Virus record (IMG/VR): IMGVR_UViG_3300022723_000184 | Span: 32,001-96,000 of that record | DNA from: a virus | Lineage: Duplodnaviria > Caudoviricetes | Strand: one strand, 5' to 3' | Length of the DNA: 64,000 bases | Shown: positions 1-64,000 of the stretch, in pieces | Numbering within the stretch: the first letter of the stretch is position 1 | How the letters are laid out: every line of letters begins with the position of its first letter | Position numbers and translations under genes: made by a program | The notes under the pieces: generated by a model | Seen by the model: the letters and a program-made list of their open reading frames with translations, nothing else | What the model was told of the DNA's origin: nothing | Databases searched by the model: none

Positions 1-183
1 TCCGGCCAGAAGCTCTTCTACCACGACGAGGTCGAGGAGCATCAGCGGTACATCGAGTCGATGACCGAGCTGGTTAAGATGGCCCAGGCCCAGGGCACGC
101 CCGGCGACTCCGGCGTCGCTCGTGACGCCAGACGCCGCCGCAAGAAGACGGTGGTCATGCCCGGGACCCGGGCCAAGTTCTAG
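1..183 (+). CDS. 3' end of a truncated hypothetical phage protein (SGQKLFYHDEVEEHQRY...PGTRAKF*)
   Basis: Frame 1 is open from base 1 to TAG at 181-183 with GC3-rich codons; the next gene starts at 195 after a GGAG. Confidence 0.6.
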   Translation, partial: SGQKLFYHDEVEEHQRYIESMTELVKMAQAQGTPGDSGVARDARRRRKKTVVMPGTRAKF

Positions 184-194
184 GAGAAGCACGG

Positions 195-593
195 ATGCTC
201 ACTGACCGCCAGAACTTCAAGCTCGCCTTCATGTCCCGCTGCATCGAGGACGGCATCACGACGCCGGCCGAGATCCATGAGCGGGTGAAGCGGGCGATCG
301 ACGAGCTGAACAACGGCCCGGAGAAGCAGGCCCTGGTCGGCGAGGTCCTGGACTTCGCCGGCCGCCTCGGCGGCATGGCCTTGCCTATCGCCTTCGCGGC
401 GCCCCCGGTCCTCGGGGCCGGTGCCGGGTACCTGGCGGCCAGGGCCACGGATGTGGATGACGCGGACATCGAAGAGGTCAAGCGTCAGGAACTGATCGAC
501 GAACTGCGTCGCCAGACCGCAAAGGCCCGGCGACGCCACGCGGTAAAGGATTACCGCCAAACCGTTGCGCCATTCGGGAGGGCGGCAGGTTAA
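195..593 (+). CDS. Putative internal head protein, 132 aa (EKQA motif, Gly/Ala hydrophobic segment)
   Basis: Operon-like spacing; EKQA followed by GGMALPIAFAAPPVLGAGAGYLAA. Confidence 0.65.
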   Translation: MLTDRQNFKLAFMSRCIEDGITTPAEIHERVKRAIDELNNGPEKQALVGEVLDFAGRLGGMALPIAFAAPPVLGAGAGYLAARATDVDDADIEEVKRQELIDELRRQTAKARRRHAVKDYRQTVAPFGRAAG

Positions 594-604
594 GGTGGTA
601 ACCG

Positions 605-1060
605 ATGTCAGAGGGATCGAGTCTCGTCCGGTTCATGAACGAGCGGGGCGAGCAGGACGACAGAGGGAAGTACTTTTGGAGCAGGGCGAGCATCGACGGC
701 GCCCCGTTCCGTGGCCACTCGCCCCCGATGCTCCGCGACGAGGAGTACGAAAATCGGGTCGTCAGGGTCGGAGATCCGAAGGTCCGGATCTTCAACATCA
801 ACGACGCTGACGAGCGGCGAGAGTACCAGGGAATCCTGGCCAAGGTCGTCAACGGCGGCTGGGGTCAGGTCCTCCACGTGGACCGGCAGTTCGACTCCGA
901 ACAGCGGGTCTGGCTGGTTTACCTGGAGTGGGTCGAATGGTTCATGGAAGACGGCAGCCCCGATGCTGCCCAGGCTCAAAGGACGGAGCCCACGAATGGA
1001 CAACAACAAGTCAAAATGCCACCACCTGGCCTCCTCCCTGGCCAAACAGGCCAGCCCTGA
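605..1060 (+). CDS. Hypothetical protein, 151 aa
   Basis: Globular-looking sequence with GC3 bias, in operon. Confidence 0.7.
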   Translation: MSEGSSLVRFMNERGEQDDRGKYFWSRASIDGAPFRGHSPPMLRDEEYENRVVRVGDPKVRIFNINDADERREYQGILAKVVNGGWGQVLHVDRQFDSEQRVWLVYLEWVEWFMEDGSPDAAQAQRTEPTNGQQQVKMPPPGLLPGQTGQP

Positions 1061-1790
1061 CCAGCGGGTTCTGCGGGCCTCGGCCGCCAAGGATCTCCAA
1101 AACATCCTCTTGACCGGCCTGGGCATCGGTGCTGGCGCCCGCGGTCTCTACGGCCTCTACAACCTCGCCCAGCGGTCCGGCCGCGGTCCCGAGCAGCCCA
1201 GGACCCCTGGCCCCTTGGTCCTCGACTATCCGATCCCGACCCGGGAAGAGGAAGACGAGCTGCGGCCCAAGCTGGCGGCGGACGACGAGAGCTTCTGGGA
1301 CTCGCAGAGCAAGACCGGGATCCCCTGGTACCTGCCCGGCGGTCTGGCGGCGGGGGCCGGCGGCGTGTACGGCGGCTGGAAGCTGATGGACATGATCCTC
1401 GACCGCCGCCGCAACCAGGAGCAGGAGGACGACCTGGAGCAGGCCCGTGCCGAGTTTCGGGCGGCTCTGACGGGTGGCGGCCCCAAGCTGGCGTCGGACG
1501 GCGGCAACACGCTGGGCCACGACCTGGACCGGCTCTACGACATGCTCCAGGAGAAGCAGGCCGAGTTCGAGAAGACCTCGTCGAGCGCCGTGGGCGATAT
1601 CTGGGGCAAGATCAAGGGCGGCTACGGGGTGTACAGCGGTCTGACCAGTCTGGCGGCCGGGCTCTGGATGTACAATCGAGCCAAGAAGATGCAGCGACGC
1701 ACGCTGCTCGAAAAGGCCAAGAAGGAGCGGGAGCGTCAGCGGTTCGAGCGACGTCCCCCTGCGATCGAGGCACTGCCCACCCCCGCGTGA
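996..1790 (+). CDS. Putative internal head/ejection protein, 264 aa (start MDNNKSK)
   Basis: ATG at 996 after GGAG; K-x-A motifs (AKQAS, PKLAA, PKLAS, EKQAE) alternate with glycine-zipper segments (GLGIGAGARGLYG, GGLAAGAGGVYGG). The ORF-track portion 711-995 looks non-coding in this frame. Confidence 0.7.
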   Translation: MDNNKSKCHHLASSLAKQASPDQRVLRASAAKDLQNILLTGLGIGAGARGLYGLYNLAQRSGRGPEQPRTPGPLVLDYPIPTREEEDELRPKLAADDESFWDSQSKTGIPWYLPGGLAAGAGGVYGGWKLMDMILDRRRNQEQEDDLEQARAEFRAALTGGGPKLASDGGNTLGHDLDRLYDMLQEKQAEFEKTSSSAVGDIWGKIKGGYGVYSGLTSLAAGLWMYNRAKKMQRRTLLEKAKKERERQRFERRPPAIEALPTPA

Positions 1791-1808
1791 GGCGTATAAG
1801 GGGCGAGC

Positions 1809-4800
1809 GTGACGACCATCTCGAACAACCTGTTCGACCAGGACCCTGCCAACTCGATCCTCCCGGATCCGAGTTTTCCACAGCCCGTCCCCAAACCGGC
1901 TCCTCAGGAGGAAGAGCCGGAAATGCGGCGTTTTGGCGACCCGATTGCCACACGCCGCGCCATTTACGACAGGGTTTTCCAGGCGGCCCAGGAGATGGAG
2001 CCGGTCGTGGGCCAGACCCACACGCTGCGACTGTCCAACCTCAACTGGGCGGATCCCGAGGAATACTCCAAGCGGAAGCGGAAGGAAGCGATCCTCTCCG
2101 GCCAGACGCTTGGTCGCCGTCTTCGCGGGACCTGGGAGTTGGTCAACAACGAGACCGGTGAGGTCCAGGACCGCACGGACAAGACGGTCGCTCGCATCCC
2201 TTACGTGACGGGCAGCGGGACGTTCGTCCACCGGGGCAACGAGTACGCGATCAAGAACCAGCAGCGGCTGCGGGCCGGCGTGTTTACCCGGGTCAAGGAC
2301 AACGGGGAGGTCGAGGCCCACGCCAACATCCTCCGCGGCGGCCCGAGCCACCGGTACTTCCTGGACCCGGCCAAGGGTGTGTTCTACATGCGCCTCGGCC
2401 AGGCCAAGATCCCAATGATGCCCCTGCTCAAGGCGATGGGTGCGACCGACGCCCAGCTGCGTGAGGCTTGGGGCCCGGAGATCCACGCCGCCAACTACGG
2501 GGCCAACGACGCCAGCGCCCTGGTCAAGCTCAAGGAGAAGATCCTCAAGGACCGCTCGGCGAAGCAGGAGGAACTGGTCTCGGCCTTCAACCAGATGGAG
2601 CTGGACCCGGAGGTCACGCAGCGGACGCTGGGCCAGCCGTACGAGAACATGGGCCTCGACACGCTGCTCGACACGTCCAAGAAGCTGCTGGCGGTCAGCC
2701 GGCAGGAGGCAGACGTCGACGACCGCGACCACCTGGCCTACCAGACGTTCCTGGGTCCCGAGGATCTGCTCGCCGAGCGGATCCGCAAGGACCGGGGCGG
2801 CGTCCGCCGCAAGCTGCTGTGGAAGCTGGCCCGAGAGGGCAACCTGAGCAAGTTGCCGGCCGCCGTGCTCCAGGACCAGGTGGACAGCGCCCTGCTCGAA
2901 TCGGGCCTGGGTCAGGCCCTCGAAGAGATCAACCCGGCCGAGGTCTTCGACAAGCAGACCCAGATCAGCCGGATGGGTGAGGGCGGCATCCCGTCGCTGC
3001 AGGCGGTGCCCGACGAGGCCCGCGGCGTACAGCCCAGCCACATGGGCTTCATGGACCCGCTGCGCACCCCCGAGTGTTACGACGAGCAGACGGAGGTCAT
3101 GACGAAGCAGGGATGGAAACCGTGGCCTTCCGTTACCGAGAGTGATGAGTTCGCTTGTCTGGTGGACGGTCGTCTGGAGTTTCATCTCGCAGACAAACTG
3201 GTGTCGTACCGGTACGTCGGGCAGATGTGTGGCGCGAAGACAGCCTTGGTCGACTACCTGGTCACGCCGGACCACCGCATGTACGTTCGCCGCGGTTACG
3301 ATACACCTCACTGGCGGATCGAGACGGCGAACGAGACGCATGAGGCTCATGTTCGGATTTTGAAATGCGGCGGCCACTCGCCTTACGTCGGGATGGCGTT
3401 CGATCCCGGTCTACCTGTCTTTGAGTCGCGGTCGAACAACAGCAAGGCGATCGACCTGGCGACCACGGACCCGTGCGACTGGGCGGAGTTTGTCGGGTGG
3501 TACCTGTCGGAAGGCAACTTGGCTGTTTCCGAGTCTAGACAGTCTTATAAGGTCATGATCACTCAGAGCCCGGAAGCGAACCCGGAGAACCATACCCGGA
3601 TCCGGGACTTGTTGGATCGTCTACCGTTCGACTGGTCTTTCTGTAACCACGAGAAAGCATTTGTCGTGAGCCGCCGCCACCTTTATGAGTGGGCCAAACC
3701 GCTAGGAAAGTGTGACGACAAATTCATTCCCGCTCGTTGCTTCGATTGGCCCGAGGAAGCTCGTCGATCGTTGTTGGAGGGTCTGTTACTGGGCGACGGC
3801 CGTAAGGCAGTTAAAGGCGGCAGAGTGGGCCGGCCCACACAGTACTGTTCGACTAGCCGCAGGCTGGCTTATGACGTTCAGAGGCTGTTGTTCACCCTTG
3901 GTGTCTCGTCCCGGGTGGTATTCGAGCCGGACGAACGGGAGGATCACTATCTCGGATGCTGGGTCGTGCATATCCACGCGAGAACGCAGCGGCGAGTTGG
4001 TCGTGCTCATGCAGCTAAAGAAAGCGATTTCCACCTGGAGAGTTACGACGGTCATGTCTACTGCGCTTCTGTTCCTGGTGGGCTTTTGTACGTGCGTCGC
4101 AACGAGAGCTGCGGCATTTGGTGCGGCAACAGCTTCCGGGTCGGTGTCGACGTGCACCTGGCCCGCAATGCCCGCAAGGGGCGTGACGGCAAGCTCTACG
4201 CCCAGTTCCGTGACGCCCGGTCGGGCAAGGACGTGTGGCGCACGCCGCAGGACGTCGCCGACCTGGCCGTGGCGTTCCCCGGCTCCATGAAGTCGGAGGC
4301 CAGGCGGGTGCCGGCCATGAAGAACGGCCGGATCCGGTGGGTGCCCAAGGAGAAGGTTGACCTGGTGCTCAGCACCTTCGAGAACGCCTTCAGCCCGTTG
4401 GGCAACATGGTCCCGCTCAAGAGCATGGTGAAGGGCCAGCGGGTGGCGATGGCCAGCCGGATGAGCGTAACGGGTGACGCCTGGGTTGTAGTGCTGCGAA
4501 AATCTGGTGACGCCTATTACGGCCCGATACGAGATTACGTGTGGAGGAAAGGCGACAAGTCTCCGTCTATCGATAAGGTTACGCACCGGCTGGTGTGGAA
4601 ACCGGTGCGAGCTAAGCTAGTACACCGGAACACGAAACGTCTTATGCGGGTGACGGTTGATAGCGGTAGGAGCTTTGTTGCTACTGAGGATCACAGTTGC
4701 GTTACGCTAGGTAAATCTGGACGTCTTGAAAAGATTAAAACCGGTGATTTATCTAAAGGCCTACCCGTTCCTTATGCCGCGACGCTTGATTGCCCCGAGA

Positions 4801-7800
4801 CGTACCAGAAAACGTGGAATGTGCCGAACGGAAACAAGCACAACGCCCATCCGGGTGTCGCGTTTCCGTTAACACGGGATGTAGGCTGGTTTTTGGGGTT
4901 GTACGTTGCCGAGGGTTACGGGGTCGGCAAAGATGCTCGCGCTGTGGCGCTTGCTAACATCTCTCCCGAAGTGCAGACCAGGGTTTGCCGGTTTATGGCT
5001 GACATTGGTTTGTGCGTGAAGCCGTCTTCCGGCAGCGACGGGGTGAACGACCGGGTTGTTATCAACTGGCTGCAGTTATACAGAAAGTTGCGAGAGGATT
5101 TCGGGGACGGGGCTTATAACAAAAGGCTTCCCGCCTGGGTGCATTTTTCGCCGAAAGCGTTCCGGGAAGGTCTGTTGTCGGGATACATGGCTGGCGATGG
5201 GATCGTATCGAAACCAGTAGCCCGTTCAACAACAACCGGCGGCGGCAGCCGCAGCCTGGACCTGGTCAACGGGTTGACGCTTCTTTGTGCGTCACTCGGT
5301 ATTTCAACGTCTGTGTCCTCGCCCTGGGTTAATACCGGCCCGGGAGGATCCCGGGTGCAACAACACAAGTTCACGATACGTAAAGAGCACCAACATCTAC
5401 TCCCCGTGATCGGCCACCCGGAAAAAGACAAAAAAATGCAACGGTCGTCGTGGTCGGGCAAGCGGTCTTACGACTGGATACCGATTTTCGACGACCTTAG
5501 ACCTATGTTTAATCGGCGAACGCAGCGTCGCGACAACCGCCGCCGGCGGCTGGATAACCGTTATATGGGTCGCTTGGATCGCCGCGACGTAATCGACTTA
5601 TTTGGGGATGACGCGGAGTGGGCTACCAGGGGTTGGTCGTCGTCGTCTGTCTGGTGGGATCGGGTGAAGCGGGTGGACGAAGTCAGTTCGGACCATGAAT
5701 TCGTTTATGACCTTGACATGGAAGACAACGTGTTCCTGGCCAACGGCGTGTTTGTGCACAATACAACGCAGGCCCTGCCCGTGGCTAACCCCGAGGCGCC
5801 ACTCGTCCAGTCGGCGGTTCCCGGCAGCGGCGGGGCAATCAGCTTCGAGGACGAGTACGGATCGCACATGGGTGCGGTGCGTGCCGATCAGCCCGGTCGC
5901 GTGGTGGCGGTCACCGACGACGAGATCACCGTGCAGTACGCCGACAACAGCCGGGCGAACATCGAGCTGTACAACAACCATCCGTACAACCGTAAGAGCG
6001 TGACCGGTGACACCGAGATTCTGATCCGCAGAAGGGCGGAATCTGGGCGGTCGAGGCAAGGGCTTTACATCTGGCGAGGCCCGATTCGCGAGTATCAGTG
6101 GCGAGACGACGACTACGTCCTTTCGGTGTGTCCGAAAACGAAGCAGTCTGCGTGGAAGAAGGTCATCGCGAAAACGGCTCATCCCAACGACAAACGTCTG
6201 TTGCGGGTGAAGACAGCGTCCGGCCGTCATGTTGTGGTGACCGAAGACCACAGCCTGGTGACGATGGGTAGCGATGGAACACTCGTGCCTATCTATCCGG
6301 ACGATTGCCAGGTCGGCAAGACACGGTTGCCTGTGGCTAAGATCCCCGAAATGGTCTCGTCGAAGACGTATCCGGGCAAGTCTCGTAACGACGGTCGCGT
6401 GGTCGGCCTATACCTTGCGGAAGGGCACTGCCCGCCCAGTCAGCCAAACCTGGTGACGATTTCGGTTGAGCCGGACGATCGGGCAGAGACGGTACTGGCT
6501 TTGTTGAGAACCGTTTCGGAGGGCTACGAGCCGTTCCGAAACGGCGGTACCGTTTGTATGACGGCGCCGAAACTGGTCAAGAGGTTGGTGAAACAGTTCG
6601 GACACCGGTCACACAACAAGAAGATCCCGTCGCGATTCCTTCGGTACCCAGCCGAGTTCCGAGAAGGACTGGTCGAAGGGTACATGGGTGGCGACGGTTG
6701 CTTTTGGAAGGACGGAAACGGCGGGACTAATTTGGAGGCGACCAGTGTTTCGCGGGAGCTTCGGGACAACCTCGTCGACCTGCTGCTGTCGTTGGACGTG
6801 TTCACGACGCTGAAGACGTCGCCAAGGAAAAAGTACAAGGATGCGTGGCGGGACGGGTATCGCTTCCGCGTCTTGTCCGGGGAGCTACACAAGCTGCCCC
6901 GATGGTTCGTGTACGACGATCGAGAGGAACGGTTGAACGAATCCATCGATTCGCAGTACCGAGCTTCCGTGTACGAGATGGTTCCGGTCCCCGATAAAGA
7001 AGCCAGGACGCTCGTCTATGCCGGCTTCGACAAGACGCCGCTGCAAGGAAAAGTTGCCAAGCACAGGCTGGCCGGATCCAAAAGCGTGTTCGGCAAGTGG
7101 GGTGTCTCTGACGTCATGTGGGATGAGATCGTGGCGATCGAATCGGCGGACCACGAAGAGGAGGTCTACGACCTTTCCGTGCAAGACTCGGAGATGTTCG
7201 CTGTTTGTCACGGCCTGGTCGTACACAACACATACATCCATCAGACGCCGACGGTCCGGCCTGGCCAGTCCTTCAAGGCCGGAGACCTGCTTGCCCGGTC
7301 GAACTACACCAACGACCAGGGCGCGACGGCCCTGGGCGTCAACGCCCGCGTTGCTTACGTGCCGTGGGGCGGCAAGAACTTTGAAGACGCCATCGTGATC
7401 TCGGACTCCATGGCCAAGCGGTTGAGTTCCGAGCACATGTACCAGCACGACCTTGAGATCAGCGCCCGGACCCGCACTGGCAAGAACACCTACCTCTCGC
7501 TGTTCCCCGGCAAGTACGACAAGAAGACCCTGGAAAACATGGACGCTGACGGCGTCGTCAAACCAGGCACAGTCGTGCAACACGGGGATCCGCTAATCCT
7601 GGCTGCCGAAGAGCGGAGCCGGGCGCTGAACAAGGTTCACAAGAAGCGTCAGCCTGGCTTCCAAGACAACAGCATCACGTGGAAGCATCACGACGAAGGC
7701 GTGGTGACCGATGTGGTGAAGACCAAGAACGGCCCGGTCGTCTTGGTCAAGGGCCGGCAGGAGATGAAGGTCGGCGACAAGATGTGTTACGACCCGGAGA

Positions 7801-8831
7801 CTAGCCTACTCACGCGGCAAGGTTGGAAGCCTGTTGCGGAGGTTACGCTCGACGACGAGTTGGCGACGCTGAACCCGGAAACGGAAGAACTGGAGTACCA
7901 CAAACCAACTCACGTGCACTCGTTTGCTCACACGGGGGAGATGTACTACCTGAATACCAAGCACCTCAACATGCTGGTGACGCCGGAGCATCGCTTGTGG
8001 GTTGCTCGTCCGGGCCAGACCTACGGCGAGGTGACGGCTAAAGACTTCTACGAGTCGAAGGGCGAATGGCAGTTCAAGAAAGACTGCAAGTGGGTTGGCG
8101 AAGAACGCTTGTTGATGGAGTTCGAGCCGTACATCGCGAGGAACAGTCGAGAGCAAGTCCTGGAATCTGTACCCATGGACATTTGGCTCAGGTTCATCGG
8201 GTATTACCTGTCAGAGGGTCGAACTTGTCGTACTTCGAGCGGCGGGTATCAGGTGCAGATCAGCCAGTTCCGAACGTCTTCGGTTTGGGAGGACATTCAC
8301 GACACGCTGGTCGAGCTTGGTCTGCGTTTCTCGTACCGAGAAAACGAAAATAGGTTTGAGATCAACTCCAAGTGGTTGTACGGGGTGTTGCTGCCGTTGG
8401 GCAGCGATGCGTACTCGAAGCGAGTGCCGGAATACGTACAAGAACTGTGCTCTCGCCAGATCTCCGTCTTGTTCGATTCTTACATGGAAGGAGACGGACA
8501 TAAGGGGGCGTGCTGGGAGTTTGGAACGTCGAGCGAGCAGTTGGCTTTCGACCTTCAAGTGTTGTGTTTGAAGTTGGGCTGGTGTGTCAAGTTGAAGCCC
8601 GTCGACCGTGAAGACAACCTTCAAAAGAACCCTCACTGGCGGGGCCGAGTTAATCGTTCTCATCTGCGGCCTTGGTGGAAGAAAGGGCAGGCAAAGACCT
8701 ACGCGTCCAACGAAGAGAAGATGGTGCAGTACGACGGCGAGGTCTACTGCGTGACAGTTCCCAATCACATCGTTTATTGCAAGAGGGAGGACAAAACGTA
8801 CTGGTCGCTGAACAGCGGCCGGTACGGCTAG
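1809..8831 (+). CDS. rpoB: Phage multi-subunit RNA polymerase beta subunit, N-terminal ~800 extein aa plus 4 inteins; ends at an in-frame TAG inside the GRxGxKG motif
   Basis: Beta motifs after removing inteins: FVHRGNEYAIKNQQRLRAG, HMGFMDPLRTPE|S, AMASRM|TTQALP, NRK|TYIHQTP..GDLLA, GVNARVAYVPWGGKNFEDAIVIS, MKVGDKM|SGRYG. Confidence 0.92.
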   Translation: MTTISNNLFDQDPANSILPDPSFPQPVPKPAPQEEEPEMRRFGDPIATRRAIYDRVFQAAQEMEPVVGQTHTLRLSNLNWADPEEYSKRKRKEAILSGQTLGRRLRGTWELVNNETGEVQDRTDKTVARIPYVTGSGTFVHRGNEYAIKNQQRLRAGVFTRVKDNGEVEAHANILRGGPSHRYFLDPAKGVFYMRLGQAKIPMMPLLKAMGATDAQLREAWGPEIHAANYGANDASALVKLKEKILKDRSAKQEELVSAFNQMELDPEVTQRTLGQPYENMGLDTLLDTSKKLLAVSRQEADVDDRDHLAYQTFLGPEDLLAERIRKDRGGVRRKLLWKLAREGNLSKLPAAVLQDQVDSALLESGLGQALEEINPAEVFDKQTQISRMGEGGIPSLQAVPDEARGVQPSHMGFMDPLRTPECYDEQTEVMTKQGWKPWPSVTESDEFACLVDGRLEFHLADKLVSYRYVGQMCGAKTALVDYLVTPDHRMYVRRGYDTPHWRIETANETHEAHVRILKCGGHSPYVGMAFDPGLPVFESRSNNSKAIDLATTDPCDWAEFVGWYLSEGNLAVSESRQSYKVMITQSPEANPENHTRIRDLLDRLPFDWSFCNHEKAFVVSRRHLYEWAKPLGKCDDKFIPARCFDWPEEARRSLLEGLLLGDGRKAVKGGRVGRPTQYCSTSRRLAYDVQRLLFTLGVSSRVVFEPDEREDHYLGCWVVHIHARTQRRVGRAHAAKESDFHLESYDGHVYCASVPGGLLYVRRNESCGIWCGNSFRVGVDVHLARNARKGRDGKLYAQFRDARSGKDVWRTPQDVADLAVAFPGSMKSEARRVPAMKNGRIRWVPKEKVDLVLSTFENAFSPLGNMVPLKSMVKGQRVAMASRMSVTGDAWVVVLRKSGDAYYGPIRDYVWRKGDKSPSIDKVTHRLVWKPVRAKLVHRNTKRLMRVTVDSGRSFVATEDHSCVTLGKSGRLEKIKTGDLSKGLPVPYAATLDCPETYQKTWNVPNGNKHNAHPGVAFPLTRDVGWFLGLYVAEGYGVGKDARAVALANISPEVQTRVCRFMADIGLCVKPSSGSDGVNDRVVINWLQLYRKLREDFGDGAYNKRLPAWVHFSPKAFREGLLSGYMAGDGIVSKPVARSTTTGGGSRSLDLVNGLTLLCASLGISTSVSSPWVNTGPGGSRVQQHKFTIRKEHQHLLPVIGHPEKDKKMQRSSWSGKRSYDWIPIFDDLRPMFNRRTQRRDNRRRRLDNRYMGRLDRRDVIDLFGDDAEWATRGWSSSSVWWDRVKRVDEVSSDHEFVYDLDMEDNVFLANGVFVHNTTQALPVANPEAPLVQSAVPGSGGAISFEDEYGSHMGAVRADQPGRVVAVTDDEITVQYADNSRANIELYNNHPYNRKSVTGDTEILIRRRAESGRSRQGLYIWRGPIREYQWRDDDYVLSVCPKTKQSAWKKVIAKTAHPNDKRLLRVKTASGRHVVVTEDHSLVTMGSDGTLVPIYPDDCQVGKTRLPVAKIPEMVSSKTYPGKSRNDGRVVGLYLAEGHCPPSQPNLVTISVEPDDRAETVLALLRTVSEGYEPFRNGGTVCMTAPKLVKRLVKQFGHRSHNKKIPSRFLRYPAEFREGLVEGYMGGDGCFWKDGNGGTNLEATSVSRELRDNLVDLLLSLDVFTTLKTSPRKKYKDAWRDGYRFRVLSGELHKLPRWFVYDDREERLNESIDSQYRASVYEMVPVPDKEARTLVYAGFDKTPLQGKVAKHRLAGSKSVFGKWGVSDVMWDEIVAIESADHEEEVYDLSVQDSEMFAVCHGLVVHNTYIHQTPTVRPGQSFKAGDLLARSNYTNDQGATALGVNARVAYVPWGGKNFEDAIVISDSMAKRLSSEHMYQHDLEISARTRTGKNTYLSLFPGKYDKKTLENMDADGVVKPGTVVQHGDPLILAAEERSRALNKVHKKRQPGFQDNSITWKHHDEGVVTDVVKTKNGPVVLVKGRQEMKVGDKMCYDPETSLLTRQGWKPVAEVTLDDELATLNPETEELEYHKPTHVHSFAHTGEMYYLNTKHLNMLVTPEHRLWVARPGQTYGEVTAKDFYESKGEWQFKKDCKWVGEERLLMEFEPYIARNSREQVLESVPMDIWLRFIGYYLSEGRTCRTSSGGYQVQISQFRTSSVWEDIHDTLVELGLRFSYRENENRFEINSKWLYGVLLPLGSDAYSKRVPEYVQELCSRQISVLFDSYMEGDGHKGACWEFGTSSEQLAFDLQVLCLKLGWCVKLKPVDREDNLQKNPHWRGRVNRSHLRPWWKKGQAKTYASNEEKMVQYDGEVYCVTVPNHIVYCKREDKTYWSLNSGRYG
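3075..4130 (+). mobile_element. Intein 1 in beta (352 aa, LAGLIDADG)
   Basis: CYDEQTEV...WCGN followed by +1 Ser; motifs GWYLSEG and GLLLGDG; more AT-rich than flanks. Confidence 0.9.
4464..5762 (+). mobile_element. Intein 2 in beta (433 aa, Ser1, LAGLIDADG)
   Basis: SVTGDAWV...VYDLDMEDNVFLANGVFVHN followed by +1 Thr; motifs GLYVAEG and GYMAGDG. Confidence 0.9.
5997..7229 (+). mobile_element. Intein 3 in beta (411 aa, Ser1, LAGLIDADG)
   Basis: SVTGDTEI...VYDLSVQDSEMFAVCHGLVVHN followed by +1 Thr; motifs GLYLAEG and GYMGGDG. Confidence 0.9.
7785..8813 (+). mobile_element. Intein 4 in beta (343 aa, LAGLIDADG)
   Basis: CYDPETSL...VYCVTVPNHIVYCKREDKTYWSLN followed by +1 Ser, inside GDKM|SGRYG; motifs GYYLSEG and SYMEGDG. 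Confidence 0.9.
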
Positions 8832-8833
8832 GT

Positions 8834-11800
8834 GATAAAGGAGTTGTTGCCGCGATCATCCCCGACAACCAGATGCCCCACGACAAAGCGGGCAGCCCGT
8901 ACGAGGTGCTGCTCAACCCCCTTGGGGTCATCAGCCGCTGTTACGACGAGCAGACTGAGTTCTTGACGGATCGAGGCTGGGTGTTTGGTCGTGACGTTCA
9001 TCAAGACGACCAGTTCGTTTGCTACCACGTCTGGACCGAGAACCTGTACACAATGCCACAGTTGGAGAAGTTTCACGTTGCGGACTACACAGGCAAAATG
9101 CTGAAGTTTGAGAACAAGCTCATGGACTTCTGCGTCACGCCGAATCACCGCATGTGGGCTGCTTGTGGATACCCCGGCGCGCCATGGCAGGAAGTGACGG
9201 CCGAGCGAATTTTCGACCGAAACGGGTGGAAGGTGCCTGTGGCCGGAAACCCGGTACCCGGTGAAGATCGGGACTTCGTGTTGCCGCAGATCGAGCGCCA
9301 CGTGAAGGATACGCAGTCGTCTGTAGAAGAAATTGTGATTGAAGCCGGGGACTGGGCCGAGTTCCTTGGTTGGTACGTGGCCGAAGGTAACGCCGACGAG
9401 AAAGTCCACATCTCTCAGAGTATCGAGGCTAATCCGGAAAACTGTAGCCGGATCGAGGAGCTGTTGAATCGCCTTCCGTTCGCCTGGAACTACAACGCGA
9501 AGAACACGCAGTTCCACATCACATCGAAGCGTCTTTGTGAGCACCTGAAACCGTTGGGGCTGTGTGATGAGAAGCACGTCCCGGACTGGGTCTTCTCGCA
9601 GAGCCCAGAGACACGGCAGCGGTTCCTAGATAGCTATCTGGCCGGTGACGGCGACAAAGATCAGACGAACAGAGACCATGCGTATTGGGGCGCCGGTACA
9701 ACGTCAAAACAGTTGGCGCAGGACCTCCAGCGACTGCTTATCTACCAAGGCTATTCGGCGAATACGTCGAAGCAGCCTTCGGGTATGTGGCGGGTCGGTA
9801 TTCACGCTAAACGGCACCGAATCTTGGAGAAACAGAACTGGGCCGAAGTTGACTACGACGGTAAGATCTATTGCCCGACGGTGCCAACCGGGTACATCGT
9901 GACTCGCCGCAACGGAAAGGTTTTGATCGCGGGCAACACCAACCCGGCCCAGATGGTGGAGGCCGCGTTGGGCAAGCTCGCCAAGCACCGCGGCCAGCCG
10001 ATCAAGGTCGAGGACTTCGACGAGAACATCGAGGACATGACTGAGTGGGCCAGGGATCAGCTGCGTAAGGCGGGGCTCTCGGACACCGAGGACATTGTCG
10101 ACCCTAGCACCGACAAGAAGATCAAGGGGATCAACACCGGCAACCGCTTCTTCATGAAGCTGCACCACACGGCGGAATGTTTTGACGATCAAACCGAGGT
10201 ACTTACAAAGCGAGGGTGGGTCTCGTGGGTTGATGCGCGAGACGATGATGAGTTCGCGACGCTTGATGGCGGCGACCTTGTTTATGAGCAGGCCGAGCGG
10301 GTAGTTCGCAGCGAGTACTACGGGCAATTGTGTTGTTTTGAGGGCAGATACCTTGACTATGCCGTTACCCCGAATCACCGACTCTGGTTGAAATCTTATA
10401 ACTGGCAAAAGGAGTGGGGGTTTCGCGAGGCCGGTGAGGTTCATGGGCGGCGGTTCTCTGTGCAACAATTCGGTCCCTCGGCGGCAGGTAACAATCCCGC
10501 AACCACTAAGATCGGCGATGACGACGTGGATTGGGATGATTACGCGGAGCTTGTTGGGTGGTGGGTCACTGAGGGGTACGCCAAGGTTACGCGTCGCCGG
10601 GCCTGCGTGATGATCTATCAAAGTGAATCCGCGAACCCGGAAAAACTTGCTAGGATTGAGGAGCTTGTGGCTCGTTTGCCGTGGCCCTGGCATTATTACA
10701 AAGTAAAAGGCGAGATTTTCGGTGTTGGCATTAGTAGTAGGGCACTTGCTGAGCATTTGAAGCAGTACGGAACACATTCACACAATAAGCGCTTACCGCG
10801 GCATCTCCTTGAGGGAGGATTGACCGGGCGACAGCGACTATTCGCGTCGATGATGGATGGCGACGGCAATCGGCAGACCACGCCGACTGGAAACATGGAA
10901 AGATTCACGACGACCTCTAAGGGGTTGGCAGATGATTTTCAGGAGTTGTGTGTTCGATCCGGATTCGGTGCGGTTATCCGCCCGGTTAAGCCGAGGAAAG
11001 AGACGCATTATTTGCCTGCGTGGACTTGCGGCGTCGCGTTGTCGCGAACAACCGCCCAGATCGACGGTGACCGCAATCTGGGCGGGTTCTCCCTTCGCAT
11101 GTACAAAGGCGTTGTTTATTGCGCAACGATGCGAACGGGGATGCTATATGTTCGGCGTAACGGTAAGCCGATGTGGAGCGGTAACTCCAAAGGACAGGGA
11201 CGTGGATCCGGAGGTTATACGGCTGAGGATGCACCGGCGAAGGGCGGCGAGACGGGCAGCAAGAGAATTGCGCTGCTCGATGTTAACGCCCTCCTCTCCC
11301 ACGGCGCTACAGAGGTTCTTCGGGATGCTTCTGCGATTCGCGGGCAGAAAAACGAAGACTACTGGCTGCAGTTCATGCAGGGCTACACACCTAAGCAGCC
11401 GAAGGTCCCGCTCGTCTACGAGAAGTTCGTCAACGAGCTGAAGGGCGCCGGGATCAACGTGGTGCGTGACGGGACGCAGACCAACATCATGGCGCTGACC
11501 GATGACGACATCGATCAGCTGGCCGGCGACCGCACGATCAAGTCGGGCGAGACCGTCCACTTCGACAAGGACCTCAAGCCGATCCCGGGCGGCCTGTTCG
11601 ACCCGGCGGTGACCGGCGGTCACCACGGTCGGCGGTGGGCCGCGATCAAGCTGGCCGAGCCCATGCCCAACCCGGTGATGGAAGAGCCGATCCGTCGAGT
11701 GCTCGGGCTGACTGGCAAGAAGTTCCAGGACATTATCGCGGGCAAGGACACGCTGCCCCGTTACGGCACCGGGCTGCGGGCGATTTCCGAGGCACTCGAA

Positions 11801-12877
11801 AACATCAACCTCGACCGCGAGATCCTGAGGACGCAGGGCGAGATCAAGAACGGGACGAAGGCGGCACGCGACGCCGCCGTGCGAAGGCTCGGCTACCTGA
11901 AGAGCGCCAAGCGGCTCAACATCCACCCGCGACAGTGGATGCTCAAGAAGGCCCCGGTCCTGCCTCCGCAGTTCCGCCCGGTCAGCGTGATGACCGACAA
12001 AGAGATCCCGCTCGTCGCCGATCCCAACTTCCTCTACAAGGAGTTGATCGAGGCGAACAACAACCTCATCGACATGAAAGGTGCGGTCGGCGATGAAGTG
12101 GGTGACGAGCGGCTGGCGGTCTACAACGCGTTCAAGGCGGTGACAGGGCTCGGCGACCCGATCACGCAGGAGTCGAAAGAGAAGAACGTCCGCGGCATCC
12201 TCAAGAGCGTGTTCGGCTCCAGCCCGAAGTTCGGCACCGCGCAGCGGAAGCTCATCGGGACGACGGTCGATAACGTGGGGCGTGCGGTGATCACGCCGAA
12301 CCCCTCGCTCGACATGGACAGCGTCGGCCTGCCCGAGGACCGGGCGTTCGAGGTGTACAAGCGGTTCCTGGTCCGCCGGCTCAAGCGGAAGGGGATGCCT
12401 GTGGCCCAGGCCATGCGGCACGTCAACGAGAAGTCGAGCTTGGCCCGAGACGTCTTGATTGAGGAGATGGAGCAGCGGCCGGTGATCATCAACCGGGCGC
12501 CCGTCCTCCACCGGTTCGGGATCATGGCCTTCAAGCCTCGCCTGGTGAAGGGCAGCACCCTGCAGGTGAGCCCGCTGGTCGTGAAGGGGTTCAACGCTGA
12601 CTTCGACGGCGACGCCATGAACTACCACGTGCCGACGGACGAGGAGGCCCGCAAAGAGGCTCTCGACCGGATGCTCCCCAGCCGCCAGTTGCTGAGCCCG
12701 TCCGACTTTAAGTCGCCGGTCCACGCTCCGAGCCAGGAGTACGTCGGCGGTCTGTACCACGCCACCGCAAGCAAGAGCGAGCGGCCGGTTCGGACGTTCG
12801 CCAGCCAGAAGGACGCGATCGCCGCGTACAGGCGAGGCGAGATCAGCATCGACGACCAGGTGCAGATCATCGGGTAG
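8834..12877 (+). CDS. rpoB-rpoC: RNAP beta C-terminus fused in frame to beta' N-terminal half (catalytic NADFDGD), with 2 inteins; no credible start codon of its own
   Basis: DKGVV, LLNPLGVISR|TNPAQ, FMKLHHTAE|SKGQGR and YEKFVNELKGAGINVV are the end of beta. These run directly into PGGLFDPAVTGG, KLAEPMPNP, PVLPPQFRP, VGRAVITP, RPVIINRAPVLHRFGI and GFNADFDGDAM (12593-12613), which are beta'. Confidence 0.92.
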   Translation, partial: DKGVVAAIIPDNQMPHDKAGSPYEVLLNPLGVISRCYDEQTEFLTDRGWVFGRDVHQDDQFVCYHVWTENLYTMPQLEKFHVADYTGKMLKFENKLMDFCVTPNHRMWAACGYPGAPWQEVTAERIFDRNGWKVPVAGNPVPGEDRDFVLPQIERHVKDTQSSVEEIVIEAGDWAEFLGWYVAEGNADEKVHISQSIEANPENCSRIEELLNRLPFAWNYNAKNTQFHITSKRLCEHLKPLGLCDEKHVPDWVFSQSPETRQRFLDSYLAGDGDKDQTNRDHAYWGAGTTSKQLAQDLQRLLIYQGYSANTSKQPSGMWRVGIHAKRHRILEKQNWAEVDYDGKIYCPTVPTGYIVTRRNGKVLIAGNTNPAQMVEAALGKLAKHRGQPIKVEDFDENIEDMTEWARDQLRKAGLSDTEDIVDPSTDKKIKGINTGNRFFMKLHHTAECFDDQTEVLTKRGWVSWVDARDDDEFATLDGGDLVYEQAERVVRSEYYGQLCCFEGRYLDYAVTPNHRLWLKSYNWQKEWGFREAGEVHGRRFSVQQFGPSAAGNNPATTKIGDDDVDWDDYAELVGWWVTEGYAKVTRRRACVMIYQSESANPEKLARIEELVARLPWPWHYYKVKGEIFGVGISSRALAEHLKQYGTHSHNKRLPRHLLEGGLTGRQRLFASMMDGDGNRQTTPTGNMERFTTTSKGLADDFQELCVRSGFGAVIRPVKPRKETHYLPAWTCGVALSRTTAQIDGDRNLGGFSLRMYKGVVYCATMRTGMLYVRRNGKPMWSGNSKGQGRGSGGYTAEDAPAKGGETGSKRIALLDVNALLSHGATEVLRDASAIRGQKNEDYWLQFMQGYTPKQPKVPLVYEKFVNELKGAGINVVRDGTQTNIMALTDDDIDQLAGDRTIKSGETVHFDKDLKPIPGGLFDPAVTGGHHGRRWAAIKLAEPMPNPVMEEPIRRVLGLTGKKFQDIIAGKDTLPRYGTGLRAISEALENINLDREILRTQGEIKNGTKAARDAAVRRLGYLKSAKRLNIHPRQWMLKKAPVLPPQFRPVSVMTDKEIPLVADPNFLYKELIEANNNLIDMKGAVGDEVGDERLAVYNAFKAVTGLGDPITQESKEKNVRGILKSVFGSSPKFGTAQRKLIGTTVDNVGRAVITPNPSLDMDSVGLPEDRAFEVYKRFLVRRLKRKGMPVAQAMRHVNEKSSLARDVLIEEMEQRPVIINRAPVLHRFGIMAFKPRLVKGSTLQVSPLVVKGFNADFDGDAMNYHVPTDEEARKEALDRMLPSRQLLSPSDFKSPVHAPSQEYVGGLYHATASKSERPVRTFASQKDAIAAYRRGEISIDDQVQIIG
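8939..9937 (+). mobile_element. Intein 5 (333 aa, LAGLIDADG)
   Basis: CYDEQTEF...IYCPTVPTGYIVTRRNGKVLIAGN followed by +1 Thr; motifs GWYVAEG and SYLAGDG. Confidence 0.9.
10178..11185 (+). mobile_element. Intein 6 (336 aa, LAGLIDADG)
   Basis: CFDDQTEV...VYCATMRTGMLYVRRNGKPMWSGN followed by +1 Ser; motifs GWWVTEG and SMMDGDG. Confidence 0.9.
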
Positions 12878-12880
12878 TGC

Positions 12881-12909
12881 TTCACTCGCCTAAAGTTGTG
12901 AGGTACACT
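12881..12909 (+). promoter_or_regulatory. Possible sigma70-type promoter TTCACT-17-TACACT
   Basis: Intergenic, canonical spacing, upstream of the CACGGAAGG RBS of the 12937 gene. Confidence 0.4.
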
Positions 12910-12936
12910 GACAGGATCACCACGGAAGGGCCCAAC

Positions 12937-13605
12937 ATGAGCAACCACCAGGTCAACCCTCAGCTGCACACCATGGCCATGCAGGCCGTCGCCGGTTACA
13001 TCGGCAAGGTGGCTGCGGAGGAGAAGAAAGCGTTTATCCCGGGCAGCGATCCGGCGATGGGCGGTGGCGGCATGCCCCCTGGCGGGGACCCGATGGCGGC
13101 GGCCGGCGGCGGCATGCCGATGGACCCTGCGATGATGGGTGGCGGCATGCCCATGGACCCCGCGATGATGGGCGGCGCCATGCCCCCGGCTCCCCCTGCG
13201 GCACCTGCTCCGGCGCCCGCCGCGCCCGCCGCGGCCCCCGAGCAGGTCAAGCCCAAGATCGACGTCAACGTCGAGATCATGCAGATCAAGCACATGCTGG
13301 CCCGCCTCGCCGACGCGATGGGCGTCCAGCTCTCGGCCGCCGAGATGGCGACCACTCCCGAGAAGCTCACCGAGATGGCACAGGGAGGCGGCCCTGGTGG
13401 TGCGGTGGGCGGCGGTGATCCTTCGGCGATTCAGCCCCCGCAACCGATCGATCCCATGCAGGCGGCGACGCCCGCTGAGAAAGGCGCGTCGATCCACGAC
13501 CGCACCGGCTTCAACACGCCGGACACCGCGGGCCTCGGCGAGACCGCCAGCCGGGCCTCCGCGATCTTGGCCATCAGGGGGCGGTCGAACGGTAGCGCTG
13601 CGTGA
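12937..13605 (+). CDS. Met/Gly/Pro-rich low-complexity protein, 222 aa (probable head-internal)
   Basis: RBS then ATG at 12937; EKKA and EKGA motifs; repeats GGGMPMDPAMM. Confidence 0.75.
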   Translation: MSNHQVNPQLHTMAMQAVAGYIGKVAAEEKKAFIPGSDPAMGGGGMPPGGDPMAAAGGGMPMDPAMMGGGMPMDPAMMGGAMPPAPPAAPAPAPAAPAAAPEQVKPKIDVNVEIMQIKHMLARLADAMGVQLSAAEMATTPEKLTEMAQGGGPGGAVGGGDPSAIQPPQPIDPMQAATPAEKGASIHDRTGFNTPDTAGLGETASRASAILAIRGRSNGSAA

Positions 13606-13868
13606 TCGTCGAAATCATCAGCGACGGCAAACCGCTACGCATCCCGGCGAGTCAGTTGGTCGTCTTTGACGACAACGGCACGCCGATTTGCGTTGCGGGC
13701 GAGTACGGGCCGGACGGTGCGTACAAGGTCTCGCACGCGGCCGACGAAGACTTCAACCAAAGCCTGCGTGCCTTCGGGGTTGGAAGGCACCAGGTCGTCA
13801 CAGATTTCCTAGAGCCACCTCCCGTTCCCGGCGGGGCGAGGCCGCTTACAGGACCATCGAAAGGATGA
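13602..13868 (+). CDS. Hypothetical protein, 88 aa
   Basis: GTGA overlap with the upstream gene and ATGA overlap with the downstream gene. Confidence 0.7.
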   Translation: MIVEIISDGKPLRIPASQLVVFDDNGTPICVAGEYGPDGAYKVSHAADEDFNQSLRAFGVGRHQVVTDFLEPPPVPGGARPLTGPSKG

Positions 13869-14794
13869 GCGTCATGTCCGATCACCCCAAGAACACGAAC
13901 CACATCTACGGCAGCAACAACAAATCGGTCGTCGACAACCGGCATGGTGACCGAAAGGGCAGACCGGGTCAGCCATTGAAAGCGAACCCGAGTTACCTAA
14001 CGAACAAGGACAACCCGTCGGCCGACAAGTACTACCGCAACCCGACGGAGGGCGGCCAGGAGGTGGCCCCGAACTCCAACGTTTCGACCAGCTCTTACCT
14101 CCACCCGCAGAGCACGGCTCCCCTCTCGCTCACGAACGAAGCGGACATGGGCGGGGTCTTCGACCTGATCCTCGGCCGCCTGCGTTCGGGCCAGGCCAAG
14201 GTGATCGTCCAGGTGACCGACGCCAACCTGGAGCGGCGTCTCGACGCCCGCCTCGACATGGCCCAGGCCCGCCAGCAAATTGACAACCGACAGCGTGCCG
14301 CCGTCCAGATCGGGCGCCCCGCTGCCTTGTCCGCGGCTACCGTGGCCGCCCCGACGCCCACCCCGACCACCGAGCGTCAGGCCGACGACGACCTGGCGTC
14401 CGACATCGACCCGGAGGCCTACGTGAACGGCGAGCTGCCCGAAGACGCGATCGACACCAACGCCTCGGCCGTGGCCGTCATCGAGGGCCCGGAGGCAGGC
14501 ACCGACGAGGGCGAGGACCTGGGCGAGGAGCCCGGGCCCGAGGGCGAGCCCGGCGAACCGCAGGCCTCGGACGGGGACGGCGGGGACGATGACGACGATG
14601 ACGACGACGGCGATGACGGGGACGACGATGACGACGAGGAGGAGGATGACGACGATGGCGAAGAAGAAGCTCCGGAAGGCGAGGAAGACGAAGAGGACGA
14701 GTTCGGCGACGTGCTAGACGACGTCGAAGAAGAACTCGACGACGACCTGGCGGACCTCGACGAAGAGCCCGAGTCTCATCTTCCAAGCCGATGA
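13865..14794 (+). CDS. Protein with an extremely acidic C-terminal tail, 309 aa
   Basis: ATG at 13865 coupled to the upstream stop; the final ~100 aa are mostly D/E. Confidence 0.75.
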   Translation: MSVMSDHPKNTNHIYGSNNKSVVDNRHGDRKGRPGQPLKANPSYLTNKDNPSADKYYRNPTEGGQEVAPNSNVSTSSYLHPQSTAPLSLTNEADMGGVFDLILGRLRSGQAKVIVQVTDANLERRLDARLDMAQARQQIDNRQRAAVQIGRPAALSAATVAAPTPTPTTERQADDDLASDIDPEAYVNGELPEDAIDTNASAVAVIEGPEAGTDEGEDLGEEPGPEGEPGEPQASDGDGGDDDDDDDDGDDGDDDDDEEEDDDDGEEEAPEGEEDEEDEFGDVLDDVEEELDDDLADLDEEPESHLPSR

Positions 14795-14840
14795 GCAGGC
14801 ATTGCGCCCGGTCAGTATAACTTCAAAAGTACTTTTTGAA
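14773..14840 (+). repeat. Direct repeat copy 1 (CTCATC-N9-GATGAG inverted repeat plus TTCAAAAGTACTTTTTGAA box)
   Basis: Aligns with 21583-21652. Confidence 0.85.
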
Positions 14841-14857
14841 TCGGGGCACGGAGGCCC

Positions 14858-17800
14858 ATGAAGGCGACGGTCGGTCAACTTCTGGTGAACGACGCACTCC
14901 CGGAGGACATGCGGGACTACCAAATGGTCCTCGACAAAAAGGGTGTGCGGAATCTCATGGCCGACCTGGCCCGTAAGCACCCGGAGGATTACCGGGAGGT
15001 CAGCCACAAGCTCTCACAGATCGGTTGGCGTTCGGCCCAGGAATCCGGCGGCTACAGCTTCGGCTTGGAGCACATGCTCAAAAGCAAGACCGGCCGAGAG
15101 ACCCGCCAACGCATCCAGAAAAAGATCAACGAGATCCTCGCCGACGACCGGCTCACCGACGAGCAGCGTGAGCAGCTGATCCTCAAGCACATCGGCAAGG
15201 AACGCGAGGCCATGCAGTCGGGGATCTTCGACGAGGCCCGCGCCGCGAAGAACCCGCTGGCCATGCAGGTGTTGGGCTCGGGCCGCGGCAACCCGATGAA
15301 CCTGTCGAGCCTGTTGGGCTCGGACCTGCTGTACACCGACCAGCGTGACCGGCTGATTCCGATCCCCGTGCTCCGCAGTTACAGCGAGGGCCTGAGCCCC
15401 GCCGAGTACTGGGCCGGGACCTACGGCGCCCGCAAGGGCGTGATGTGTTTGGCTAAAGGAACTCAGGTGCTGATGGCCGATTACACGGACAAGCCGATCG
15501 AGAAGGTGAAACCTGGTGACTGGGTGATGGGATCTGATCGTCAAGGGCGGATGACGCCTGTGAGGGTTATCCGTCGTTACTACAACGGTGTGCAGCCTTG
15601 CTACCGCTACCGATTTCGCAAAAATAGTTGCCGTTTGCCGTCCTCGCATCGAACACTCGTGGCGACCGAAAAGCATAAGGTCCTTGCCACCGTAAAAGCC
15701 GGACGACCCGGTTCAACCTATGCACACCGGTCAATCTACGTCCCGACACCATTACCGCTTGAAGCGGCGCGTCTGCTTAAAAATCCAGTAAAGAATGAAT
15801 ACGTGGCGACGCCGGCGGCCGGGGAGGCGGGCGAGCAGTCCCGAGTGCGAGAACCGTCGGCCTTGTTGTATGGGTTGATGCTCGGCGACGGGTGTATGGC
15901 AGAATCGACCCGTGGGCGGTATTTGTTGTCGTGCAATGACCCGCTCCTTTTGGACGACCTGCGTGAGTACATCTCATTGTTCGACGTGTTTTTGGACAAA
16001 GCAGGCGGTGATAATTACAACTATACGCTGGCGGGCGATGGGGGGGCTGCGGTTGCGGTCGATTTGAAGACGCGTCTCGGCGAGAAATTGGCCCACGATA
16101 AGGAGCTTCCAGAGGGTTGTTTCGCATGGGACGATGTTTCGGTTGGTCAGTTGCTCGGAGGATTGTTTTCCACCGACGGCTCGATTACTGGCCGAAACGG
16201 TAACGCAACAATTAAGTTGACACTTTCTTCCCGGCGTATGGTGGAACAAGTGCAACGACTGTTGGAACTCCGGTTGGGTATATGGTCCGGCGGGCTGATC
16301 TTCACAGCTAAAGAAAAGAAGAAGAACGCAACGCACGACCAATGGGGTTTTGCGGTGTCACACGCTGCGTCGGTTGCCAGGTTTTTCGCGCGGGTCCCCT
16401 TGTACGGCAAGAAGAGGGTTCAGGCGAAGCGTATCGCGGCTACCATGAAACCGGACCACTCAAACGGGTCACCGGGGTTTAAGATCTACGATCGAGAACC
16501 GGCTGGCGAAATTGCTACATATGATTTGGAGGTTGATCACCCAGACCACCTGTTTGTGCTTTCTAGCGGCCTGGTCGTGTCCAACAGCACGAAGTTCGCC
16601 ACCCAGGAGGCGGGCTTCCTCTCTAAGCAGCTCAACCAGATGGGCCACCGCCTGGTGGTCACAGATGAGGACGGGGACGGCGAGCCCGATTCGCTCCGCG
16701 GCCTGCCGGTGGATGTCGACGACCCGGACTCCGCGGGAAGCCTGCTGGCCCACGACGCCGGCGGCTACAAGCGGAATACGGTGATCACGCCCAAGATCCT
16801 GCACAACCTTCGCCGCCAAGGTCTCAAGCGGATACTGGTCCGCAGCCCCACGGTCGGTGGTAGCCCTGAGGGTGGTATCTACAGCCGTGACGCCGGCGTC
16901 CGCGAGAAGGGCGGGCTCCCGGGTCGCGGCGAGAACATCGGCCTGGCCGCTGCCCAGGCGTTGTGTTTGTCTGGAGGGACGAGAGTCCAGATGGCCAACG
17001 GAGAGGTCAAAGCGGTGGAGGACGTTAAGCCCGGAGATGTAGTTCTGGGATGCAGTGTCGACGGGGTGTTGCGGCCTGTTCCTGTGCTTGACGCTTGTTT
17101 CAGCGGCATTAAATCGTGTGTGAAGGCCCTGTTCAGGCGGGGCACGGGTAAGGCCGCCAAAGACAATCTGCTAGAGCTGGTCGCGACTCCAGAGCACAAA
17201 ATACTCTCCGAGATTGTTGTTCGTTCGGGTAGGGGTTCGGTAAAACGTGTTCCTTACTTCGATCCGGTTGCCGTTCGCCCGCTCGGAACCAAAATCCCAC
17301 ATGAAAAGCGATCAGGGGGCGATCGGTTCTGCGCTAAACTGGCGTCGTCCTTTGACGATACCGGGCTTGGTGTTCAACCTTTAGCTTTTCTTTTGGGTCT
17401 GGTAATCGGTGATGGTTGCTATAGCGGATCAGCGAACTGCGTAGGGTTCAGCTGTTATGATCCGGTGCTCGCCGCTGACGTCGGTGCGTATCTCAAGCCG
17501 TTGAACTTCGAGATCAAAAACAACACGGATAACGAGTACCGCGTTGTCGATACAACGCACCGCCAAGTGAAGCGACGCGAAGATGGTAGCTGGTATCGCA
17601 GCCGTCTTATTGAGCTGCTTCGTGTCGAGGGAATGTTCGGGCAGACGAGCAGTATTAAGACTTTGCCGAAGTCCGTGCACTCGTGGGATAACGCGTCTGT
17701 GGCTGCGCTGATCGCCGGTCTGCTCGTAACGGACGGGTACGTGATATCGACGGGCGGTTTGGGGTTCGGATCGAACTCTAAGTGCTTGCTGGATGGCGTT

Positions 17801-20800
17801 CGGCAGCTTCTAGGGTTGCGGTGGGGCGTCTGGGGTTCGTCGGTTATATCTTCCACGAAGAAGCGTGCTGATGGTGATGAGTACGCCCCTAACTGGCGGT
17901 TTACGGTTAATCGCAGAGACGATGTTAATCTTCTTCGTTCTATTCTTCCTGTCGCTGGCGTGAAACGTGGTCGGCTAGACTCGCTGTTATCGAAGTGGAA
18001 CTCGAAACGGCGTTCGGCAAGAGGCGCGCCTAGAGTCAAGGGTCGGTGTACTCGTATTTCATTGGAACGGGTCGGCGAGTTGCCGACATACGACCTGTAC
18101 ATCGCACACCCTGATCACCTTTTCGTGTTGGCCAACGGACTGGTTGTTTCCAACTCCGAGCCCCTGAGTCAGGCTCAGCTTTGCCTTGCAGCAGGGACTC
18201 TAGTGCGGATGGCCGACTGGACGGTGAAACGGATCGAGCAGGTCCGGGCTGACGAACAAATCATGGGAGCCGACAAATCCGGGCGGCTGTTTCCGGTGCG
18301 CGTTGTCCGGGTCTACGACAACGGAGAGCGGGAGTGTGTTCGGACGGTATTCCGGGAAGCCAAAACGAAGCAACACGTCGATCTGGTCAGCACCGGAGAC
18401 CACAAACTCTTGTCCAAGACAAGGCATTGGGCGATACCGTCCGAGCGAGTGGAACACGGCGTGTTTCCGGTCGCCCGGAAATGTGTTGGCTACTCGGCCA
18501 AGATGCCGTTCGCGGTCGTAAACGATCACGGCTGTGCAGAACCGTTTGCCGGCCTGTGCGGTCTGCTGCTGGGTGATGGAGGGTATACTGTCAGCGTTCA
18601 CGGGGTTCACTGGTCTTGTTTCGAGCCGGACCTGGTGGAAGAGATGCAGCCTTACCTGGCAGGACTGGGTTTGAAGGCTACGAAGCTCCAAGGGCACGAA
18701 GGGCACGAAGGCTATTACCGAATCAGCCAGGTCGAAGACGCGATTCGGCAAGACCCGGAGACCGGACGAGTGCTGCCCGGAGACCGTAATCCGGCACTGA
18801 TCTGGTTGAAGCAGCACCGGATGTACGGCAAGTACGCACACGAGAAAGAGATTCCCGAGGAGATTTGGAGTTGGGACCAAAACTCGGTTGCACGATTGCT
18901 GGGCTGCCTGTTTGCGACAGACGGTAGCGTTTATCCGCCGACGCAGCGACCCGATGAACTCTATATCAACTTCAGCTCAACTTCTTTGGAGCTTGCGAAG
19001 CAGGTCAAGGAACTAATTCAGGTCCGCTTTGCGATTCATAGCTCGTCGATCGGAAGCCACAAGGGAAAACGCAAGCGGAAGCTTTATTCGTTCACGATCA
19101 CCCGCAAAGAACAGGTCAGACGGTTCGCGTCTCGGATCGCGGTTCCGGCGCGTAAAGGACAGATGCTGGCCGACTATCTGCCAAAACTCCAGGAAGACGA
19201 GTCCACCGAGTATTTCCATCGCCAGCGGCAGGAACCCGTGGGCACGGTTGCGACATACGATCTCGAAGTCGACCATCCGGACCATCTTTTCGTGCTGGCC
19301 AACGGTCTGATTGTTTCTAACTCGGCCAAGCACTCGGGCGGCGTGGCCGGCAGCGAGAAGGCGGTCTCCGGGTTCGACTACATCAACCAGCTGATCCAGG
19401 TGCCCAAGAAGTTCAAGGGTGGTGCGGCCCATGCCCAGGTCGACGGCATCGTGAGCCGGATCGAAGAGGCTCCGGCCGGTGGCAAGTACGTCGTGATCAA
19501 TAACGAGAAGCACTACGTCGGTCCGGACTTCTCGTTGAAGGTTAAGCGAGGCGACGAGATTGAGGCGGGCGACGTCCTGAGCGAGGGCATCCCGAACCCG
19601 TCGGAGGTCGTGCGCCACAAGGGCGTTGGCGAAGGTCGGCGGTACTTCACCCAGGCCTTCCGCCAGGCGATGCATGAAGCTGGGATACACGCCAGCCGCC
19701 GCAACGTGGAACTGTTGGGTCGGGGCCTGATCGACCATGTGCGGATGACGGATGAGTACGATCAGTACGTCCCGGACGATGTGGTACCCTACAGTGCACT
19801 GGAGCACCGGTGGCAACCCCGGGAAGGGAGCCGCCGGGTCCCGTACAAGCAGGCGGTTGGCAAGTACCTGGAGCGTCCGGTCCTCCACTACACGATCGGC
19901 ACGAAGATCCGGAAATCGATGCTCAAGGACTTCGAGGACTTCGGGGTCGAGGAGCTGGAGACCCATGACGAGCCGCCGCCGTTCGAGCCCGAGATGATCC
20001 GGGGCATGTACTCGGTCCAACACGATCCCGACTGGATGACCAGGATGTACGGCTCAGGCCAGAAGAAGAGCTTGCTGAGTGCCGTGCACCGTGGCGGGAC
20101 CAGTGACGAGCTGGGCACCTCGTTCGTCCCGGGCCTGGCCCGTGGCGTCGACTTCGGCCGGCAGGGCCTGGTCACGCCGCCCGCCCCACCCCAGAAGATG
20201 GGCAGCGACATGCAGAAGGAAGCGGAGGGCATGTGGGGAACCGGGGCCATCCCGGGCTCACCCAACTTCAACCTGCAGCAGCAGGCCCGCCAGTCGTACA
20301 ACGTCGGCAACAGCATGCTCAGCAGTATGCGTGGCGGCGGTGGCGTGGGTCCGGCAACGGCCGGCGACGCCAACCGGTTCCGACAGTACCTCTCGTCTTT
20401 CGCCGCTGCCCCCGGCCCCACCGGGGCACCTGCCGGTCAGGCTGCTGCGTCCGTGGCCCGCCCGGCGGCTGCTACGGCCGGCAGTGCCGCGACCGGCAAC
20501 GGCCTGACCACCGCCGACTGGCACGCGTGGAGTGCTGGACCGATGGGGGCGGGCGCCGCGACCAAGGCCGGGACCCGTCCGCTGGCCGCTGCTGCCCTGC
20601 GGTACGCACCGGCCGTGGCCAAGGCCCCGGGCATCCGCAACCTGGTGGGCGCTATGGCCCGGCCCTCGGCCGCCGCCCAGGCGTTGAGCGGGGTGAAGCC
20701 GCAGATGCCGGGCACCGTCTCGAAGTGGCTGCGGCCCGGCTACCACCAGTACGCGACCAAGGTCCTGGGTCAGTCCCACAACCTGGCTCAGGGTGCCGGC

Positions 20801-21604
20801 AAGTTCGGGCGGTTCGCGGGCAAGGCTGGGCGACTCGCTGGTCCGTTGGGCCTGGCGGTCGCCCCGCTGGAGTTCGGGATCCGTGGCGGCAGCGAGCTTT
20901 ACGACATGGCCACGGGTCAGGACACCTTCGGGAACATGGTCGACCAGCGGCTGCGGGACGCTGGCAACTGGCAGGGGCCGACGGGTTATGCGGGCGCCGT
21001 GCTCAACACACCGTTCAGTCCGTCGAGCGTGGCGGCCTTGGGCAAAGCCAAATACGACCTGGCGATGGCCCCCATCCAATCGTTTGCCCAACGACGCCAA
21101 TCGCTGGCCGCGGGCAACCGGCTCAACGAGCAGCTGGCCGAGAACCGCGAGGCGGCGGGTGGCGTCGACGAGCTGCTGCAGCACGCTCCGAAGGACATCG
21201 CCAGCCGGTACGCCCGGAAATACGTGGACGACACGCCCTGGTACGGTCTGGGCGGGTTCAATCCGTTCGTGAACGATCAGGGCCGCATGACGTGGGTCGA
21301 CAAGGGGACCGGCGAGGAAGCTGGTTCCGGGGCCATGCAGGCGATCGAGCAGGTCAAACAGCAGAACCAAGATCGTGAAGCGGCACAGGAGGCCGCGAGG
21401 TACGCGAGGCAAAAACCGCAGCAGGCCGCGGTGGTCCAGGCGAAACCGGCTGCTCCGGCACCCGCTCAAGAGGCCCGTGCGGCGTCGCTCCTCGGCAACC
21501 CGATCTACCGACAAGTGCTCAGCCAGGTCAGCGCCCAGAGCCCGGAAATGGGAGCGATGCTCCTGCTGTCAGGTGCCGATCCGTCTCATCTTATGGGCCG
21601 ATGA
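14858..21604 (+). CDS. rpoC: RNAP beta' C-terminal half with 3 inteins and a ~460-aa Ala/Gly-rich C-terminal extension
   Basis: GSGRGNPMNL, SYSEGLSPAEYW, YGARKGVM|STKFATQEAGFLSKQL (bridge helix), ILVRSP, NIGLAAAQAL|SEPLSQAQL|SAKHSGG (trigger loop), GDVLSEG; RBS CACGGAGG. Confidence 0.92.
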   Translation: MKATVGQLLVNDALPEDMRDYQMVLDKKGVRNLMADLARKHPEDYREVSHKLSQIGWRSAQESGGYSFGLEHMLKSKTGRETRQRIQKKINEILADDRLTDEQREQLILKHIGKEREAMQSGIFDEARAAKNPLAMQVLGSGRGNPMNLSSLLGSDLLYTDQRDRLIPIPVLRSYSEGLSPAEYWAGTYGARKGVMCLAKGTQVLMADYTDKPIEKVKPGDWVMGSDRQGRMTPVRVIRRYYNGVQPCYRYRFRKNSCRLPSSHRTLVATEKHKVLATVKAGRPGSTYAHRSIYVPTPLPLEAARLLKNPVKNEYVATPAAGEAGEQSRVREPSALLYGLMLGDGCMAESTRGRYLLSCNDPLLLDDLREYISLFDVFLDKAGGDNYNYTLAGDGGAAVAVDLKTRLGEKLAHDKELPEGCFAWDDVSVGQLLGGLFSTDGSITGRNGNATIKLTLSSRRMVEQVQRLLELRLGIWSGGLIFTAKEKKKNATHDQWGFAVSHAASVARFFARVPLYGKKRVQAKRIAATMKPDHSNGSPGFKIYDREPAGEIATYDLEVDHPDHLFVLSSGLVVSNSTKFATQEAGFLSKQLNQMGHRLVVTDEDGDGEPDSLRGLPVDVDDPDSAGSLLAHDAGGYKRNTVITPKILHNLRRQGLKRILVRSPTVGGSPEGGIYSRDAGVREKGGLPGRGENIGLAAAQALCLSGGTRVQMANGEVKAVEDVKPGDVVLGCSVDGVLRPVPVLDACFSGIKSCVKALFRRGTGKAAKDNLLELVATPEHKILSEIVVRSGRGSVKRVPYFDPVAVRPLGTKIPHEKRSGGDRFCAKLASSFDDTGLGVQPLAFLLGLVIGDGCYSGSANCVGFSCYDPVLAADVGAYLKPLNFEIKNNTDNEYRVVDTTHRQVKRREDGSWYRSRLIELLRVEGMFGQTSSIKTLPKSVHSWDNASVAALIAGLLVTDGYVISTGGLGFGSNSKCLLDGVRQLLGLRWGVWGSSVISSTKKRADGDEYAPNWRFTVNRRDDVNLLRSILPVAGVKRGRLDSLLSKWNSKRRSARGAPRVKGRCTRISLERVGELPTYDLYIAHPDHLFVLANGLVVSNSEPLSQAQLCLAAGTLVRMADWTVKRIEQVRADEQIMGADKSGRLFPVRVVRVYDNGERECVRTVFREAKTKQHVDLVSTGDHKLLSKTRHWAIPSERVEHGVFPVARKCVGYSAKMPFAVVNDHGCAEPFAGLCGLLLGDGGYTVSVHGVHWSCFEPDLVEEMQPYLAGLGLKATKLQGHEGHEGYYRISQVEDAIRQDPETGRVLPGDRNPALIWLKQHRMYGKYAHEKEIPEEIWSWDQNSVARLLGCLFATDGSVYPPTQRPDELYINFSSTSLELAKQVKELIQVRFAIHSSSIGSHKGKRKRKLYSFTITRKEQVRRFASRIAVPARKGQMLADYLPKLQEDESTEYFHRQRQEPVGTVATYDLEVDHPDHLFVLANGLIVSNSAKHSGGVAGSEKAVSGFDYINQLIQVPKKFKGGAAHAQVDGIVSRIEEAPAGGKYVVINNEKHYVGPDFSLKVKRGDEIEAGDVLSEGIPNPSEVVRHKGVGEGRRYFTQAFRQAMHEAGIHASRRNVELLGRGLIDHVRMTDEYDQYVPDDVVPYSALEHRWQPREGSRRVPYKQAVGKYLERPVLHYTIGTKIRKSMLKDFEDFGVEELETHDEPPPFEPEMIRGMYSVQHDPDWMTRMYGSGQKKSLLSAVHRGGTSDELGTSFVPGLARGVDFGRQGLVTPPAPPQKMGSDMQKEAEGMWGTGAIPGSPNFNLQQQARQSYNVGNSMLSSMRGGGGVGPATAGDANRFRQYLSSFAAAPGPTGAPAGQAAASVARPAAATAGSAATGNGLTTADWHAWSAGPMGAGAATKAGTRPLAAAALRYAPAVAKAPGIRNLVGAMARPSAAAQALSGVKPQMPGTVSKWLRPGYHQYATKVLGQSHNLAQGAGKFGRFAGKAGRLAGPLGLAVAPLEFGIRGGSELYDMATGQDTFGNMVDQRLRDAGNWQGPTGYAGAVLNTPFSPSSVAALGKAKYDLAMAPIQSFAQRRQSLAAGNRLNEQLAENREAAGGVDELLQHAPKDIASRYARKYVDDTPWYGLGGFNPFVNDQGRMTWVDKGTGEEAGSGAMQAIEQVKQQNQDREAAQEAARYARQKPQQAAVVQAKPAAPAPAQEARAASLLGNPIYRQVLSQVSAQSPEMGAMLLLSGADPSHLMGR
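15446..16585 (+). mobile_element. Intein 7 in beta'C (380 aa, LAGLIDADG)
   Basis: CLAKGTQV...TYDLEVDHPDHLFVLSSGLVVSN followed by +1 Ser; motifs GLMLGDG and GLFSTDG. Confidence 0.9.
16964..18154 (+). mobile_element. Intein 8 in beta'C (397 aa, LAGLIDADG)
   Basis: CLSGGTRV...TYDLYIAHPDHLFVLANGLVVSN followed by +1 Ser; motifs GLVIGDG and GLLVTDG. Confidence 0.9.
18182..19321 (+). mobile_element. Intein 9 in beta'C (380 aa, LAGLIDADG)
   Basis: CLAAGTLV...TYDLEVDHPDHLFVLANGLIVSN followed by +1 Ser; motifs GLLLGDG and CLFATDG. Confidence 0.9.
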
Positions 21605-21652
21605 GCAGGCATTGCGATCTCGGTCAGTGTACCCTCAAAAGCACTTTCGAAA
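21583..21652 (+). repeat. Direct repeat copy 2
   Basis: GTCTCATCTT-ATGG-GCCGATGAGCAGGCATTGCG-ATCT-CGGTCAGTGTACCCTCAAAAGCACTTTCGAA matches copy 1. Confidence 0.85.
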
Positions 21653-21686
21653 AGACGTATGCCGACGCAAAGCCCCGAAGTAGAGC

Positions 21687-21716
21687 TTGGCAATCGTTTC
21701 AGAGCGGGTTTATAAT
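21687..21716 (+). promoter_or_regulatory. Sigma70-like promoter TTGGCA-18-TATAAT
   Basis: Perfect -10 hexamer in an intergenic region of a GC-rich genome, upstream of AGGAG and ATG 21747. Confidence 0.55.
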
Positions 21717-21746
21717 CGCTGAGACGGACAAAATCAGGAGAGCGGC

Positions 21747-24284
21747 ATGGAAGCGACGGCTCAACTTGGCAAGGTAGCCAGCCGTGAGGACTTGGAGCGC
21801 CTGAAGAAGGCTTGTCTCAAGTTCAATCCGAACGAGAAAATGGCGAGCTTGGGTGGTGAGCAGGAGGCCGGCTTCGAGCAGGCGTTCAGCTCGCTGGCCT
21901 ACGCCTACCTCAAGGACAAGGCTCCCCGTCTGCTCGATTACATCGTCGGGTTCCAGCTCGTCGATCGCAACGAGGACAACACCAAGGCCATGGGCGTCTT
22001 CGGGTTCAAGATCGGAGAGCGGTGGCTCTACGCCCCGGTTTTCTTCCTGAACGGCGACCTGAAGGGGCACGAGCTGCTGTACGTTAAGCGGCAGGACATG
22101 TTCGTGCCTATGAAGGAGAACTGGGTCAACTACCTGATGGCCAAAAAGCCGCACACCTTAGGCGAGCGGTCGCCTAAGGACACGTTCCAGCTCGGCGGTA
22201 TGGCCCCGAACATCGAGCAATTGGCGTGGCCCCCGGAGCAAAGCAAGTTCGGGTCCGACCGCGGTGGTCGTCGGATTGCTGACTGGGCCCAGGGCGTCAT
22301 GCCCATGATCGGGGCCGGCGCCACGAAGAAGGCCCGGTTCATGTACCGCGGTCAGGAGTGGGGCCGAGGCCTGCTACTCGACAAGGTCGCTAGCAGGCCG
22401 ATGCATGCGGCGATGGCCGGCATCAAGCTCGACTTGCCCGGACTGCTCCGGTCCAACGTCCACATCGCGAAGCGTGCCCACATGTTGTCGCAGACCTACC
22501 CCGGCATCAAGAAGGCCTTCGATCGGTTCTACGGTAAGGACTTCTTCAAGGACGTGGCCCTCGACATCAAGAAGGCCTACGACCGCGAGCAGAAGAACAT
22601 CGTCCCCCGCACCAAGAAGGCGGCGGCACCCGCACGCGGCAAGTTCCTGATCCCCGAGGAGCAGGAGAAGAAGGCCGCCGGCCCGCCGGTCAAGGTCATC
22701 ACCCGCGACGACGTGGCCACGGTCCAGAACCTGCCTGACCTGACGGAAGAGGAGCGGCGAAAACTGCTCAACGACGGTGTGCTCATTGTCGACCGCCGGA
22801 AGGGTGACGAGGTCAGTGTCTCGTACAACACGCAGGCCTCGCCGCAGCGGCTGGTGAATCCGGCGGAGACAGGGCTCTACGACATCCTGGAGAAACCGGC
22901 CGAGTGGAACGAGTTCCTCGTGATCTCGAACCCCTACTCCAACCGTCGGCAGCACAACGCCGTGGTCGCCGTGCGTCTGGCCGACGGCGGCAACCAGGCC
23001 TGGCAGTGCATCAGCCGCCAGGCCCTGTGGTCTCGCCACGCCTCGACCCGCGAGGACTTCCAGAAGTGGTTCGACGGCCTGGACGACAAGGAGACGCTGC
23101 AGAAGGGCGGCACGTACCTGGCGATCGGTGAGCGTGGTCAGGGCACCGTCCCGTTCAAGGTCACCGCGGTCTACGACGACGGCTGCTACAAGGTCAACTT
23201 CCTGGACAACTTCCAGCATGGCCCCAAGCACCCCGGCGATCTGTCGCACACGTTCTACGACGACTTCAACAACCACGACGGCGGCTACGTTTCGTCGTAT
23301 GGCGCCAAGCTGTTCATCAACAAGCGTCCCGACGCCGAGATCCGGGCGATTGCCGGCGAGCTGCACATCCCAGACAAGTGCAAGATCATCCAGCTCAAGA
23401 GCCCGCCCAGACCCCGAAAGGCCGAGAACAATATTGTTACCGAGGTCGGCTCAGACGAGTACGAACCGGGCGCCAGCGACCCGCCGCCGATCAAGCCCGG
23501 CAACATCGCAGACATCCAGCTGAGCTTCACGCAGAAGACGGCTCGGATGAAGATCTACGCCGACCACAACGAGGTGACGATTACCACCGAGAAGACGGGC
23601 AGCGACCGGATGAGCGCCCGCCAAGGTCTGATCGAGCTGGTGCGTCGCCACGGCCTGGCCGAGAAGCAGGCCCGGGAGATGCTCAAGCAGGCCCAGACCA
23701 AGGGCAGCAGGATCTTCCGCATCAAGTACGCGATGCCCTTCCCGTTCGCCGAGACGGTGGGCGCTGGTCCCGGCAGCCCGCAGTTCCCGGCCCCCGAGAT
23801 GGGCAGTGAGCAGCGAGGCTACGGCAGCACTCCGGCCATCTACCCGCAGGAAGAGTTCATCCCGGTCGAAGGGCTGCAGTCGGACATGACCGATCCGCAG
23901 ATTTACGATCCGTTCATGATGCCCGATCCGCACGCGGTTAGCATGGCCGAGCAGGCCGGGGCCTCGGGGCAGAAGGAAGTGTTCGACGTCGGCATGATCA
24001 GCGGCCTGCTCAAGGCCGTGCGACAGGACAGCCTGGTCGACCGGTACCTCGGCGACCTCATGAAGGCCCTGGACCGTCTGGGGCGCATGCTGTTCCTGTT
24101 CTACTGGCACCAGGAGGAGTTCGAGGACCGCTACGGCAAGGCCGACTTGCCGGAGCTGGAGGACTCCATCCGCAACGCGTTCGAGACGCTCGGTGACGTG
24201 ACGCTCTTCCTCAAGGAGAAGACGATCGGCGCCGGCCGGGACGAGCTTGGCGATCCTTCGATCGAGGAAGCAGCGAGGAACTAA
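21747..24284 (+). CDS. Large hypothetical (probable virion head) protein, 845 aa
   Basis: Several K-x-A motifs (GKVAS, EKMAS, DKVAS, TKKAA, EKKAA, QKTAR). Confidence 0.8.
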   Translation: MEATAQLGKVASREDLERLKKACLKFNPNEKMASLGGEQEAGFEQAFSSLAYAYLKDKAPRLLDYIVGFQLVDRNEDNTKAMGVFGFKIGERWLYAPVFFLNGDLKGHELLYVKRQDMFVPMKENWVNYLMAKKPHTLGERSPKDTFQLGGMAPNIEQLAWPPEQSKFGSDRGGRRIADWAQGVMPMIGAGATKKARFMYRGQEWGRGLLLDKVASRPMHAAMAGIKLDLPGLLRSNVHIAKRAHMLSQTYPGIKKAFDRFYGKDFFKDVALDIKKAYDREQKNIVPRTKKAAAPARGKFLIPEEQEKKAAGPPVKVITRDDVATVQNLPDLTEEERRKLLNDGVLIVDRRKGDEVSVSYNTQASPQRLVNPAETGLYDILEKPAEWNEFLVISNPYSNRRQHNAVVAVRLADGGNQAWQCISRQALWSRHASTREDFQKWFDGLDDKETLQKGGTYLAIGERGQGTVPFKVTAVYDDGCYKVNFLDNFQHGPKHPGDLSHTFYDDFNNHDGGYVSSYGAKLFINKRPDAEIRAIAGELHIPDKCKIIQLKSPPRPRKAENNIVTEVGSDEYEPGASDPPPIKPGNIADIQLSFTQKTARMKIYADHNEVTITTEKTGSDRMSARQGLIELVRRHGLAEKQAREMLKQAQTKGSRIFRIKYAMPFPFAETVGAGPGSPQFPAPEMGSEQRGYGSTPAIYPQEEFIPVEGLQSDMTDPQIYDPFMMPDPHAVSMAEQAGASGQKEVFDVGMISGLLKAVRQDSLVDRYLGDLMKALDRLGRMLFLFYWHQEEFEDRYGKADLPELEDSIRNAFETLGDVTLFLKEKTIGAGRDELGDPSIEEAARN

Positions 24285-24287
24285 ACC

Positions 24288-24917
24288 ATGGCGACGCCAT
24301 ACGAACGCGAGTTTTACGAAGCATGGACCGCGGGCGAGGTCAAGGCCCTGGACTTCCCCGGCCGGTGCGAGATCACCAAGATCGCCATCGTCCGGATCGG
24401 GACCGGGGCGATCGCTGCGGACATCTACAACCGCCTGTTCGAGGGCCCGACGCACGACGTCTTCGAGATCGTCGACGACGGCAGCGGCAACGTCCAGATC
24501 AACCTGGCGGCCGGCGCCGCGGACCTCGACGACGTGAAGGTCGGCGACGTCCTGGAGGTGGCTGGCAGCTCGGTCGGTGGCTACAACGTCGCCACCCACC
24601 GCATCACGTCGATTGCCGAAGACCTTCGGTCGGTCGTGACCAGCGAGTCGTTCACCTCGGTGGGCACCGGCGGTACGGTGAAGCTCAACATCCCGACCGC
24701 CGAGCAGCCGGCGTACCAGGTGATGCCGCAGATCACGGGCACGGACAGCGTGCTGACCATTCCGCCGGGCACCGGCGACCGGGTCATCTATGTGAACCAG
24801 GACCCGCTGCCCAACGTGAACATCGGCGTCAACCGCAAGCTCTACCTGAAGATGGCCGACGCCGGCACATACCGCGTGCTGGTCAGTGCCGGCCTCAGCG
24901 TGGCGGGTGAGGGCTAA
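24288..24917 (+). CDS. Beta-rich putative virion structural protein, 209 aa
   Basis: VKVGDVLEVAGSSVGGYNVATHRITSI resembles small beta-barrel modules of phage structural proteins. Confidence 0.7.
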   Translation: MATPYEREFYEAWTAGEVKALDFPGRCEITKIAIVRIGTGAIAADIYNRLFEGPTHDVFEIVDDGSGNVQINLAAGAADLDDVKVGDVLEVAGSSVGGYNVATHRITSIAEDLRSVVTSESFTSVGTGGTVKLNIPTAEQPAYQVMPQITGTDSVLTIPPGTGDRVIYVNQDPLPNVNIGVNRKLYLKMADAGTYRVLVSAGLSVAGEG

Positions 24918-24929
24918 GCAGACCACCGC

Positions 24930-25979
24930 ATGCAACACATCGGCTTCAACAAGTTCCACCCCTTCCGTGAGCCGGACTGGCGTTACAAGCGAGTCCTGCA
25001 AATGGTTGACACGTTGGGTAACCCCGGTCGGTCGACGAAGCACGACGACGACTGGGTGCGTGGTCTGCGCAACTTCATCCTGCGGTACCGCAACGGAACG
25101 CGTGAAGCCCGCCGGCGGCTGTCGTACGAGAACCACGACCTCTACTTCGCCTGGACCATCCACGAGCGGGCGGACGACGACTTCGAGACGGCGTTCATGA
25201 TCGAGGCCAGGCTTCTGGCCCAACAGTCGTCCGAGGACATCGCCAAGGAGTGCCACACGCTCCCCGGGGCGATCGACTGGTACGAGGCCCTGTTCTTCAA
25301 CGTCCGTGACCGGATCCACGCACACGACTGGATCCTGAAGCACGTGCTGATGAAGGCCATCTCGCAGAGTGCCGAGCGCCTCAAGGAGGAGGGCGGCGCC
25401 GAGGCCCGATTCACACGAGCACCGTTGTCTGAGCCGTTCTGGGATTCGAGCCTGAAGTTCATGGGCTACTTCGGCGGCCCGATCATGATCGACTTCATGC
25501 TCACCGGCTACCGCCGCGGCGTGCACGCCAACAGCATGGACGACGTCTCGAACTGGCTGACCGATTACGTGGCCCACCAGGTCCACCGCCGGACGGGCAT
25601 GGCTGTTGGCCACTTCGAGGTCAACAAGTACAACGTCCTGGAGCTGGTCGGGCACCACACGCAGCTGGTGCAGCTGCAGAAGGCTCTGGCCGACCAGGGC
25701 GGTGCCCAGAACACGTTCGAGAAGAACGTCGAGCAGTTCCTGTCCGACATCCCGTGGAGCGTGGGCAAGGACGGGGCCACCAACTTCCAGGGGACCCCGG
25801 TCGCCGAGTTCGACGGGGGTGCGGCGGAACTACGAGACGACGAGTTGTTGCTGCTGTCCTCGGGCGAGTCTGCCGATACAATCAGCAAGGAAGTGGCGTC
25901 GATGAGCTTGCCGGCTGCCAAGCCGATGGAAAAGCGTGGTCAGGAGGACCAAGATGCAGACCCTCAGCAAGGAGCGTGA
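24930..25979 (+). CDS. Hypothetical alpha-helical protein, 349 aa, possible HTH
   Basis: Coding-like codon usage; the segment LLAQQSSEDIAKECHTLPGAIDWY is HTH-like. Confidence 0.75.
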   Translation: MQHIGFNKFHPFREPDWRYKRVLQMVDTLGNPGRSTKHDDDWVRGLRNFILRYRNGTREARRRLSYENHDLYFAWTIHERADDDFETAFMIEARLLAQQSSEDIAKECHTLPGAIDWYEALFFNVRDRIHAHDWILKHVLMKAISQSAERLKEEGGAEARFTRAPLSEPFWDSSLKFMGYFGGPIMIDFMLTGYRRGVHANSMDDVSNWLTDYVAHQVHRRTGMAVGHFEVNKYNVLELVGHHTQLVQLQKALADQGGAQNTFEKNVEQFLSDIPWSVGKDGATNFQGTPVAEFDGGAAELRDDELLLLSSGESADTISKEVASMSLPAAKPMEKRGQEDQDADPQQGA

Positions 25980-27333
25980 GGAAGCGCTGGTCGAGGGCGT
26001 GAAGCGGGCCGTGGACCTGGTGGACAACCAAGGCCTGACGCCCGACGCCGCAATCGAGAAGGTGGCCCGGTCGAACAAGTGGGGCGAAGGGATGATCCGC
26101 TTCGCCTCGCACGCCTACAACACCGGCCGGCAAACCGCTCAACGTGAGACCAACACCAGCATCCTCGACAAGTTCGCCGAGTTCCCCCTGGCCGATCCGG
26201 CCAAGGTGATCGAGGCCATCTACCCGTCGAGCGTGAAGTCGGCCGCCGATCTCCAGCAGGAGACCGGCGTCTCGTCCGACTACATCGCCCCGCCCGCCTG
26301 GCTGGGCCGGCGTCGCAAGGTCGCTTCGATGGAGAAGGCTGCTGCGGCAGACGACCTGCTCGCCAGGCAGCCGCGGCCCGAGCCCTACCAGCCCGACCCG
26401 CGGGTCAAGATGGCCAAGACGCACAGCCAGTACGTCGAGCTGCAGAAGGAGGCCGAGGAGGCCCGCCACCAGGCGGCCGTGGCCCACGAGAGCCTGATCG
26501 GCTCGATGGGCCGCCTCGCCGAGTACTTCAAGAAGCAGGCCCGCGACCGCTACCCGTTCCACGTGGTGGAGCACGCGGTGCAAACGTACTACCCCGAGTC
26601 GGCCGGGACCCTGATGGACTTCGCCTACAAGCGGAGCCGCCTGAAGGAGGCCCGGGCCAAGGACACCAAGCTCCCCCACGTGGCGATCGATCATGACGCC
26701 GCGCCGTTCAACCTGATCAAGGAGTGCATCGACCAGGGCGGCCGTGTCGTGCGACTCCGCGAACACCACAAAGAGGCGCAGGACGCCGTCGCTCGCTTCA
26801 AGGAGGGCGAGCTTGCCCCTTTTGTGGCAGCGCCTCCGGCGTCGCCGGAGGAAGTCAAGACGGCTTCCTCTCGCTATCTGATTGACGAGGAGCCCGCCCC
26901 CGCGAAGGAGGCCGGGTTCATGTCGTCGGTGGCCGGCTCGTCGGTGGCCGACCGGACCAAGAGCATTCTGGATCGGGCCATGTCCGATGCCCCGGTGCAG
27001 GAGGCGAACTACGCGACCCTGGAGGAACTCTCCGACCCGTCGCACGAGGCTGAGCTGAGGAAGATCCGGGCCCAGTCGTTGCTCTCGGAGATGATGGACG
27101 ACGAGGTGATCGGCGGCTATCGGCCTGAGCAGGTGTTGCAGGCGTACAACGAGATCTCGCAGCTCTCGCCCCGGGGGGCCATGCAGCCGCTGATCGCACG
27201 TTCGCTTCTCCGCCGGCACCTGCAAGGCAACATGGAGCCGTTCGAGGCCAAGGAGATCACGGACATCGAGAAAGGGGTCGGCGCCACCGAGGGGCCGAAC
27301 CTGTTGGGGCAACCTGCCAATGCACTCGTCTGA
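25954..27333 (+). CDS. Putative internal head protein, 459 aa (start MQTLSKERE)
   Basis: AGGAGG RBS before ATG 25954; motifs VKSAA, RKVAS, EKAAA, VKTAS, AKEAG. Confidence 0.8.
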   Translation: MQTLSKEREEALVEGVKRAVDLVDNQGLTPDAAIEKVARSNKWGEGMIRFASHAYNTGRQTAQRETNTSILDKFAEFPLADPAKVIEAIYPSSVKSAADLQQETGVSSDYIAPPAWLGRRRKVASMEKAAAADDLLARQPRPEPYQPDPRVKMAKTHSQYVELQKEAEEARHQAAVAHESLIGSMGRLAEYFKKQARDRYPFHVVEHAVQTYYPESAGTLMDFAYKRSRLKEARAKDTKLPHVAIDHDAAPFNLIKECIDQGGRVVRLREHHKEAQDAVARFKEGELAPFVAAPPASPEEVKTASSRYLIDEEPAPAKEAGFMSSVAGSSVADRTKSILDRAMSDAPVQEANYATLEELSDPSHEAELRKIRAQSLLSEMMDDEVIGGYRPEQVLQAYNEISQLSPRGAMQPLIARSLLRRHLQGNMEPFEAKEITDIEKGVGATEGPNLLGQPANALV

Positions 27334-28261
27334 CGAACAACTCGACATGGCTTCGATGACGCTCGCCAAGCGGGCGGCCGTCGTGCGCATGCTCCCCCCG
27401 ACCCGAGAGAAGCGGGCCCAGACCGGGTCCAACAGTTTCCTGAGCAACCTGGGCGCGATGTGGGCGGCGACCCCCGACGCGGCCAAAGGTGCCCTGATGG
27501 GTGCGGGTCTCGGCGGGGTGGGCGGTTACCTGAGCCAGGCGGGCCGGGACGAGGAAGACAGGCGGCCATGGGGCTCGGCGTTGACCGGGGCCCTGGCCGG
27601 CGGCGCCCTCGGCGGTGGCATGGGCTTGGCGGCACCCCGTCTCCGCGAGCTGTACGACACGCATCAGCTGGACCGTCAGATCGCCGAACTTGAGGCGAAG
27701 ACTCAGCCCGGCGTGGCCAACGAACTGGGACACAAGGCGGTGGGCGCAGTGAGCGGCGCTGCCCCCGGCCTCCTGGGCCTCGGCGCGTACCACGCCCACC
27801 GTAACCTGCCGGAGTACGTTGGGCAGGGCCGCTGGTTCGGCGGGCGTATGGTGAACCCCGACGACCTGGCGGCCAGGGTCCAGGCCGGCACGGCCAGTGC
27901 CGCCGACCGGAAGTTCGTTGAGCGGATCACTGAAGGAGGCCGCAAGTCGCTTTCCGAAACGCTCAAGAGCGGTTACGGCGCGTCGGGAGGTAAGGGCGGT
28001 CCGTGGTCCGCGACCAAGTTCACGCCGGGCGGGGCCCCGTACCTTCGTCGTGAGCACGGCTTCCTTCAAAAACTCCTCGGCAGCGGTCGGTACTACCCGA
28101 CTGGTACTGGACGGGCCAAGATACGGGGATCGCTCGGATCCATCGCCGCGTTCGCCCTGCCGATGCTCTTGCAGCGGATGGGTGAAAAGGCCATGCCCAG
28201 CGACGATTCGCGGCAGCTTCAGGAGCTGTACCGACAGCGTGCGGCGGCAGTCGCCAGGTAA
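27320..28261 (+). CDS. Glycine-zipper protein (putative ejection/membrane-interacting), 313 aa
   Basis: GALMGAGLGGVGGYL and GALTGALAGGALGGGMGLAA segments; AKRAA and EKRAQ motifs. Confidence 0.75.
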   Translation: MHSSDEQLDMASMTLAKRAAVVRMLPPTREKRAQTGSNSFLSNLGAMWAATPDAAKGALMGAGLGGVGGYLSQAGRDEEDRRPWGSALTGALAGGALGGGMGLAAPRLRELYDTHQLDRQIAELEAKTQPGVANELGHKAVGAVSGAAPGLLGLGAYHAHRNLPEYVGQGRWFGGRMVNPDDLAARVQAGTASAADRKFVERITEGGRKSLSETLKSGYGASGGKGGPWSATKFTPGGAPYLRREHGFLQKLLGSGRYYPTGTGRAKIRGSLGSIAAFALPMLLQRMGEKAMPSDDSRQLQELYRQRAAAVAR

Positions 28262-28273
28262 AGGAATACCGAC

Positions 28274-31200
28274 ATGTCCATGGTGAAAATCGTCGACCCT
28301 CGTGGCTGGAACTGGGACCGTCCCGTGGCCCAGGCCATCAAGGTTTCGAGTCGAGGTCTGATCGGCAACGACCGGTCTGACTTCCTCAAGACCGCGAGCC
28401 ATGAGTTCGTGGACATGATCGACAACATGAAGGTGGCCAAGGACGAGCAGCCGGTGCATTTGATTGCGCTCGGCGCCAGTGAGGCATATGGCTGCTTTCC
28501 TGCCGGTACCCCTGTCCGAATGTCTGACGGAACACTAAAGGCAATCGATCAAATTGCTGAAAACGAGTACGTTGTTGATCGTCTTGGTCGACCAGCCAAA
28601 GTGCTAAAAACATGGCAGAAACCGTGGGACGGTCCTGGAATCTCGCTGAAGGTAGAAGGGCTGTTAGACAATCTGGTGCAGACAGCTGATCATCGTTTTT
28701 ACGTGATCAAAGGGTCGCAGGTTGAATGTCTAATAGACAAGGCCAAGCACTGTAAACCGGATACCTGCCAACAGAACAAGATCTGTTCGACGCGTAATTG
28801 TGCCCGCGCATCGGTGTCGTACGACCCTGGGTGGGTAGAAGCCAAGGACATCGTGGCAGGTGATTACGTGTTGGCGGCTGTTCCGGACCGCGGTGTAGGC
28901 GAGCAAACATGGGGTTGGTCGAAGCCGTTGGCCCGCGTCATCGGCTACTTCCTGGCAGAAGGCTCTTACGAGAAATCTAAAAGCGACGGTACCCGGAAAG
29001 CACTGAGATTCGATTTTGGATTCGACGATGAACCCCATATTATCCCGGACTTTTTGGATTGCGCTTCGGCCCTCCTCGAAGACTATGACGGGCTGACGAT
29101 CAAAGGCCCATACCGCAGCGAAGACAAGCACACTATTACATACGCTCTTCGGCACGACGCTCTGGTGTCGCGAGTGCATGCTGCTGTCGGAGAGTACTCT
29201 ACCGGGAAGCGATTGTATGGGTCTGTTTTCTCACAACACCCGGACATAATTGCCGAAATGGTCGGGGCCTATCTGGACGGGGACGGTACTTGTCCTCGCT
29301 ACGCCAGGCGGGATTTGGGTACCGACGAAGGTAGGTTCGCGTGTGGTACGGCTTCACGCGATCTCGCGATCGATCTTCAATGGCTCCTTGGAAGGCTGGG
29401 CGTACCGGCGACGGTCTGTGCTGTGTCCGAAGACGCTTTGGCCGAAAACGCCTCGGGATTTTATCACGTAGGTTTTTCTAATACCGCCGGCTCGTTCTTG
29501 CAAGGGCGGTGCTCCAAGTACCGGCGGGAGGAACCTCGACAGAGTAAGCAGAGATCGTTCGCTTGGAATGGTTACATTGCTCGCCCGGTACGTGAGGTGA
29601 ATCCGGTGAGGTTGGAAGAGCCTGTGTTCAACCTGGAAGTGGAAGGTGATCATACTTACACCGTCGGTAACGGCGTGGTTGTTCACAACTCAAACCGAAA
29701 CGGCGACGGCTTCAAGGAGGCCACCTGCAAGAAGTACCACCACACGTTCAAGAAACACGCACGGTGGTACCGTAACCACCGCAACAAGAACCCCGAAAAG
29801 TCCTACGGCTACATCAAGGCCTCGGCCTACAACCATCCGATGCGTCGTGTCGAGTTGCTGACGATGCTCAACAAGACCAAGGAGGCCGCGGAGCGGAACG
29901 GCGGCCTGGTCGCCGACAAGGAGATGGCCAAGATCGCGGCCGGTGACGACATACCCGTAAGTATGGCTTGCTTTCCGGGGGATACGTTGGTGCGTAGGTG
30001 GACCGGAGAACACGTACCCATCGCTGAAATTTGCCACGGCGATCGGGTGCGGACTCATCACGGGAATGAGGGGGAAGTGACGCTGACGTCTCGCCGCCTT
30101 TACGCCGGGGATTTCGCGAGAATTTACGCTTACGGTCTGCCTGACGCGTTGTCGGCGACTGAAAATCACAGGATTTGGGTTCGCCCCGCGCTGAAAGGAA
30201 AAACACCTCGGTGTCCGGTGTGTGGAAAGCAATTCAAATCTTTGGGGTGCCATTTCCGAGAACAGAAGGACGCGCAGCACGCGTTGGCTGCGGCAAACTA
30301 CGGCCGGTACGCCGAGGGCTGGGTAGAGGCAGGCCAGGTCGTAGCCGGCGATTTTGTCCGCGTTCCGATCGACCAGGAAGTGCTCGAAGAGGGCGACGCG
30401 ACCTATGCGGCCTTGCTGGGTCTCTACTTGGCGGAAGGTAACACTTGGCAATACGCAAGGTACGAGAAGTCTCCGCTAGACACCTATCGCGGTGTCGATT
30501 TCTCGTTCCACCGAGAAGAAAAGGAACTGGCGGACAAAACGATCGGACTGCTTCACGAACTGGGTTATCGTCGTACGCACGTATATTTGAGGAAGAACAA
30601 CGTGCGACTGGTTCGTGTTTGCTCGGCAGAGTTGGCGGATCGTCTGGAGGTTGACGGAGGCAAAGGAGCCTGGGGCAAGCGAATTTCTCCGGGCATCATG
30701 AAGTGGTCGCCCCCGACGCAAAAGCTGATCCTTGAGAACTGGCTGGAAGGTGACGGTACGTTCAGCCGCCAACACCAAACGGTAGTCGGCGTGTCGGTAT
30801 CCCGCGAACTATGTCGGCAGATGGCGGAGATCGGCTGGCGCAACGGTATTTGCGTCAAACTCGGGAGACAAAAAAGAGGGAAAGGGTGCGACACCTGTAC
30901 GATTCGTCGCTCCGAAGTGAGTAGGCTTTCGTTGTCTAAGGTCCCGGCCGATTTCTTTCCGCCTTCGCCTGTGTCTGTTTCCTGCGGGCACCTGAAAAAC
31001 CAGGCAACGGCCGCCACGACTAAGCCACGTATTTCTTCCAAACCGATGACGTTTATCGAAAACGGTTTCCTTTACTTGCGGGTAAGGAAAGTAGAGCGGT
31101 TCTACGACGAGACGTATGTGTACAACATGACCGTCGAGTCGGACCACTCGTACACTGCCAACGACGTGGGCGTGTCCAACTGCCGCGTCCCTTACGACGA

Positions 31201-32167
31201 GTGCAGCGGTTGTGGTAACAAGGCCAGGACCCGCGACGAGTATTGCACCAGTGCCACCTGCAAGTACGGCGGGTGCCGCGACAACCTGACGAAGGTGGCG
31301 GCCGATGGTCACATCCTTCACGTCGACAACCCGAATCCCAACTGGTTCGACATTTCCAACGTCTACCGCCCGGCCGACCGGATCGCTTACGGCGGTGCCG
31401 CCGACTACCTGCAGAAGGCGGCGAGCGCCATCGACTTCATGGGCGGTGCCGAGCTGGCGCAGCACCTGGGCGTGACCGCCCCGCTCAACGTGATCCTCAA
31501 CCAGGACGAGCCGTACCACTGGAACACGGCGATCGACGGACAGATCAAGCTCGCCTACGGCCTGGCCATGCTGGAGAAGAAGGGCCACAACGTGCCCAGC
31601 GAAACCCTCCGGGCTTTCGCCGCTCCGGTCCAGCCCCAGATGAACCAGGAGATGTTCTTGCTCCTGGGAAGCCCGGGCACCGAGAAGTCGGCCACGGCCC
31701 TCGCCGCCTTGGCCGATCGGAAGGTGGTCCTGCCCCTCCGTGAGTTTGCTCGCTGGACCGGCAAGTCGGCTTCGGCCGATGCCGCTGAGGCCCTGCTCCC
31801 TGGCGTGTTCGGACGCCTGGTGGAGCGTGGCGATCTCGAAAGTCGCTTGACGGTCAACCGTTACGCGACTACCGAGAAGACGGCGTCGATCGCCCAGCGG
31901 ACCCTGGCCACCAACCTGGAGGGCGGTTACGGTCTGACCTCGACTGCGGTCAGGGACCGGGCCATGCGGTCCTCGATCCGGCAGGCTCCGGCCCCGGATT
32001 CAAAAAGTACTTTTTGGAATGAGAAGCAGGCCGCAGACTCGCCAGAGGCGGCGAGCTTGGCGGAAGAATACGCCCTCTATAAACTGGCAGCCCTCCACCG
32101 TATCGCGGCCTATGATCAAGAGTTTCATTTGACAGGACGCTTTGCTCTGGCACAGAATTGTGTATGA
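28274..32167 (+). CDS. Prohead (capsid maturation) serine protease with 2 inteins; ~494 extein aa
   Basis: GASEAYG|SNRNGDGF, RNHRNK, PVSMA|CRVPYDECSGCG and WFDISNVYRPADRIAY match the phage prohead protease pattern; located upstream of scaffold and capsid genes. Confidence 0.82.
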   Translation: MSMVKIVDPRGWNWDRPVAQAIKVSSRGLIGNDRSDFLKTASHEFVDMIDNMKVAKDEQPVHLIALGASEAYGCFPAGTPVRMSDGTLKAIDQIAENEYVVDRLGRPAKVLKTWQKPWDGPGISLKVEGLLDNLVQTADHRFYVIKGSQVECLIDKAKHCKPDTCQQNKICSTRNCARASVSYDPGWVEAKDIVAGDYVLAAVPDRGVGEQTWGWSKPLARVIGYFLAEGSYEKSKSDGTRKALRFDFGFDDEPHIIPDFLDCASALLEDYDGLTIKGPYRSEDKHTITYALRHDALVSRVHAAVGEYSTGKRLYGSVFSQHPDIIAEMVGAYLDGDGTCPRYARRDLGTDEGRFACGTASRDLAIDLQWLLGRLGVPATVCAVSEDALAENASGFYHVGFSNTAGSFLQGRCSKYRREEPRQSKQRSFAWNGYIARPVREVNPVRLEEPVFNLEVEGDHTYTVGNGVVVHNSNRNGDGFKEATCKKYHHTFKKHARWYRNHRNKNPEKSYGYIKASAYNHPMRRVELLTMLNKTKEAAERNGGLVADKEMAKIAAGDDIPVSMACFPGDTLVRRWTGEHVPIAEICHGDRVRTHHGNEGEVTLTSRRLYAGDFARIYAYGLPDALSATENHRIWVRPALKGKTPRCPVCGKQFKSLGCHFREQKDAQHALAAANYGRYAEGWVEAGQVVAGDFVRVPIDQEVLEEGDATYAALLGLYLAEGNTWQYARYEKSPLDTYRGVDFSFHREEKELADKTIGLLHELGYRRTHVYLRKNNVRLVRVCSAELADRLEVDGGKGAWGKRISPGIMKWSPPTQKLILENWLEGDGTFSRQHQTVVGVSVSRELCRQMAEIGWRNGICVKLGRQKRGKGCDTCTIRRSEVSRLSLSKVPADFFPPSPVSVSCGHLKNQATAATTKPRISSKPMTFIENGFLYLRVRKVERFYDETYVYNMTVESDHSYTANDVGVSNCRVPYDECSGCGNKARTRDEYCTSATCKYGGCRDNLTKVAADGHILHVDNPNPNWFDISNVYRPADRIAYGGAADYLQKAASAIDFMGGAELAQHLGVTAPLNVILNQDEPYHWNTAIDGQIKLAYGLAMLEKKGHNVPSETLRAFAAPVQPQMNQEMFLLLGSPGTEKSATALAALADRKVVLPLREFARWTGKSASADAAEALLPGVFGRLVERGDLESRLTVNRYATTEKTASIAQRTLATNLEGGYGLTSTAVRDRAMRSSIRQAPAPDSKSTFWNEKQAADSPEAASLAEEYALYKLAALHRIAAYDQEFHLTGRFALAQNCV
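28493..29689 (+). mobile_element. Intein 10 in the protease (399 aa, LAGLIDADG)
   Basis: CFPAGTPV...VFNLEVEGDHTYTVGNGVVVHN followed by +1 Ser; motifs GYFLAEG and AYLDGDG. Confidence 0.9.
29969..31180 (+). mobile_element. Intein 11 in the protease (404 aa, LAGLIDADG)
   Basis: CFPGDTLV...VYNMTVESDHSYTANDVGVSN followed by +1 Cys; motifs GLYLAEG and NWLEGDG. Confidence 0.9.
31999..32019. promoter_or_regulatory. AT-rich palindromic box TTCAAAAAGTACTTTTTGGAA (copy 3), inside the protease 3' end
   Basis: Same box as at 14822-14840, 21636-21647 and 57965-57982. Confidence 0.55.
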
Positions 32168-32238
32168 TGTCCGGAACTCGTGGACACCGGCACAATCGCC
32201 GCAGGCAAGGACGACCAAAAACGAGAAGGAGTCTCACC

Positions 32239-33654
32239 ATGAGCAGCGCCCAGGAGAGCATGCAGACCATCGAGAGCTTCCTCGATCAGGTCGGCGCTCA
32301 ACCCGAGAAAAAGGCCGCCGAGGCCAACACCGAAGCCGGCGGTTACGACGGCGCTACCACCCACCCGGTGAAGGACGTCGACGACCGGACGGAGGACGCC
32401 GACGAAGGCGCCCGCTCGTCCGAGAACTCCGAGGACACGAAGGACGACAAGATCGGCCCGGGCAAGCCCTCGGTCGACGCGACGTCCGAGGCCAAGGCCA
32501 AGGTCGGTGCCGACGAGGGCACCGCGGCCAGCGACCAGACGCAGATCGGCACGAACAAGCAGCCGACCGGCGACGACCCCTCGAACGAGACGCAGGGCAC
32601 CAAGCCCGGCAAGGAGGACGGTCAGTACGACGGTCCCTCCACCCACCCCGCCCGCACCGACAACAACGAGCTGGACGGTAACAAGTACTCGGCCGACCTC
32701 TCGGGCATGTCGATCGCTCAGCTTGCCAAGGAGGCCGCGGATCTCGGCAACGAGATCTGCGCCGACATCGCCAACGAGGCCACCACGGCCAAACAGGCGA
32801 TGGACAAGTGCCCCGGTTGCAAGGAAGACAAGGGTTCTTGCAAGTGCGGCATGTACGGCAAAGACAAGTACGACAAAAGCATGCACGGCAAAGACAAGTA
32901 CGACAAAAGCATGCACGGCAAAGACGAGTACGACAAAGAGGCAGGCGATCAACTCTCGCAGCAGGTCGGCTGGGAGATGGCCGGCCTGGTGACCGGCAAC
33001 TTCGACAAGAAGGCCGCGGACTCGATGGTGCACAGCGCCCTCAAGGACGTGGTGAAGACGGCCAGCGACGACGCGGACAACGTTGTCGAGTACCTCTCGG
33101 CCTATGACCTAGCCGAAAAGGAGGCTGCGGAGAAAGCCGCGATGGGCGGCGATCCGCTGGGAGGTATGCCGGGCGGTGACGCCGGCGCCATTCCTCCCGA
33201 GGCCCTGGGCGCTGCGCCCGGAGCTGCGCCGGCCCTCGCTCCGGCTCCGGCTGGTCCCGAAGGCGGTGCTCCCGAAGGCGGTGCTCCCGAAGGCGGTGCT
33301 CCCGAGGGCGGTGCCCCTGAGGACGAAGCGGCCATGCTCGCCGCGGTCCTCGACGAACTGGGTGTGAGCCCGGAGGAGCTGGAAGCGGCCCTGGCCGCTC
33401 AGGGCGGCGGTGGCGGTCTCCCCGGTGCCGAGGCCCCCGCTGGCCCTGCTCCAGCGGGCGGTGAGGGCGACGAGGAAGCCGGTGCGATGGAGGCCCAGGC
33501 TTCGGCCGGCGCCACCAAGAAGGCCGGCGATCCGACCACCGAAGAGAAGAAGGCCGAGATGAAAAACTACATCTCGGAGATCGTCACCCGCTCCCGTCAG
33601 AAGCGGGCCGCGGACAAGGCGAAGAAGGACACGGAAGCCGCGAAGGGCTCCTGA
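32239..33654 (+). CDS. Capsid scaffolding / prohead core protein, 471 aa
   Basis: Acidic, low-complexity, many K-x-A motifs, positioned between protease and capsid genes; AAGGAG RBS. Confidence 0.7.
   Translation: MSSAQESMQTIESFLDQVGAQPEKKAAEANTEAGGYDGATTHPVKDVDDRTEDADEGARSSENSEDTKDDKIGPGKPSVDATSEAKAKVGADEGTAASDQTQIGTNKQPTGDDPSNETQGTKPGKEDGQYDGPSTHPARTDNNELDGNKYSADLSGMSIAQLAKEAADLGNEICADIANEATTAKQAMDKCPGCKEDKGSCKCGMYGKDKYDKSMHGKDKYDKSMHGKDEYDKEAGDQLSQQVGWEMAGLVTGNFDKKAADSMVHSALKDVVKTASDDADNVVEYLSAYDLAEKEAAEKAAMGGDPLGGMPGGDAGAIPPEALGAAPGAAPALAPAPAGPEGGAPEGGAPEGGAPEGGAPEDEAAMLAAVLDELGVSPEELEAALAAQGGGGGLPGAEAPAGPAPAGGEGDEEAGAMEAQASAGATKKAGDPTTEEKKAEMKNYISEIVTRSRQKRAADKAKKDTEAAKGS
32849..32938 (+). 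repeat. 3 x 30-bp coding tandem repeat (M[YH]GKD[KE]YDK[SE])
   Basis: GCATG(T/C)ACGGCAAAGAC(A/G)AGTACGACAAAA repeated three times. Confidence 0.9.
33256..33315 (+). repeat. 4 x 15-bp coding tandem repeat (PEGGA)
   Basis: CCCGAAGGCGGTGCT repeated. Confidence 0.9.
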
Positions 33655-33715
33655 CCCTGCAGCGGATGAAGCAGCAACAGGAAACCCTTCGACTGCAAAG
33701 TCACGGAGGACTCAG

Positions 33716-34141
33716 ATGAACGCACAACTCGCCCAGAAGACGCTTCGTTTCGTGCAGCTCTCCAGCGAGCTGTCCAAGCGGGCGCTCGACGAGCGGAACC
33801 AGCTGACCGAAGATCGCGAGAAGGCGGCGGCCGGCCGGGACCAGCTCATCGGTTCGATGTTGGAGGCCGAGGCCATCAACGATAACCAGCAGACCAAGGT
33901 GGCCGAGATGCTCGGCTTCCATGATGGGACAACCAAGCTCCTCAAGTCGGCGATCGCCCGGATCGCTGAACTCAGCAAGACCCAGAAGCAGGCCGGTGAA
34001 CTCGGCGAAGGAGTCGATCCCTCCGTCGTGGATGGCTCGCCCAAGGAGGCCGCGGTGAACGACAACTACGTCGGCGCCCGGTCGTCCGAGAAGCGGGCGT
34101 CGGACCGGGCACTTCTCGAAGGCCTCGGCCTCGGGGGGTAA
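33716..34141 (+). CDS. Helical head-module protein, 141 aa
   Basis: CACGGAGG RBS; QKQAG and EKRAS motifs. Confidence 0.75.
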   Translation: MNAQLAQKTLRFVQLSSELSKRALDERNQLTEDREKAAAGRDQLIGSMLEAEAINDNQQTKVAEMLGFHDGTTKLLKSAIARIAELSKTQKQAGELGEGVDPSVVDGSPKEAAVNDNYVGARSSEKRASDRALLEGLGLGG

Positions 34142-34242
34142 CCCTAGATCGTGACGGCCCCGCGGTGTATACTGCGGGAGCCATTTAGGAACGGATTTCC
34201 TTGGGGCTGAAGCAGCCCTGAAAGACTCACGGAGGACACACG

Positions 34243-34782
34243 ATGGCAGCTCCTCGCCAAATGACCGCCCACACGCTCGACGCTCTCAAGGGTTGGCCGG
34301 CGCCGCACGCGCTGGACTTCGCTGCGGAGCTGAGCGAGTCGATTCCCGGCGCCAACCTTCCCGTACTCTCGGGCACGGTGGTCCGCCTCAACGCGTCCGG
34401 CAAGTTCGAGCTGGGCGTCGGCACCAGCTCGGTGATGCCGCTGTTCCTGTTCAGCAACAGCGACGACCCGGACGTCGAGAATGACGGCGGCGACGCTTCG
34501 ACCGACAAGGGTGTCTTCGTCCCGATCACGCCGTCGGGCAAGGCCATGGCCCTCGTGGCCACGGGCGCCTACGAGCTGACGAGCACCGAGTTCGTCGCCG
34601 ACACGTACGCCCCGAACGACGCGCTGACCGCGGCCACGGCCGGCGGCAACGCCGGCAAGCTCGCCAAGGGCACGATGTACACCGACATGATCGTCGGCAT
34701 CGTTTCCCGCGGTCAGGTCGACAACGGATACGGCACCGACGCCCTGGCGTTCTGGCCGCACCCGGTCTTCCCGACCCCGTAA
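34243..34782 (+). CDS. Head decoration/cement protein, 179 aa
   Basis: Small beta-rich gene directly upstream of the MCP; SGTVVRLNASGKFELG and GIVSRG patterns. Confidence 0.65.
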   Translation: MAAPRQMTAHTLDALKGWPAPHALDFAAELSESIPGANLPVLSGTVVRLNASGKFELGVGTSSVMPLFLFSNSDDPDVENDGGDASTDKGVFVPITPSGKAMALVATGAYELTSTEFVADTYAPNDALTAATAGGNAGKLAKGTMYTDMIVGIVSRGQVDNGYGTDALAFWPHPVFPTP

Positions 34783-34853
34783 ACCCTGGACTGACCCCGT
34801 AGTGGGTCAGTCCCGCACGGACGTACCCACAGAAGATCACGGAGGACACTTCG

Positions 34854-35792
34854 ATGTCGATCACCACCCAAGAGGAGAGCAAGCTCCTCAACGAGACGCT
34901 CTTCGAGAAGCTGTCGTCCCGCGACCCCGTGCTGGAGAAGCAGGCCGTCGACGCGGTCAACGACTTCACCCGCACGAAGATGCGTGAAGACGGCTTCTTC
35001 CGTCGGATCATGCCGCCGCTACCCATCTCGAACGACGAGCTGGACCGCCAGGTGGACACCGACAAGCCCGTGAAGGTCGTGGACAAGGAGCCGGACAGCC
35101 CGGCGGCCATCTCCATCCCCTTCGCCACCCTGCCCCAGAACCTCTACATCCGAGGCCCCCGGTACAAGGTGACGTTCGACCGCATCGTCACCCCTCGGTT
35201 CACCAAGGACGTAGACGAGCTGCGCACCTGGATCATGGACATTCGCCAAGTCCTTTCAGACAATGCAATTAAGGACATGTTGGCGGAAGAGGACGGTAAG
35301 TTCATGACCGCGGTGAACACCGCGATCGTGGGTGCCGGCCTTACGGTCCCGACCTCGGGCACCGTGCAGCACGAGGTGATCGCCGGTGGCATCACCCGCG
35401 ACACGCTGTTCGACGGCCTGAAGATCATGCCCAACACGCCCTCCAACCTGGAGGTGCACACGGTCCTGATCAACCACATCACCATCAAGGACGTGGCGAA
35501 GTTCAGCCGCAACGAGATGGGTGGTGACCTGTCGCAGGACATCATGCGGCAGGGTTGGACCCTGCAGGAGTTCCAGGGCAAGCAGTGGATCATCACGATC
35601 AAGAAGGGTCTGGTGCCCACCAACACACTGTACTACTTCGCCGATCCGAAGTTCATCGGCAAGTTCTACGTGCTGGAGGACACGACCATGTACATTCGCC
35701 GCGAGGCCTACATGCTGGAGTTCTTCGCGTACGAGACCATCGGCGCGACGATCGGCCACACCAGCGGCATCGCTCGGGCGGACTACGTCTGA
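34854..35792 (+). CDS. Major capsid protein (HK97-fold), 312 aa
   Basis: Follows protease, scaffold and decoration genes; strong RBS; very high GC3; followed by a terminator; EKQA near the N-terminus. Confidence 0.8.
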   Translation: MSITTQEESKLLNETLFEKLSSRDPVLEKQAVDAVNDFTRTKMREDGFFRRIMPPLPISNDELDRQVDTDKPVKVVDKEPDSPAAISIPFATLPQNLYIRGPRYKVTFDRIVTPRFTKDVDELRTWIMDIRQVLSDNAIKDMLAEEDGKFMTAVNTAIVGAGLTVPTSGTVQHEVIAGGITRDTLFDGLKIMPNTPSNLEVHTVLINHITIKDVAKFSRNEMGGDLSQDIMRQGWTLQEFQGKQWIITIKKGLVPTNTLYYFADPKFIGKFYVLEDTTMYIRREAYMLEFFAYETIGATIGHTSGIARADYV

Positions 35793-35815
35793 GCCCTGAT
35801 CAGCTGAACCGATGA

Positions 35816-35846
35816 GGGGCCTGGTCCTCGGGCCGGGTCCCTTTTT
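35816..35846 (+). terminator. Intrinsic terminator after the MCP
   Basis: GC-rich stem GGGGCCTGGTC/GGCCGGGTCCC (with G-U pairs) followed by TTTTT. Confidence 0.7.
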
Positions 35847-35899
35847 CACGAACCGGGCCAGCCCGCCGGCTAAAAGGCGGGACCACGAAGGGAAGACCC

Positions 35900-36340
35900 A
35901 TGAGCGACCAGACCAAGCAAGCTGAGACGGCGTCGCTGCCCTCCCCGGAGGACGCGTACAACCACCTGCTCGGCAACGTCCACTCGCAGGTATTCTTCGG
36001 CAAGCTCGCCCAGGTCGGCATCCATCCCCAGACGGAGAAGGAAGCCAACGACCTGTTGGAGCTGGCCGGTAAGCTGCGGCTCGTCAACGACGACCCCGCG
36101 GTGAAGCAGGCTGCCGAAGCGGACAGCAAGTACGCCAAGGCCAACGCCGCCCTCGACGAGCTGTTCGGTAAGAGCGGCGCCATGAAGCAGGCCAGCGCCC
36201 AGGAGCAGGACGTCGCCCTCGACCAGGCTGCCCGCACCCTGGCCCAGGATCCCCAGATCTACAACTCCGTGCTGAGCATCAAGGCGGCCCAGGCCGAGGA
36301 GATCGCGAAGCAGCTGGGGCTCGGGCAGGACGCGGCCTGA
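35900..36340 (+). CDS. Helical head protein, 146 aa
   Basis: Three KQA motifs (TKQAE, VKQAA, MKQAS). Confidence 0.8.
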   Translation: MSDQTKQAETASLPSPEDAYNHLLGNVHSQVFFGKLAQVGIHPQTEKEANDLLELAGKLRLVNDDPAVKQAAEADSKYAKANAALDELFGKSGAMKQASAQEQDVALDQAARTLAQDPQIYNSVLSIKAAQAEEIAKQLGLGQDAA

Positions 36341-36396
36341 ATCTGAGCGAATCCGGACCGATCTAATCGGCCCGCATCCACGGAAGGAACACGACC

Positions 36397-36744
36397 ATGA
36401 GCGATTTCACGTTCGACATGAGCTGCCTCTTCTCGACCGTCAAGAACAACAGCGGTCAGAAGCGGAAGTTTGGCTTCCTGCCGCCGCACGGCCGGGAGCT
36501 GGACGTCGACGAGGAGTTCACCTTGTTCGGCCACGTCACCGAGGCGATGATCGCCTTCGAGCGTGTGACCAACAAGCGGAGCATCGACGCCCTTCAGCGC
36601 TCGCTGGACAGCGGCGACCTCCTGATCCTCAGCACACCGAACCCGGTCCTGCAGGACGTCACGACGGCCGCCGTCCAGATGATCCAGCTCGACAACGGTT
36701 CGCTGACCGTCGTCGACCCATGCTGGAAGGTCTCTGCCTCCTGA
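36397..36744 (+). CDS. Small structural protein, paralog A (115 aa)
   Basis: Shares STVKN.SG...FGFLPPHGRELDVDEE and TPNP..QD..TA.VQM...DNGS.TV.D.CW with 37471-37842. Confidence 0.8.
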   Translation: MSDFTFDMSCLFSTVKNNSGQKRKFGFLPPHGRELDVDEEFTLFGHVTEAMIAFERVTNKRSIDALQRSLDSGDLLILSTPNPVLQDVTTAAVQMIQLDNGSLTVVDPCWKVSAS

Positions 36745-36777
36745 GCGGCTGCCTGACGGCGACACATCGACACCAAG

Positions 36778-36810
36778 ACGGCCCGCAGGGATACCCTGTG
36801 GGCCGTTTTT
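36778..36810 (+). terminator. Intrinsic terminator
   Basis: 13-bp stem ACGGCCCGCAGGG/CCCTGTGGGCCGT, 3-nt loop, T-run. Confidence 0.8.
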
Positions 36811-36830
36811 CGTAGGCCAGGGAGGGCGCT

Positions 36831-37409
36831 ATGACCGTCGAGGAAAAAAACGAGAAGAAGGGCAAGATGAGTCCGTTCGCCAAGGTCTGTGTCTACATCG
36901 TCACGGCCATAACCCCGGTCGCCGGAACCGCCGTGGTCAACTTCATCCGCGACCTGGATCAGCGGGTCGAGGACGTGGAGAAGACCCAGACCGCGGCGTT
37001 TCACACGATCTACGAGAACGAGACGATCAACCAGCGGCAGTGGGAGATTCTTGGGGCGGTCCGCACCAACTCCGAGGCCAACAGGCGTGTGCTGGACCTG
37101 TACAACCTGCTGCTGGTCAGCGACCAGATCGACATTGAGAAGCTGTCGGAGGCCATGGCCGTGGTCCGGGCGATCGAGCAGTCCGGGCTCTCAGAGGCCG
37201 AGATCAAAACGGCACTCCACACGCTGCAACGGCTCAAGTCGCTCAACCCGTTCGGACACAACGCCCCGAAGCCCGCGGTGCTCCCCACGCTACCGGCGCC
37301 GGTCCCCGTGCCCAACGTCCAGCAGCAGCAATCCACCCGCCCAGATCTCCTGTCGCCCGAGGAGCTTCAGCGGTACATCGAGCAAAAGAAGGGCGGCGTC
37401 AAGAAGTAG
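36831..37409 (+). CDS. Predicted membrane-anchored coiled-coil protein, 192 aa
   Basis: N-terminal hydrophobic segment VCVYIVTAITPVAGTAVV preceded by basic residues. Confidence 0.7.
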   Translation: MTVEEKNEKKGKMSPFAKVCVYIVTAITPVAGTAVVNFIRDLDQRVEDVEKTQTAAFHTIYENETINQRQWEILGAVRTNSEANRRVLDLYNLLLVSDQIDIEKLSEAMAVVRAIEQSGLSEAEIKTALHTLQRLKSLNPFGHNAPKPAVLPTLPAPVPVPNVQQQQSTRPDLLSPEELQRYIEQKKGGVKK

Positions 37410-37414
37410 GTTTA

Positions 37415-37423
37415 TGCTATACT
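37415..37423 (+). promoter_or_regulatory. Possible extended -10 promoter TGCTATACT
   Basis: Intergenic TGn-TATACT upstream of paralog B. Confidence 0.35.
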
Positions 37424-37470
37424 TCTTTCGGCTGCAGGGATGTAGCATGCTCACCGGATGGATCTGTTGT

Positions 37471-37842
37471 ATGAGCACCATCTGTCTTTACTCAACCGTC
37501 AAAAACACGTCCGGCATCCGGATGCGGTTTGGCTTCTTGCCTCCGCACGGCCGGGAGCTGGACGTCGACGAGGAACTGTCGATCTTCGGGTTCGTGGCTG
37601 AGCTGCTGGACGCCCAGGGGGCCAAGGCCTTCCAGCGGGCGATCGACGCCGGCTACCTGGAGATCCTCGATACCCCGAACCCCATCGTCCAGGACGCTGC
37701 GACGGCCGTCGTCCAGATGGTGCGGACCGACAACGGTTCGATCACCGTGGCCGACACCTGCTGGGGCGTTACCGCCAACCTGGTGACCGAGGACGACGAG
37801 GAGCTGTTGACCGAGGGCGATGACGAGATTGTCGTCGAGTAA
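37471..37842 (+). CDS. Small structural protein, paralog B (123 aa)
   Basis: Homology to 36397-36744 begins at MSTICLYSTVKN; acidic LVTEDDEELLTEGDD tail. Confidence 0.75.
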   Translation: MSTICLYSTVKNTSGIRMRFGFLPPHGRELDVDEELSIFGFVAELLDAQGAKAFQRAIDAGYLEILDTPNPIVQDAATAVVQMVRTDNGSITVADTCWGVTANLVTEDDEELLTEGDDEIVVE

Positions 37843-37859
37843 GCAAGGAGGCTTATCCC

Positions 37860-39107
37860 GTGGCCGATCAAGTGAAGATTTCAGCGTTGCCCGCCGCCAC
37901 CACGCCGCTCGCCGGTACGGAGGAGGCGGTCATCGTCCAGGGCGGACAGTCCCGCAGGGTCGCGGTCAGCGAGTTCGCTGGCTCGGTCGCCGTGTTCGGT
38001 CAGGGCAGCGACGGCCTGGTACCCGGTCCGTCGTCCGGCGACGTGTCCGCCAACCGGCTGCTCCAAGCTGACGGTAGCTGGGTGGACCCGCCGACCACTT
38101 TCTCCCAGGACGTCGCGGGCCTGGTCCCCGGACCGACGGCGAGTGACGTCTCGAACAATCGACTGTTGCAGGCCAACGGCGCCTGGGTCGACCCTCCGTC
38201 CGGCGGCGGCATGAACCAGGCCGGCGCCGGTACGTTCAGTGTCACAGGTACCGGCGCCAACGCCGGAGGTCGATGCGACTCGGGCACGGTGACGGTCGAC
38301 GGCAGCGGCGCGCTGTTCAGCGGTTACAAGGCCGGCCCGGCGACGCTGAACGTGAGCGGCGAGGGCGCCACGGTGCTCGGCCTGATTGTGAGCGGCACCG
38401 TTGACTTGGACGCCGACGGCACGTTCGCGATGACGTATCACCTGGACGGCTCGCTGACCAACCCGAACGGGAACACCGGCGCGTCGTTCATGGGCCACAT
38501 GCAGGGCTCCTCGACGGCCGTCGTGCTACAGGGCGACGGCACCTCGGTCCGAGGCCACTTCACCGGCGGCACGGTCACGGTCAGCGGCTCCGGCGCCCGA
38601 TTCCGCGGTCGCTCGATCACGAGCGGCACTTGCACGGTGAGCGGCAGCGCGGCCGTGTTCGATGGGCTCACGCAGAACGGCGCGACCACCACTCTCAGCA
38701 GTGACGTGGCCCGGTTTGAGGGAGCCAACGTCGGCGGCACGGTGCTCGTTGATTCGACTGCGGCCAAGGCGTCGGGCTACTTGGACAATGCGAGTGCCGT
38801 GATGAATTCGACGGGGCTCGCATCGTTTGTGCATGCGTACATCCCCGGCGCCGGCACGGCCGAGGCTACCGCAAACGGCTCGTGGCAAATCGGTATCGGG
38901 TCCTGCACGGTTGCAAACGCTTTCCAGTTGGGTGCCGGTGTGTTGCACTGTCGATTTGAAGCCGGTAGCGAGACGTTCGCGATGTTCGGGGCAACTCCGG
39001 TGGCACAACAGAGCGATCCAGCCAGTCCGGCGGCCGATACCGGCGAGCTTAAGACGGCTGTCGACGCTCTCCGAACCATCATGCTCAACTACGGCATGAC
39101 GGCCTGA
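37860..39107 (+). CDS. Fibre/spike protein with beta-helix-like repeats, 415 aa
   Basis: N-terminal VKISALPAAT...GTEE..VQGG anchor; duplicated GLVPGP...NRLLQA.G.WVDPP; G/T/V-rich repeats. Confidence 0.75.
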   Translation: MADQVKISALPAATTPLAGTEEAVIVQGGQSRRVAVSEFAGSVAVFGQGSDGLVPGPSSGDVSANRLLQADGSWVDPPTTFSQDVAGLVPGPTASDVSNNRLLQANGAWVDPPSGGGMNQAGAGTFSVTGTGANAGGRCDSGTVTVDGSGALFSGYKAGPATLNVSGEGATVLGLIVSGTVDLDADGTFAMTYHLDGSLTNPNGNTGASFMGHMQGSSTAVVLQGDGTSVRGHFTGGTVTVSGSGARFRGRSITSGTCTVSGSAAVFDGLTQNGATTTLSSDVARFEGANVGGTVLVDSTAAKASGYLDNASAVMNSTGLASFVHAYIPGAGTAEATANGSWQIGIGSCTVANAFQLGAGVLHCRFEAGSETFAMFGATPVAQQSDPASPAADTGELKTAVDALRTIMLNYGMTA

Positions 39108-39149
39108 TGTCTGTTGGATTGTGTTAACCCATTCGGGTAACATCTCGGC

Positions 39150-39470
39150 ATGAACATCAACTTCGACCTTGAGGTCAAACGGCTGTCCGGGGCACCGTTC
39201 CTGGACGGAGGTGCGGCGAAAGAGGGGGAGGAAGCTCCCCCGCTCTTGCTGAAGAACGGCGTGGTCAACTGCCTGTTGGAACCGCAGCAGGCCGATGCCT
39301 CAGCCAAGGGTGCGACCAAGCTCGAACTCTACGAGCTGGCCCGCAAGATTTCGGCGGGCGGCGAGGTCGACCTGTCGGCCGAGGAGATCACCAAGGTCCG
39401 TGAGCGGGTGCAGGCCAGCTCGTACGGCATCGAGGTGATCGGCGCGATCTGCGACATGGTCAAGGCGTAG
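39150..39470 (+). CDS. Small helical protein, possibly a fibre-assembly helper (106 aa)
   Basis: Follows a fibre gene; globular. Confidence 0.65.
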   Translation: MNINFDLEVKRLSGAPFLDGGAAKEGEEAPPLLLKNGVVNCLLEPQQADASAKGATKLELYELARKISAGGEVDLSAEEITKVRERVQASSYGIEVIGAICDMVKA

Positions 39471-39489
39471 ATGGAGGAGGGCGGTACAG

Positions 39490-40692
39490 GTGCTCTCCCT
39501 CTTCACTCCGACCCATGACCCGAAGCATCTCGAAGAAGCGTACGACTCCCTCCTGGTCCAGGACTACGAGGACTGGGAGTGGGTGTTGGTCCCCAATGGC
39601 GGCATGAAACAGCCGGTACCCGCCCGGGTCACGCAAGATCCCAGGGTCCGGCTGGTCGCCGATCCAAAGACCGACAAGATCGGGGCCCTCAAGAAACATG
39701 CCTGCGACCGCTGCCAGGGCGACGCGTTCATCGAGTTCGACCACGACGACCTGTTGGTGCCCGGGACCCTGGCCAAGATCGCCAAGGAGATTGAGGGCGG
39801 CGCGGGCTTCGTCTATTCGGACGCCGCGGTGTTCAACGACGGCAGCCTCAAGAGCTGGTCGTACAGCCCGACGCACGGTTGGGAGAGCTACGACCTACGG
39901 GTGTACGAGAAGCCCTTCCGGGCCACCAAGTGCTTTGAGCTGACGCCTCGCAGCCTGTGCGAGGTCTACTACGCCCCCGATCACGTCCGCGTCTGGAGCC
40001 GGGAGGCCTACGAGAAGACCGGGGGCCACAACCCGGACATGGGGGTGGCCGACGATCACGACCTGGTGTGCCGCACCTACCTGGCCGGCTTCGCGTTCGC
40101 CCACATCGGCTGCTGCGGTTATCTGTACCGGTACCACCAGAACAACACGGTCAAGGCCCGCAGCGACGACATTGCCCGGCTGCAGAACGCCAACCGGCAG
40201 CGGTACATGGCCCCACTGGCCGAGGAGTGGTCGAGGCGACAGGGGCTGAAGGTGATCGAGCTGCACGAGCTGTTCCGCTTGGGCAAGTGGGCCCCCGACA
40301 AGCCGATCCCGTGCGGCGACGGTGAGGCTGGGCAGGTGGTGGCCTGGGACGTCCTGCAGTTCTTCCCCCCGGGCCTTCAGGTGGCGGTGTTCAACGAGGT
40401 CTACCGGGTGCTGGCGCCGGCCGGGATCATGAACCTGGCGGTGCCCAGCTCCAATGGTCGGTACCAGGACCAGGACCCTCGCCACCGCACCCGGTTTAAC
40501 GAGAACAGCTTTCTCTATTACACGGTCAAGGACTTCGCTCGGGCCAATCCCGAGGTGGCCTGCAAGTTCCAGCTGGTCCAGGTCTACGATGGATTCCCGT
40601 CAGAGGAATACAAGAAGCACGACATGCGCGTGCTCTTCGCGGACTTATGCGCCCTCAAGGGGCAGAGACAGCCGGGACGAGTCCACATCTAG
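39490..40692 (+). CDS. GT2 family glycosyltransferase fused to a SAM-dependent methyltransferase-like domain, 400 aa
   Basis: SLFTPTHD...QDYEDWEWVLV, FDHDD (DxD), ADDHDLVCR, then NEVYRVLAPAGIMNLAVP...DPRHRTRFNENSF. Confidence 0.85.
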   Translation: MLSLFTPTHDPKHLEEAYDSLLVQDYEDWEWVLVPNGGMKQPVPARVTQDPRVRLVADPKTDKIGALKKHACDRCQGDAFIEFDHDDLLVPGTLAKIAKEIEGGAGFVYSDAAVFNDGSLKSWSYSPTHGWESYDLRVYEKPFRATKCFELTPRSLCEVYYAPDHVRVWSREAYEKTGGHNPDMGVADDHDLVCRTYLAGFAFAHIGCCGYLYRYHQNNTVKARSDDIARLQNANRQRYMAPLAEEWSRRQGLKVIELHELFRLGKWAPDKPIPCGDGEAGQVVAWDVLQFFPPGLQVAVFNEVYRVLAPAGIMNLAVPSSNGRYQDQDPRHRTRFNENSFLYYTVKDFARANPEVACKFQLVQVYDGFPSEEYKKHDMRVLFADLCALKGQRQPGRVHI

Positions 40693-40716
40693 CTCGCCGT
40701 TCGGGACGGCCAGTGG

Positions 40717-40722
40717 TATAAT
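40717..40722 (+). promoter_or_regulatory. Possible -10 element TATAAT
   Basis: Perfect hexamer in the intergenic gap 40693-40798; the -35 match is weak. Confidence 0.35.
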
Positions 40723-40798
40723 GCCACCAGGACTACGTTTGGCGAGTATCAGCGCAATGCCCGCTCATCGGCCTGGAAGATGAGACGCGGAGGCAAGG

Positions 40799-41158
40799 AT
40801 GCCCGATCTCTTTCCCATCTTGGACGACAAGCCTGAGACGTCCATCCGGGAGTTCGGGGAGATCGCCGCCCTGGCCGCGGATGCCACGGGCACGGTCCTC
40901 TCCTTTACCAACGCGGGTCCCGGTGTTGCCTGGATCGATGGCGTTCGTGGCGAGGGCGATGGCGACGCACGCTGGCAGCTGGTGATCGAGACCGTGGTTA
41001 AGGACTCGACCCGGACCAGCATTGCGACACCCAAGGCGGAGTTTTTGTTCCCAACGCCGCAGCGGTTGGAGGCCGGCGAGACCCTGGAGGTCAAGGTCAC
41101 CAACTGCATCGACGGCCTGGGCAAGTACAACGCCTCGCTCTTCGGCCACAGAGACTGA
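40799..41158 (+). CDS. Small beta-sandwich protein, 119 aa
   Basis: RBS and GC3 bias; in operon. Confidence 0.7.
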   Translation: MPDLFPILDDKPETSIREFGEIAALAADATGTVLSFTNAGPGVAWIDGVRGEGDGDARWQLVIETVVKDSTRTSIATPKAEFLFPTPQRLEAGETLEVKVTNCIDGLGKYNASLFGHRD

Positions 41159-41160
41159 TC

Positions 41161-41472
41161 ATGGGAGACATCGTTCGCTCCGGCGACAACTCGCAGAAGA
41201 TCATCAAGGCCGACATCGGGCTGACGCTCAAACGGCTGCGGATCATGATCTCTGAGAAGGAGGTTCAGCTGGACGGGATCAACGTTCGTATCCAACAGCT
41301 CAAGAGCGTCGAGATTAAAAATCTGCAGCTGCAGCAGGACGTGATCGTCCGAGAGATTCAGGAGCTGAAGGTAGAGGCACAGGAGCTGACTCGGAAGGCG
41401 ATGGAGGAAGGTCGGGAGGACGCTATCATCGACGCCGAGTTTGAAGTGAAAGAAGATCAACCCACCGGTTAA
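41161..41472 (+). CDS. Coiled-coil protein, 103 aa
   Basis: Heptad pattern. Confidence 0.7.
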   Translation: MGDIVRSGDNSQKIIKADIGLTLKRLRIMISEKEVQLDGINVRIQQLKSVEIKNLQLQQDVIVREIQELKVEAQELTRKAMEEGREDAIIDAEFEVKEDQPTG

Positions 41473-41503
41473 CGCCGGCTGACTGTTCAAGGAGGAACAG
41501 CTC

Positions 41504-42937
41504 ATGGTAGACATCCGAGCAGGCCAACGCGTCCGGATCTGGGACGACGACAACGATACAGAGGTGATGGTAGCCGTCCGCGACGTCGCGGCCGGCGGCG
41601 CCGAAGCCGGCATCACGGCCATGGCCGTCCGCGACGATGGCGGTGGCTCCCTGGTCTCGGCCGACGGTGACTACACCCCGCTCTCCGTCGACGCCAGCGG
41701 CAACCTCCGCGTGGTTGTGACCGGTGGCGGCAATGCCTCGGTCGCGGTCGATGACAGCGCGTTCACCCCGGCGACCGACTCGGTTACCGTGATCGGGGCG
41801 TTCGCCGACGAGACGACGCCCGATTCCGTGGATGAAGGCGACCTGGGTGCGGTCCGCATGACGCTCGACCGCCAGCTCCGCGTCCGTGTGGAGTCAGAGT
41901 ACCCCGAGTCGTCGACCCATTCGTCCGGCGACTTCGGCATTCTCAACCTCGCGGTCCGCAACGACGCCGGCACCCCGCTGGCCGCGGACGGCGAGTACAT
42001 CCCACTGACGACCAATGCCTCTGGCGACCTGCGGGTCGCGGTGGCCTCGGGTACGACCGCCCCGTCCAAGACTGACGACGACGCGTTCGCGATCGGCTCG
42101 GACCTGGTCAGTCCGTCCGGCTTCCTGGCCGACGAGACGGCCCCGGATTCCGTGGACGAGGGCGACGTGGGCCTGGCCCGCATGACCCTCGACCGTCGTC
42201 AGCTGATGGTCCTCACCGACGCGACCACCGAGTCGCAGCGGCTCGGGATCGACTCCGACGGCGAGCTGACGGTCAAGATCAACCAGACCGGCTCGAACAA
42301 CAATGTCCAGAACGACGAGACGATCGCCGACGATGCGGCGTTCGCCGTGGCCACGAGCCCTGTGTTCCCCATGGGCGCCCTGGCCGACGAGACGGCCCCG
42401 GACTCCGTGGACGAGGGGGACATCGGCGCTCCCCGCATGACCCTGGACCGGAAGCTCCTGGTTCGCGTCGTGGGTTCGACGGACGCCAACCGCCTGGAGG
42501 TTACGGCCTCGGGTGCCGTTCACACCAACCTCTCGGAGGTCAACGGCGCCACTCACAGCGAGACCAACCCGGTCTTCGTCCAGGTGGTGAGCACCGCGGT
42601 CAGCGGCAGCGAGATCCACGACTACAGCGTGGCGACCGTGGCCAAGGACGCGACGGACAACCACGACTACACCGTGGCCAACAGCACGTTCTTGCTCAAG
42701 AGCGTGGCGGTGACGGCCTCGGGCGCGATGAAGGCCGAGATCCAAACCGGCCCGGTGGCCGGTTTGGCGACGGTGGCCGTGATCTTCACCAGCCCGAGCA
42801 ACCCGTTCAACCAGATCTTCTTCGACCCGCCGGTCGAGGTCCCGGTGGCCTCCACGGGCACGGTCCGGGTGATCCGGCGGAACGATGACAACCAGAGCCA
42901 GGACCTGTACTCTACGATCATCGGCAACGACGTCTGA
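41504..42937 (+). CDS. Repeat-built fibre-like structural protein, 477 aa
   Basis: Three copies of DD.AF.......ADET.PDSVDEGD.G..RMTLDR and two of AVR.D.G..L..DG.Y.PL...ASG.LRV. Confidence 0.8.
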   Translation: MVDIRAGQRVRIWDDDNDTEVMVAVRDVAAGGAEAGITAMAVRDDGGGSLVSADGDYTPLSVDASGNLRVVVTGGGNASVAVDDSAFTPATDSVTVIGAFADETTPDSVDEGDLGAVRMTLDRQLRVRVESEYPESSTHSSGDFGILNLAVRNDAGTPLAADGEYIPLTTNASGDLRVAVASGTTAPSKTDDDAFAIGSDLVSPSGFLADETAPDSVDEGDVGLARMTLDRRQLMVLTDATTESQRLGIDSDGELTVKINQTGSNNNVQNDETIADDAAFAVATSPVFPMGALADETAPDSVDEGDIGAPRMTLDRKLLVRVVGSTDANRLEVTASGAVHTNLSEVNGATHSETNPVFVQVVSTAVSGSEIHDYSVATVAKDATDNHDYTVANSTFLLKSVAVTASGAMKAEIQTGPVAGLATVAVIFTSPSNPFNQIFFDPPVEVPVASTGTVRVIRRNDDNQSQDLYSTIIGNDV

Positions 42938-42981
42938 TAGGCGGGTGTCGGCCGATGCCAATCTCTTAGGAAGGATTTGTC

Positions 42982-43233
42982 ATGGCCGACATCCGAAGGA
43001 ACGACGACGAGCCTGGAGAGCAGCACGACCCCGTCCAGGTCGAGAAGAAGACGACCAAGAAGGACATCGACCTGGACGAACCCAAGGACTCTTTCAGGGA
43101 GATCCAGTTGAAGCTGCCTGAGACGGGCAACCTCGACGTCGTCCAGATCGAGCTGCTGGCCACGATCAACAAGCAGCTGTCGGAACTGATCAAGCTGAAC
43201 GACCGGATCGCCAAGGCCCTGGAAGCCAAGTAA
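42982..43233 (+). CDS. Hypothetical protein, 83 aa
   Basis: AGGAAGG RBS; C-terminal coiled coil. Confidence 0.65.
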   Translation: MADIRRNDDEPGEQHDPVQVEKKTTKKDIDLDEPKDSFREIQLKLPETGNLDVVQIELLATINKQLSELIKLNDRIAKALEAK

Positions 43234-43245
43234 GGATGATGGCCC

Positions 43246-43653
43246 ATGGCCGACCTGCCACGCAGCGAAGGCGTCGAGACCAACATCAGTGGCCTGAACG
43301 AGGTCGGCACCGATGAGCGGCGTGCGGGTGTCACCGACCTTCTGGAGTTGAAGGTCGATGACGGGCCGGGCGACAACGTGCTGCACGGGAAGACGACTGT
43401 TACCACCGCGGGGACGGCCGTCTCCGTTATGGGGGCGGCCACCGCCACCCGGTCCATCACCATCCGGGCCAACCGAACCAACTCCCTCAGTTCGATCATC
43501 TACGTTGGCGGCTCGACGGTCAGCTCGACCGATGGCTTCGAGCTGGGCCGTGGGCAATCGGTGACCTTGGACGTCGACAACAGCCAGGACGAGATCTACA
43601 TCGACACCAACGTGAACGGCTCAGGCGTCAGCTGGATCGCCGTGGACAAGTAA
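43246..43653 (+). CDS. Small beta-sandwich structural protein, 135 aa
   Basis: SITIRAN.TN...IYVGGSTVSSTDGFELGRGQSVTL pattern typical of small phage jelly-roll proteins. Confidence 0.7.
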   Translation: MADLPRSEGVETNISGLNEVGTDERRAGVTDLLELKVDDGPGDNVLHGKTTVTTAGTAVSVMGAATATRSITIRANRTNSLSSIIYVGGSTVSSTDGFELGRGQSVTLDVDNSQDEIYIDTNVNGSGVSWIAVDK

Positions 43654-43656
43654 CGC

Positions 43657-44790
43657 ATGCCAGGAACTCGATCGACCGACGGTCTTGACGCAGTCGGTCT
43701 CATCCTTGGGGATGGGACCATTGTCGACATCGGCCCGGTTGCCGACGGCGAGGTGTTGCAGCGATCGGGCTCGCAGATCTTGGGGGCCGTCGTCGACCCG
43801 CGACTGGCCGCCGAATACTACTTCCTGGCCGACTTTCTGGAGAACATCAACCCGGCGGGCACCGACTGGGCGGTGAACGCGCTCTCCGAATTGTTGCCTG
43901 ACCCTTTCAACAACGGTATTCCTGTTCGACACTTTGACGATTCGGTGGAAGAAGGAGCCGGACTCACGCTCCGCATCCCGGGCGAGGCTGGACAAGTTAC
44001 GTTTGACCTGACGGCCCGGGCCTTGGCTACGGGCGGCGGTGACGTGCAGTGGAACCTGTACTGGAGAGAGATCACGGATGGCGCCGCTACAGGGGCCTGG
44101 TCTGCAGGCGTACCGTTCGCCACCCACAACTTCGAGCCCAACAACAACTGGTCGCGGGTCAGCGGTACGTTCGACCTGAGCGGTTCTGGGTTGAACGCGG
44201 GCAGTACATACCAGTTCGAGTTGACTCGTGACGGTACCGCCGGTGCCGATGATCTGGTGTCGGACGTCCTGCTCTACGACATCCGCGTGAGGTTCGACGC
44301 CGCCAAGTTCCGGCAGTACTTCGCCGGTCACTTCTCGACGCCAAAGAACGCCGACTGGGCGGTGAACGCGTTTGCCCCTGAGGACATCGATGACATCAGC
44401 GCAGCCCTCAACGTTCGATACTTTGACGACACGGACGAGGAGGGCGTGGGCTTCGAGGAGCGTGTTCCTACCTGGGCCAAGACCCTGAAGCTCGACTTCC
44501 AGTCCCGCGCCCAGGCCACGGGCGGCGGGGACGTCGCCCTCAACCTGTACTACCGCAAGATCGAGGCGGGCGGGACGACCGGGGCCTGGTCGTCGGCCTT
44601 TTCGCTGACGGACCTGACCTTCGGGGCGAACACCAACTGGGCTGACGACACGCAGCTGATTGCCTTGAGTACATTGGGCATTGACGCAGGCTCCCCCTAC
44701 CAGTTCCAGCTGACGCGTAACGGCGGGGACGCGGGCGACACCCTGGTGAGCGACTGGCTTCTCCATGAAATGGATGTGACCTGGATCTAA
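43657..44790 (+). CDS. Structural protein with two tandem 'DWAVN' beta-sandwich domains, 377 aa
   Basis: Internal duplication DWAVNA...VR.FDD..EEG.G...ATGGGDV..NLY.R.I..G..TGAWS...YQF.LTR.G....D.LVSD. Confidence 0.8.
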   Translation: MPGTRSTDGLDAVGLILGDGTIVDIGPVADGEVLQRSGSQILGAVVDPRLAAEYYFLADFLENINPAGTDWAVNALSELLPDPFNNGIPVRHFDDSVEEGAGLTLRIPGEAGQVTFDLTARALATGGGDVQWNLYWREITDGAATGAWSAGVPFATHNFEPNNNWSRVSGTFDLSGSGLNAGSTYQFELTRDGTAGADDLVSDVLLYDIRVRFDAAKFRQYFAGHFSTPKNADWAVNAFAPEDIDDISAALNVRYFDDTDEEGVGFEERVPTWAKTLKLDFQSRAQATGGGDVALNLYYRKIEAGGTTGAWSSAFSLTDLTFGANTNWADDTQLIALSTLGIDAGSPYQFQLTRNGGDAGDTLVSDWLLHEMDVTWI

Positions 44791-44792
44791 CG

Positions 44793-45488
44793 ATGGCGGC
44801 TAACTTCGTTTCAGGCAGCTCGCAGTACCTTCAGCTCGATTCCGGGCTGGTGACGCCGCTCGGCGCTACGGCCTCGGTAGCGCTATGGTTCCGCACGACT
44901 CAGGCGGGCAGTGGCAGCTTTTGGGAGTGGCCCGGCCCCGGCGTCGGTGTTGAGTCGGCCGGCGACGGCAACGACTACTTCTACGGGATCATCGACACGT
45001 CCGGGCACCTGGTGATGAAGAACGGCGACGACGTGCAGAGCGTGTCGTTGGCCCCGGTCAACGCCGGCAACTGGCATCATGCAGTGATGGTCCGTGACAT
45101 CCCGAGCCTTGACGTGCGGCTGTCGGTCGACGGCGTTTTGCAAGAGCAGAACGTGCCAACGGACACCGCGACCAAGACCACCGACACCAGCAGCATCGGT
45201 CGTTTCGAGGACACCGGAGGTACCCCGGCCTACTACAACGGCGACCTCGACGACTTAAGGATCTACAGCCGCGCGATTTCCCCCGACGAGGCCCTGTCGC
45301 TATTCACCTATAACGGTGCGGACACCATCCGCCAGGACATGGTCTTTCGTTGGCGATTTAACGAGAGCCACGCTGGTCAGGTAATGGGCGGCGTGAAAAA
45401 CGAGACTCAAACGCCTAACGATGGAGCCGGCGTAAACTCTCCGATCTATACCGCCGGTTTTACCAAATGGCGGAGGCGGGTAGCGTGA
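44793..45488 (+). CDS. LamG/concanavalin-like adhesin 1, 231 aa
   Basis: SVALWFRT, NAGNWHHAVMVR, YNGDLDDLRIYSRAIS. Confidence 0.85.
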   Translation: MAANFVSGSSQYLQLDSGLVTPLGATASVALWFRTTQAGSGSFWEWPGPGVGVESAGDGNDYFYGIIDTSGHLVMKNGDDVQSVSLAPVNAGNWHHAVMVRDIPSLDVRLSVDGVLQEQNVPTDTATKTTDTSSIGRFEDTGGTPAYYNGDLDDLRIYSRAISPDEALSLFTYNGADTIRQDMVFRWRFNESHAGQVMGGVKNETQTPNDGAGVNSPIYTAGFTKWRRRVA

Positions 45489-46282
45489 GCATCGACTTCA
45501 TTCCCAACTCCAGTGTCTTGATGGGCCTGAACATGCCCTTCGCCCAGAACGTGTCTGGCGGCACGCTCATGGGCTGGGTCGAGCTAGACGCGTTGCCTGC
45601 TTCGGGTACCGACAGCTTCAACTCGATCTCGATTAACAACGGCGGGGCTGGTACCGCCAGTAGCCGGTTCAACATGGATGTGCAGAGCAACGGAGCGATC
45701 CGTGCCGGATACCGGACAGGCGACGGAGGCGCATTCCAAACTGTTTCGTCGGCAGCGGGTGTCGCGGTGGTTGGCGAGCGGGCTCATTTCTCGGTGACCG
45801 TAGACCTGCCGACGGGCGCCGTGGTGATTTACAAGGACGGCGTACAGGTGGCGACGGGGACCGGCGCGACCGCGGCAGCCTGGCCCGATACGACCAGCGA
45901 CAACAGTCGCATTGCTTCAAACGACCAGTCCAACGGCGAGTTCGTCGACGGCCGGATTGAGGACTACCGCCTGTATCACCGCGTGCTCAGCCAGGAAGAG
46001 ATTGCGGCGATTGCTACTGGAAACGGCCAGGACGGGATTGTGGATACAATGGTGTTTCGGTGGGAGATGCACGGCGAACGCGAGGCCGTGGCGCCCGAGA
46101 CACTCGGAACAGAGACGGGCGGCAACGAGGTCGGTACCGAGGCGTCCGACCAGATCGGCATTGCCGGATCGGGCGACGTGCTTGACGTCTCGAACAACAA
46201 GTACATCGGCCTCGGCGAGGAGCCGACCAACACTCCGCTAAGGCACTTCCGGTTCACCCGGTCGGTTAGGAGAACAGCATAA
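45485..46282 (+). CDS. LamG/concanavalin-like adhesin 2, 265 aa
   Basis: GTGA coupling; TLMGWVEL, AVVIYKDGVQV, VDGRIEDYRLYHRVLS. Confidence 0.85.
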   Translation: MSIDFIPNSSVLMGLNMPFAQNVSGGTLMGWVELDALPASGTDSFNSISINNGGAGTASSRFNMDVQSNGAIRAGYRTGDGGAFQTVSSAAGVAVVGERAHFSVTVDLPTGAVVIYKDGVQVATGTGATAAAWPDTTSDNSRIASNDQSNGEFVDGRIEDYRLYHRVLSQEEIAAIATGNGQDGIVDTMVFRWEMHGEREAVAPETLGTETGGNEVGTEASDQIGIAGSGDVLDVSNNKYIGLGEEPTNTPLRHFRFTRSVRRTA

Positions 46283-46923
46283 TGGCGACCGTGCTCAAAA
46301 AAGACATGACCCAGATCCATCGGTCGGCCCCGACCCACAAGTTCCCGACCAAGGACTGGTTCATCAACCCTGACCTTACGGCTGTGGACGGTGTCCCAAT
46401 GAAGTACTGGAAGGACAGCGGCAACGTCAACGGCCGAGGTCAGGCCATCATCGAGCCAATGGTCAAGGGCGAGCAAGACGCTGTCGATGCTGCCAGGCTT
46501 CCTGCGTACAAACTGACCCGTATGAACCAGATCGACCAGAAGACCGGCGAGCTGATCGGCGAAGGCTTTGACTTCGACGATCATCACTTCTCGCTGTCGC
46601 AGAACGCCCAGATCAAGTGGTCTGGCCTCAAGCAGTTCTACGACGCCGGCATCATCCAGTTGCCTCGCAAGATCTCGACGGCCGAAGACCCGGACCGCGT
46701 CGAGTACGAGATCAACCCTGGGAACATCCCCGCCTTCTACATGGAGGGCGTGGCGACGTACGAGGCGATCGTTGACAGCGGCCGGGAGCTGAAGGTCTTG
46801 GTGTCCGCCGCCACGACGCCCGACGAGGTCGACGCGGTGGTCGACGATCGGACCCGGGAGAACTTGCAGAGCCGGATCGACGCGAAACTTGGGCAGTCGG
46901 TTTCAGATTCGGGCGGAAGATAA
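46282..46923 (+). CDS. Tail-fibre-associated protein (DUF4376-like), 213 aa
   Basis: LTRMNQIDQKT..LIGEGFDFDDHHFSLSQNAQ...AATTPDEVDAV pattern. Confidence 0.6.
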   Translation: MATVLKKDMTQIHRSAPTHKFPTKDWFINPDLTAVDGVPMKYWKDSGNVNGRGQAIIEPMVKGEQDAVDAARLPAYKLTRMNQIDQKTGELIGEGFDFDDHHFSLSQNAQIKWSGLKQFYDAGIIQLPRKISTAEDPDRVEYEINPGNIPAFYMEGVATYEAIVDSGRELKVLVSAATTPDEVDAVVDDRTRENLQSRIDAKLGQSVSDSGGR

Positions 46924-46943
46924 CCAGAGCGTAGAGGTCAAGG

Positions 46944-47408
46944 ATGGCCATTGTCCCCATTTCAAGTTTGCCTGCGGCTTCTGCCCTCGACGGGACGGAG
47001 GAGATCGCTGCGAACCAGGGCGGGACTACGGTCAAGGTCACAGCCGAGCAGCTGGCTCAGCTGCAACCCAACCGCAACACGGTTACGACCTCCGACGCCA
47101 CCCTGACCACGATCGCCACGATCCCGCTGACCGACAACACGGTCTACTTCATCAACGTGGACATCGTGGCCCGACGTACCGACGCTCCGGACCGGGCCGT
47201 GTACAAGCGGTACCGAGCCTTCTACCGAGAGGGTGGCGGTGGGGCGACGGCGCTCGGCGCCATGCGTAACCGGTTCACCGAAGAGTCGGACACGAGCTGG
47301 ACTGTGCAGATGAACGTCTCTGGTAACAACGTACTGATCCAGGTGCAGGGGGCCGCGGCCAAGAACGTGAACTGGGCGGCCAACTACAGCGTGCAGGAGG
47401 TCGGCTGA
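46944..47408 (+). CDS. Small fibre-anchor/beta-sandwich protein, 154 aa
   Basis: N-terminus PISSLPAASALDGTEE..NQGG.TVKV is shared with the 37860 gene. Confidence 0.75.
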   Translation: MAIVPISSLPAASALDGTEEIAANQGGTTVKVTAEQLAQLQPNRNTVTTSDATLTTIATIPLTDNTVYFINVDIVARRTDAPDRAVYKRYRAFYREGGGGATALGAMRNRFTEESDTSWTVQMNVSGNNVLIQVQGAAAKNVNWAANYSVQEVG

Positions 47409-49339
47409 TGGCGGTTATCAGTGTCAACGATCTCGGCGATCACGTTCACGTTGTTCTGGTCGACCACGACCCGGAGAGCGTGGCGACCGACGCGCCCCTC
47501 GGCTCATTTATTGTCGAGACATCGACCGGTGACTGGTTTCACAAGAACGACAACGGCAGCTCGACAAACGTCACCCTGGTCAGTCCGTCGCCGGCCCCCG
47601 GCGGCGTGGCGGGCGGCGACCTGACTGGTACCTACCCGAACCCCACGGTCGCGGCCGACGCGGTGACCAACGCCAAGCTCGCGAACATGGCGGCGAACAC
47701 TGTTAAGGCCAACGCCACGGCCGGTGCGGCAGACCCCGCTGACTTGGCGGTAGGTACGAACACAGTTGTCGGCCGGGCGGCGGGCAACATCGTCGCCGCG
47801 CAACTCGTAACGGCTCAGATGGCGGACAACGCCGTCACCAACGCCAAGATCCGGGATTCGGCTGCCCTATCGGTGATCGGCCGCTCGGCCAACTCTACGG
47901 GCGACCCGGCGGACATCGCGGCGGGCACCGACGGTCATGTTCTGCGGCGAAGCGGTACTGCGCTAGGCTTTGGCACGGTGGCGACCGGGGGTATCGCCGA
48001 CAACGCGATCACCAACGCCAAGCTCAATGACATGGCCGCCAACACGATCAAGGCCAACCCCACCGCGGGCACGGCAGATCCCCAGAACCTGGCGGTCGGC
48101 ACGAACAGCGTCCTTGGCCGCGTGGCCGGTAACATCGTGGCGGCCCAGCTCGTCAGCGCTCAGGTGGCCAACGACGCTATCGGCAACACCAAGCTCGCCA
48201 ACATGGCCAACGCCACCATTAAGGGGCGGACCACGGCGGGCACCGGCGACCCTGAGGACCTGACCGCGGCCCAGGTCGTGGCCATTCTCAACACAACACT
48301 CAACGGCGAGTACCTTCGCCTGGACGGTACGACCACGATGACCGGCGACCTGTCGGTTAGCGCCGATGGTTCAACAACAGGCGCGCCGCGCGTCGTGGGT
48401 TTCGTCGATCTCACGTCGGGCGAGGCGTGTCGTATTCAGTTCGGTGACACCAGCAACGTCTGGCAGAACAGCCATGGCGGCGCCATGACGATGCACGCCT
48501 ACCACACGATCGAGATTCTGGGCAACCAGAACGGCGCGGTCGGCGGGTTCAGCACGCGGTCCGATGTCGGCGTGTACATGAAGCCGGGCAGCGCAACGGC
48601 CGCCCATCGATCGGCGGCGATTGCCCGGGGCAGTATCGGACAGACCGGCGCCCTGCTGGAGTTCCTCGACGAGTCGGACGTGGCCCTGCCCTTCTCGGTC
48701 CTGGCCGACGGTGAGATTGACGGGGACATCGTCGACATCACGTACACCCCGAGCAACTACGAGCCGGACACTACGCCGGCTGAGGCCTCGGACGCCGACG
48801 ACCTGACAGCTCACCTGGCGGGCATCGACAACAAGCTTGCGACGATCGTCGAGAAGTATTACGCCGATCAACTCGACTTCCCGGTGAACAGTGACTGGGC
48901 GGTTAACGCGAGGGCCGCGGCGGCCGTCGACAGCAACAACAACGGGATCAAGGTCCGGCTCTTCGACGACACGACCGACGAGGGCGTAGGCTTTAACACC
49001 CGGATCCCGGCCGGGGCCACGGGCTTTAACATACACACCGTGAGCCGCGCCGAGGCCACGCCGGCCGGGGCCGTGGCCGTTCGCCGCCAGCTCTACGCCC
49101 GCGATTTCCCGGACAACGCCGCGGTCGGCAGCTGGAACAGCACGGCGCTCGCCGACGCTGCCTTCACGACCAATGAACTGTGGCAGTACGACACCGACAG
49201 CGTCGCCCTCGCCTCGCTGAGTCTGACGGCCGGCGAGGAGATCCAGTTCGAGTTGGTGCGGGACGCCGACCACGCCAACGACACGCTGGTCAGCGACTGG
49301 GCGTTGTACAGCATCATGATCGAATGGACTTTCGACTGA
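47408..49339 (+). CDS. Tail fibre with (D)AVTNAKLANMA repeats and a C-terminal 'DWAVN' domain, 643 aa
   Basis: Repeats NAKL.NMA.NT.K...TAG..DP..L; the C-terminus is homologous to the 43657 domains. Confidence 0.85.
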   Translation: MAVISVNDLGDHVHVVLVDHDPESVATDAPLGSFIVETSTGDWFHKNDNGSSTNVTLVSPSPAPGGVAGGDLTGTYPNPTVAADAVTNAKLANMAANTVKANATAGAADPADLAVGTNTVVGRAAGNIVAAQLVTAQMADNAVTNAKIRDSAALSVIGRSANSTGDPADIAAGTDGHVLRRSGTALGFGTVATGGIADNAITNAKLNDMAANTIKANPTAGTADPQNLAVGTNSVLGRVAGNIVAAQLVSAQVANDAIGNTKLANMANATIKGRTTAGTGDPEDLTAAQVVAILNTTLNGEYLRLDGTTTMTGDLSVSADGSTTGAPRVVGFVDLTSGEACRIQFGDTSNVWQNSHGGAMTMHAYHTIEILGNQNGAVGGFSTRSDVGVYMKPGSATAAHRSAAIARGSIGQTGALLEFLDESDVALPFSVLADGEIDGDIVDITYTPSNYEPDTTPAEASDADDLTAHLAGIDNKLATIVEKYYADQLDFPVNSDWAVNARAAAAVDSNNNGIKVRLFDDTTDEGVGFNTRIPAGATGFNIHTVSRAEATPAGAVAVRRQLYARDFPDNAAVGSWNSTALADAAFTTNELWQYDTDSVALASLSLTAGEEIQFELVRDADHANDTLVSDWALYSIMIEWTFD

Positions 49340-50019
49340 TGAGCTACGAGCACGACGGAACCGCAGCCGCACGCATCGCTGTGCCCCACGACACCGAACT
49401 GGACTTCGGCGGGACGGCCCAGCAAACCATTTCGGCCTGGGTCACGCTGCCATCGGGCGTCAACCAGATCCAGTGGGCGGCCTTGTTAGCCAAGCTCGAC
49501 AACACTTGGCGAGTCTCGGTGATCGGCAACAACGACTACGGCTGGCACTTTCACAAGGGCGGTTCGGCCCTCGATGTTACGCACAACAACAACGACGACA
49601 TCCTGCACCATTACTGCTTCGTGTCCGACGGCACGAACAAGATTCAGTACGAGGACGGGGTGAACACCGGCAGTAACGCCCAGGGCTCGGTGGGCACGAA
49701 CACCGGCGAGCTGTGGCTTGGCAACAACAGTCAGCAGCAGGACCGTGGGTTGCAAGGCCGCTTAGAGGACATCCGCCTGTACAACCGCGGCCTGAGTCTT
49801 GAAGAGGTGCAGGGAATTTACCACGGCCGAGGCCACGACGGGATCGTCGACGGCCTGGTGGCCCGCTGGATGTTCCAGGAGCTGCATCCGGGGCAGGGCC
49901 TGGCCAACGCCTATGACGTGGCGGCCAGCGCCACGACGCACGACGGGACCGATACGAGCCCGGCCGGCGGCGTGACCCATGGGGAGGGCGACCTGGCCTT
50001 CCGCCGGCGGTGTGCGTAA
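49339..50019 (+). CDS. LamG/concanavalin-like adhesin 3, 226 aa
   Basis: TGATG coupling; TISAWV, LHHYCFV.DG, QGRLEDIRLYNRGLS. Confidence 0.85.
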   Translation: MSYEHDGTAAARIAVPHDTELDFGGTAQQTISAWVTLPSGVNQIQWAALLAKLDNTWRVSVIGNNDYGWHFHKGGSALDVTHNNNDDILHHYCFVSDGTNKIQYEDGVNTGSNAQGSVGTNTGELWLGNNSQQQDRGLQGRLEDIRLYNRGLSLEEVQGIYHGRGHDGIVDGLVARWMFQELHPGQGLANAYDVAASATTHDGTDTSPAGGVTHGEGDLAFRRRCA

Positions 50020-50058
50020 GACCCTGGTCCGTGAGGCCCTGGCGGGTATCATGGAGGG

Positions 50059-50169
50059 ATGGCCGACGAACCGCAGCAACCGCCGATCGGTGGTGGGCCG
50101 GCTTACAACATCTGCTCCAGGCCGTGTTTGGGGCATGACATGCTCACCCTGACGAAGGCGGGTGACTGA
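50059..50169 (+). CDS. Possible 36-aa small ORF (MADEPQQPPIGGGPAY...)
   Basis: Fills the intergenic gap; the GGAGGG lies unusually close to the ATG. Confidence 0.3.
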   Translation: MADEPQQPPIGGGPAYNICSRPCLGHDMLTLTKAGD

Positions 50170-50189
50170 TCGCACGGAGGCGATAGCCG

Positions 50190-51242
50190 GTGACCGAAGA
50201 CTTCACGCTAACGCTTCGCGACGGTCTGACGATTTACTATGTCGTCCATGACCTGAGCAACAACACGGTCTGGGACCAGGACGACAACGAGTTCCGGGCC
50301 CTGGTCGCTGCTGCGTCCCCCGCCATCCCGGCCCCGGCCACCTCTGTTTTCGGGGGCGGCCGGTTCGCCACGTACAACGCCCGCATCGAACTGGAGGACG
50401 TCCATAACGGGACGCAGAAGAGCTTTCACGTCGCGGCCTACCGCCAGGCCGGCGGGGCGCCCGATCCTTTGACCGACAGGCCGGCCGGGTACCTGAACAT
50501 CACGATCGAGCGTGGCCGCCTGAAGATCGCCTACTTCGATGTCCAGGACCTGATCGAGCAGACGGGCTCCGGCTCCGAGCTGGTCAACCAGGACTACGGT
50601 GGTCCCAACAATCTGTGCTACACACTGAACGGGGTCCCGGTGGACAACGCCGAGATCTTGATCTACCGCGAGAAAGACTACGAAGACTGCAACCGATCGA
50701 CCGAGAACGTGGTGGCCGCGAGCCGGACCGACGCGTTCGGGGCTTGGGTCAAGGCCGTCATGCTCGACCCTGGTCGATACGTGGTGCAATTCTACAAGCA
50801 GGAGGTGTCAGGCCCCGACGCGTTCCTGCTCGTGGTGAGTCAGGACCCCGACGAGATTTCGGTGACCCCGATCAACGTGCCGAGCTGCGGTGTGCTGCCT
50901 CCGCCACCCCCGCCCGACCCGTGCCCGCCGCAGGAGACCGAAGGCCTCGACGAGTTCGGGGGCGACGGTCTGGTGTTGGTGGATCAGGATTATGGCGGCA
51001 CTAACAGCCTCTGCTACCTGATCGACGGCACACCGGTGGCCGGCGCCGAAATCCTGCTCTTCGACGCAGCCAGCTACAACGCCGGAAACCGGCAGAACAC
51101 CTACGCCATCGCCGCAAGTCGACAGAAGTCAGATGGTGCGTGGGAGCTTCCCGTAAAGCTGGATCCGGGGGAATACGTGATCCAGTTCCATCGCCGGGGT
51201 GTGGCGGGACCTGACGCCTACCCGCTGACCGTCACCGCATAG
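50190..51242 (+). CDS. Structural protein with two tandem Ig/prealbumin-like domains, 350 aa
   Basis: Duplicated QDYGG.N.LCY...G.PV..AEIL...AASR....G.W...V.LDPG.YV.QF, separated by a poly-Pro linker. Confidence 0.8.
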   Translation: MTEDFTLTLRDGLTIYYVVHDLSNNTVWDQDDNEFRALVAAASPAIPAPATSVFGGGRFATYNARIELEDVHNGTQKSFHVAAYRQAGGAPDPLTDRPAGYLNITIERGRLKIAYFDVQDLIEQTGSGSELVNQDYGGPNNLCYTLNGVPVDNAEILIYREKDYEDCNRSTENVVAASRTDAFGAWVKAVMLDPGRYVVQFYKQEVSGPDAFLLVVSQDPDEISVTPINVPSCGVLPPPPPPDPCPPQETEGLDEFGGDGLVLVDQDYGGTNSLCYLIDGTPVAGAEILLFDAASYNAGNRQNTYAIAASRQKSDGAWELPVKLDPGEYVIQFHRRGVAGPDAYPLTVTA

Positions 51243-51252
51243 GAGTAAGACT

Positions 51253-52218
51253 ATGGGACTGGAAGGTACGCCCGTCATCAAACCCGCCCAAGGCGGCAGC
51301 AACTGCAACGACCTCGACGTGGTCAAGGAAGAGGTCGAGTTCCGTGACGGTTGTCCGGTCCTCCCTAAACTGCAAATCCACGCGACCGCTCGGGGTCAGT
51401 GTGCGACGTTGGAAAAGACGATCCGTGATCGAGCGGGCAATCCCGTGGACCTGACCAACTGCGTGTGTTCACCGGCCGGCAGCGAAAGCCTGTCAGACGA
51501 CGATGTGCAGTGTGGCGTGGTCGTGAAGATCATGGAGGCGACTGGTATTAGCTCAGGCGACCCGATCTACGACTTGCAGGGGACGGTGACCGACCCGGCC
51601 AACGGCATCGTTCGCGTGACGCTGCCCCGGAAGCTGGCCGACTGCCCTGGCGTCTACAAAGTGAGTTGGGGCGTGTACGAGTCGACCGGTATGCTGGCCT
51701 ATGTCCAAGAGGGTTGGCTGATCATCGAGAACAGTTTGTTCGGCATCGCCAACCCGGCGAGCGCCGAACGCAACTACGGACCGCCATCGCTCATGGAGCT
51801 GCGACTGGGAATCCGGGACAGCGCCCCGAGCGAGAACGTGCTGCTCGACGACGTCGAGTTCAGCAACATGGAGATCGGCTATGCCTTCCTCCGCCCGGTC
51901 CGAGAGTTTCACGAGGTCAACCCGCCTCTCAACATGTTCTGGACAACCAAGACCTTCCCGTGGAAGGAGCATTGGATCAAAGGCACCCAGGCCTACCTCT
52001 ATTCGATGGCCGAAGCCTGGTACCGCCGCAACCGTCTGGGGACCAGCGCGGGCGGCGTCTCGATCGACCCGGAGAACAAGGAACGCGAGTACATGCGGGC
52101 GTACCAACAATACGTCGGCGAGTACCGTGAATGGATGAAGCTCAAAAAGGTCGAGATCAACGCCGCGGCGTTCAGCGGTGTCGTGGGCTCAACCTATGGC
52201 CAGACGCTCAGAGGGTAA
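51253..52218 (+). CDS. Head-tail adaptor (neck) protein with a BppU-like N-terminal domain, 321 aa
   Basis: PVDLT...DPANGIVRVTL N-domain; helical C-domain LRLGIRDS...LLDDVEFS...SAGGVSID; position after the fibres and before the tail genes. Confidence 0.65.
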   Translation: MGLEGTPVIKPAQGGSNCNDLDVVKEEVEFRDGCPVLPKLQIHATARGQCATLEKTIRDRAGNPVDLTNCVCSPAGSESLSDDDVQCGVVVKIMEATGISSGDPIYDLQGTVTDPANGIVRVTLPRKLADCPGVYKVSWGVYESTGMLAYVQEGWLIIENSLFGIANPASAERNYGPPSLMELRLGIRDSAPSENVLLDDVEFSNMEIGYAFLRPVREFHEVNPPLNMFWTTKTFPWKEHWIKGTQAYLYSMAEAWYRRNRLGTSAGGVSIDPENKEREYMRAYQQYVGEYREWMKLKKVEINAAAFSGVVGSTYGQTLRG

Positions 52219-52221
52219 TAC

Positions 52222-53142
52222 GTGAGCCTTGAAGGTACGTCTGCAACTCCTCCACCGACCCCGCCGGTCGTCAAACCGGTGGAGCCCGACGTGTGCGCTA
52301 CAAGGGACCATGACTGTGAGTCGGTGTTCGACCGCGTCGTGGTCAACTATCTGATCCGCGGCGGCACCCGGGTCATGTGGGAGCTGCGTGACGACTTCAT
52401 GGATGGCCAGCCGTACACCTTCCAGCTGCAAATGGGCCAGACCAACGACAACAACGCCGACGACTGGCAGAACGTGGGCCTCCCGGTCCAGGACCAGTAC
52501 GTGGCGGTCGACGACGAGCAGCGGGCCTTCAACAAGTGGCCCAACCGGACCTTCTACCGCGTTGAGCTGAAGACGAAGAACGACACCTACTACTCGCTGC
52601 CCACGGACGGGGCCGGCACCCTCAGCAAACGGGACTGGCGGATCAGTCGTGAGATCGTCCGGCAGGAGCTGATTCGGTTCCGGCACCACGCCGGCCAGCA
52701 GGGGCTGTTGCTCAAGCGGCGGATCACGGGCGAGGACTGCCCGACGTGCCTCGACTACCAGACCAACGAGATCCGGGACCCCGACTGCCCCGACTGCTGG
52801 GGTACGGGCAAGCGGTGCGGGTACTTCTTCCCGATCGACTGCGTCTGGGCCGACATGAACCCTAAGACCTACCGGACCCACCTGGACGCCGGCCAGGGGC
52901 GGGGGACGATCAACGACGTGGTGGCCAGGGCCCGGATGCTCAACACGTTCCTGTTGGGCGAGGAGGACGTCTGGATCAACCTGGTGACCGACGACCGATT
53001 CTACGTCCACACGGTGCAGAACGTGGCCGAGTACCGGGGCATCCCGCTGATCGCTAACGTGGAGTTGCGGCCGGCGCCCTACACCGACATCATCTACGAC
53101 ATTCCGATCCCACAGCAGCTTGAACGACTGGGGTTTAGCTAA
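52222..53142 (+). CDS. Neck/head-closure protein with a Zn-finger-like CxxC...CxxC.GTG motif, 306 aa
   Basis: LLKRRITGEDCPTCLD...DCPDCWGTG; synteny. Confidence 0.6.
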   Translation: MSLEGTSATPPPTPPVVKPVEPDVCATRDHDCESVFDRVVVNYLIRGGTRVMWELRDDFMDGQPYTFQLQMGQTNDNNADDWQNVGLPVQDQYVAVDDEQRAFNKWPNRTFYRVELKTKNDTYYSLPTDGAGTLSKRDWRISREIVRQELIRFRHHAGQQGLLLKRRITGEDCPTCLDYQTNEIRDPDCPDCWGTGKRCGYFFPIDCVWADMNPKTYRTHLDAGQGRGTINDVVARARMLNTFLLGEEDVWINLVTDDRFYVHTVQNVAEYRGIPLIANVELRPAPYTDIIYDIPIPQQLERLGFS

Positions 53143-53582
53143 TCACAGGTGTTACGAGTTAATTTGGTATGACAAGACTTGCACACAGGCACAACATCGA
53201 ACGCGCTGTCGCCGTCGTATCCGCGAGGGTGGTGGTACTCTACAGCGGGTTTACTGCATTTGCAGGTCAGCGTTTTAGGGTCTGGAAGCTTGCTCTTCAA
53301 GATCGCTTTTTGCACTCGCCAGTATGCTCTGACTCGATCCGGGTGTTTGATTGCATAGCGTTTAGAGGTCTTCGCGTTATTTCTGCGGCCCCTTATCGTT
53401 TGCCGGTACTTGCGGCCTGCCCGCCGGGCGGCAAGTTTTCCTCGTTTGGTACTGGCGTACGATTTGTTGGTCTTATTGCGGCATTGCTTACACCGGTGGT
53501 CTCGACCGCCTTTTCGGCTACGGTCTTTGTAGAACTCCTCGGCGGATTTGGTTTCCTTGCAGCGTGAGCAGGTTTTAGGCAT
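53139..53582 (-). CDS. Free-standing HNH-type homing endonuclease, 147 aa
   Basis: CSRC...CKQC N-terminus, basic linker, CKC...EYHHPRGY...VVPVCKSCH; AT-richer than flanks; only credible minus-strand gene. Confidence 0.8.
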   Translation of the reverse strand: MPKTCSRCKETKSAEEFYKDRSRKGGRDHRCKQCRNKTNKSYASTKRGKLAARRAGRKYRQTIRGRRNNAKTSKRYAIKHPDRVRAYWRVQKAILKSKLPDPKTLTCKCSKPAVEYHHPRGYDGDSAFDVVPVCKSCHTKLTRNTCD

Positions 53583-53596
53583 ACGGAGAGTATACC

Positions 53597-53887
53597 GTGC
53601 CGCACATCCCCAAGAGCGTCACCCACGCCCCGACCAGGCTGACCCAGACCGGCAGCGCCACCCGGCCCGAACTGGTCGGGGTCCGCCCGCCCCAGCCCAA
53701 AGCCCAGATCCCAGTCCGCAGCAAGCCGAAGGCGACCAAGGCCCCGGGTGAGAGCTTCATGCCGCGGATCAACCCGATGACCTACGACGGGCCCGAGACG
53801 CATCCCGAGAACGTGTTCAAGGGCCTGTTCGGTCGTAGTTGGCCGAAGGAGAACGAGTTCGGTGTAGCCAACGGAGGCCGAGTGTGA
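53597..53887 (+). CDS. Pro-rich hypothetical protein, 96 aa
   Basis: GGAG RBS with GTG start; GTGA coupling to the next gene. Confidence 0.55.
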   Translation: MPHIPKSVTHAPTRLTQTGSATRPELVGVRPPQPKAQIPVRSKPKATKAPGESFMPRINPMTYDGPETHPENVFKGLFGRSWPKENEFGVANGGRV

Positions 53888-54564
53888 GCCCGGAGACTCC
53901 AGCAGACTGGTGCGAGAGCGAGAGCCCGTCCCCTGATCCTCAGGATCGGCGACAGCTGATTGGTCCGCAGACGGCCAACGCCCTGTGCCATACGGGATGG
54001 GCGCCCATCATCCTGACCGGCCTTTTCCGGGATCTTTTGGTCCGCCACTTCTCCGACGCTAACTTCATCGAGACGCCTGAGCTGCGAAAAGCAATCTGGC
54101 AGGAGCTACCCCCCACGGGTATACTGATCGAGAGCGTACACAAGTGGCGCGGCGACCTTACGGAAAAACGACCCGCGATCACGATTAAAAGAAACGCCTA
54201 CCGCAACGTCAGGATGGCGATCCTCGACCGGGTGGGCACAGACGAAGAGGGCAACGACAACTTCTCGACTCTCTGGGTTGGAAGTCACACCCTCTTCTGC
54301 ATCCATGGAACGGGTGCAGGTGTTGAGATCTTGGCCACCGAGGTGCAGCGAGAGCTGACCCAATTCGCCCCGGTGATCACCAAGATGCTCGGCCTACATA
54401 AGTTCAAGGTGAACGAGGTCGGGCAAATCAGCGAGCTGGAAGAGGCGACAGAGAACTTCGTCGTGCCGCTCACCGTTGGGTGGGCCTACGAGGAGAACTG
54501 GCGACTCGAACCAGAAGCGCTCAGGCTTTCGTCGATCTCGATCGGCTTCAGCCTGGACTGCTGA
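53884..54564 (+). CDS. Tail terminator/completion-like protein, 226 aa
   Basis: Directly upstream of the sheath; EKRPAITIKR...LWVGSHTLFC...EILATEV...VPLTVGWAYEENW. Confidence 0.6.
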   Translation: MSPETPADWCESESPSPDPQDRRQLIGPQTANALCHTGWAPIILTGLFRDLLVRHFSDANFIETPELRKAIWQELPPTGILIESVHKWRGDLTEKRPAITIKRNAYRNVRMAILDRVGTDEEGNDNFSTLWVGSHTLFCIHGTGAGVEILATEVQRELTQFAPVITKMLGLHKFKVNEVGQISELEEATENFVVPLTVGWAYEENWRLEPEALRLSSISIGFSLDC

Positions 54565-54600
54565 TCAACACGTACGAACACTTTGGCATGGAGGCCTGAA

Positions 54601-57402
54601 ATGGCTACTTACGTTCTGCCCCAGGTCCTGGTCTTCCAGGATTTCCAGGCGTCGCCCGCCGCGGTCGCCAACCCGCTCCGAGCCCACATCGCCGGTCCCC
54701 ACGCGTTCGCCATCCGCTTCGACGACAACGACGAGCGTGAAGACGGACGTCTCGGGTTCTACGACGAAATCCTTGCCACCAACTACCTGTGGCCCAACCG
54801 CCCGGCCGGTGGCGACGTCGACGAGTCGTTCACCAAACTGTACGTGGTGGACGGTCTGCTTAAGTACTTCGAGGACACGGTGTCCGGCGGCTCGACCATC
54901 ACCCGCACCGGCCAGAACACCGTCCGCTCCGACACGGTCAACTTCGCCGAGAACGGGATCTACGCCCGCGACTCGTCGCTGCTCGATCGCGACGTCCAGA
55001 TCGGCGACATCGTCAAGGCCCGGTTCGTGCCGGTCGGCGACGACCCGGTCACCGTCTGGACGTTCGTCAAGGACCTGGTGGGCGACCCGATCGCTGCGAT
55101 CGTGGCCGCGGCCACCGCGGACGTGGACAACGCCGCGACCCAGGGCGCCTCCACGGCCGTCGCCAAGATCTCGGGCCCCGACAACTGCGTCACCCTGACC
55201 CCCGACGGCTCGTCCTACGACGGCCTGGCCGAAGGCGACATCACCGAGACCTACCGGATCACCGTGCTGGAAGGGTCGCTGGACGGCGACCTGACCCAGG
55301 CCAAGATCCGCGTCACCAGCGCCAGCGGCAACGACGACCAGGCCGAGGTGACCCCGAGCCCCGCCGGCAGCCCGACCCCGATCGGCACCCGCGGCCTGCT
55401 CGTGACGTTCTCCGACGACGACACGGCGGCGTGCTCGGCCTCGGCCAGCGACGACGACGTGTCGCCCAACGACCTGATTGCGGGCCAGGCCTGGGACGTG
55501 GCGGTCAGCCAGGCGTTCACCGCCCCGACCCCGACCTCGGGCGGCTCGTACACCGGCGCCCAGGACACCACGTACATCCTCGACGTGGTCCGCGGCGGCC
55601 TGTACGCCGACACCGACAAGCCCCAGATCCAGGTTTCGACGACCAACGGCACCGACGTCAGCGGTCCGACCAATATCACCGCGGCGGCCACTGCCGTGGC
55701 AGTCGGGACTAAGGGGACCACGGTGGCCTTCGACGGTACCGGCCTGCGCAAGGGCGACCGGTACTACATCGTGGTCACGGCCGAGGCCGAGGGCCCGATG
55801 CGGACCATCGTCCTGGGCAACACGATCCCCAGCGACATCACGGACGGCACCGAGTGCGACCTCACGCTGTTCATCCTCAAGCCTGAGGCCGAGATCCCGC
55901 AGAACCGGATCCAGTCGCCGCCGCTCCAGAACTGGACGACCAGCGACACCGAGATCACGGTCAACAGCTCGATTGAGCTATTCGATGAGACGTGGACCGA
56001 CGGCGGTGTCCCGCAGCCCCTGCCCCTGATCTCCGAGGACAGCCAGAACTACGGCATCCTCTACGTGGAGTACCGGGCCTGGCTGCAGGACCTGTGCAAC
56101 GAGGTCGGCACGATCAGCGACGTGGCCAACCTGAACGATCTGATCAGCGGCCCGCTGGACCCGATCAACCCCCTCAAGTGGGGCGTGTTCAAGGCCCTGT
56201 CGAACTCCAACGGCACCGAGGTGAAGTTCACCGCCGTCTGCGACCCGGACAGCCCGGAGAGCTGGGCGGACGTCCTGGAGCTGTTGGAGGGTCGTGACGA
56301 CGTCTACGGCCTCGTCCCGCTGACCCGGGACCGCACGGTCCTCGACCTGTACGCGGCCCACGTGGACGCCAACTCCACGCCGGAAGAGGGTCTGTGGCGG
56401 GTCGCCTGGTTCAGCCTGCTCGGGATCCCGACCAAGGCCATTGTCACCGCCGACAACTCGACGGACGGCGAGGCGGTCGAGGCGACGATCACCGACGACC
56501 CGAACACCTCGGGCACCCAGTACACGCTGGTCGAGGTGCCGGACAAGAACAGCGACTTCATCAAGAACGAGGTGCGGGCGGGCGACATCCTCCGCGCCAT
56601 CTACTCCTCGGACGGTTTCGGAAACGAGACCTACCAGGAGTTCGTGATCGACGACGTCCTGACCGAGGACAGCCTCCGCCTGCTCAGCGGGCCGGGCGCC
56701 GCGGTCAACGTCGCGGCCAAGATCGAGATCTGGCGGAACCTCTCCTTGAACGAAGAGGCCCAGGAGATCGCCCTTGACGCGGGCGCCTGGAACAACCGCC
56801 GCATCCGGGCCGTGTGGCCGGACACGATCGAGACCAGCGGCGTCGTGCAGGAGGGTTACCACCTGTGTGCCGCTCTGTCGGGCCTCCGCTCGGGCGTCCT
56901 GCCCCACCAGGGCATGACCCACCTGGAGGTCGCGGGCTTCACGGACGTGCCCCGCACGATCGACAAGTTCAACAAGCCGCAGCTGGACATCCTGGCGGCG
57001 GCCGGCACCTGGATCGTCACCCAGAACATCTTCGATGGCGAGATCTTTACTCGCCACGCGGTGACCACGGGCGACACCGAGGACATCGGCCAGCGCGAGG
57101 AGATGATCACCTCCAACGTGGACAGCATCAGCTTCCGGTTCAAGGACCACTTCGCTCCGTTCATCGGCGTGACCAACGTCACCCCGTCGATGATCGAGCT
57201 GCTGGGTCTGGAGGCCGAGTCGCTGATCGAGGTCCTCAAGACGGAGAACGCGACGCAGACGTTGGGCGGCCAGCTCATCGACGCGACGATCATCGAGCTG
57301 CGGCAGCACCTGACGTTGAAGGACAGGGTCGTCATGATCCTGGACACCGACATCCCGGTGCCGCTGAACAACTTGGAGATCCGCCTCCAGATCGTGTTCT
57401 AA
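54601..57402 (+). CDS. Contractile tail sheath protein, 933 aa
   Basis: N-terminus ATYVLPQVLVFQ; sheath-like C-domain (AALSGLRSG..PHQGMT, TRHAVTT, PVPLNNLEIRLQI); followed by a tube gene. Confidence 0.85.
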   Translation: MATYVLPQVLVFQDFQASPAAVANPLRAHIAGPHAFAIRFDDNDEREDGRLGFYDEILATNYLWPNRPAGGDVDESFTKLYVVDGLLKYFEDTVSGGSTITRTGQNTVRSDTVNFAENGIYARDSSLLDRDVQIGDIVKARFVPVGDDPVTVWTFVKDLVGDPIAAIVAAATADVDNAATQGASTAVAKISGPDNCVTLTPDGSSYDGLAEGDITETYRITVLEGSLDGDLTQAKIRVTSASGNDDQAEVTPSPAGSPTPIGTRGLLVTFSDDDTAACSASASDDDVSPNDLIAGQAWDVAVSQAFTAPTPTSGGSYTGAQDTTYILDVVRGGLYADTDKPQIQVSTTNGTDVSGPTNITAAATAVAVGTKGTTVAFDGTGLRKGDRYYIVVTAEAEGPMRTIVLGNTIPSDITDGTECDLTLFILKPEAEIPQNRIQSPPLQNWTTSDTEITVNSSIELFDETWTDGGVPQPLPLISEDSQNYGILYVEYRAWLQDLCNEVGTISDVANLNDLISGPLDPINPLKWGVFKALSNSNGTEVKFTAVCDPDSPESWADVLELLEGRDDVYGLVPLTRDRTVLDLYAAHVDANSTPEEGLWRVAWFSLLGIPTKAIVTADNSTDGEAVEATITDDPNTSGTQYTLVEVPDKNSDFIKNEVRAGDILRAIYSSDGFGNETYQEFVIDDVLTEDSLRLLSGPGAAVNVAAKIEIWRNLSLNEEAQEIALDAGAWNNRRIRAVWPDTIETSGVVQEGYHLCAALSGLRSGVLPHQGMTHLEVAGFTDVPRTIDKFNKPQLDILAAAGTWIVTQNIFDGEIFTRHAVTTGDTEDIGQREEMITSNVDSISFRFKDHFAPFIGVTNVTPSMIELLGLEAESLIEVLKTENATQTLGGQLIDATIIELRQHLTLKDRVVMILDTDIPVPLNNLEIRLQIVF

Positions 57403-57414
57403 ACCAGAACGCCG

Positions 57415-57442
57415 ACCCCGGGGCCTACGGGCCCCGGGGTTT
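57415..57442 (+). terminator. Perfect 11-bp hairpin after the sheath gene (terminator or stabiliser)
   Basis: ACCCCGGGGCC-TACG-GGCCCCGGGGT followed by TT. Confidence 0.6.
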
Positions 57443-57494
57443 GATAAAGAAACGCCTCGGCACGCTGAGGCTCTTAGGTACGGAGACCTAGACC

Positions 57495-57947
57495 ATGGCC
57501 GACATCTTCAACCGAAACGTGAGCAAGCTCGGCGGCGTGTTTACCTCGGACGAGGCGAAGCTCACGCTTAAGGGCAACCTGGGCGTGCTCGTCCAGCAGC
57601 TCCAGTTCACCTATGCCCAGACAATCACCCACCTCTACGAGGTCGGTGGCGCGAACATCTACTACGTCGGCGGCCGGACCCAGGGCAACCTGAACGTCAA
57701 CCGCGTCATCGGCCCGACCGGCACAATCTGTGCGCTGTACTCGACGTACGGCGACGTGTGCAACGCCAAGCAGAATGTGATCACCCTGGCCCTGCAGCAG
57801 ACCGACTGCTCGACGGGCGCCGGCGGCAAGAACACCTACACGATGAAGAACTGCGTCATCACGCAGACTGGCATCGCGGTGGCTGCCCAGGACATGATCA
57901 TCAACGAGAACACCACGATGATGTACTCGTCGCTGGAGTGCTCGTAA
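57495..57947 (+). CDS. Tail tube protein, 150 aa
   Basis: LVQQLQFTYAQTITHLYEVG...YYVGGRTQGNLNVNRVIG; follows the sheath. Confidence 0.8.
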   Translation: MADIFNRNVSKLGGVFTSDEAKLTLKGNLGVLVQQLQFTYAQTITHLYEVGGANIYYVGGRTQGNLNVNRVIGPTGTICALYSTYGDVCNAKQNVITLALQQTDCSTGAGGKNTYTMKNCVITQTGIAVAAQDMIINENTTMMYSSLECS

Positions 57948-57964
57948 GACAACCACTCGCCGAC

Positions 57965-57982
57965 CTAAAAAGCACTTTTTAG
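57965..57982. promoter_or_regulatory. AT-rich palindromic box CTAAAAAGCACTTTTTAG (copy 4)
   Basis: Intergenic; same motif as the other three boxes. Confidence 0.6.
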
Positions 57983-58064
57983 ATCGGCCTCAGGGTCGGC
58001 CCTCCTACGGTGGGGTCGGCCCGGGCCACGAGGCCCGCTTAGAAACGCACCGCAAGGTGAGCAC

Positions 58065-60809
58065 ATGGCGGATACCCCTCACGTAAGCCAGGGTGAGGCC
58101 GCGGAGCACACGGCAACTCCGGACAAGCGTATCGTCGACCTGGTCGACGGCCTTGAGGAGACCCTGGCCCGCCTCGACCCGAACCTCTCGTTCGCCGCCG
58201 ACCCTTTGCGGGCGGCCTTCGGCGGGCTCCTCGATTTCAACACCAACAACCCCGTCCAGTTTGGGCGGGTTGTTTATTCGGTTCCCTATTGCAACACGTA
58301 CCGCGTGCAGCTTGACCGGCTGTCGGGCGACCGGTGGTGCTGCGCGGCGGCCGACGGTTCACTGCTCCCGATCGGCGTCCGGTCCTCGACCGTGATCCCG
58401 CCGAACAGCCGGGTGATGGTCTGGATCCCTCCGGGCATCAACTGGGGCATCATCCTGGGCACGGTACCCGCCCAGATGTACGATCCGAACCTGGCGGTCC
58501 CCGAGTGGGTCCAGCAGGGCTCTGGCACCGGCATCAACCGGGAGAGCTGCTACACGTTCCCGTTCAAGAACCTGTTCCGCGAGGGCGGGATCATGGACTT
58601 CAGCAACGGCCGTCCCCTCGACGGCACGTCGCTGGACTGGGGACGGTTCGCTGAGACCGGGATCGGGATCCACATCGACCCGTTCCAGGCCTTTCTCCGC
58701 GTCAATGAGGCGTGCGGCCTGTTCCTCAACTACTTCGACAGTTACATGCGTCTGGCCGGGGTGAACCTCGACATCCAGAGCGCGGTGCACGAGCTGAACG
58801 TCCGGGAGGACTCGGGCGAGAACCGACTGTTCAAGGGCGTCGCCGTCTACCCCTGGGAAGCTCTCGGCCTGTTCAAGAACGGCGAGGAGCCCTGGGAGGA
58901 AAAGGACGACAAGGACGTTCAGTTCAAGAAGCACTATGGCAAGGTCGATCTGAAGGACGGCGACGAGGAGCAGCAGTCGTACTACCGGTACCAGGAGTAC
59001 GGTGGCTACCTGGGCCAGGGTTTCCGCCGGCTGCTCATCAGCCCCGCCGACAAGAGCGGCAAGCAGCTGTACTCGGACACGCCGGATTCTGCGGGCCCCG
59101 ACTTCGGTGTGTTCGAGGAGGGCCTTGGCCTCGATGGCTCGTACTGGGTCCGCTCGGCCAAAGGCATCTACATCTCCAAGCGGTGCCTGATCCCGGTGCC
59201 CAAAGAGATCCGGCTGCCCGAGGACCAGAAAGAGGGCGACGACAAGGACAAGGACAACTACAAGTTTTCCGGCACGTTCGGCGGCGGCGACGAGCACAAG
59301 GTCGGCGACATCGAGATCGAGGCCGAGGAAGACGAGAAACACCTGCTCCAGGCGGCCGGCCTGTTCGACGTGCTCGCCTACCACATGAACTGGAAGGGCC
59401 TGCACCCGTTCCATTACCACGGCGAGGACTACAAGACGCCTGAGGAATCGGCACCGGTCGAGGGCGGACCGACGGCGACCCAGGAGAACATTGACTTCAG
59501 CAAGCTGCAGGACGACATGTACCTGGGCTACCCCGAGCCCAAGATGGTCAAGATCGACGAGCGCTACGGCGAGGTCGAGTACTTCGAGCGGGAGGCGGGG
59601 ATCGCCGTGCTCCCCGACGGCAGCCTGGTGTTGTACGACGGCTACGGCTCGCAGATCACGATGACCGGCGGCGTCATTCGCCTCGACACGCCGGGCGACG
59701 TGCAGCTGATGCCGGGGCGCAACATCCTGCTGATGGGTGGCGACGACATCGTGCTCCGGTCCAAGAACAGCGTCGACATCTCGGCCGGTGACAAGGACGT
59801 GCGGATCAAGGCCGAGAGGAACATGCAGCTGCTCGCCGGCAACAGCGGCGAGGGCGGCATGCTCCTGGAGTCCAAGGCCTCTCGCACGGTCTACGACTTC
59901 GACAACAAGGTCGGCGAGGACGTGGTCAGCTCGGGCATCACGCTCAAGGCCGCCAAGTCGACGGTGGCCGCCTGGGCCGGCGACATCTACCTGCGAACCG
60001 GCAAGGAGGGCGACCCGCTGAACACGGGCGAGATTGTCCTCGACGCGTCGAAGGGCGACGCCGACGTCATCCTCAAGGGCCAGAAGGTCGAGGAGTATGT
60101 GAACGTCGGCCACGAGATCTTCATCGGCCCGCAGGATGAGAACTCGAACGTCAACAACTCGTTCGTCTTCGACCTGGGCGGCGCCCTGATCCCGGTGCAG
60201 CTGCGGGTGACCGGGCCGATCATCAACACCAGCGGGATCAGCACGCAGGGCTCGGTCAACTCGTTGGGCTCGTTCAACTCGAACTCGAACCCCGACGTCC
60301 TGCCCCTGGGCCCGGCCGCGGCCATCGTCGCCGCCCAGATTAGCCAGGCCCGCAGCAGCCAGGAGCAGGCCAACACGACCGGGACCCAGGAGCACACCGG
60401 CCTGTTCACCGACGGCTTGTACCAGGACGGCCAGCCGGGCAACGACAAGACGATCGAGCAGGCCTCGTTCAGCTACCGGGACGACGACGAGCAGGCCCAG
60501 TACAACACACAGAACTTCAAGCTCGCCGAGAGCCGCTGGCAGCAGATGGTCCGCCTCAACCTTGGGACGGGTGGCGTCGAGTGGGAGGAGCCCAAGGTCG
60601 AGTACCAGGCCCGCCAGCAGCTGCCGTGGCCCGGCAAGAAGAAGTGGGAGGACGAAGACACGCTGCTCCAGCTCGGGGAGCTGAGCATGTACGATACGTC
60701 CAACGGATACTCGAAGGATCGTGGTGACGACGGCGGCCCTTACCTGGAACCCAAGCTGGGTGAGCTGGAACGTATCGCACCGAAAACAGGTTTCAAGGTG
60801 CTCGGATAG
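58065..60809 (+). CDS. Baseplate central spike/hub (gp5/VgrG-like), 914 aa
   Basis: OB-fold-like N-domain (GRVVY...YRVQL...PPNSRVMVW...IILGTV) and beta-helix repeats (GSQITMTGGVIRLDTPGDVQLMPGRNILL...). Confidence 0.7.
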   Translation: MADTPHVSQGEAAEHTATPDKRIVDLVDGLEETLARLDPNLSFAADPLRAAFGGLLDFNTNNPVQFGRVVYSVPYCNTYRVQLDRLSGDRWCCAAADGSLLPIGVRSSTVIPPNSRVMVWIPPGINWGIILGTVPAQMYDPNLAVPEWVQQGSGTGINRESCYTFPFKNLFREGGIMDFSNGRPLDGTSLDWGRFAETGIGIHIDPFQAFLRVNEACGLFLNYFDSYMRLAGVNLDIQSAVHELNVREDSGENRLFKGVAVYPWEALGLFKNGEEPWEEKDDKDVQFKKHYGKVDLKDGDEEQQSYYRYQEYGGYLGQGFRRLLISPADKSGKQLYSDTPDSAGPDFGVFEEGLGLDGSYWVRSAKGIYISKRCLIPVPKEIRLPEDQKEGDDKDKDNYKFSGTFGGGDEHKVGDIEIEAEEDEKHLLQAAGLFDVLAYHMNWKGLHPFHYHGEDYKTPEESAPVEGGPTATQENIDFSKLQDDMYLGYPEPKMVKIDERYGEVEYFEREAGIAVLPDGSLVLYDGYGSQITMTGGVIRLDTPGDVQLMPGRNILLMGGDDIVLRSKNSVDISAGDKDVRIKAERNMQLLAGNSGEGGMLLESKASRTVYDFDNKVGEDVVSSGITLKAAKSTVAAWAGDIYLRTGKEGDPLNTGEIVLDASKGDADVILKGQKVEEYVNVGHEIFIGPQDENSNVNNSFVFDLGGALIPVQLRVTGPIINTSGISTQGSVNSLGSFNSNSNPDVLPLGPAAAIVAAQISQARSSQEQANTTGTQEHTGLFTDGLYQDGQPGNDKTIEQASFSYRDDDEQAQYNTQNFKLAESRWQQMVRLNLGTGGVEWEEPKVEYQARQQLPWPGKKKWEDEDTLLQLGELSMYDTSNGYSKDRGDDGGPYLEPKLGELERIAPKTGFKVLG

Positions 60810-60820
60810 GAAGGAAAGTC

Positions 60821-62014
60821 ATGGCCAAGGAAATCGATCTGACAGGGCTGCGTAAACCGGATGGGGCGATGTCCACGCCTCCCCCGGCCTCCGCGCCGCA
60901 ACGAAACGGACCGCCGCTGGGCGTCGGGGAGGTGGTCAAGGCCATCGACCCGAAGGAACTGACGGCGGGCGAGCGGGCGACGCTCGAATCGGTGGGCTGG
61001 AAGGAAGGCGAGCCGGTGCCCGACAACATGCCCGAGATCCTCGCGGCTCAGGCCGAGGCCAAGGCCTCGGTCGGTGGGCCGCTGCCGCCCCCGGTCGACC
61101 CCAGCACGCCGCCCGTGAAGTTGCAGGTGCAAGACATCAGTGAGCTTCCGGCCGACAAGCAGGACGAGGTCCGGCAGAAGATGGCCGAGGCCCTGGGCCA
61201 GGCCGAGGCGGTCAAACAGGACGAGCAGCAAGCGGCCAGGGCCGCGGCCATGCCCGATGTGGCCAGGAAGATGGTCAGCGCCGCGATGAACCCCAAGGAC
61301 ACGGGGCCGGCCGAGCAAGTGGATCGCCCCGCGACCCGGACGGTGCCCGACGCCGATTACACGCCGGACCAGGGCAGCGTGGAGCGGGCCGAGCAGATCG
61401 AAGAGCAGCTGCCCAAGCCGCAGGCCGGCCCGGCCTACTGCCCCCATTGCAACTGGGACATGAGCCGCAAGGACATCGAGCCGCCGGGTGAGGCCGATCG
61501 GGCAAGCTTCTTGCAGGCGCTGCTCGGCATGAAGCCGTACACCAAGAAGGTCCCGCTCATGGGCGGGGCGTTCAGCGTCTCATTCCGGACCCTGACCACT
61601 GCGGAGTCCGACGCCGCGTTCAGCCAGGCGATGGCCGACCGCGACGCCCACGAGTTCATCAGCGAACTGGACTTCTGGGAGAAGGTCAACCGGTACCGGA
61701 TGTACCTGCAGATCTTCGAGATCGACCGGGAGGGTCGGCAGAAGATCGAGCTGCCCGACGGCCTGGACAAGGAGACCAATCCGAACTCCGCGGCCCACTG
61801 GAAGCTGCCGGAGGGCGTGGCCCCGCTCAAGGCGATCGAGCAGTACGTTTTGACCAACGTGCTGCCCAACGAGTCGGTGGCCAGGATCGTGCAGGTCGAA
61901 CTCAACCGGTTCAACCAGCAGGTATCTAAAATGGAGGCGATGGTAGACGACACGGATTTTTGGAAAGCGACCGGACAGCAGTCTTCCTCGTCGAAGCCCA
62001 CGTCAGGGGCCTGA
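60821..62014 (+). CDS. Tail assembly chaperone (G-like), 397 aa
   Basis: PYTKKVPLMGG..SVSFRTLT; located upstream of an overlapping -1-frame ORF and the tape measure. Confidence 0.65.
   Translation: MAKEIDLTGLRKPDGAMSTPPPASAPQRNGPPLGVGEVVKAIDPKELTAGERATLESVGWKEGEPVPDNMPEILAAQAEAKASVGGPLPPPVDPSTPPVKLQVQDISELPADKQDEVRQKMAEALGQAEAVKQDEQQAARAAAMPDVARKMVSAAMNPKDTGPAEQVDRPATRTVPDADYTPDQGSVERAEQIEEQLPKPQAGPAYCPHCNWDMSRKDIEPPGEADRASFLQALLGMKPYTKKVPLMGGAFSVSFRTLTTAESDAAFSQAMADRDAHEFISELDFWEKVNRYRMYLQIFEIDREGRQKIELPDGLDKETNPNSAAHWKLPEGVAPLKAIEQYVLTNVLPNESVARIVQVELNRFNQQVSKMEAMVDDTDFWKATGQQSSSSKPTSGA
61954..61960 (+). other. Candidate -1 ribosomal frameshift heptamer G_GAT_TTT
   Basis: In the 0-frame phase, within the only open -1 window (61930-62011). 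Confidence 0.65.
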
Positions 62015-62466
62015 TCGACTTCAGGGAAGCCCGGCTGAACGATCCCGCCTGGTGGCGGAGACTCCGGGCCGTCTTCAAGACGATGGCCCGGGAGAAAGAC
62101 CGGGAGATCTTCAAGGCAGTTTACGATCTGCAGCTTGCCTTGGTCGCGAACGGGAGTCTGACGGAAGAGAGCTTTGACGCGTCACAGGAGCGTGCGAATG
62201 AACTGAAGACCGACCTGATCAGCACCCACCGGCCATGGGAAGGCAAAAGCTATCAGGAGCGACAAAAGAAGCAGTTCAAGGACTGGCGTCAGCGGTACAT
62301 CGACGCGTTCGGCGTCGATCCCACGGACGAGAAGTTCAAGGAATGGGAGGCGAGCCAGATCGCCAAGATCGAATCAGGCGAGTTGTTCCAGGAGACCGAG
62401 TCGGACGAAGAACGAGTCACCCGCTTGCTGCGTGAGCGGGACGAGAAACAGAGGCAAGGACGCTGA
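61960..62466 (+). CDS. Tail chaperone T-like ORF (C-terminal part of a G-T frameshift fusion)
   Basis: -1 frame relative to the upstream gene, no ATG/RBS of its own, TGATG-coupled to the next gene. Confidence 0.65.
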   Translation: MESDRTAVFLVEAHVRGLIDFREARLNDPAWWRRLRAVFKTMAREKDREIFKAVYDLQLALVANGSLTEESFDASQERANELKTDLISTHRPWEGKSYQERQKKQFKDWRQRYIDAFGVDPTDEKFKEWEASQIAKIESGELFQETESDEERVTRLLRERDEKQRQGR

Positions 62467-64000
62467 TGACTCAATTTGGGTCGCTCAATCCGTACACGAT
62501 GATGAACCCTGGCATGGCCGTGGGCCCGCACACCGGGTTCGAGGGCATGCCGGGGTCGAACAATTTCATCGGCAACCTCCTCTACGGCCGGCTGGCGCAG
62601 CACATGCAGGCGTCGGGCTTCCAGCCCATGGGGCTCAACCAGCAGAACCTGCTGGACCAGGCCCGCAACGCCCAATTCATGCAGATGCACCAGACGATGA
62701 TGCAGCGAGCGGCAATGCAGGATCAGGAGAACACGATCCGCACTATGCAGGGCCTTGCCCGGGCCGCGGGCGCCACTTTCGGCTCTGAGCAGCGCGAGGC
62801 GACCATGGCCATGCTCAACCGGATCATGCCCCACATCGGTGGGCTCGCCGCGGACCCCAACATCGCTAACGCCCTGGAGCTGCTGGGCGGCCCACGGGGC
62901 TCCCAGGCGGTCATGGCCCACCGCGTGATCATGGGCAGCCGGTTCCGGTTCGACCCGGCCACCGGTCGTCTGGGGCAGGGCCCCGAGGCGATCGGGGCGA
63001 CGATCGAGGCCATGGGCGACCTGGTGAACCGGGACGACATCGCCGGCCTCCGCGGCTTCACCGCGGGGCAGGTCGGCAGCATGCAGCAATTCCTGTTGAG
63101 CCGGGGACTTCTGTCTTCAGGCACGGGCCGGGGCGGCGACATCGCGGCCCTGAATGCTTTGAACGACGGGGAGAGCGCCGTTGGACGCTGGCTGGACCGC
63201 CGGGGGATCGGGGCGGGGACCGACATCGCCACGCTCCGCCAGAGCACGGTCGACGAGATGCTGTCCGACCGCGAGATCGGATCGCTGGTCAGGGACGCTC
63301 CAGAGGCCCAGGGAGCCCGCAGGCGGTTCGACGCCCGCCGGGTGGCTGAACGGACCAGGGAGTTCCTGGGGGCAGCCAGGGCCATCGGAGACCTGTTCGG
63401 ACGGCCCGACGCGCTGATCCCTGAGCTGATGGCGACGTTGGAACAGTTCGTGGGGCCCACGGCCATGGCCCAGTTGAGCCCGACCCGGGTCGCTCAGATG
63501 GTCAGGGAGACGGCCGAGATGTCCCGGATGGCCGGGATGACGCCGCAGGCCGTGCTCGGTATGAGGCAGCACATCGCCAACCAGGCGATGGCCATGGGCG
63601 TAGAGCCGATCTTCAACCAGGGCATCCTCCGGGACACCATGGCTTTCTCCGCGGCCTTTACCGGCGTGGGCTTCACCCCGGGCTTCGGCCGGATGAGTGC
63701 TGACCAAGCCCGTCAGGCCTTCACCAACCAGCGGACGGCGGGTGTCGCCTCGGCGGCCTCCAACCGATTGTCGGCCTTTCTCCGGCTCCGCGCCGCTTCG
63801 GGTGGGCAGTTCGCCGACCCCGAAGCCGAGCGGATGGCCCAGGACATCCAGGCCGGCCGCCTCGACCGGATCCCGACCGTGGGCGAGCTGCACCGGCTGG
63901 TCACCCAGTCCGGACATGACGGCGCCACGTTCAACCGGCTGCTGGGGCAGACCGGGGCCAACCGCGAGTTCGGGATGGACGAGGGCCTACGGGCATCGAT
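62466..64000 (+). CDS. Probable tape measure protein, N-terminal part (runs off the window; missing from the ORF track)
   Basis: ATG at 62466 (MTQFGSLNPYTMM...), open to the window end, alpha-helical A/G/Q/M-rich, follows the chaperone pair. Confidence 0.7.
   Translation, partial: MTQFGSLNPYTMMNPGMAVGPHTGFEGMPGSNNFIGNLLYGRLAQHMQASGFQPMGLNQQNLLDQARNAQFMQMHQTMMQRAAMQDQENTIRTMQGLARAAGATFGSEQREATMAMLNRIMPHIGGLAADPNIANALELLGGPRGSQAVMAHRVIMGSRFRFDPATGRLGQGPEAIGATIEAMGDLVNRDDIAGLRGFTAGQVGSMQQFLLSRGLLSSGTGRGGDIAALNALNDGESAVGRWLDRRGIGAGTDIATLRQSTVDEMLSDREIGSLVRDAPEAQGARRRFDARRVAERTREFLGAARAIGDLFGRPDALIPELMATLEQFVGPTAMAQLSPTRVAQMVRETAEMSRMAGMTPQAVLGMRQHIANQAMAMGVEPIFNQGILRDTMAFSAAFTGVGFTPGFGRMSADQARQAFTNQRTAGVASAASNRLSAFLRLRAASGGQFADPEAERMAQDIQAGRLDRIPTVGELHRLVTQSGHDGATFNRLLGQTGANREFGMDEGLRAS

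Follow-up and report, generated by a model that had tools for sequence, protein, structure and literature searches.

Solitary Cas12m-type CRISPR repeats at both ends of the RNA polymerase beta'C gene in a phage that encodes its own Cas12m

The beta'C gene and the repeats at its ends

The analyzed window comprises 64,000 nucleotides (positions 32001-96000 of a 201,946-bp virus record) and includes two consecutive plus-strand genes. The first (13688-14794) encodes a protein of 368 amino acids with an acidic, D/E-rich tail, for which no Pfam or PHROG family was matched; the second (14858-21604) encodes the C-terminal subunit of RNA polymerase beta' (beta'C; 2248 aa), which contains an Rpb1 domain 5 and three inteins. 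An earlier note on this DNA had described a direct repeat of about 65 bp bracketing the beta'C gene, and its presence was confirmed: in a pairwise alignment the similarity between the two copies begins abruptly at GTCTCATC (14773 and 21583) and extends over ~65 bp to a terminal CTTT, with one 2-nt indel and with stretches of exact identity of 20 and 10 nt. A chance match is excluded: a search of the window for the 20-nt core GCCGATGAGCAGGCATTGCG that tolerated up to three mismatches gave three occurrences, compared with 0.00 expected from 100 shuffles; the third occurrence is located at 40753-40772 on the minus strand. Both copies contain the inverted repeat CTCATC-N9-GATGAG that had been pointed out earlier, and the stop codons of both genes are indeed the TGA within GATGAG. 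Copy 1 is antisense to the last 7 codons (SHLPSR) with the TGA stop (14792-14794) of the 368-aa gene, whose product ends in EPESHLPSR, and copy 2 is antisense to SHLMGR and the TGA stop (21602-21604) of beta'C, which ends in DPSHLMGR.

Identity of the copies as Cas12m repeats

The ~65-bp repeat has three components, namely a minus-strand type V-M (Cas12m) CRISPR repeat of 36 nt, a -10-like box and, on the other side of this box, an unrelated AT-rich palindrome. The CRISPR repeat units occupy 14773-14808 (copy 1, minus strand; RNA-sense GGCGCAATGCCTGCTCATCGGCTTGGAAGATGAGAC) and 21583-21618 (copy 2, minus strand; ATCGCAATGCCTGCTCATCGGCCCATAAGATGAGAC), and both were recognized by two covariance models, R1 and R2, with E-values of 1.3e-13 and 1.9e-11 for copy 1 and of 1.4e-12 and 2.7e-10 for copy 2, while nothing in the window was matched by Rfam at gathering thresholds. 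Read on the minus strand, both copies are identical at 28 of 36 positions to the crRNA repeat of TfCas12m, an experimentally used sequence (PMC11013384 Table S5), with which they share AAUGCC...GCUCA...UGAGAC; identity to the Ms, Un and Mk Cas12m repeats amounts to 24-27 of 36 positions. Each is a 36-nt unit ending in GAGAC, with a hairpin that ends in ...GAC next to the guide, and the conserved unpaired bases agree with Cas12m repeats only in the minus-strand reading. The covariance models found no second repeat within hundreds of nucleotides of either copy, which places both outside any array. The earlier suggestion of an RNA-processing site came near to this, since the hairpin is a CRISPR RNA handle, but the handle is on the strand opposite to the one written down. 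The shared protein tails are a by-product, because the antisense strand of the repeat has a TGA in one frame; the inserted repeat supplies the last codons and the stop, which accounts for the SHL..R endings of three unrelated proteins and is relevant for their annotation.

The cognate system is encoded by the phage itself. An array of 11 repeats of 36 nt is located at positions 151503-152247 of the record, ~105 kb from copies 1 and 2, with unique spacers of 20-38 nt (36-38 nt in 10 of 11), and a TATAAT box ends 7 nt ahead of the first array repeat. Directly upstream of the array, on the same strand, a 589-aa Cas12m is encoded (PADLOC Cas12u1 match, 1.8e-98; full-length match to the PDB Cas12m chain 23vw_A, 5.9e-67), whose RuvC triad D-E-D appears to be intact in the alignment with 23vw_A. 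The repeat orientation is supported by a Cas12m of 46% identity on another contig, where the array is likewise found downstream on the same strand. Copies 1 and 2 are single CRISPR repeats of this phage-encoded system. No convincing targets of the array spacers were detected in related phages, INPHARED phages or plasmids; a match to a Kocuria plasmid (E 0.2) was attributed to chance, and this plasmid lacks the repeat.

A genome-wide family of solitary repeat units

Further copies, for which the earlier note had proposed a genome-wide search, were found. Of 15 occurrences of the core motif in the 202-kb genome, 10 belong to the tandem array, and the covariance models detected 11 array repeats and 18 solitary units, with a near-random orientation relative to the genes (10 antisense, 8 sense). 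Seven of the eight sense units stop 11-24 nt short of a start codon. For example, the third canonical solitary repeat in the window (40751-40786, plus strand) is sense to the genes, is preceded by TATAAT 28 nt upstream, and its GAGAC is followed after 12 nt by the ribosome-binding site GGAGG and the ATG (40799) of a 119-aa ORF. A diverged unit at 35857-35883 (plus strand; R2 E=0.0015), with the stem CCCGCC/GGCGGG and a 3' GAC, lies 16 nt before an ATG, and one solitary unit is found in the 5' UTR of cas12m itself. The degenerate CTGATC-N9-GATGAG at 35796-35816 (plus strand), which had been taken for a relative of the two copies, was matched by neither covariance model; a terminator-like hairpin with a T-run follows shortly after this site, and the genuine diverged unit begins 41 nt further downstream. 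The intergenic siting of the units could merely mirror where insertions are tolerated. Units 5222 and 7620 are identical over ~58 nt, with the identity ending exactly at GAGAC, and inspection by eye revealed no target-site duplications that were consistent across units. The flank upstream of the cassettes is T-rich (TTG in 4 of 4 family-1 units, TTC in unit 124139); these triplets may have been copied along with the cassette and need not represent a PAM.

The repeats preserve an RNA structure. Across 15 units, compensatory changes are found in 5 of 9 base pairs, and 97.6% of paired cells are complementary compared with 88% in shuffled alignments, none of which (0 of 500) reached the observed value; sliding the partners by at least one column reduces pairing to 23-46%. 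This covariation retains the two-stem, pseudoknot-type layout across the units, and in stem I, the pseudoknot-type stem, the solitary family has a G-C pair where the array repeats have A-U. The stem sequence varies while complementarity is kept, as is expected of an RNA structure and not of a protein-binding half-site, which speaks against the operator that had been considered earlier.

Promoter-like boxes and the AT-rich palindrome

Upstream of both copies, on the minus strand, -10-like boxes are present: TATACT (14814-14819) ends 5 nt upstream of copy 1 and TACACT (21626-21631) ends 7 nt upstream of copy 2, a spacing like that in the leader of the real array. A sigma-70 scan detected no -35 partner and no full minus-strand promoter at either copy. 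Among all solitary units, the presence of such a box is linked to orientation: 8 of 10 antisense units have a TAnnnT box 1-7 nt upstream (background rate 2.2%), and about one of eight sense units has one within 12 nt upstream, a statistic that rests on about four independent lineages because several units are related by descent. Terminator-like sites downstream of antisense units are not enriched over background. The earlier proposal of a promoter may apply to the -10-type box within the 65 bp, but this box would drive the minus strand and is not an N4-style hairpin promoter for the plus-strand genes.

The 3' third of the ~65 bp (TCAAAAGTACTTT) is a separate genome-wide motif, and we rejected it as a part of the repeat. 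At copy 1 this AT-rich palindrome, module B (CAAAAGTACTTTTTG, 14824-14838), precedes the ribosome-binding site and the ATG (14858) of beta'C, and a degenerate module-B-like palindrome (CAAAAGCACTTTCG, 21636-21649) is present at copy 2. The module B motif (AAAAGTACTTTTT) has about 15 copies in the genome, just ahead of plus-strand gene starts, and one inverted copy is located at 31986-32014; the loci of related phages lack it.

Occurrence in related phages and public collections

The comparison with relatives included 15 phages (330 kb) whose proteins show 37-55% amino acid identity to an 845-aa neighbor. They contain neither Cas12m nor the motif GCTCA-N12-15-TGAGAC, and the covariance models returned a single weak match in them (E 0.08). 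The beta'C subunit is conserved in 14 of 14 alignable relatives; the C-terminal tails of beta'C and of the 368-aa protein could not be aligned for a comparison with empty sites. The exact repeat pattern was found in no other IMG/VR record and in no host array among 185,579 prokaryote species genomes, where two chance matches without the conserved 5' part of the repeat were obtained. Four matches were found in metagenomes, of which L017 and, weakly, L015 resemble real units; these two are unrelated to the present phage. The repeat family is specific to this phage.

Possible function of the antisense units

The explanation that we favor, and hold to be fairly probable, regards each copy as a solitary repeat unit that belongs to the type V-M Cas12m system of the phage, is placed antisense with a leader-like -10 box, and gives rise to a crRNA-like RNA loaded on Cas12m. 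Minus-strand transcription by RNA polymerase would begin with, or immediately beside, the first nucleotide of the 36-nt repeat, and the RNA would adopt the fold of the Cas12m handle, in which a 6-bp stem is combined with a 3-bp pseudoknot-type stem and a 3' GAC; the phage Cas12m would bind to this handle. The next ~20 nt would then act as guide and would be antisense to the final codons of the 368-aa gene (copy 1) or of beta'C (copy 2). As judged from the repeat orientation, the predicted guides are the first 20 nt after GAGAC, located on the minus strand at 14753-14772 (copy 1) and 21563-21582 (copy 2). The phage would spare itself because the match of each guide at its own locus is flanked by the repeat end (GAC) and not by a T-rich PAM. 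No second PAM-flanked match to either guide was found in the phage genome, only chance-level matches of 13-16 nt. The flank of unit 124139 agrees at 28 of 29 positions with a paralogous intergenic region at 189.1 kb, which we attribute to paralogy and not to targeting because the seed is mismatched and a T-rich PAM is missing; the guides of the other solitary units gave only chance-level self-matches. With ~18 lone repeats, two of them facing backward at beta'C, it is probable that the CRISPR protein of the phage is directed at the phage's own sequences. Transcription of the copies, loading of Cas12m and action of the loaded complex are predicted steps, and the RNA may serve as guide, regulator or decoy. 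In the role that we rank first, the complex would be guided either to a counterpart of the same site that carries a PAM, such as might occur in co-infecting relatives, or to the complementary RNA of the phage at the gene junction; a decoy for, or buffering of, Cas12m would rank second.

A tentative extension to the whole genome is possible but rather doubtful: Cas12m might be a device acting on the phage's own gene junctions, where inserted cassettes turn their flank into a guide. Antisense units might then provide self-immune guides against un-inserted, PAM-bearing sites in co-infecting relatives, or tether Cas12m in trans to the mRNA 3' end of the upstream cistron, and sense units might hold it in cis over ribosome-binding sites, the one of cas12m among them. 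Such exclusion by antisense units would be homing-like, in parallel to TnpB omega-RNAs.

Alternatively, the units might be selfish or decaying cassettes of leader plus repeat that were copied around the genome, were tolerated at gene boundaries and are now without function, the protein tails being accidental. The abrupt end of the identity between units 5222 and 7620 at GAGAC, the nearly even orientation and the guides without targets in the phage genome would be expected under this scenario, but the compensatory changes that 5 of 9 pairs show among copies that are old and diverged indicate selection on RNA structure, promoter boxes follow orientation, and nearly all sense copies end at a narrow distance from a start codon. 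We therefore consider it unlikely.

Improbable as well is an RNA anti-CRISPR of the Racr type, in which promoter-driven solitary repeats soak up Cas12m, either that of a host or the phage's own as a buffer, and guide nothing. Copies 1 and 2 do fit the layout of a single viral repeat directly after a promoter-like box. However, cognate Cas12m and array are encoded by the phage itself, no array with such a repeat was present among the species genomes searched, 18 copies with widely diverged stems are unlike the mimicry of one host repeat, and sense copies lack promoters and are placed before ribosome-binding sites.

Readings on the plus strand are very improbable, whether as a hairpin promoter for the phage RNA polymerase, as a protein operator, or as an intrinsic terminator or stabilizer of mRNA 3' ends. 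The antisense strand folds into a 6-bp hairpin too, and the copies are located at the 3' ends of plus-strand genes, but the unpaired conserved bases fit Cas12m repeats in the minus-strand reading only, pairing is retained while the stem sequence varies, and related phages with homologous beta'C subunits lack the motif. An N4-type promoter is a short hairpin on the template of early genes, located upstream and read by a single-subunit virion RNA polymerase; the present hairpin has a 9-nt loop, is found antisense at gene 3' ends and in both orientations, and the polymerase genes of this phage are of the multisubunit beta/beta' type. An intrinsic terminator, that is, a G+C-rich hairpin with a T-run, was rejected since no T-run follows the hairpin and the scan revealed no terminator-like site at copy 1 or 2. 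Finally, a recombination scar permitting excision or exchange of the beta'C cassette would suit direct repeats that flank a single gene and share exactly identical stretches, but this option of the earlier note is extremely improbable, since the copies are two members of an 18-copy family at many unrelated gene junctions, relatives carry beta'C without such a repeat, and excision would lose an RNA polymerase subunit conserved in every alignable relative.

Comparison with known systems

TnpB omega-RNAs at the right ends of IS200/IS605 elements reportedly consist of a scaffold RNA at the edge of the inserted unit, and their guide is said to be the flanking genomic DNA, with the un-inserted site as natural target. 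The phage units would resemble them in being located at the edge of an insertion, with whatever DNA flanks them as guide. They differ in that neither a transposase nor transposon ends were detected, and no target-site motif was consistent among the units. A structural kinship of Cas12m to the TnpB reRNA has been noted (PMC11013384).

Type V-M repeats and the Cas12m crRNA handle have been described for TfCas12m, MsCas12m, MkCas12m and GoCas12m (PMC11013384, PMC10442227). The phage units share with them the 36-nt length, the two-stem layout and the 3' ...UGAGAC beside the guide, and the system needs no tracrRNA and has its cognate 589-aa Cas12m in the same genome. In contrast to Cas12m arrays, the repeat of copies 1 and 2 stands alone, ~105 kb from cas12m, and its 'spacer' is the adjoining sequence of the phage itself. 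Viral solitary repeat units (SRUs) and Racr are described, in the part of the literature considered here, as 'not associated with cas genes' and as mimicking host repeats (Camara-Wilpert et al. 2023, PMC10651486; Faure et al. 2019 as cited there). The single repeat in a viral genome directly after a promoter-like box is similar; however, the present phage owns effector and array, and has 18 units with several diverged structural variants, and many of these units precede ribosome-binding sites or lie at the 3' ends of genes. CRISPR-cas loci also contain standalone repeats and crRNA-like regulatory RNAs, such as CreA/CreR, tracr-L and the repeat-like elements upstream of cas12a (Shmakov et al. 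2023, PMC10120712). Common features are a repeat-like element with an adjoining pseudo-spacer and a proposed non-immune recruitment of the effector, and the unit in the cas12m 5' UTR recalls the elements upstream of cas12a. Those elements belong to cas loci, and their spacers are in part complementary to a promoter, whereas the phage units are dispersed genome-wide and no partly complementary, PAM-flanked promoter target for the guides of copies 1 and 2 was found in the phage genome. The myxophage MV-1 likewise encodes cas12m and an array, without adaptation genes and with spacers without detectable targets; its report makes no mention of solitary repeats (bioRxiv 10.64898/2026.09.14.751636).

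It is already known that viral solitary CRISPR repeats can serve as decoys against host immunity and that Cas12m binds DNA in a programmable manner and brings about silencing without cutting. The phage described here has a Cas12m of its own and, in addition, ~18 copies of the RNA handle with a maintained structure, which are located where the genes of the phage start and end and, in the case of beta'C, at either end. This suggests a use of a CRISPR effector for which the literature searched holds no description, namely to control the genes of the virus itself or to compete over them.

Composite structure of the direct repeat

Pairwise alignment confirmed that the two ~65-bp copies bracketing the beta'C gene, which an earlier note had placed at window positions 14773 (copy 1) and 21583 (copy 2), exist there, with an abrupt onset of similarity at GTCTCATC and one 2-nt indel. 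The C-termini attributed to them were likewise found: a 368-aa ORF (13688-14794) ends in ...SHLPSR*, and a 2248-aa ORF (14858-21604), the C-terminal piece of RNA-polymerase beta', interrupted by three inteins (residues ~204-576, 704-1107 and 1108-1488 by comparison with relatives), ends in ...SHLMGR*. A repeat search within the window revealed a composite make-up, the first ~39 bp having an inverted copy at 40752-40790 and the last ~29 bp a separate one at 31986-32014. With up to three mismatches allowed, three occurrences of the 20-nt core were found in the window, where shuffled sequences predict 0.00; the third is on the minus strand at 40753-40772.

The last part of the repeat is AAAA(A)GTACTTTTT, a 12-14-nt AT-rich palindrome and a signal distinct from the CRISPR-like part. 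It is present in ~15 copies genome-wide, three of them in the window (14824-14838, 32003-32014 and 57968-57979) and 12 elsewhere, invariably between plus-strand genes, where it precedes the following start codon by 2-42 nt and frequently overlaps a TAA stop. It is possibly a phage-specific gene-start or promoter motif. The 22-kb loci of 15 related phages do not contain it.

Several other repetitive features were noted. The 368-aa protein, which has no match among Pfam or PHROG families, contains a long Asp/Glu tract (14567-14680) encoded by 9-nt periodic GAC/GAT/GAG repeats, and the plus-strand ORF 32158-33654 carries two short in-frame tandem repeats (32849-32938 and 33252-33326, period 15 nt). 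The multisubunit RNA-polymerase genes are rich in inteins (Intein_splicing, LAGLIDADG and Hom_end matches); intein-bearing genes are located at 1809-8831, 8672-12877 and 14858-21604 and, in a further stretch of the same record, at L009:4904-7861 (minus strand). Four 42-nt repeats at 3075, 7785, 8939 and 10178 resemble the N-termini of inteins, and the terminase large subunit also contains an intein.

Identity as a Cas12m CRISPR repeat

The window corresponds to C1:32001-96000 of a 201,946-bp virus record, in which the core motif occurs 15 times. Ten of these occurrences are in tandem at 151.5-152.2 kb, where 11 repeats of 36 nt separated by unique spacers (ten of 36-38 nt and one of 20 nt) form a textbook array. 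The gene directly preceding the array, on the same strand, encodes a 589-aa Cas12m, identified by matches to Cas12u1 in PADLOC (1.8e-98), to the Cas12f1-like TNB domain in Pfam and, in the PDB, to the 'CRISPR-associated DNA-binding protein Cas12m' 23vw_A (5.9e-67, full length) and Cas12m2 8hhl (1.5e-26). A TATAAT box ends 7 nt ahead of the first array repeat, and on an unrelated 87-kb metagenomic contig the gene for a 46%-identical Cas12m is likewise followed directly by its array on the same strand. The upstream same-strand cas12m, the TATAAT box and the shared layout on the 87-kb contig fix the RNA sense of the repeat, which is ...AATGCCTGCTCATCGG...GATGAGAC; the hairpin thereby occupies the 3' end and adjoins the spacer. 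This is the arrangement in all Cas12 systems.

In this RNA sense, copies 1 and 2 share 28 of 36 positions with the TfCas12m crRNA repeat and 24-27 of 36 with the experimentally used Ms, Un and Mk repeats (PMC11013384, Table S5). The first part of the ~65-bp repeat is a CRISPR repeat of the type found in the phage's own Cas12m array. The inverted repeat described in the earlier note is present in both copies; it had been written down in antisense, however, and copies 1 and 2 are read functionally from the minus strand.

On the 87-kb contig (L046:10001-12541, 38% GC) the Cas12m gene is followed by at least nine similar 36-nt repeats. No solitary units, that is lone repeats outside an array, were found in a 21.7-kb stretch of this contig, and within that stretch no gene other than cas12m is in common with the phage, indicating that the cas12m-array module moves between elements.

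A structurally conserved family of solitary repeats

Two covariance models, built from 11 and 15 units, respectively, detected 18 solitary units genome-wide besides the 11 array repeats. Those in the window are copies 1 and 2 (14773-14808 and 21583-21618, both on the minus strand), a unit at 40751-40786 and a diverged one at 35857-35883 (both on the plus strand). The degenerate inverted repeat at 35796-35816, the third site of the earlier note, was detected by neither model. As a control, the second model yielded one weak match (E 0.08) across 330 kb of 15 related jumbo phages, which have neither Cas12m nor the loose hairpin pattern.

The stems have diverged among units (CTCATC/GATGAG, CGCACC/GGTGCG, CATATC/GATATG, CCCGCC/GGCGGG, CTCGCT/AGCGAG), but complementarity is kept, with compensatory changes in five of nine pairs. 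Paired cells amount to 97.6% compared with 88% in shuffles, none of 500 shuffles reached the observed value, and pairing fell to 23-46% once the partner columns were offset by at least one position. A 3-bp pseudoknot-type stem is A-U in the array and G-C in the solitary family. Such covariation is the mark of an RNA structure under selection rather than of a protein operator.

Two sites show further arrangements of the repeat. A second, diverged repeat (genome positions 124039-124074, minus strand) follows the unit at 124139 after 64 nt, forming a mini-array-like pair (124039-124174), and the stretch separating the two agrees at 28 of 29 positions with a promoter-like intergenic region that is paralogous (189125-189153); the latter seems to contain a decayed repeat remnant. 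An unrelated metagenomic contig of 2.5 kb also carries a solitary repeat of the Cas12m type (L017:2269-2305, plus strand), a strong match to the second model (E=1.2e-8). It is located ~30 nt ahead of an AGGAGG ribosome-binding site and ATG, and the repeat-before-RBS layout may therefore exist outside this phage.

Antisense and sense units

Nearly all genes are on the plus strand. Ten units, including copies 1 and 2, are antisense and mostly located at gene 3' ends; three plus-strand genes end in the same frame within a unit (SHLPSR*, SHLMGR* and, at 136 kb, SHLLNR*), and the stop codon of one further gene immediately precedes an antisense unit. A TAnnnT box (TATACT, TACACT, TATAAT, TACAAT or TAGAAT) is present 1-7 nt upstream of 8 of the 10 antisense units, against a background rate of 2.2%, a statistic that corresponds to about four independent cases because the units fall into few lineages by descent (those at genome positions 5222 and 7620, for example, share ~58 identical nt, the identity stopping exactly at GAGAC). 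These boxes match the array leader layout; no -35 element was detected for them. A terminator-like hairpin with a T-run (21415-21432, minus strand), within the beta'C coding region ~150 nt downstream of copy 2, could represent the end of a ~200-nt antisense RNA; terminator-like sites were not enriched after the other antisense units.

Among the eight sense units, a comparable box precedes roughly one, and seven end 11-24 nt ahead of a start codon, so that the would-be guide includes the ribosome-binding site. The 5' UTR of cas12m contains one of the seven: a partial repeat hairpin, CTGCTCATC-N8-GATGAGAC (C1:149541-149575, plus strand; L009:14542-14576), lies 20 nt before the start codon and is followed by an A10 run and a ribosome-binding site, which suggests that the protein could act on the mRNA that encodes it. 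The simplest reading of both classes is that expression of the repeat RNA is required, which sense copies achieve through transcription of the gene and antisense copies through their own promoter.

That the repeats are neutral or selfish cassettes fits in part, given their near-random orientation and the identical cassette pair, but does not account for either the covariation or the link between promoter box and orientation. Solitary repeats could also serve as Racr-type decoy RNAs, whose promoter-plus-solitary-repeat layout (PMC10651486) agrees with the antisense units; this is hard to reconcile with a phage that encodes the effector itself, with the divergence among the 18 variants and with copies that lack a promoter ahead of ribosome-binding sites. 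The plus-strand promoter, operator and recombination scar proposed earlier, and likewise a terminator, are not supported by the evidence, considering the stem covariation, the lack of a terminator-like site at the two copies and the absence of the motif from relatives.

Proposed function and comparison with known systems

If the solitary units are indeed expressed handles, minus-strand transcription of copies 1 and 2 from about the first repeat base would yield a ready-made crRNA 5' end, Cas12m would bind this RNA handle, and the next ~20 nt would act as a guide, antisense to the final codons of the gene upstream. Cas12m proteins described so far bind PAM-flanked DNA without cutting and block transcription, the PAM of GoCas12m being 5'-TTN (PMC11013384). 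Self-binding at the own locus is not expected because the guide match is flanked there by ...GAC. Elsewhere in the phage genome no match to the guides was found, the array spacers have no detectable targets, and relatives are too diverged to reveal an empty site. TTG (four units of one family) or TTC (unit 124139) forms the end of the flank that precedes the cassettes, which would place a TTN PAM beside the guide match in the un-inserted allele, a logic shared with TnpB omega-RNA. The TTG may, however, belong to the copied cassette.

The literature searched did not yield this combination: an effector, an array and ~18 solitary handles, kept intact in structure and placed at boundaries between genes of the phage itself, which fall into two proposed classes of expression. 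A 2026 preprint on phage-borne Cas12m (bioRxiv 10.64898/2026.09.14.751636) makes no mention of solitary repeats. The individual components have precedents. Solitary repeats are known from viruses (PMC10651486), cas loci contain standalone regulators that resemble repeats, some of them upstream of cas12a (PMC10120712), and Cas12m has been described as a non-cutting binder (PMC11013384, PMC10442227).
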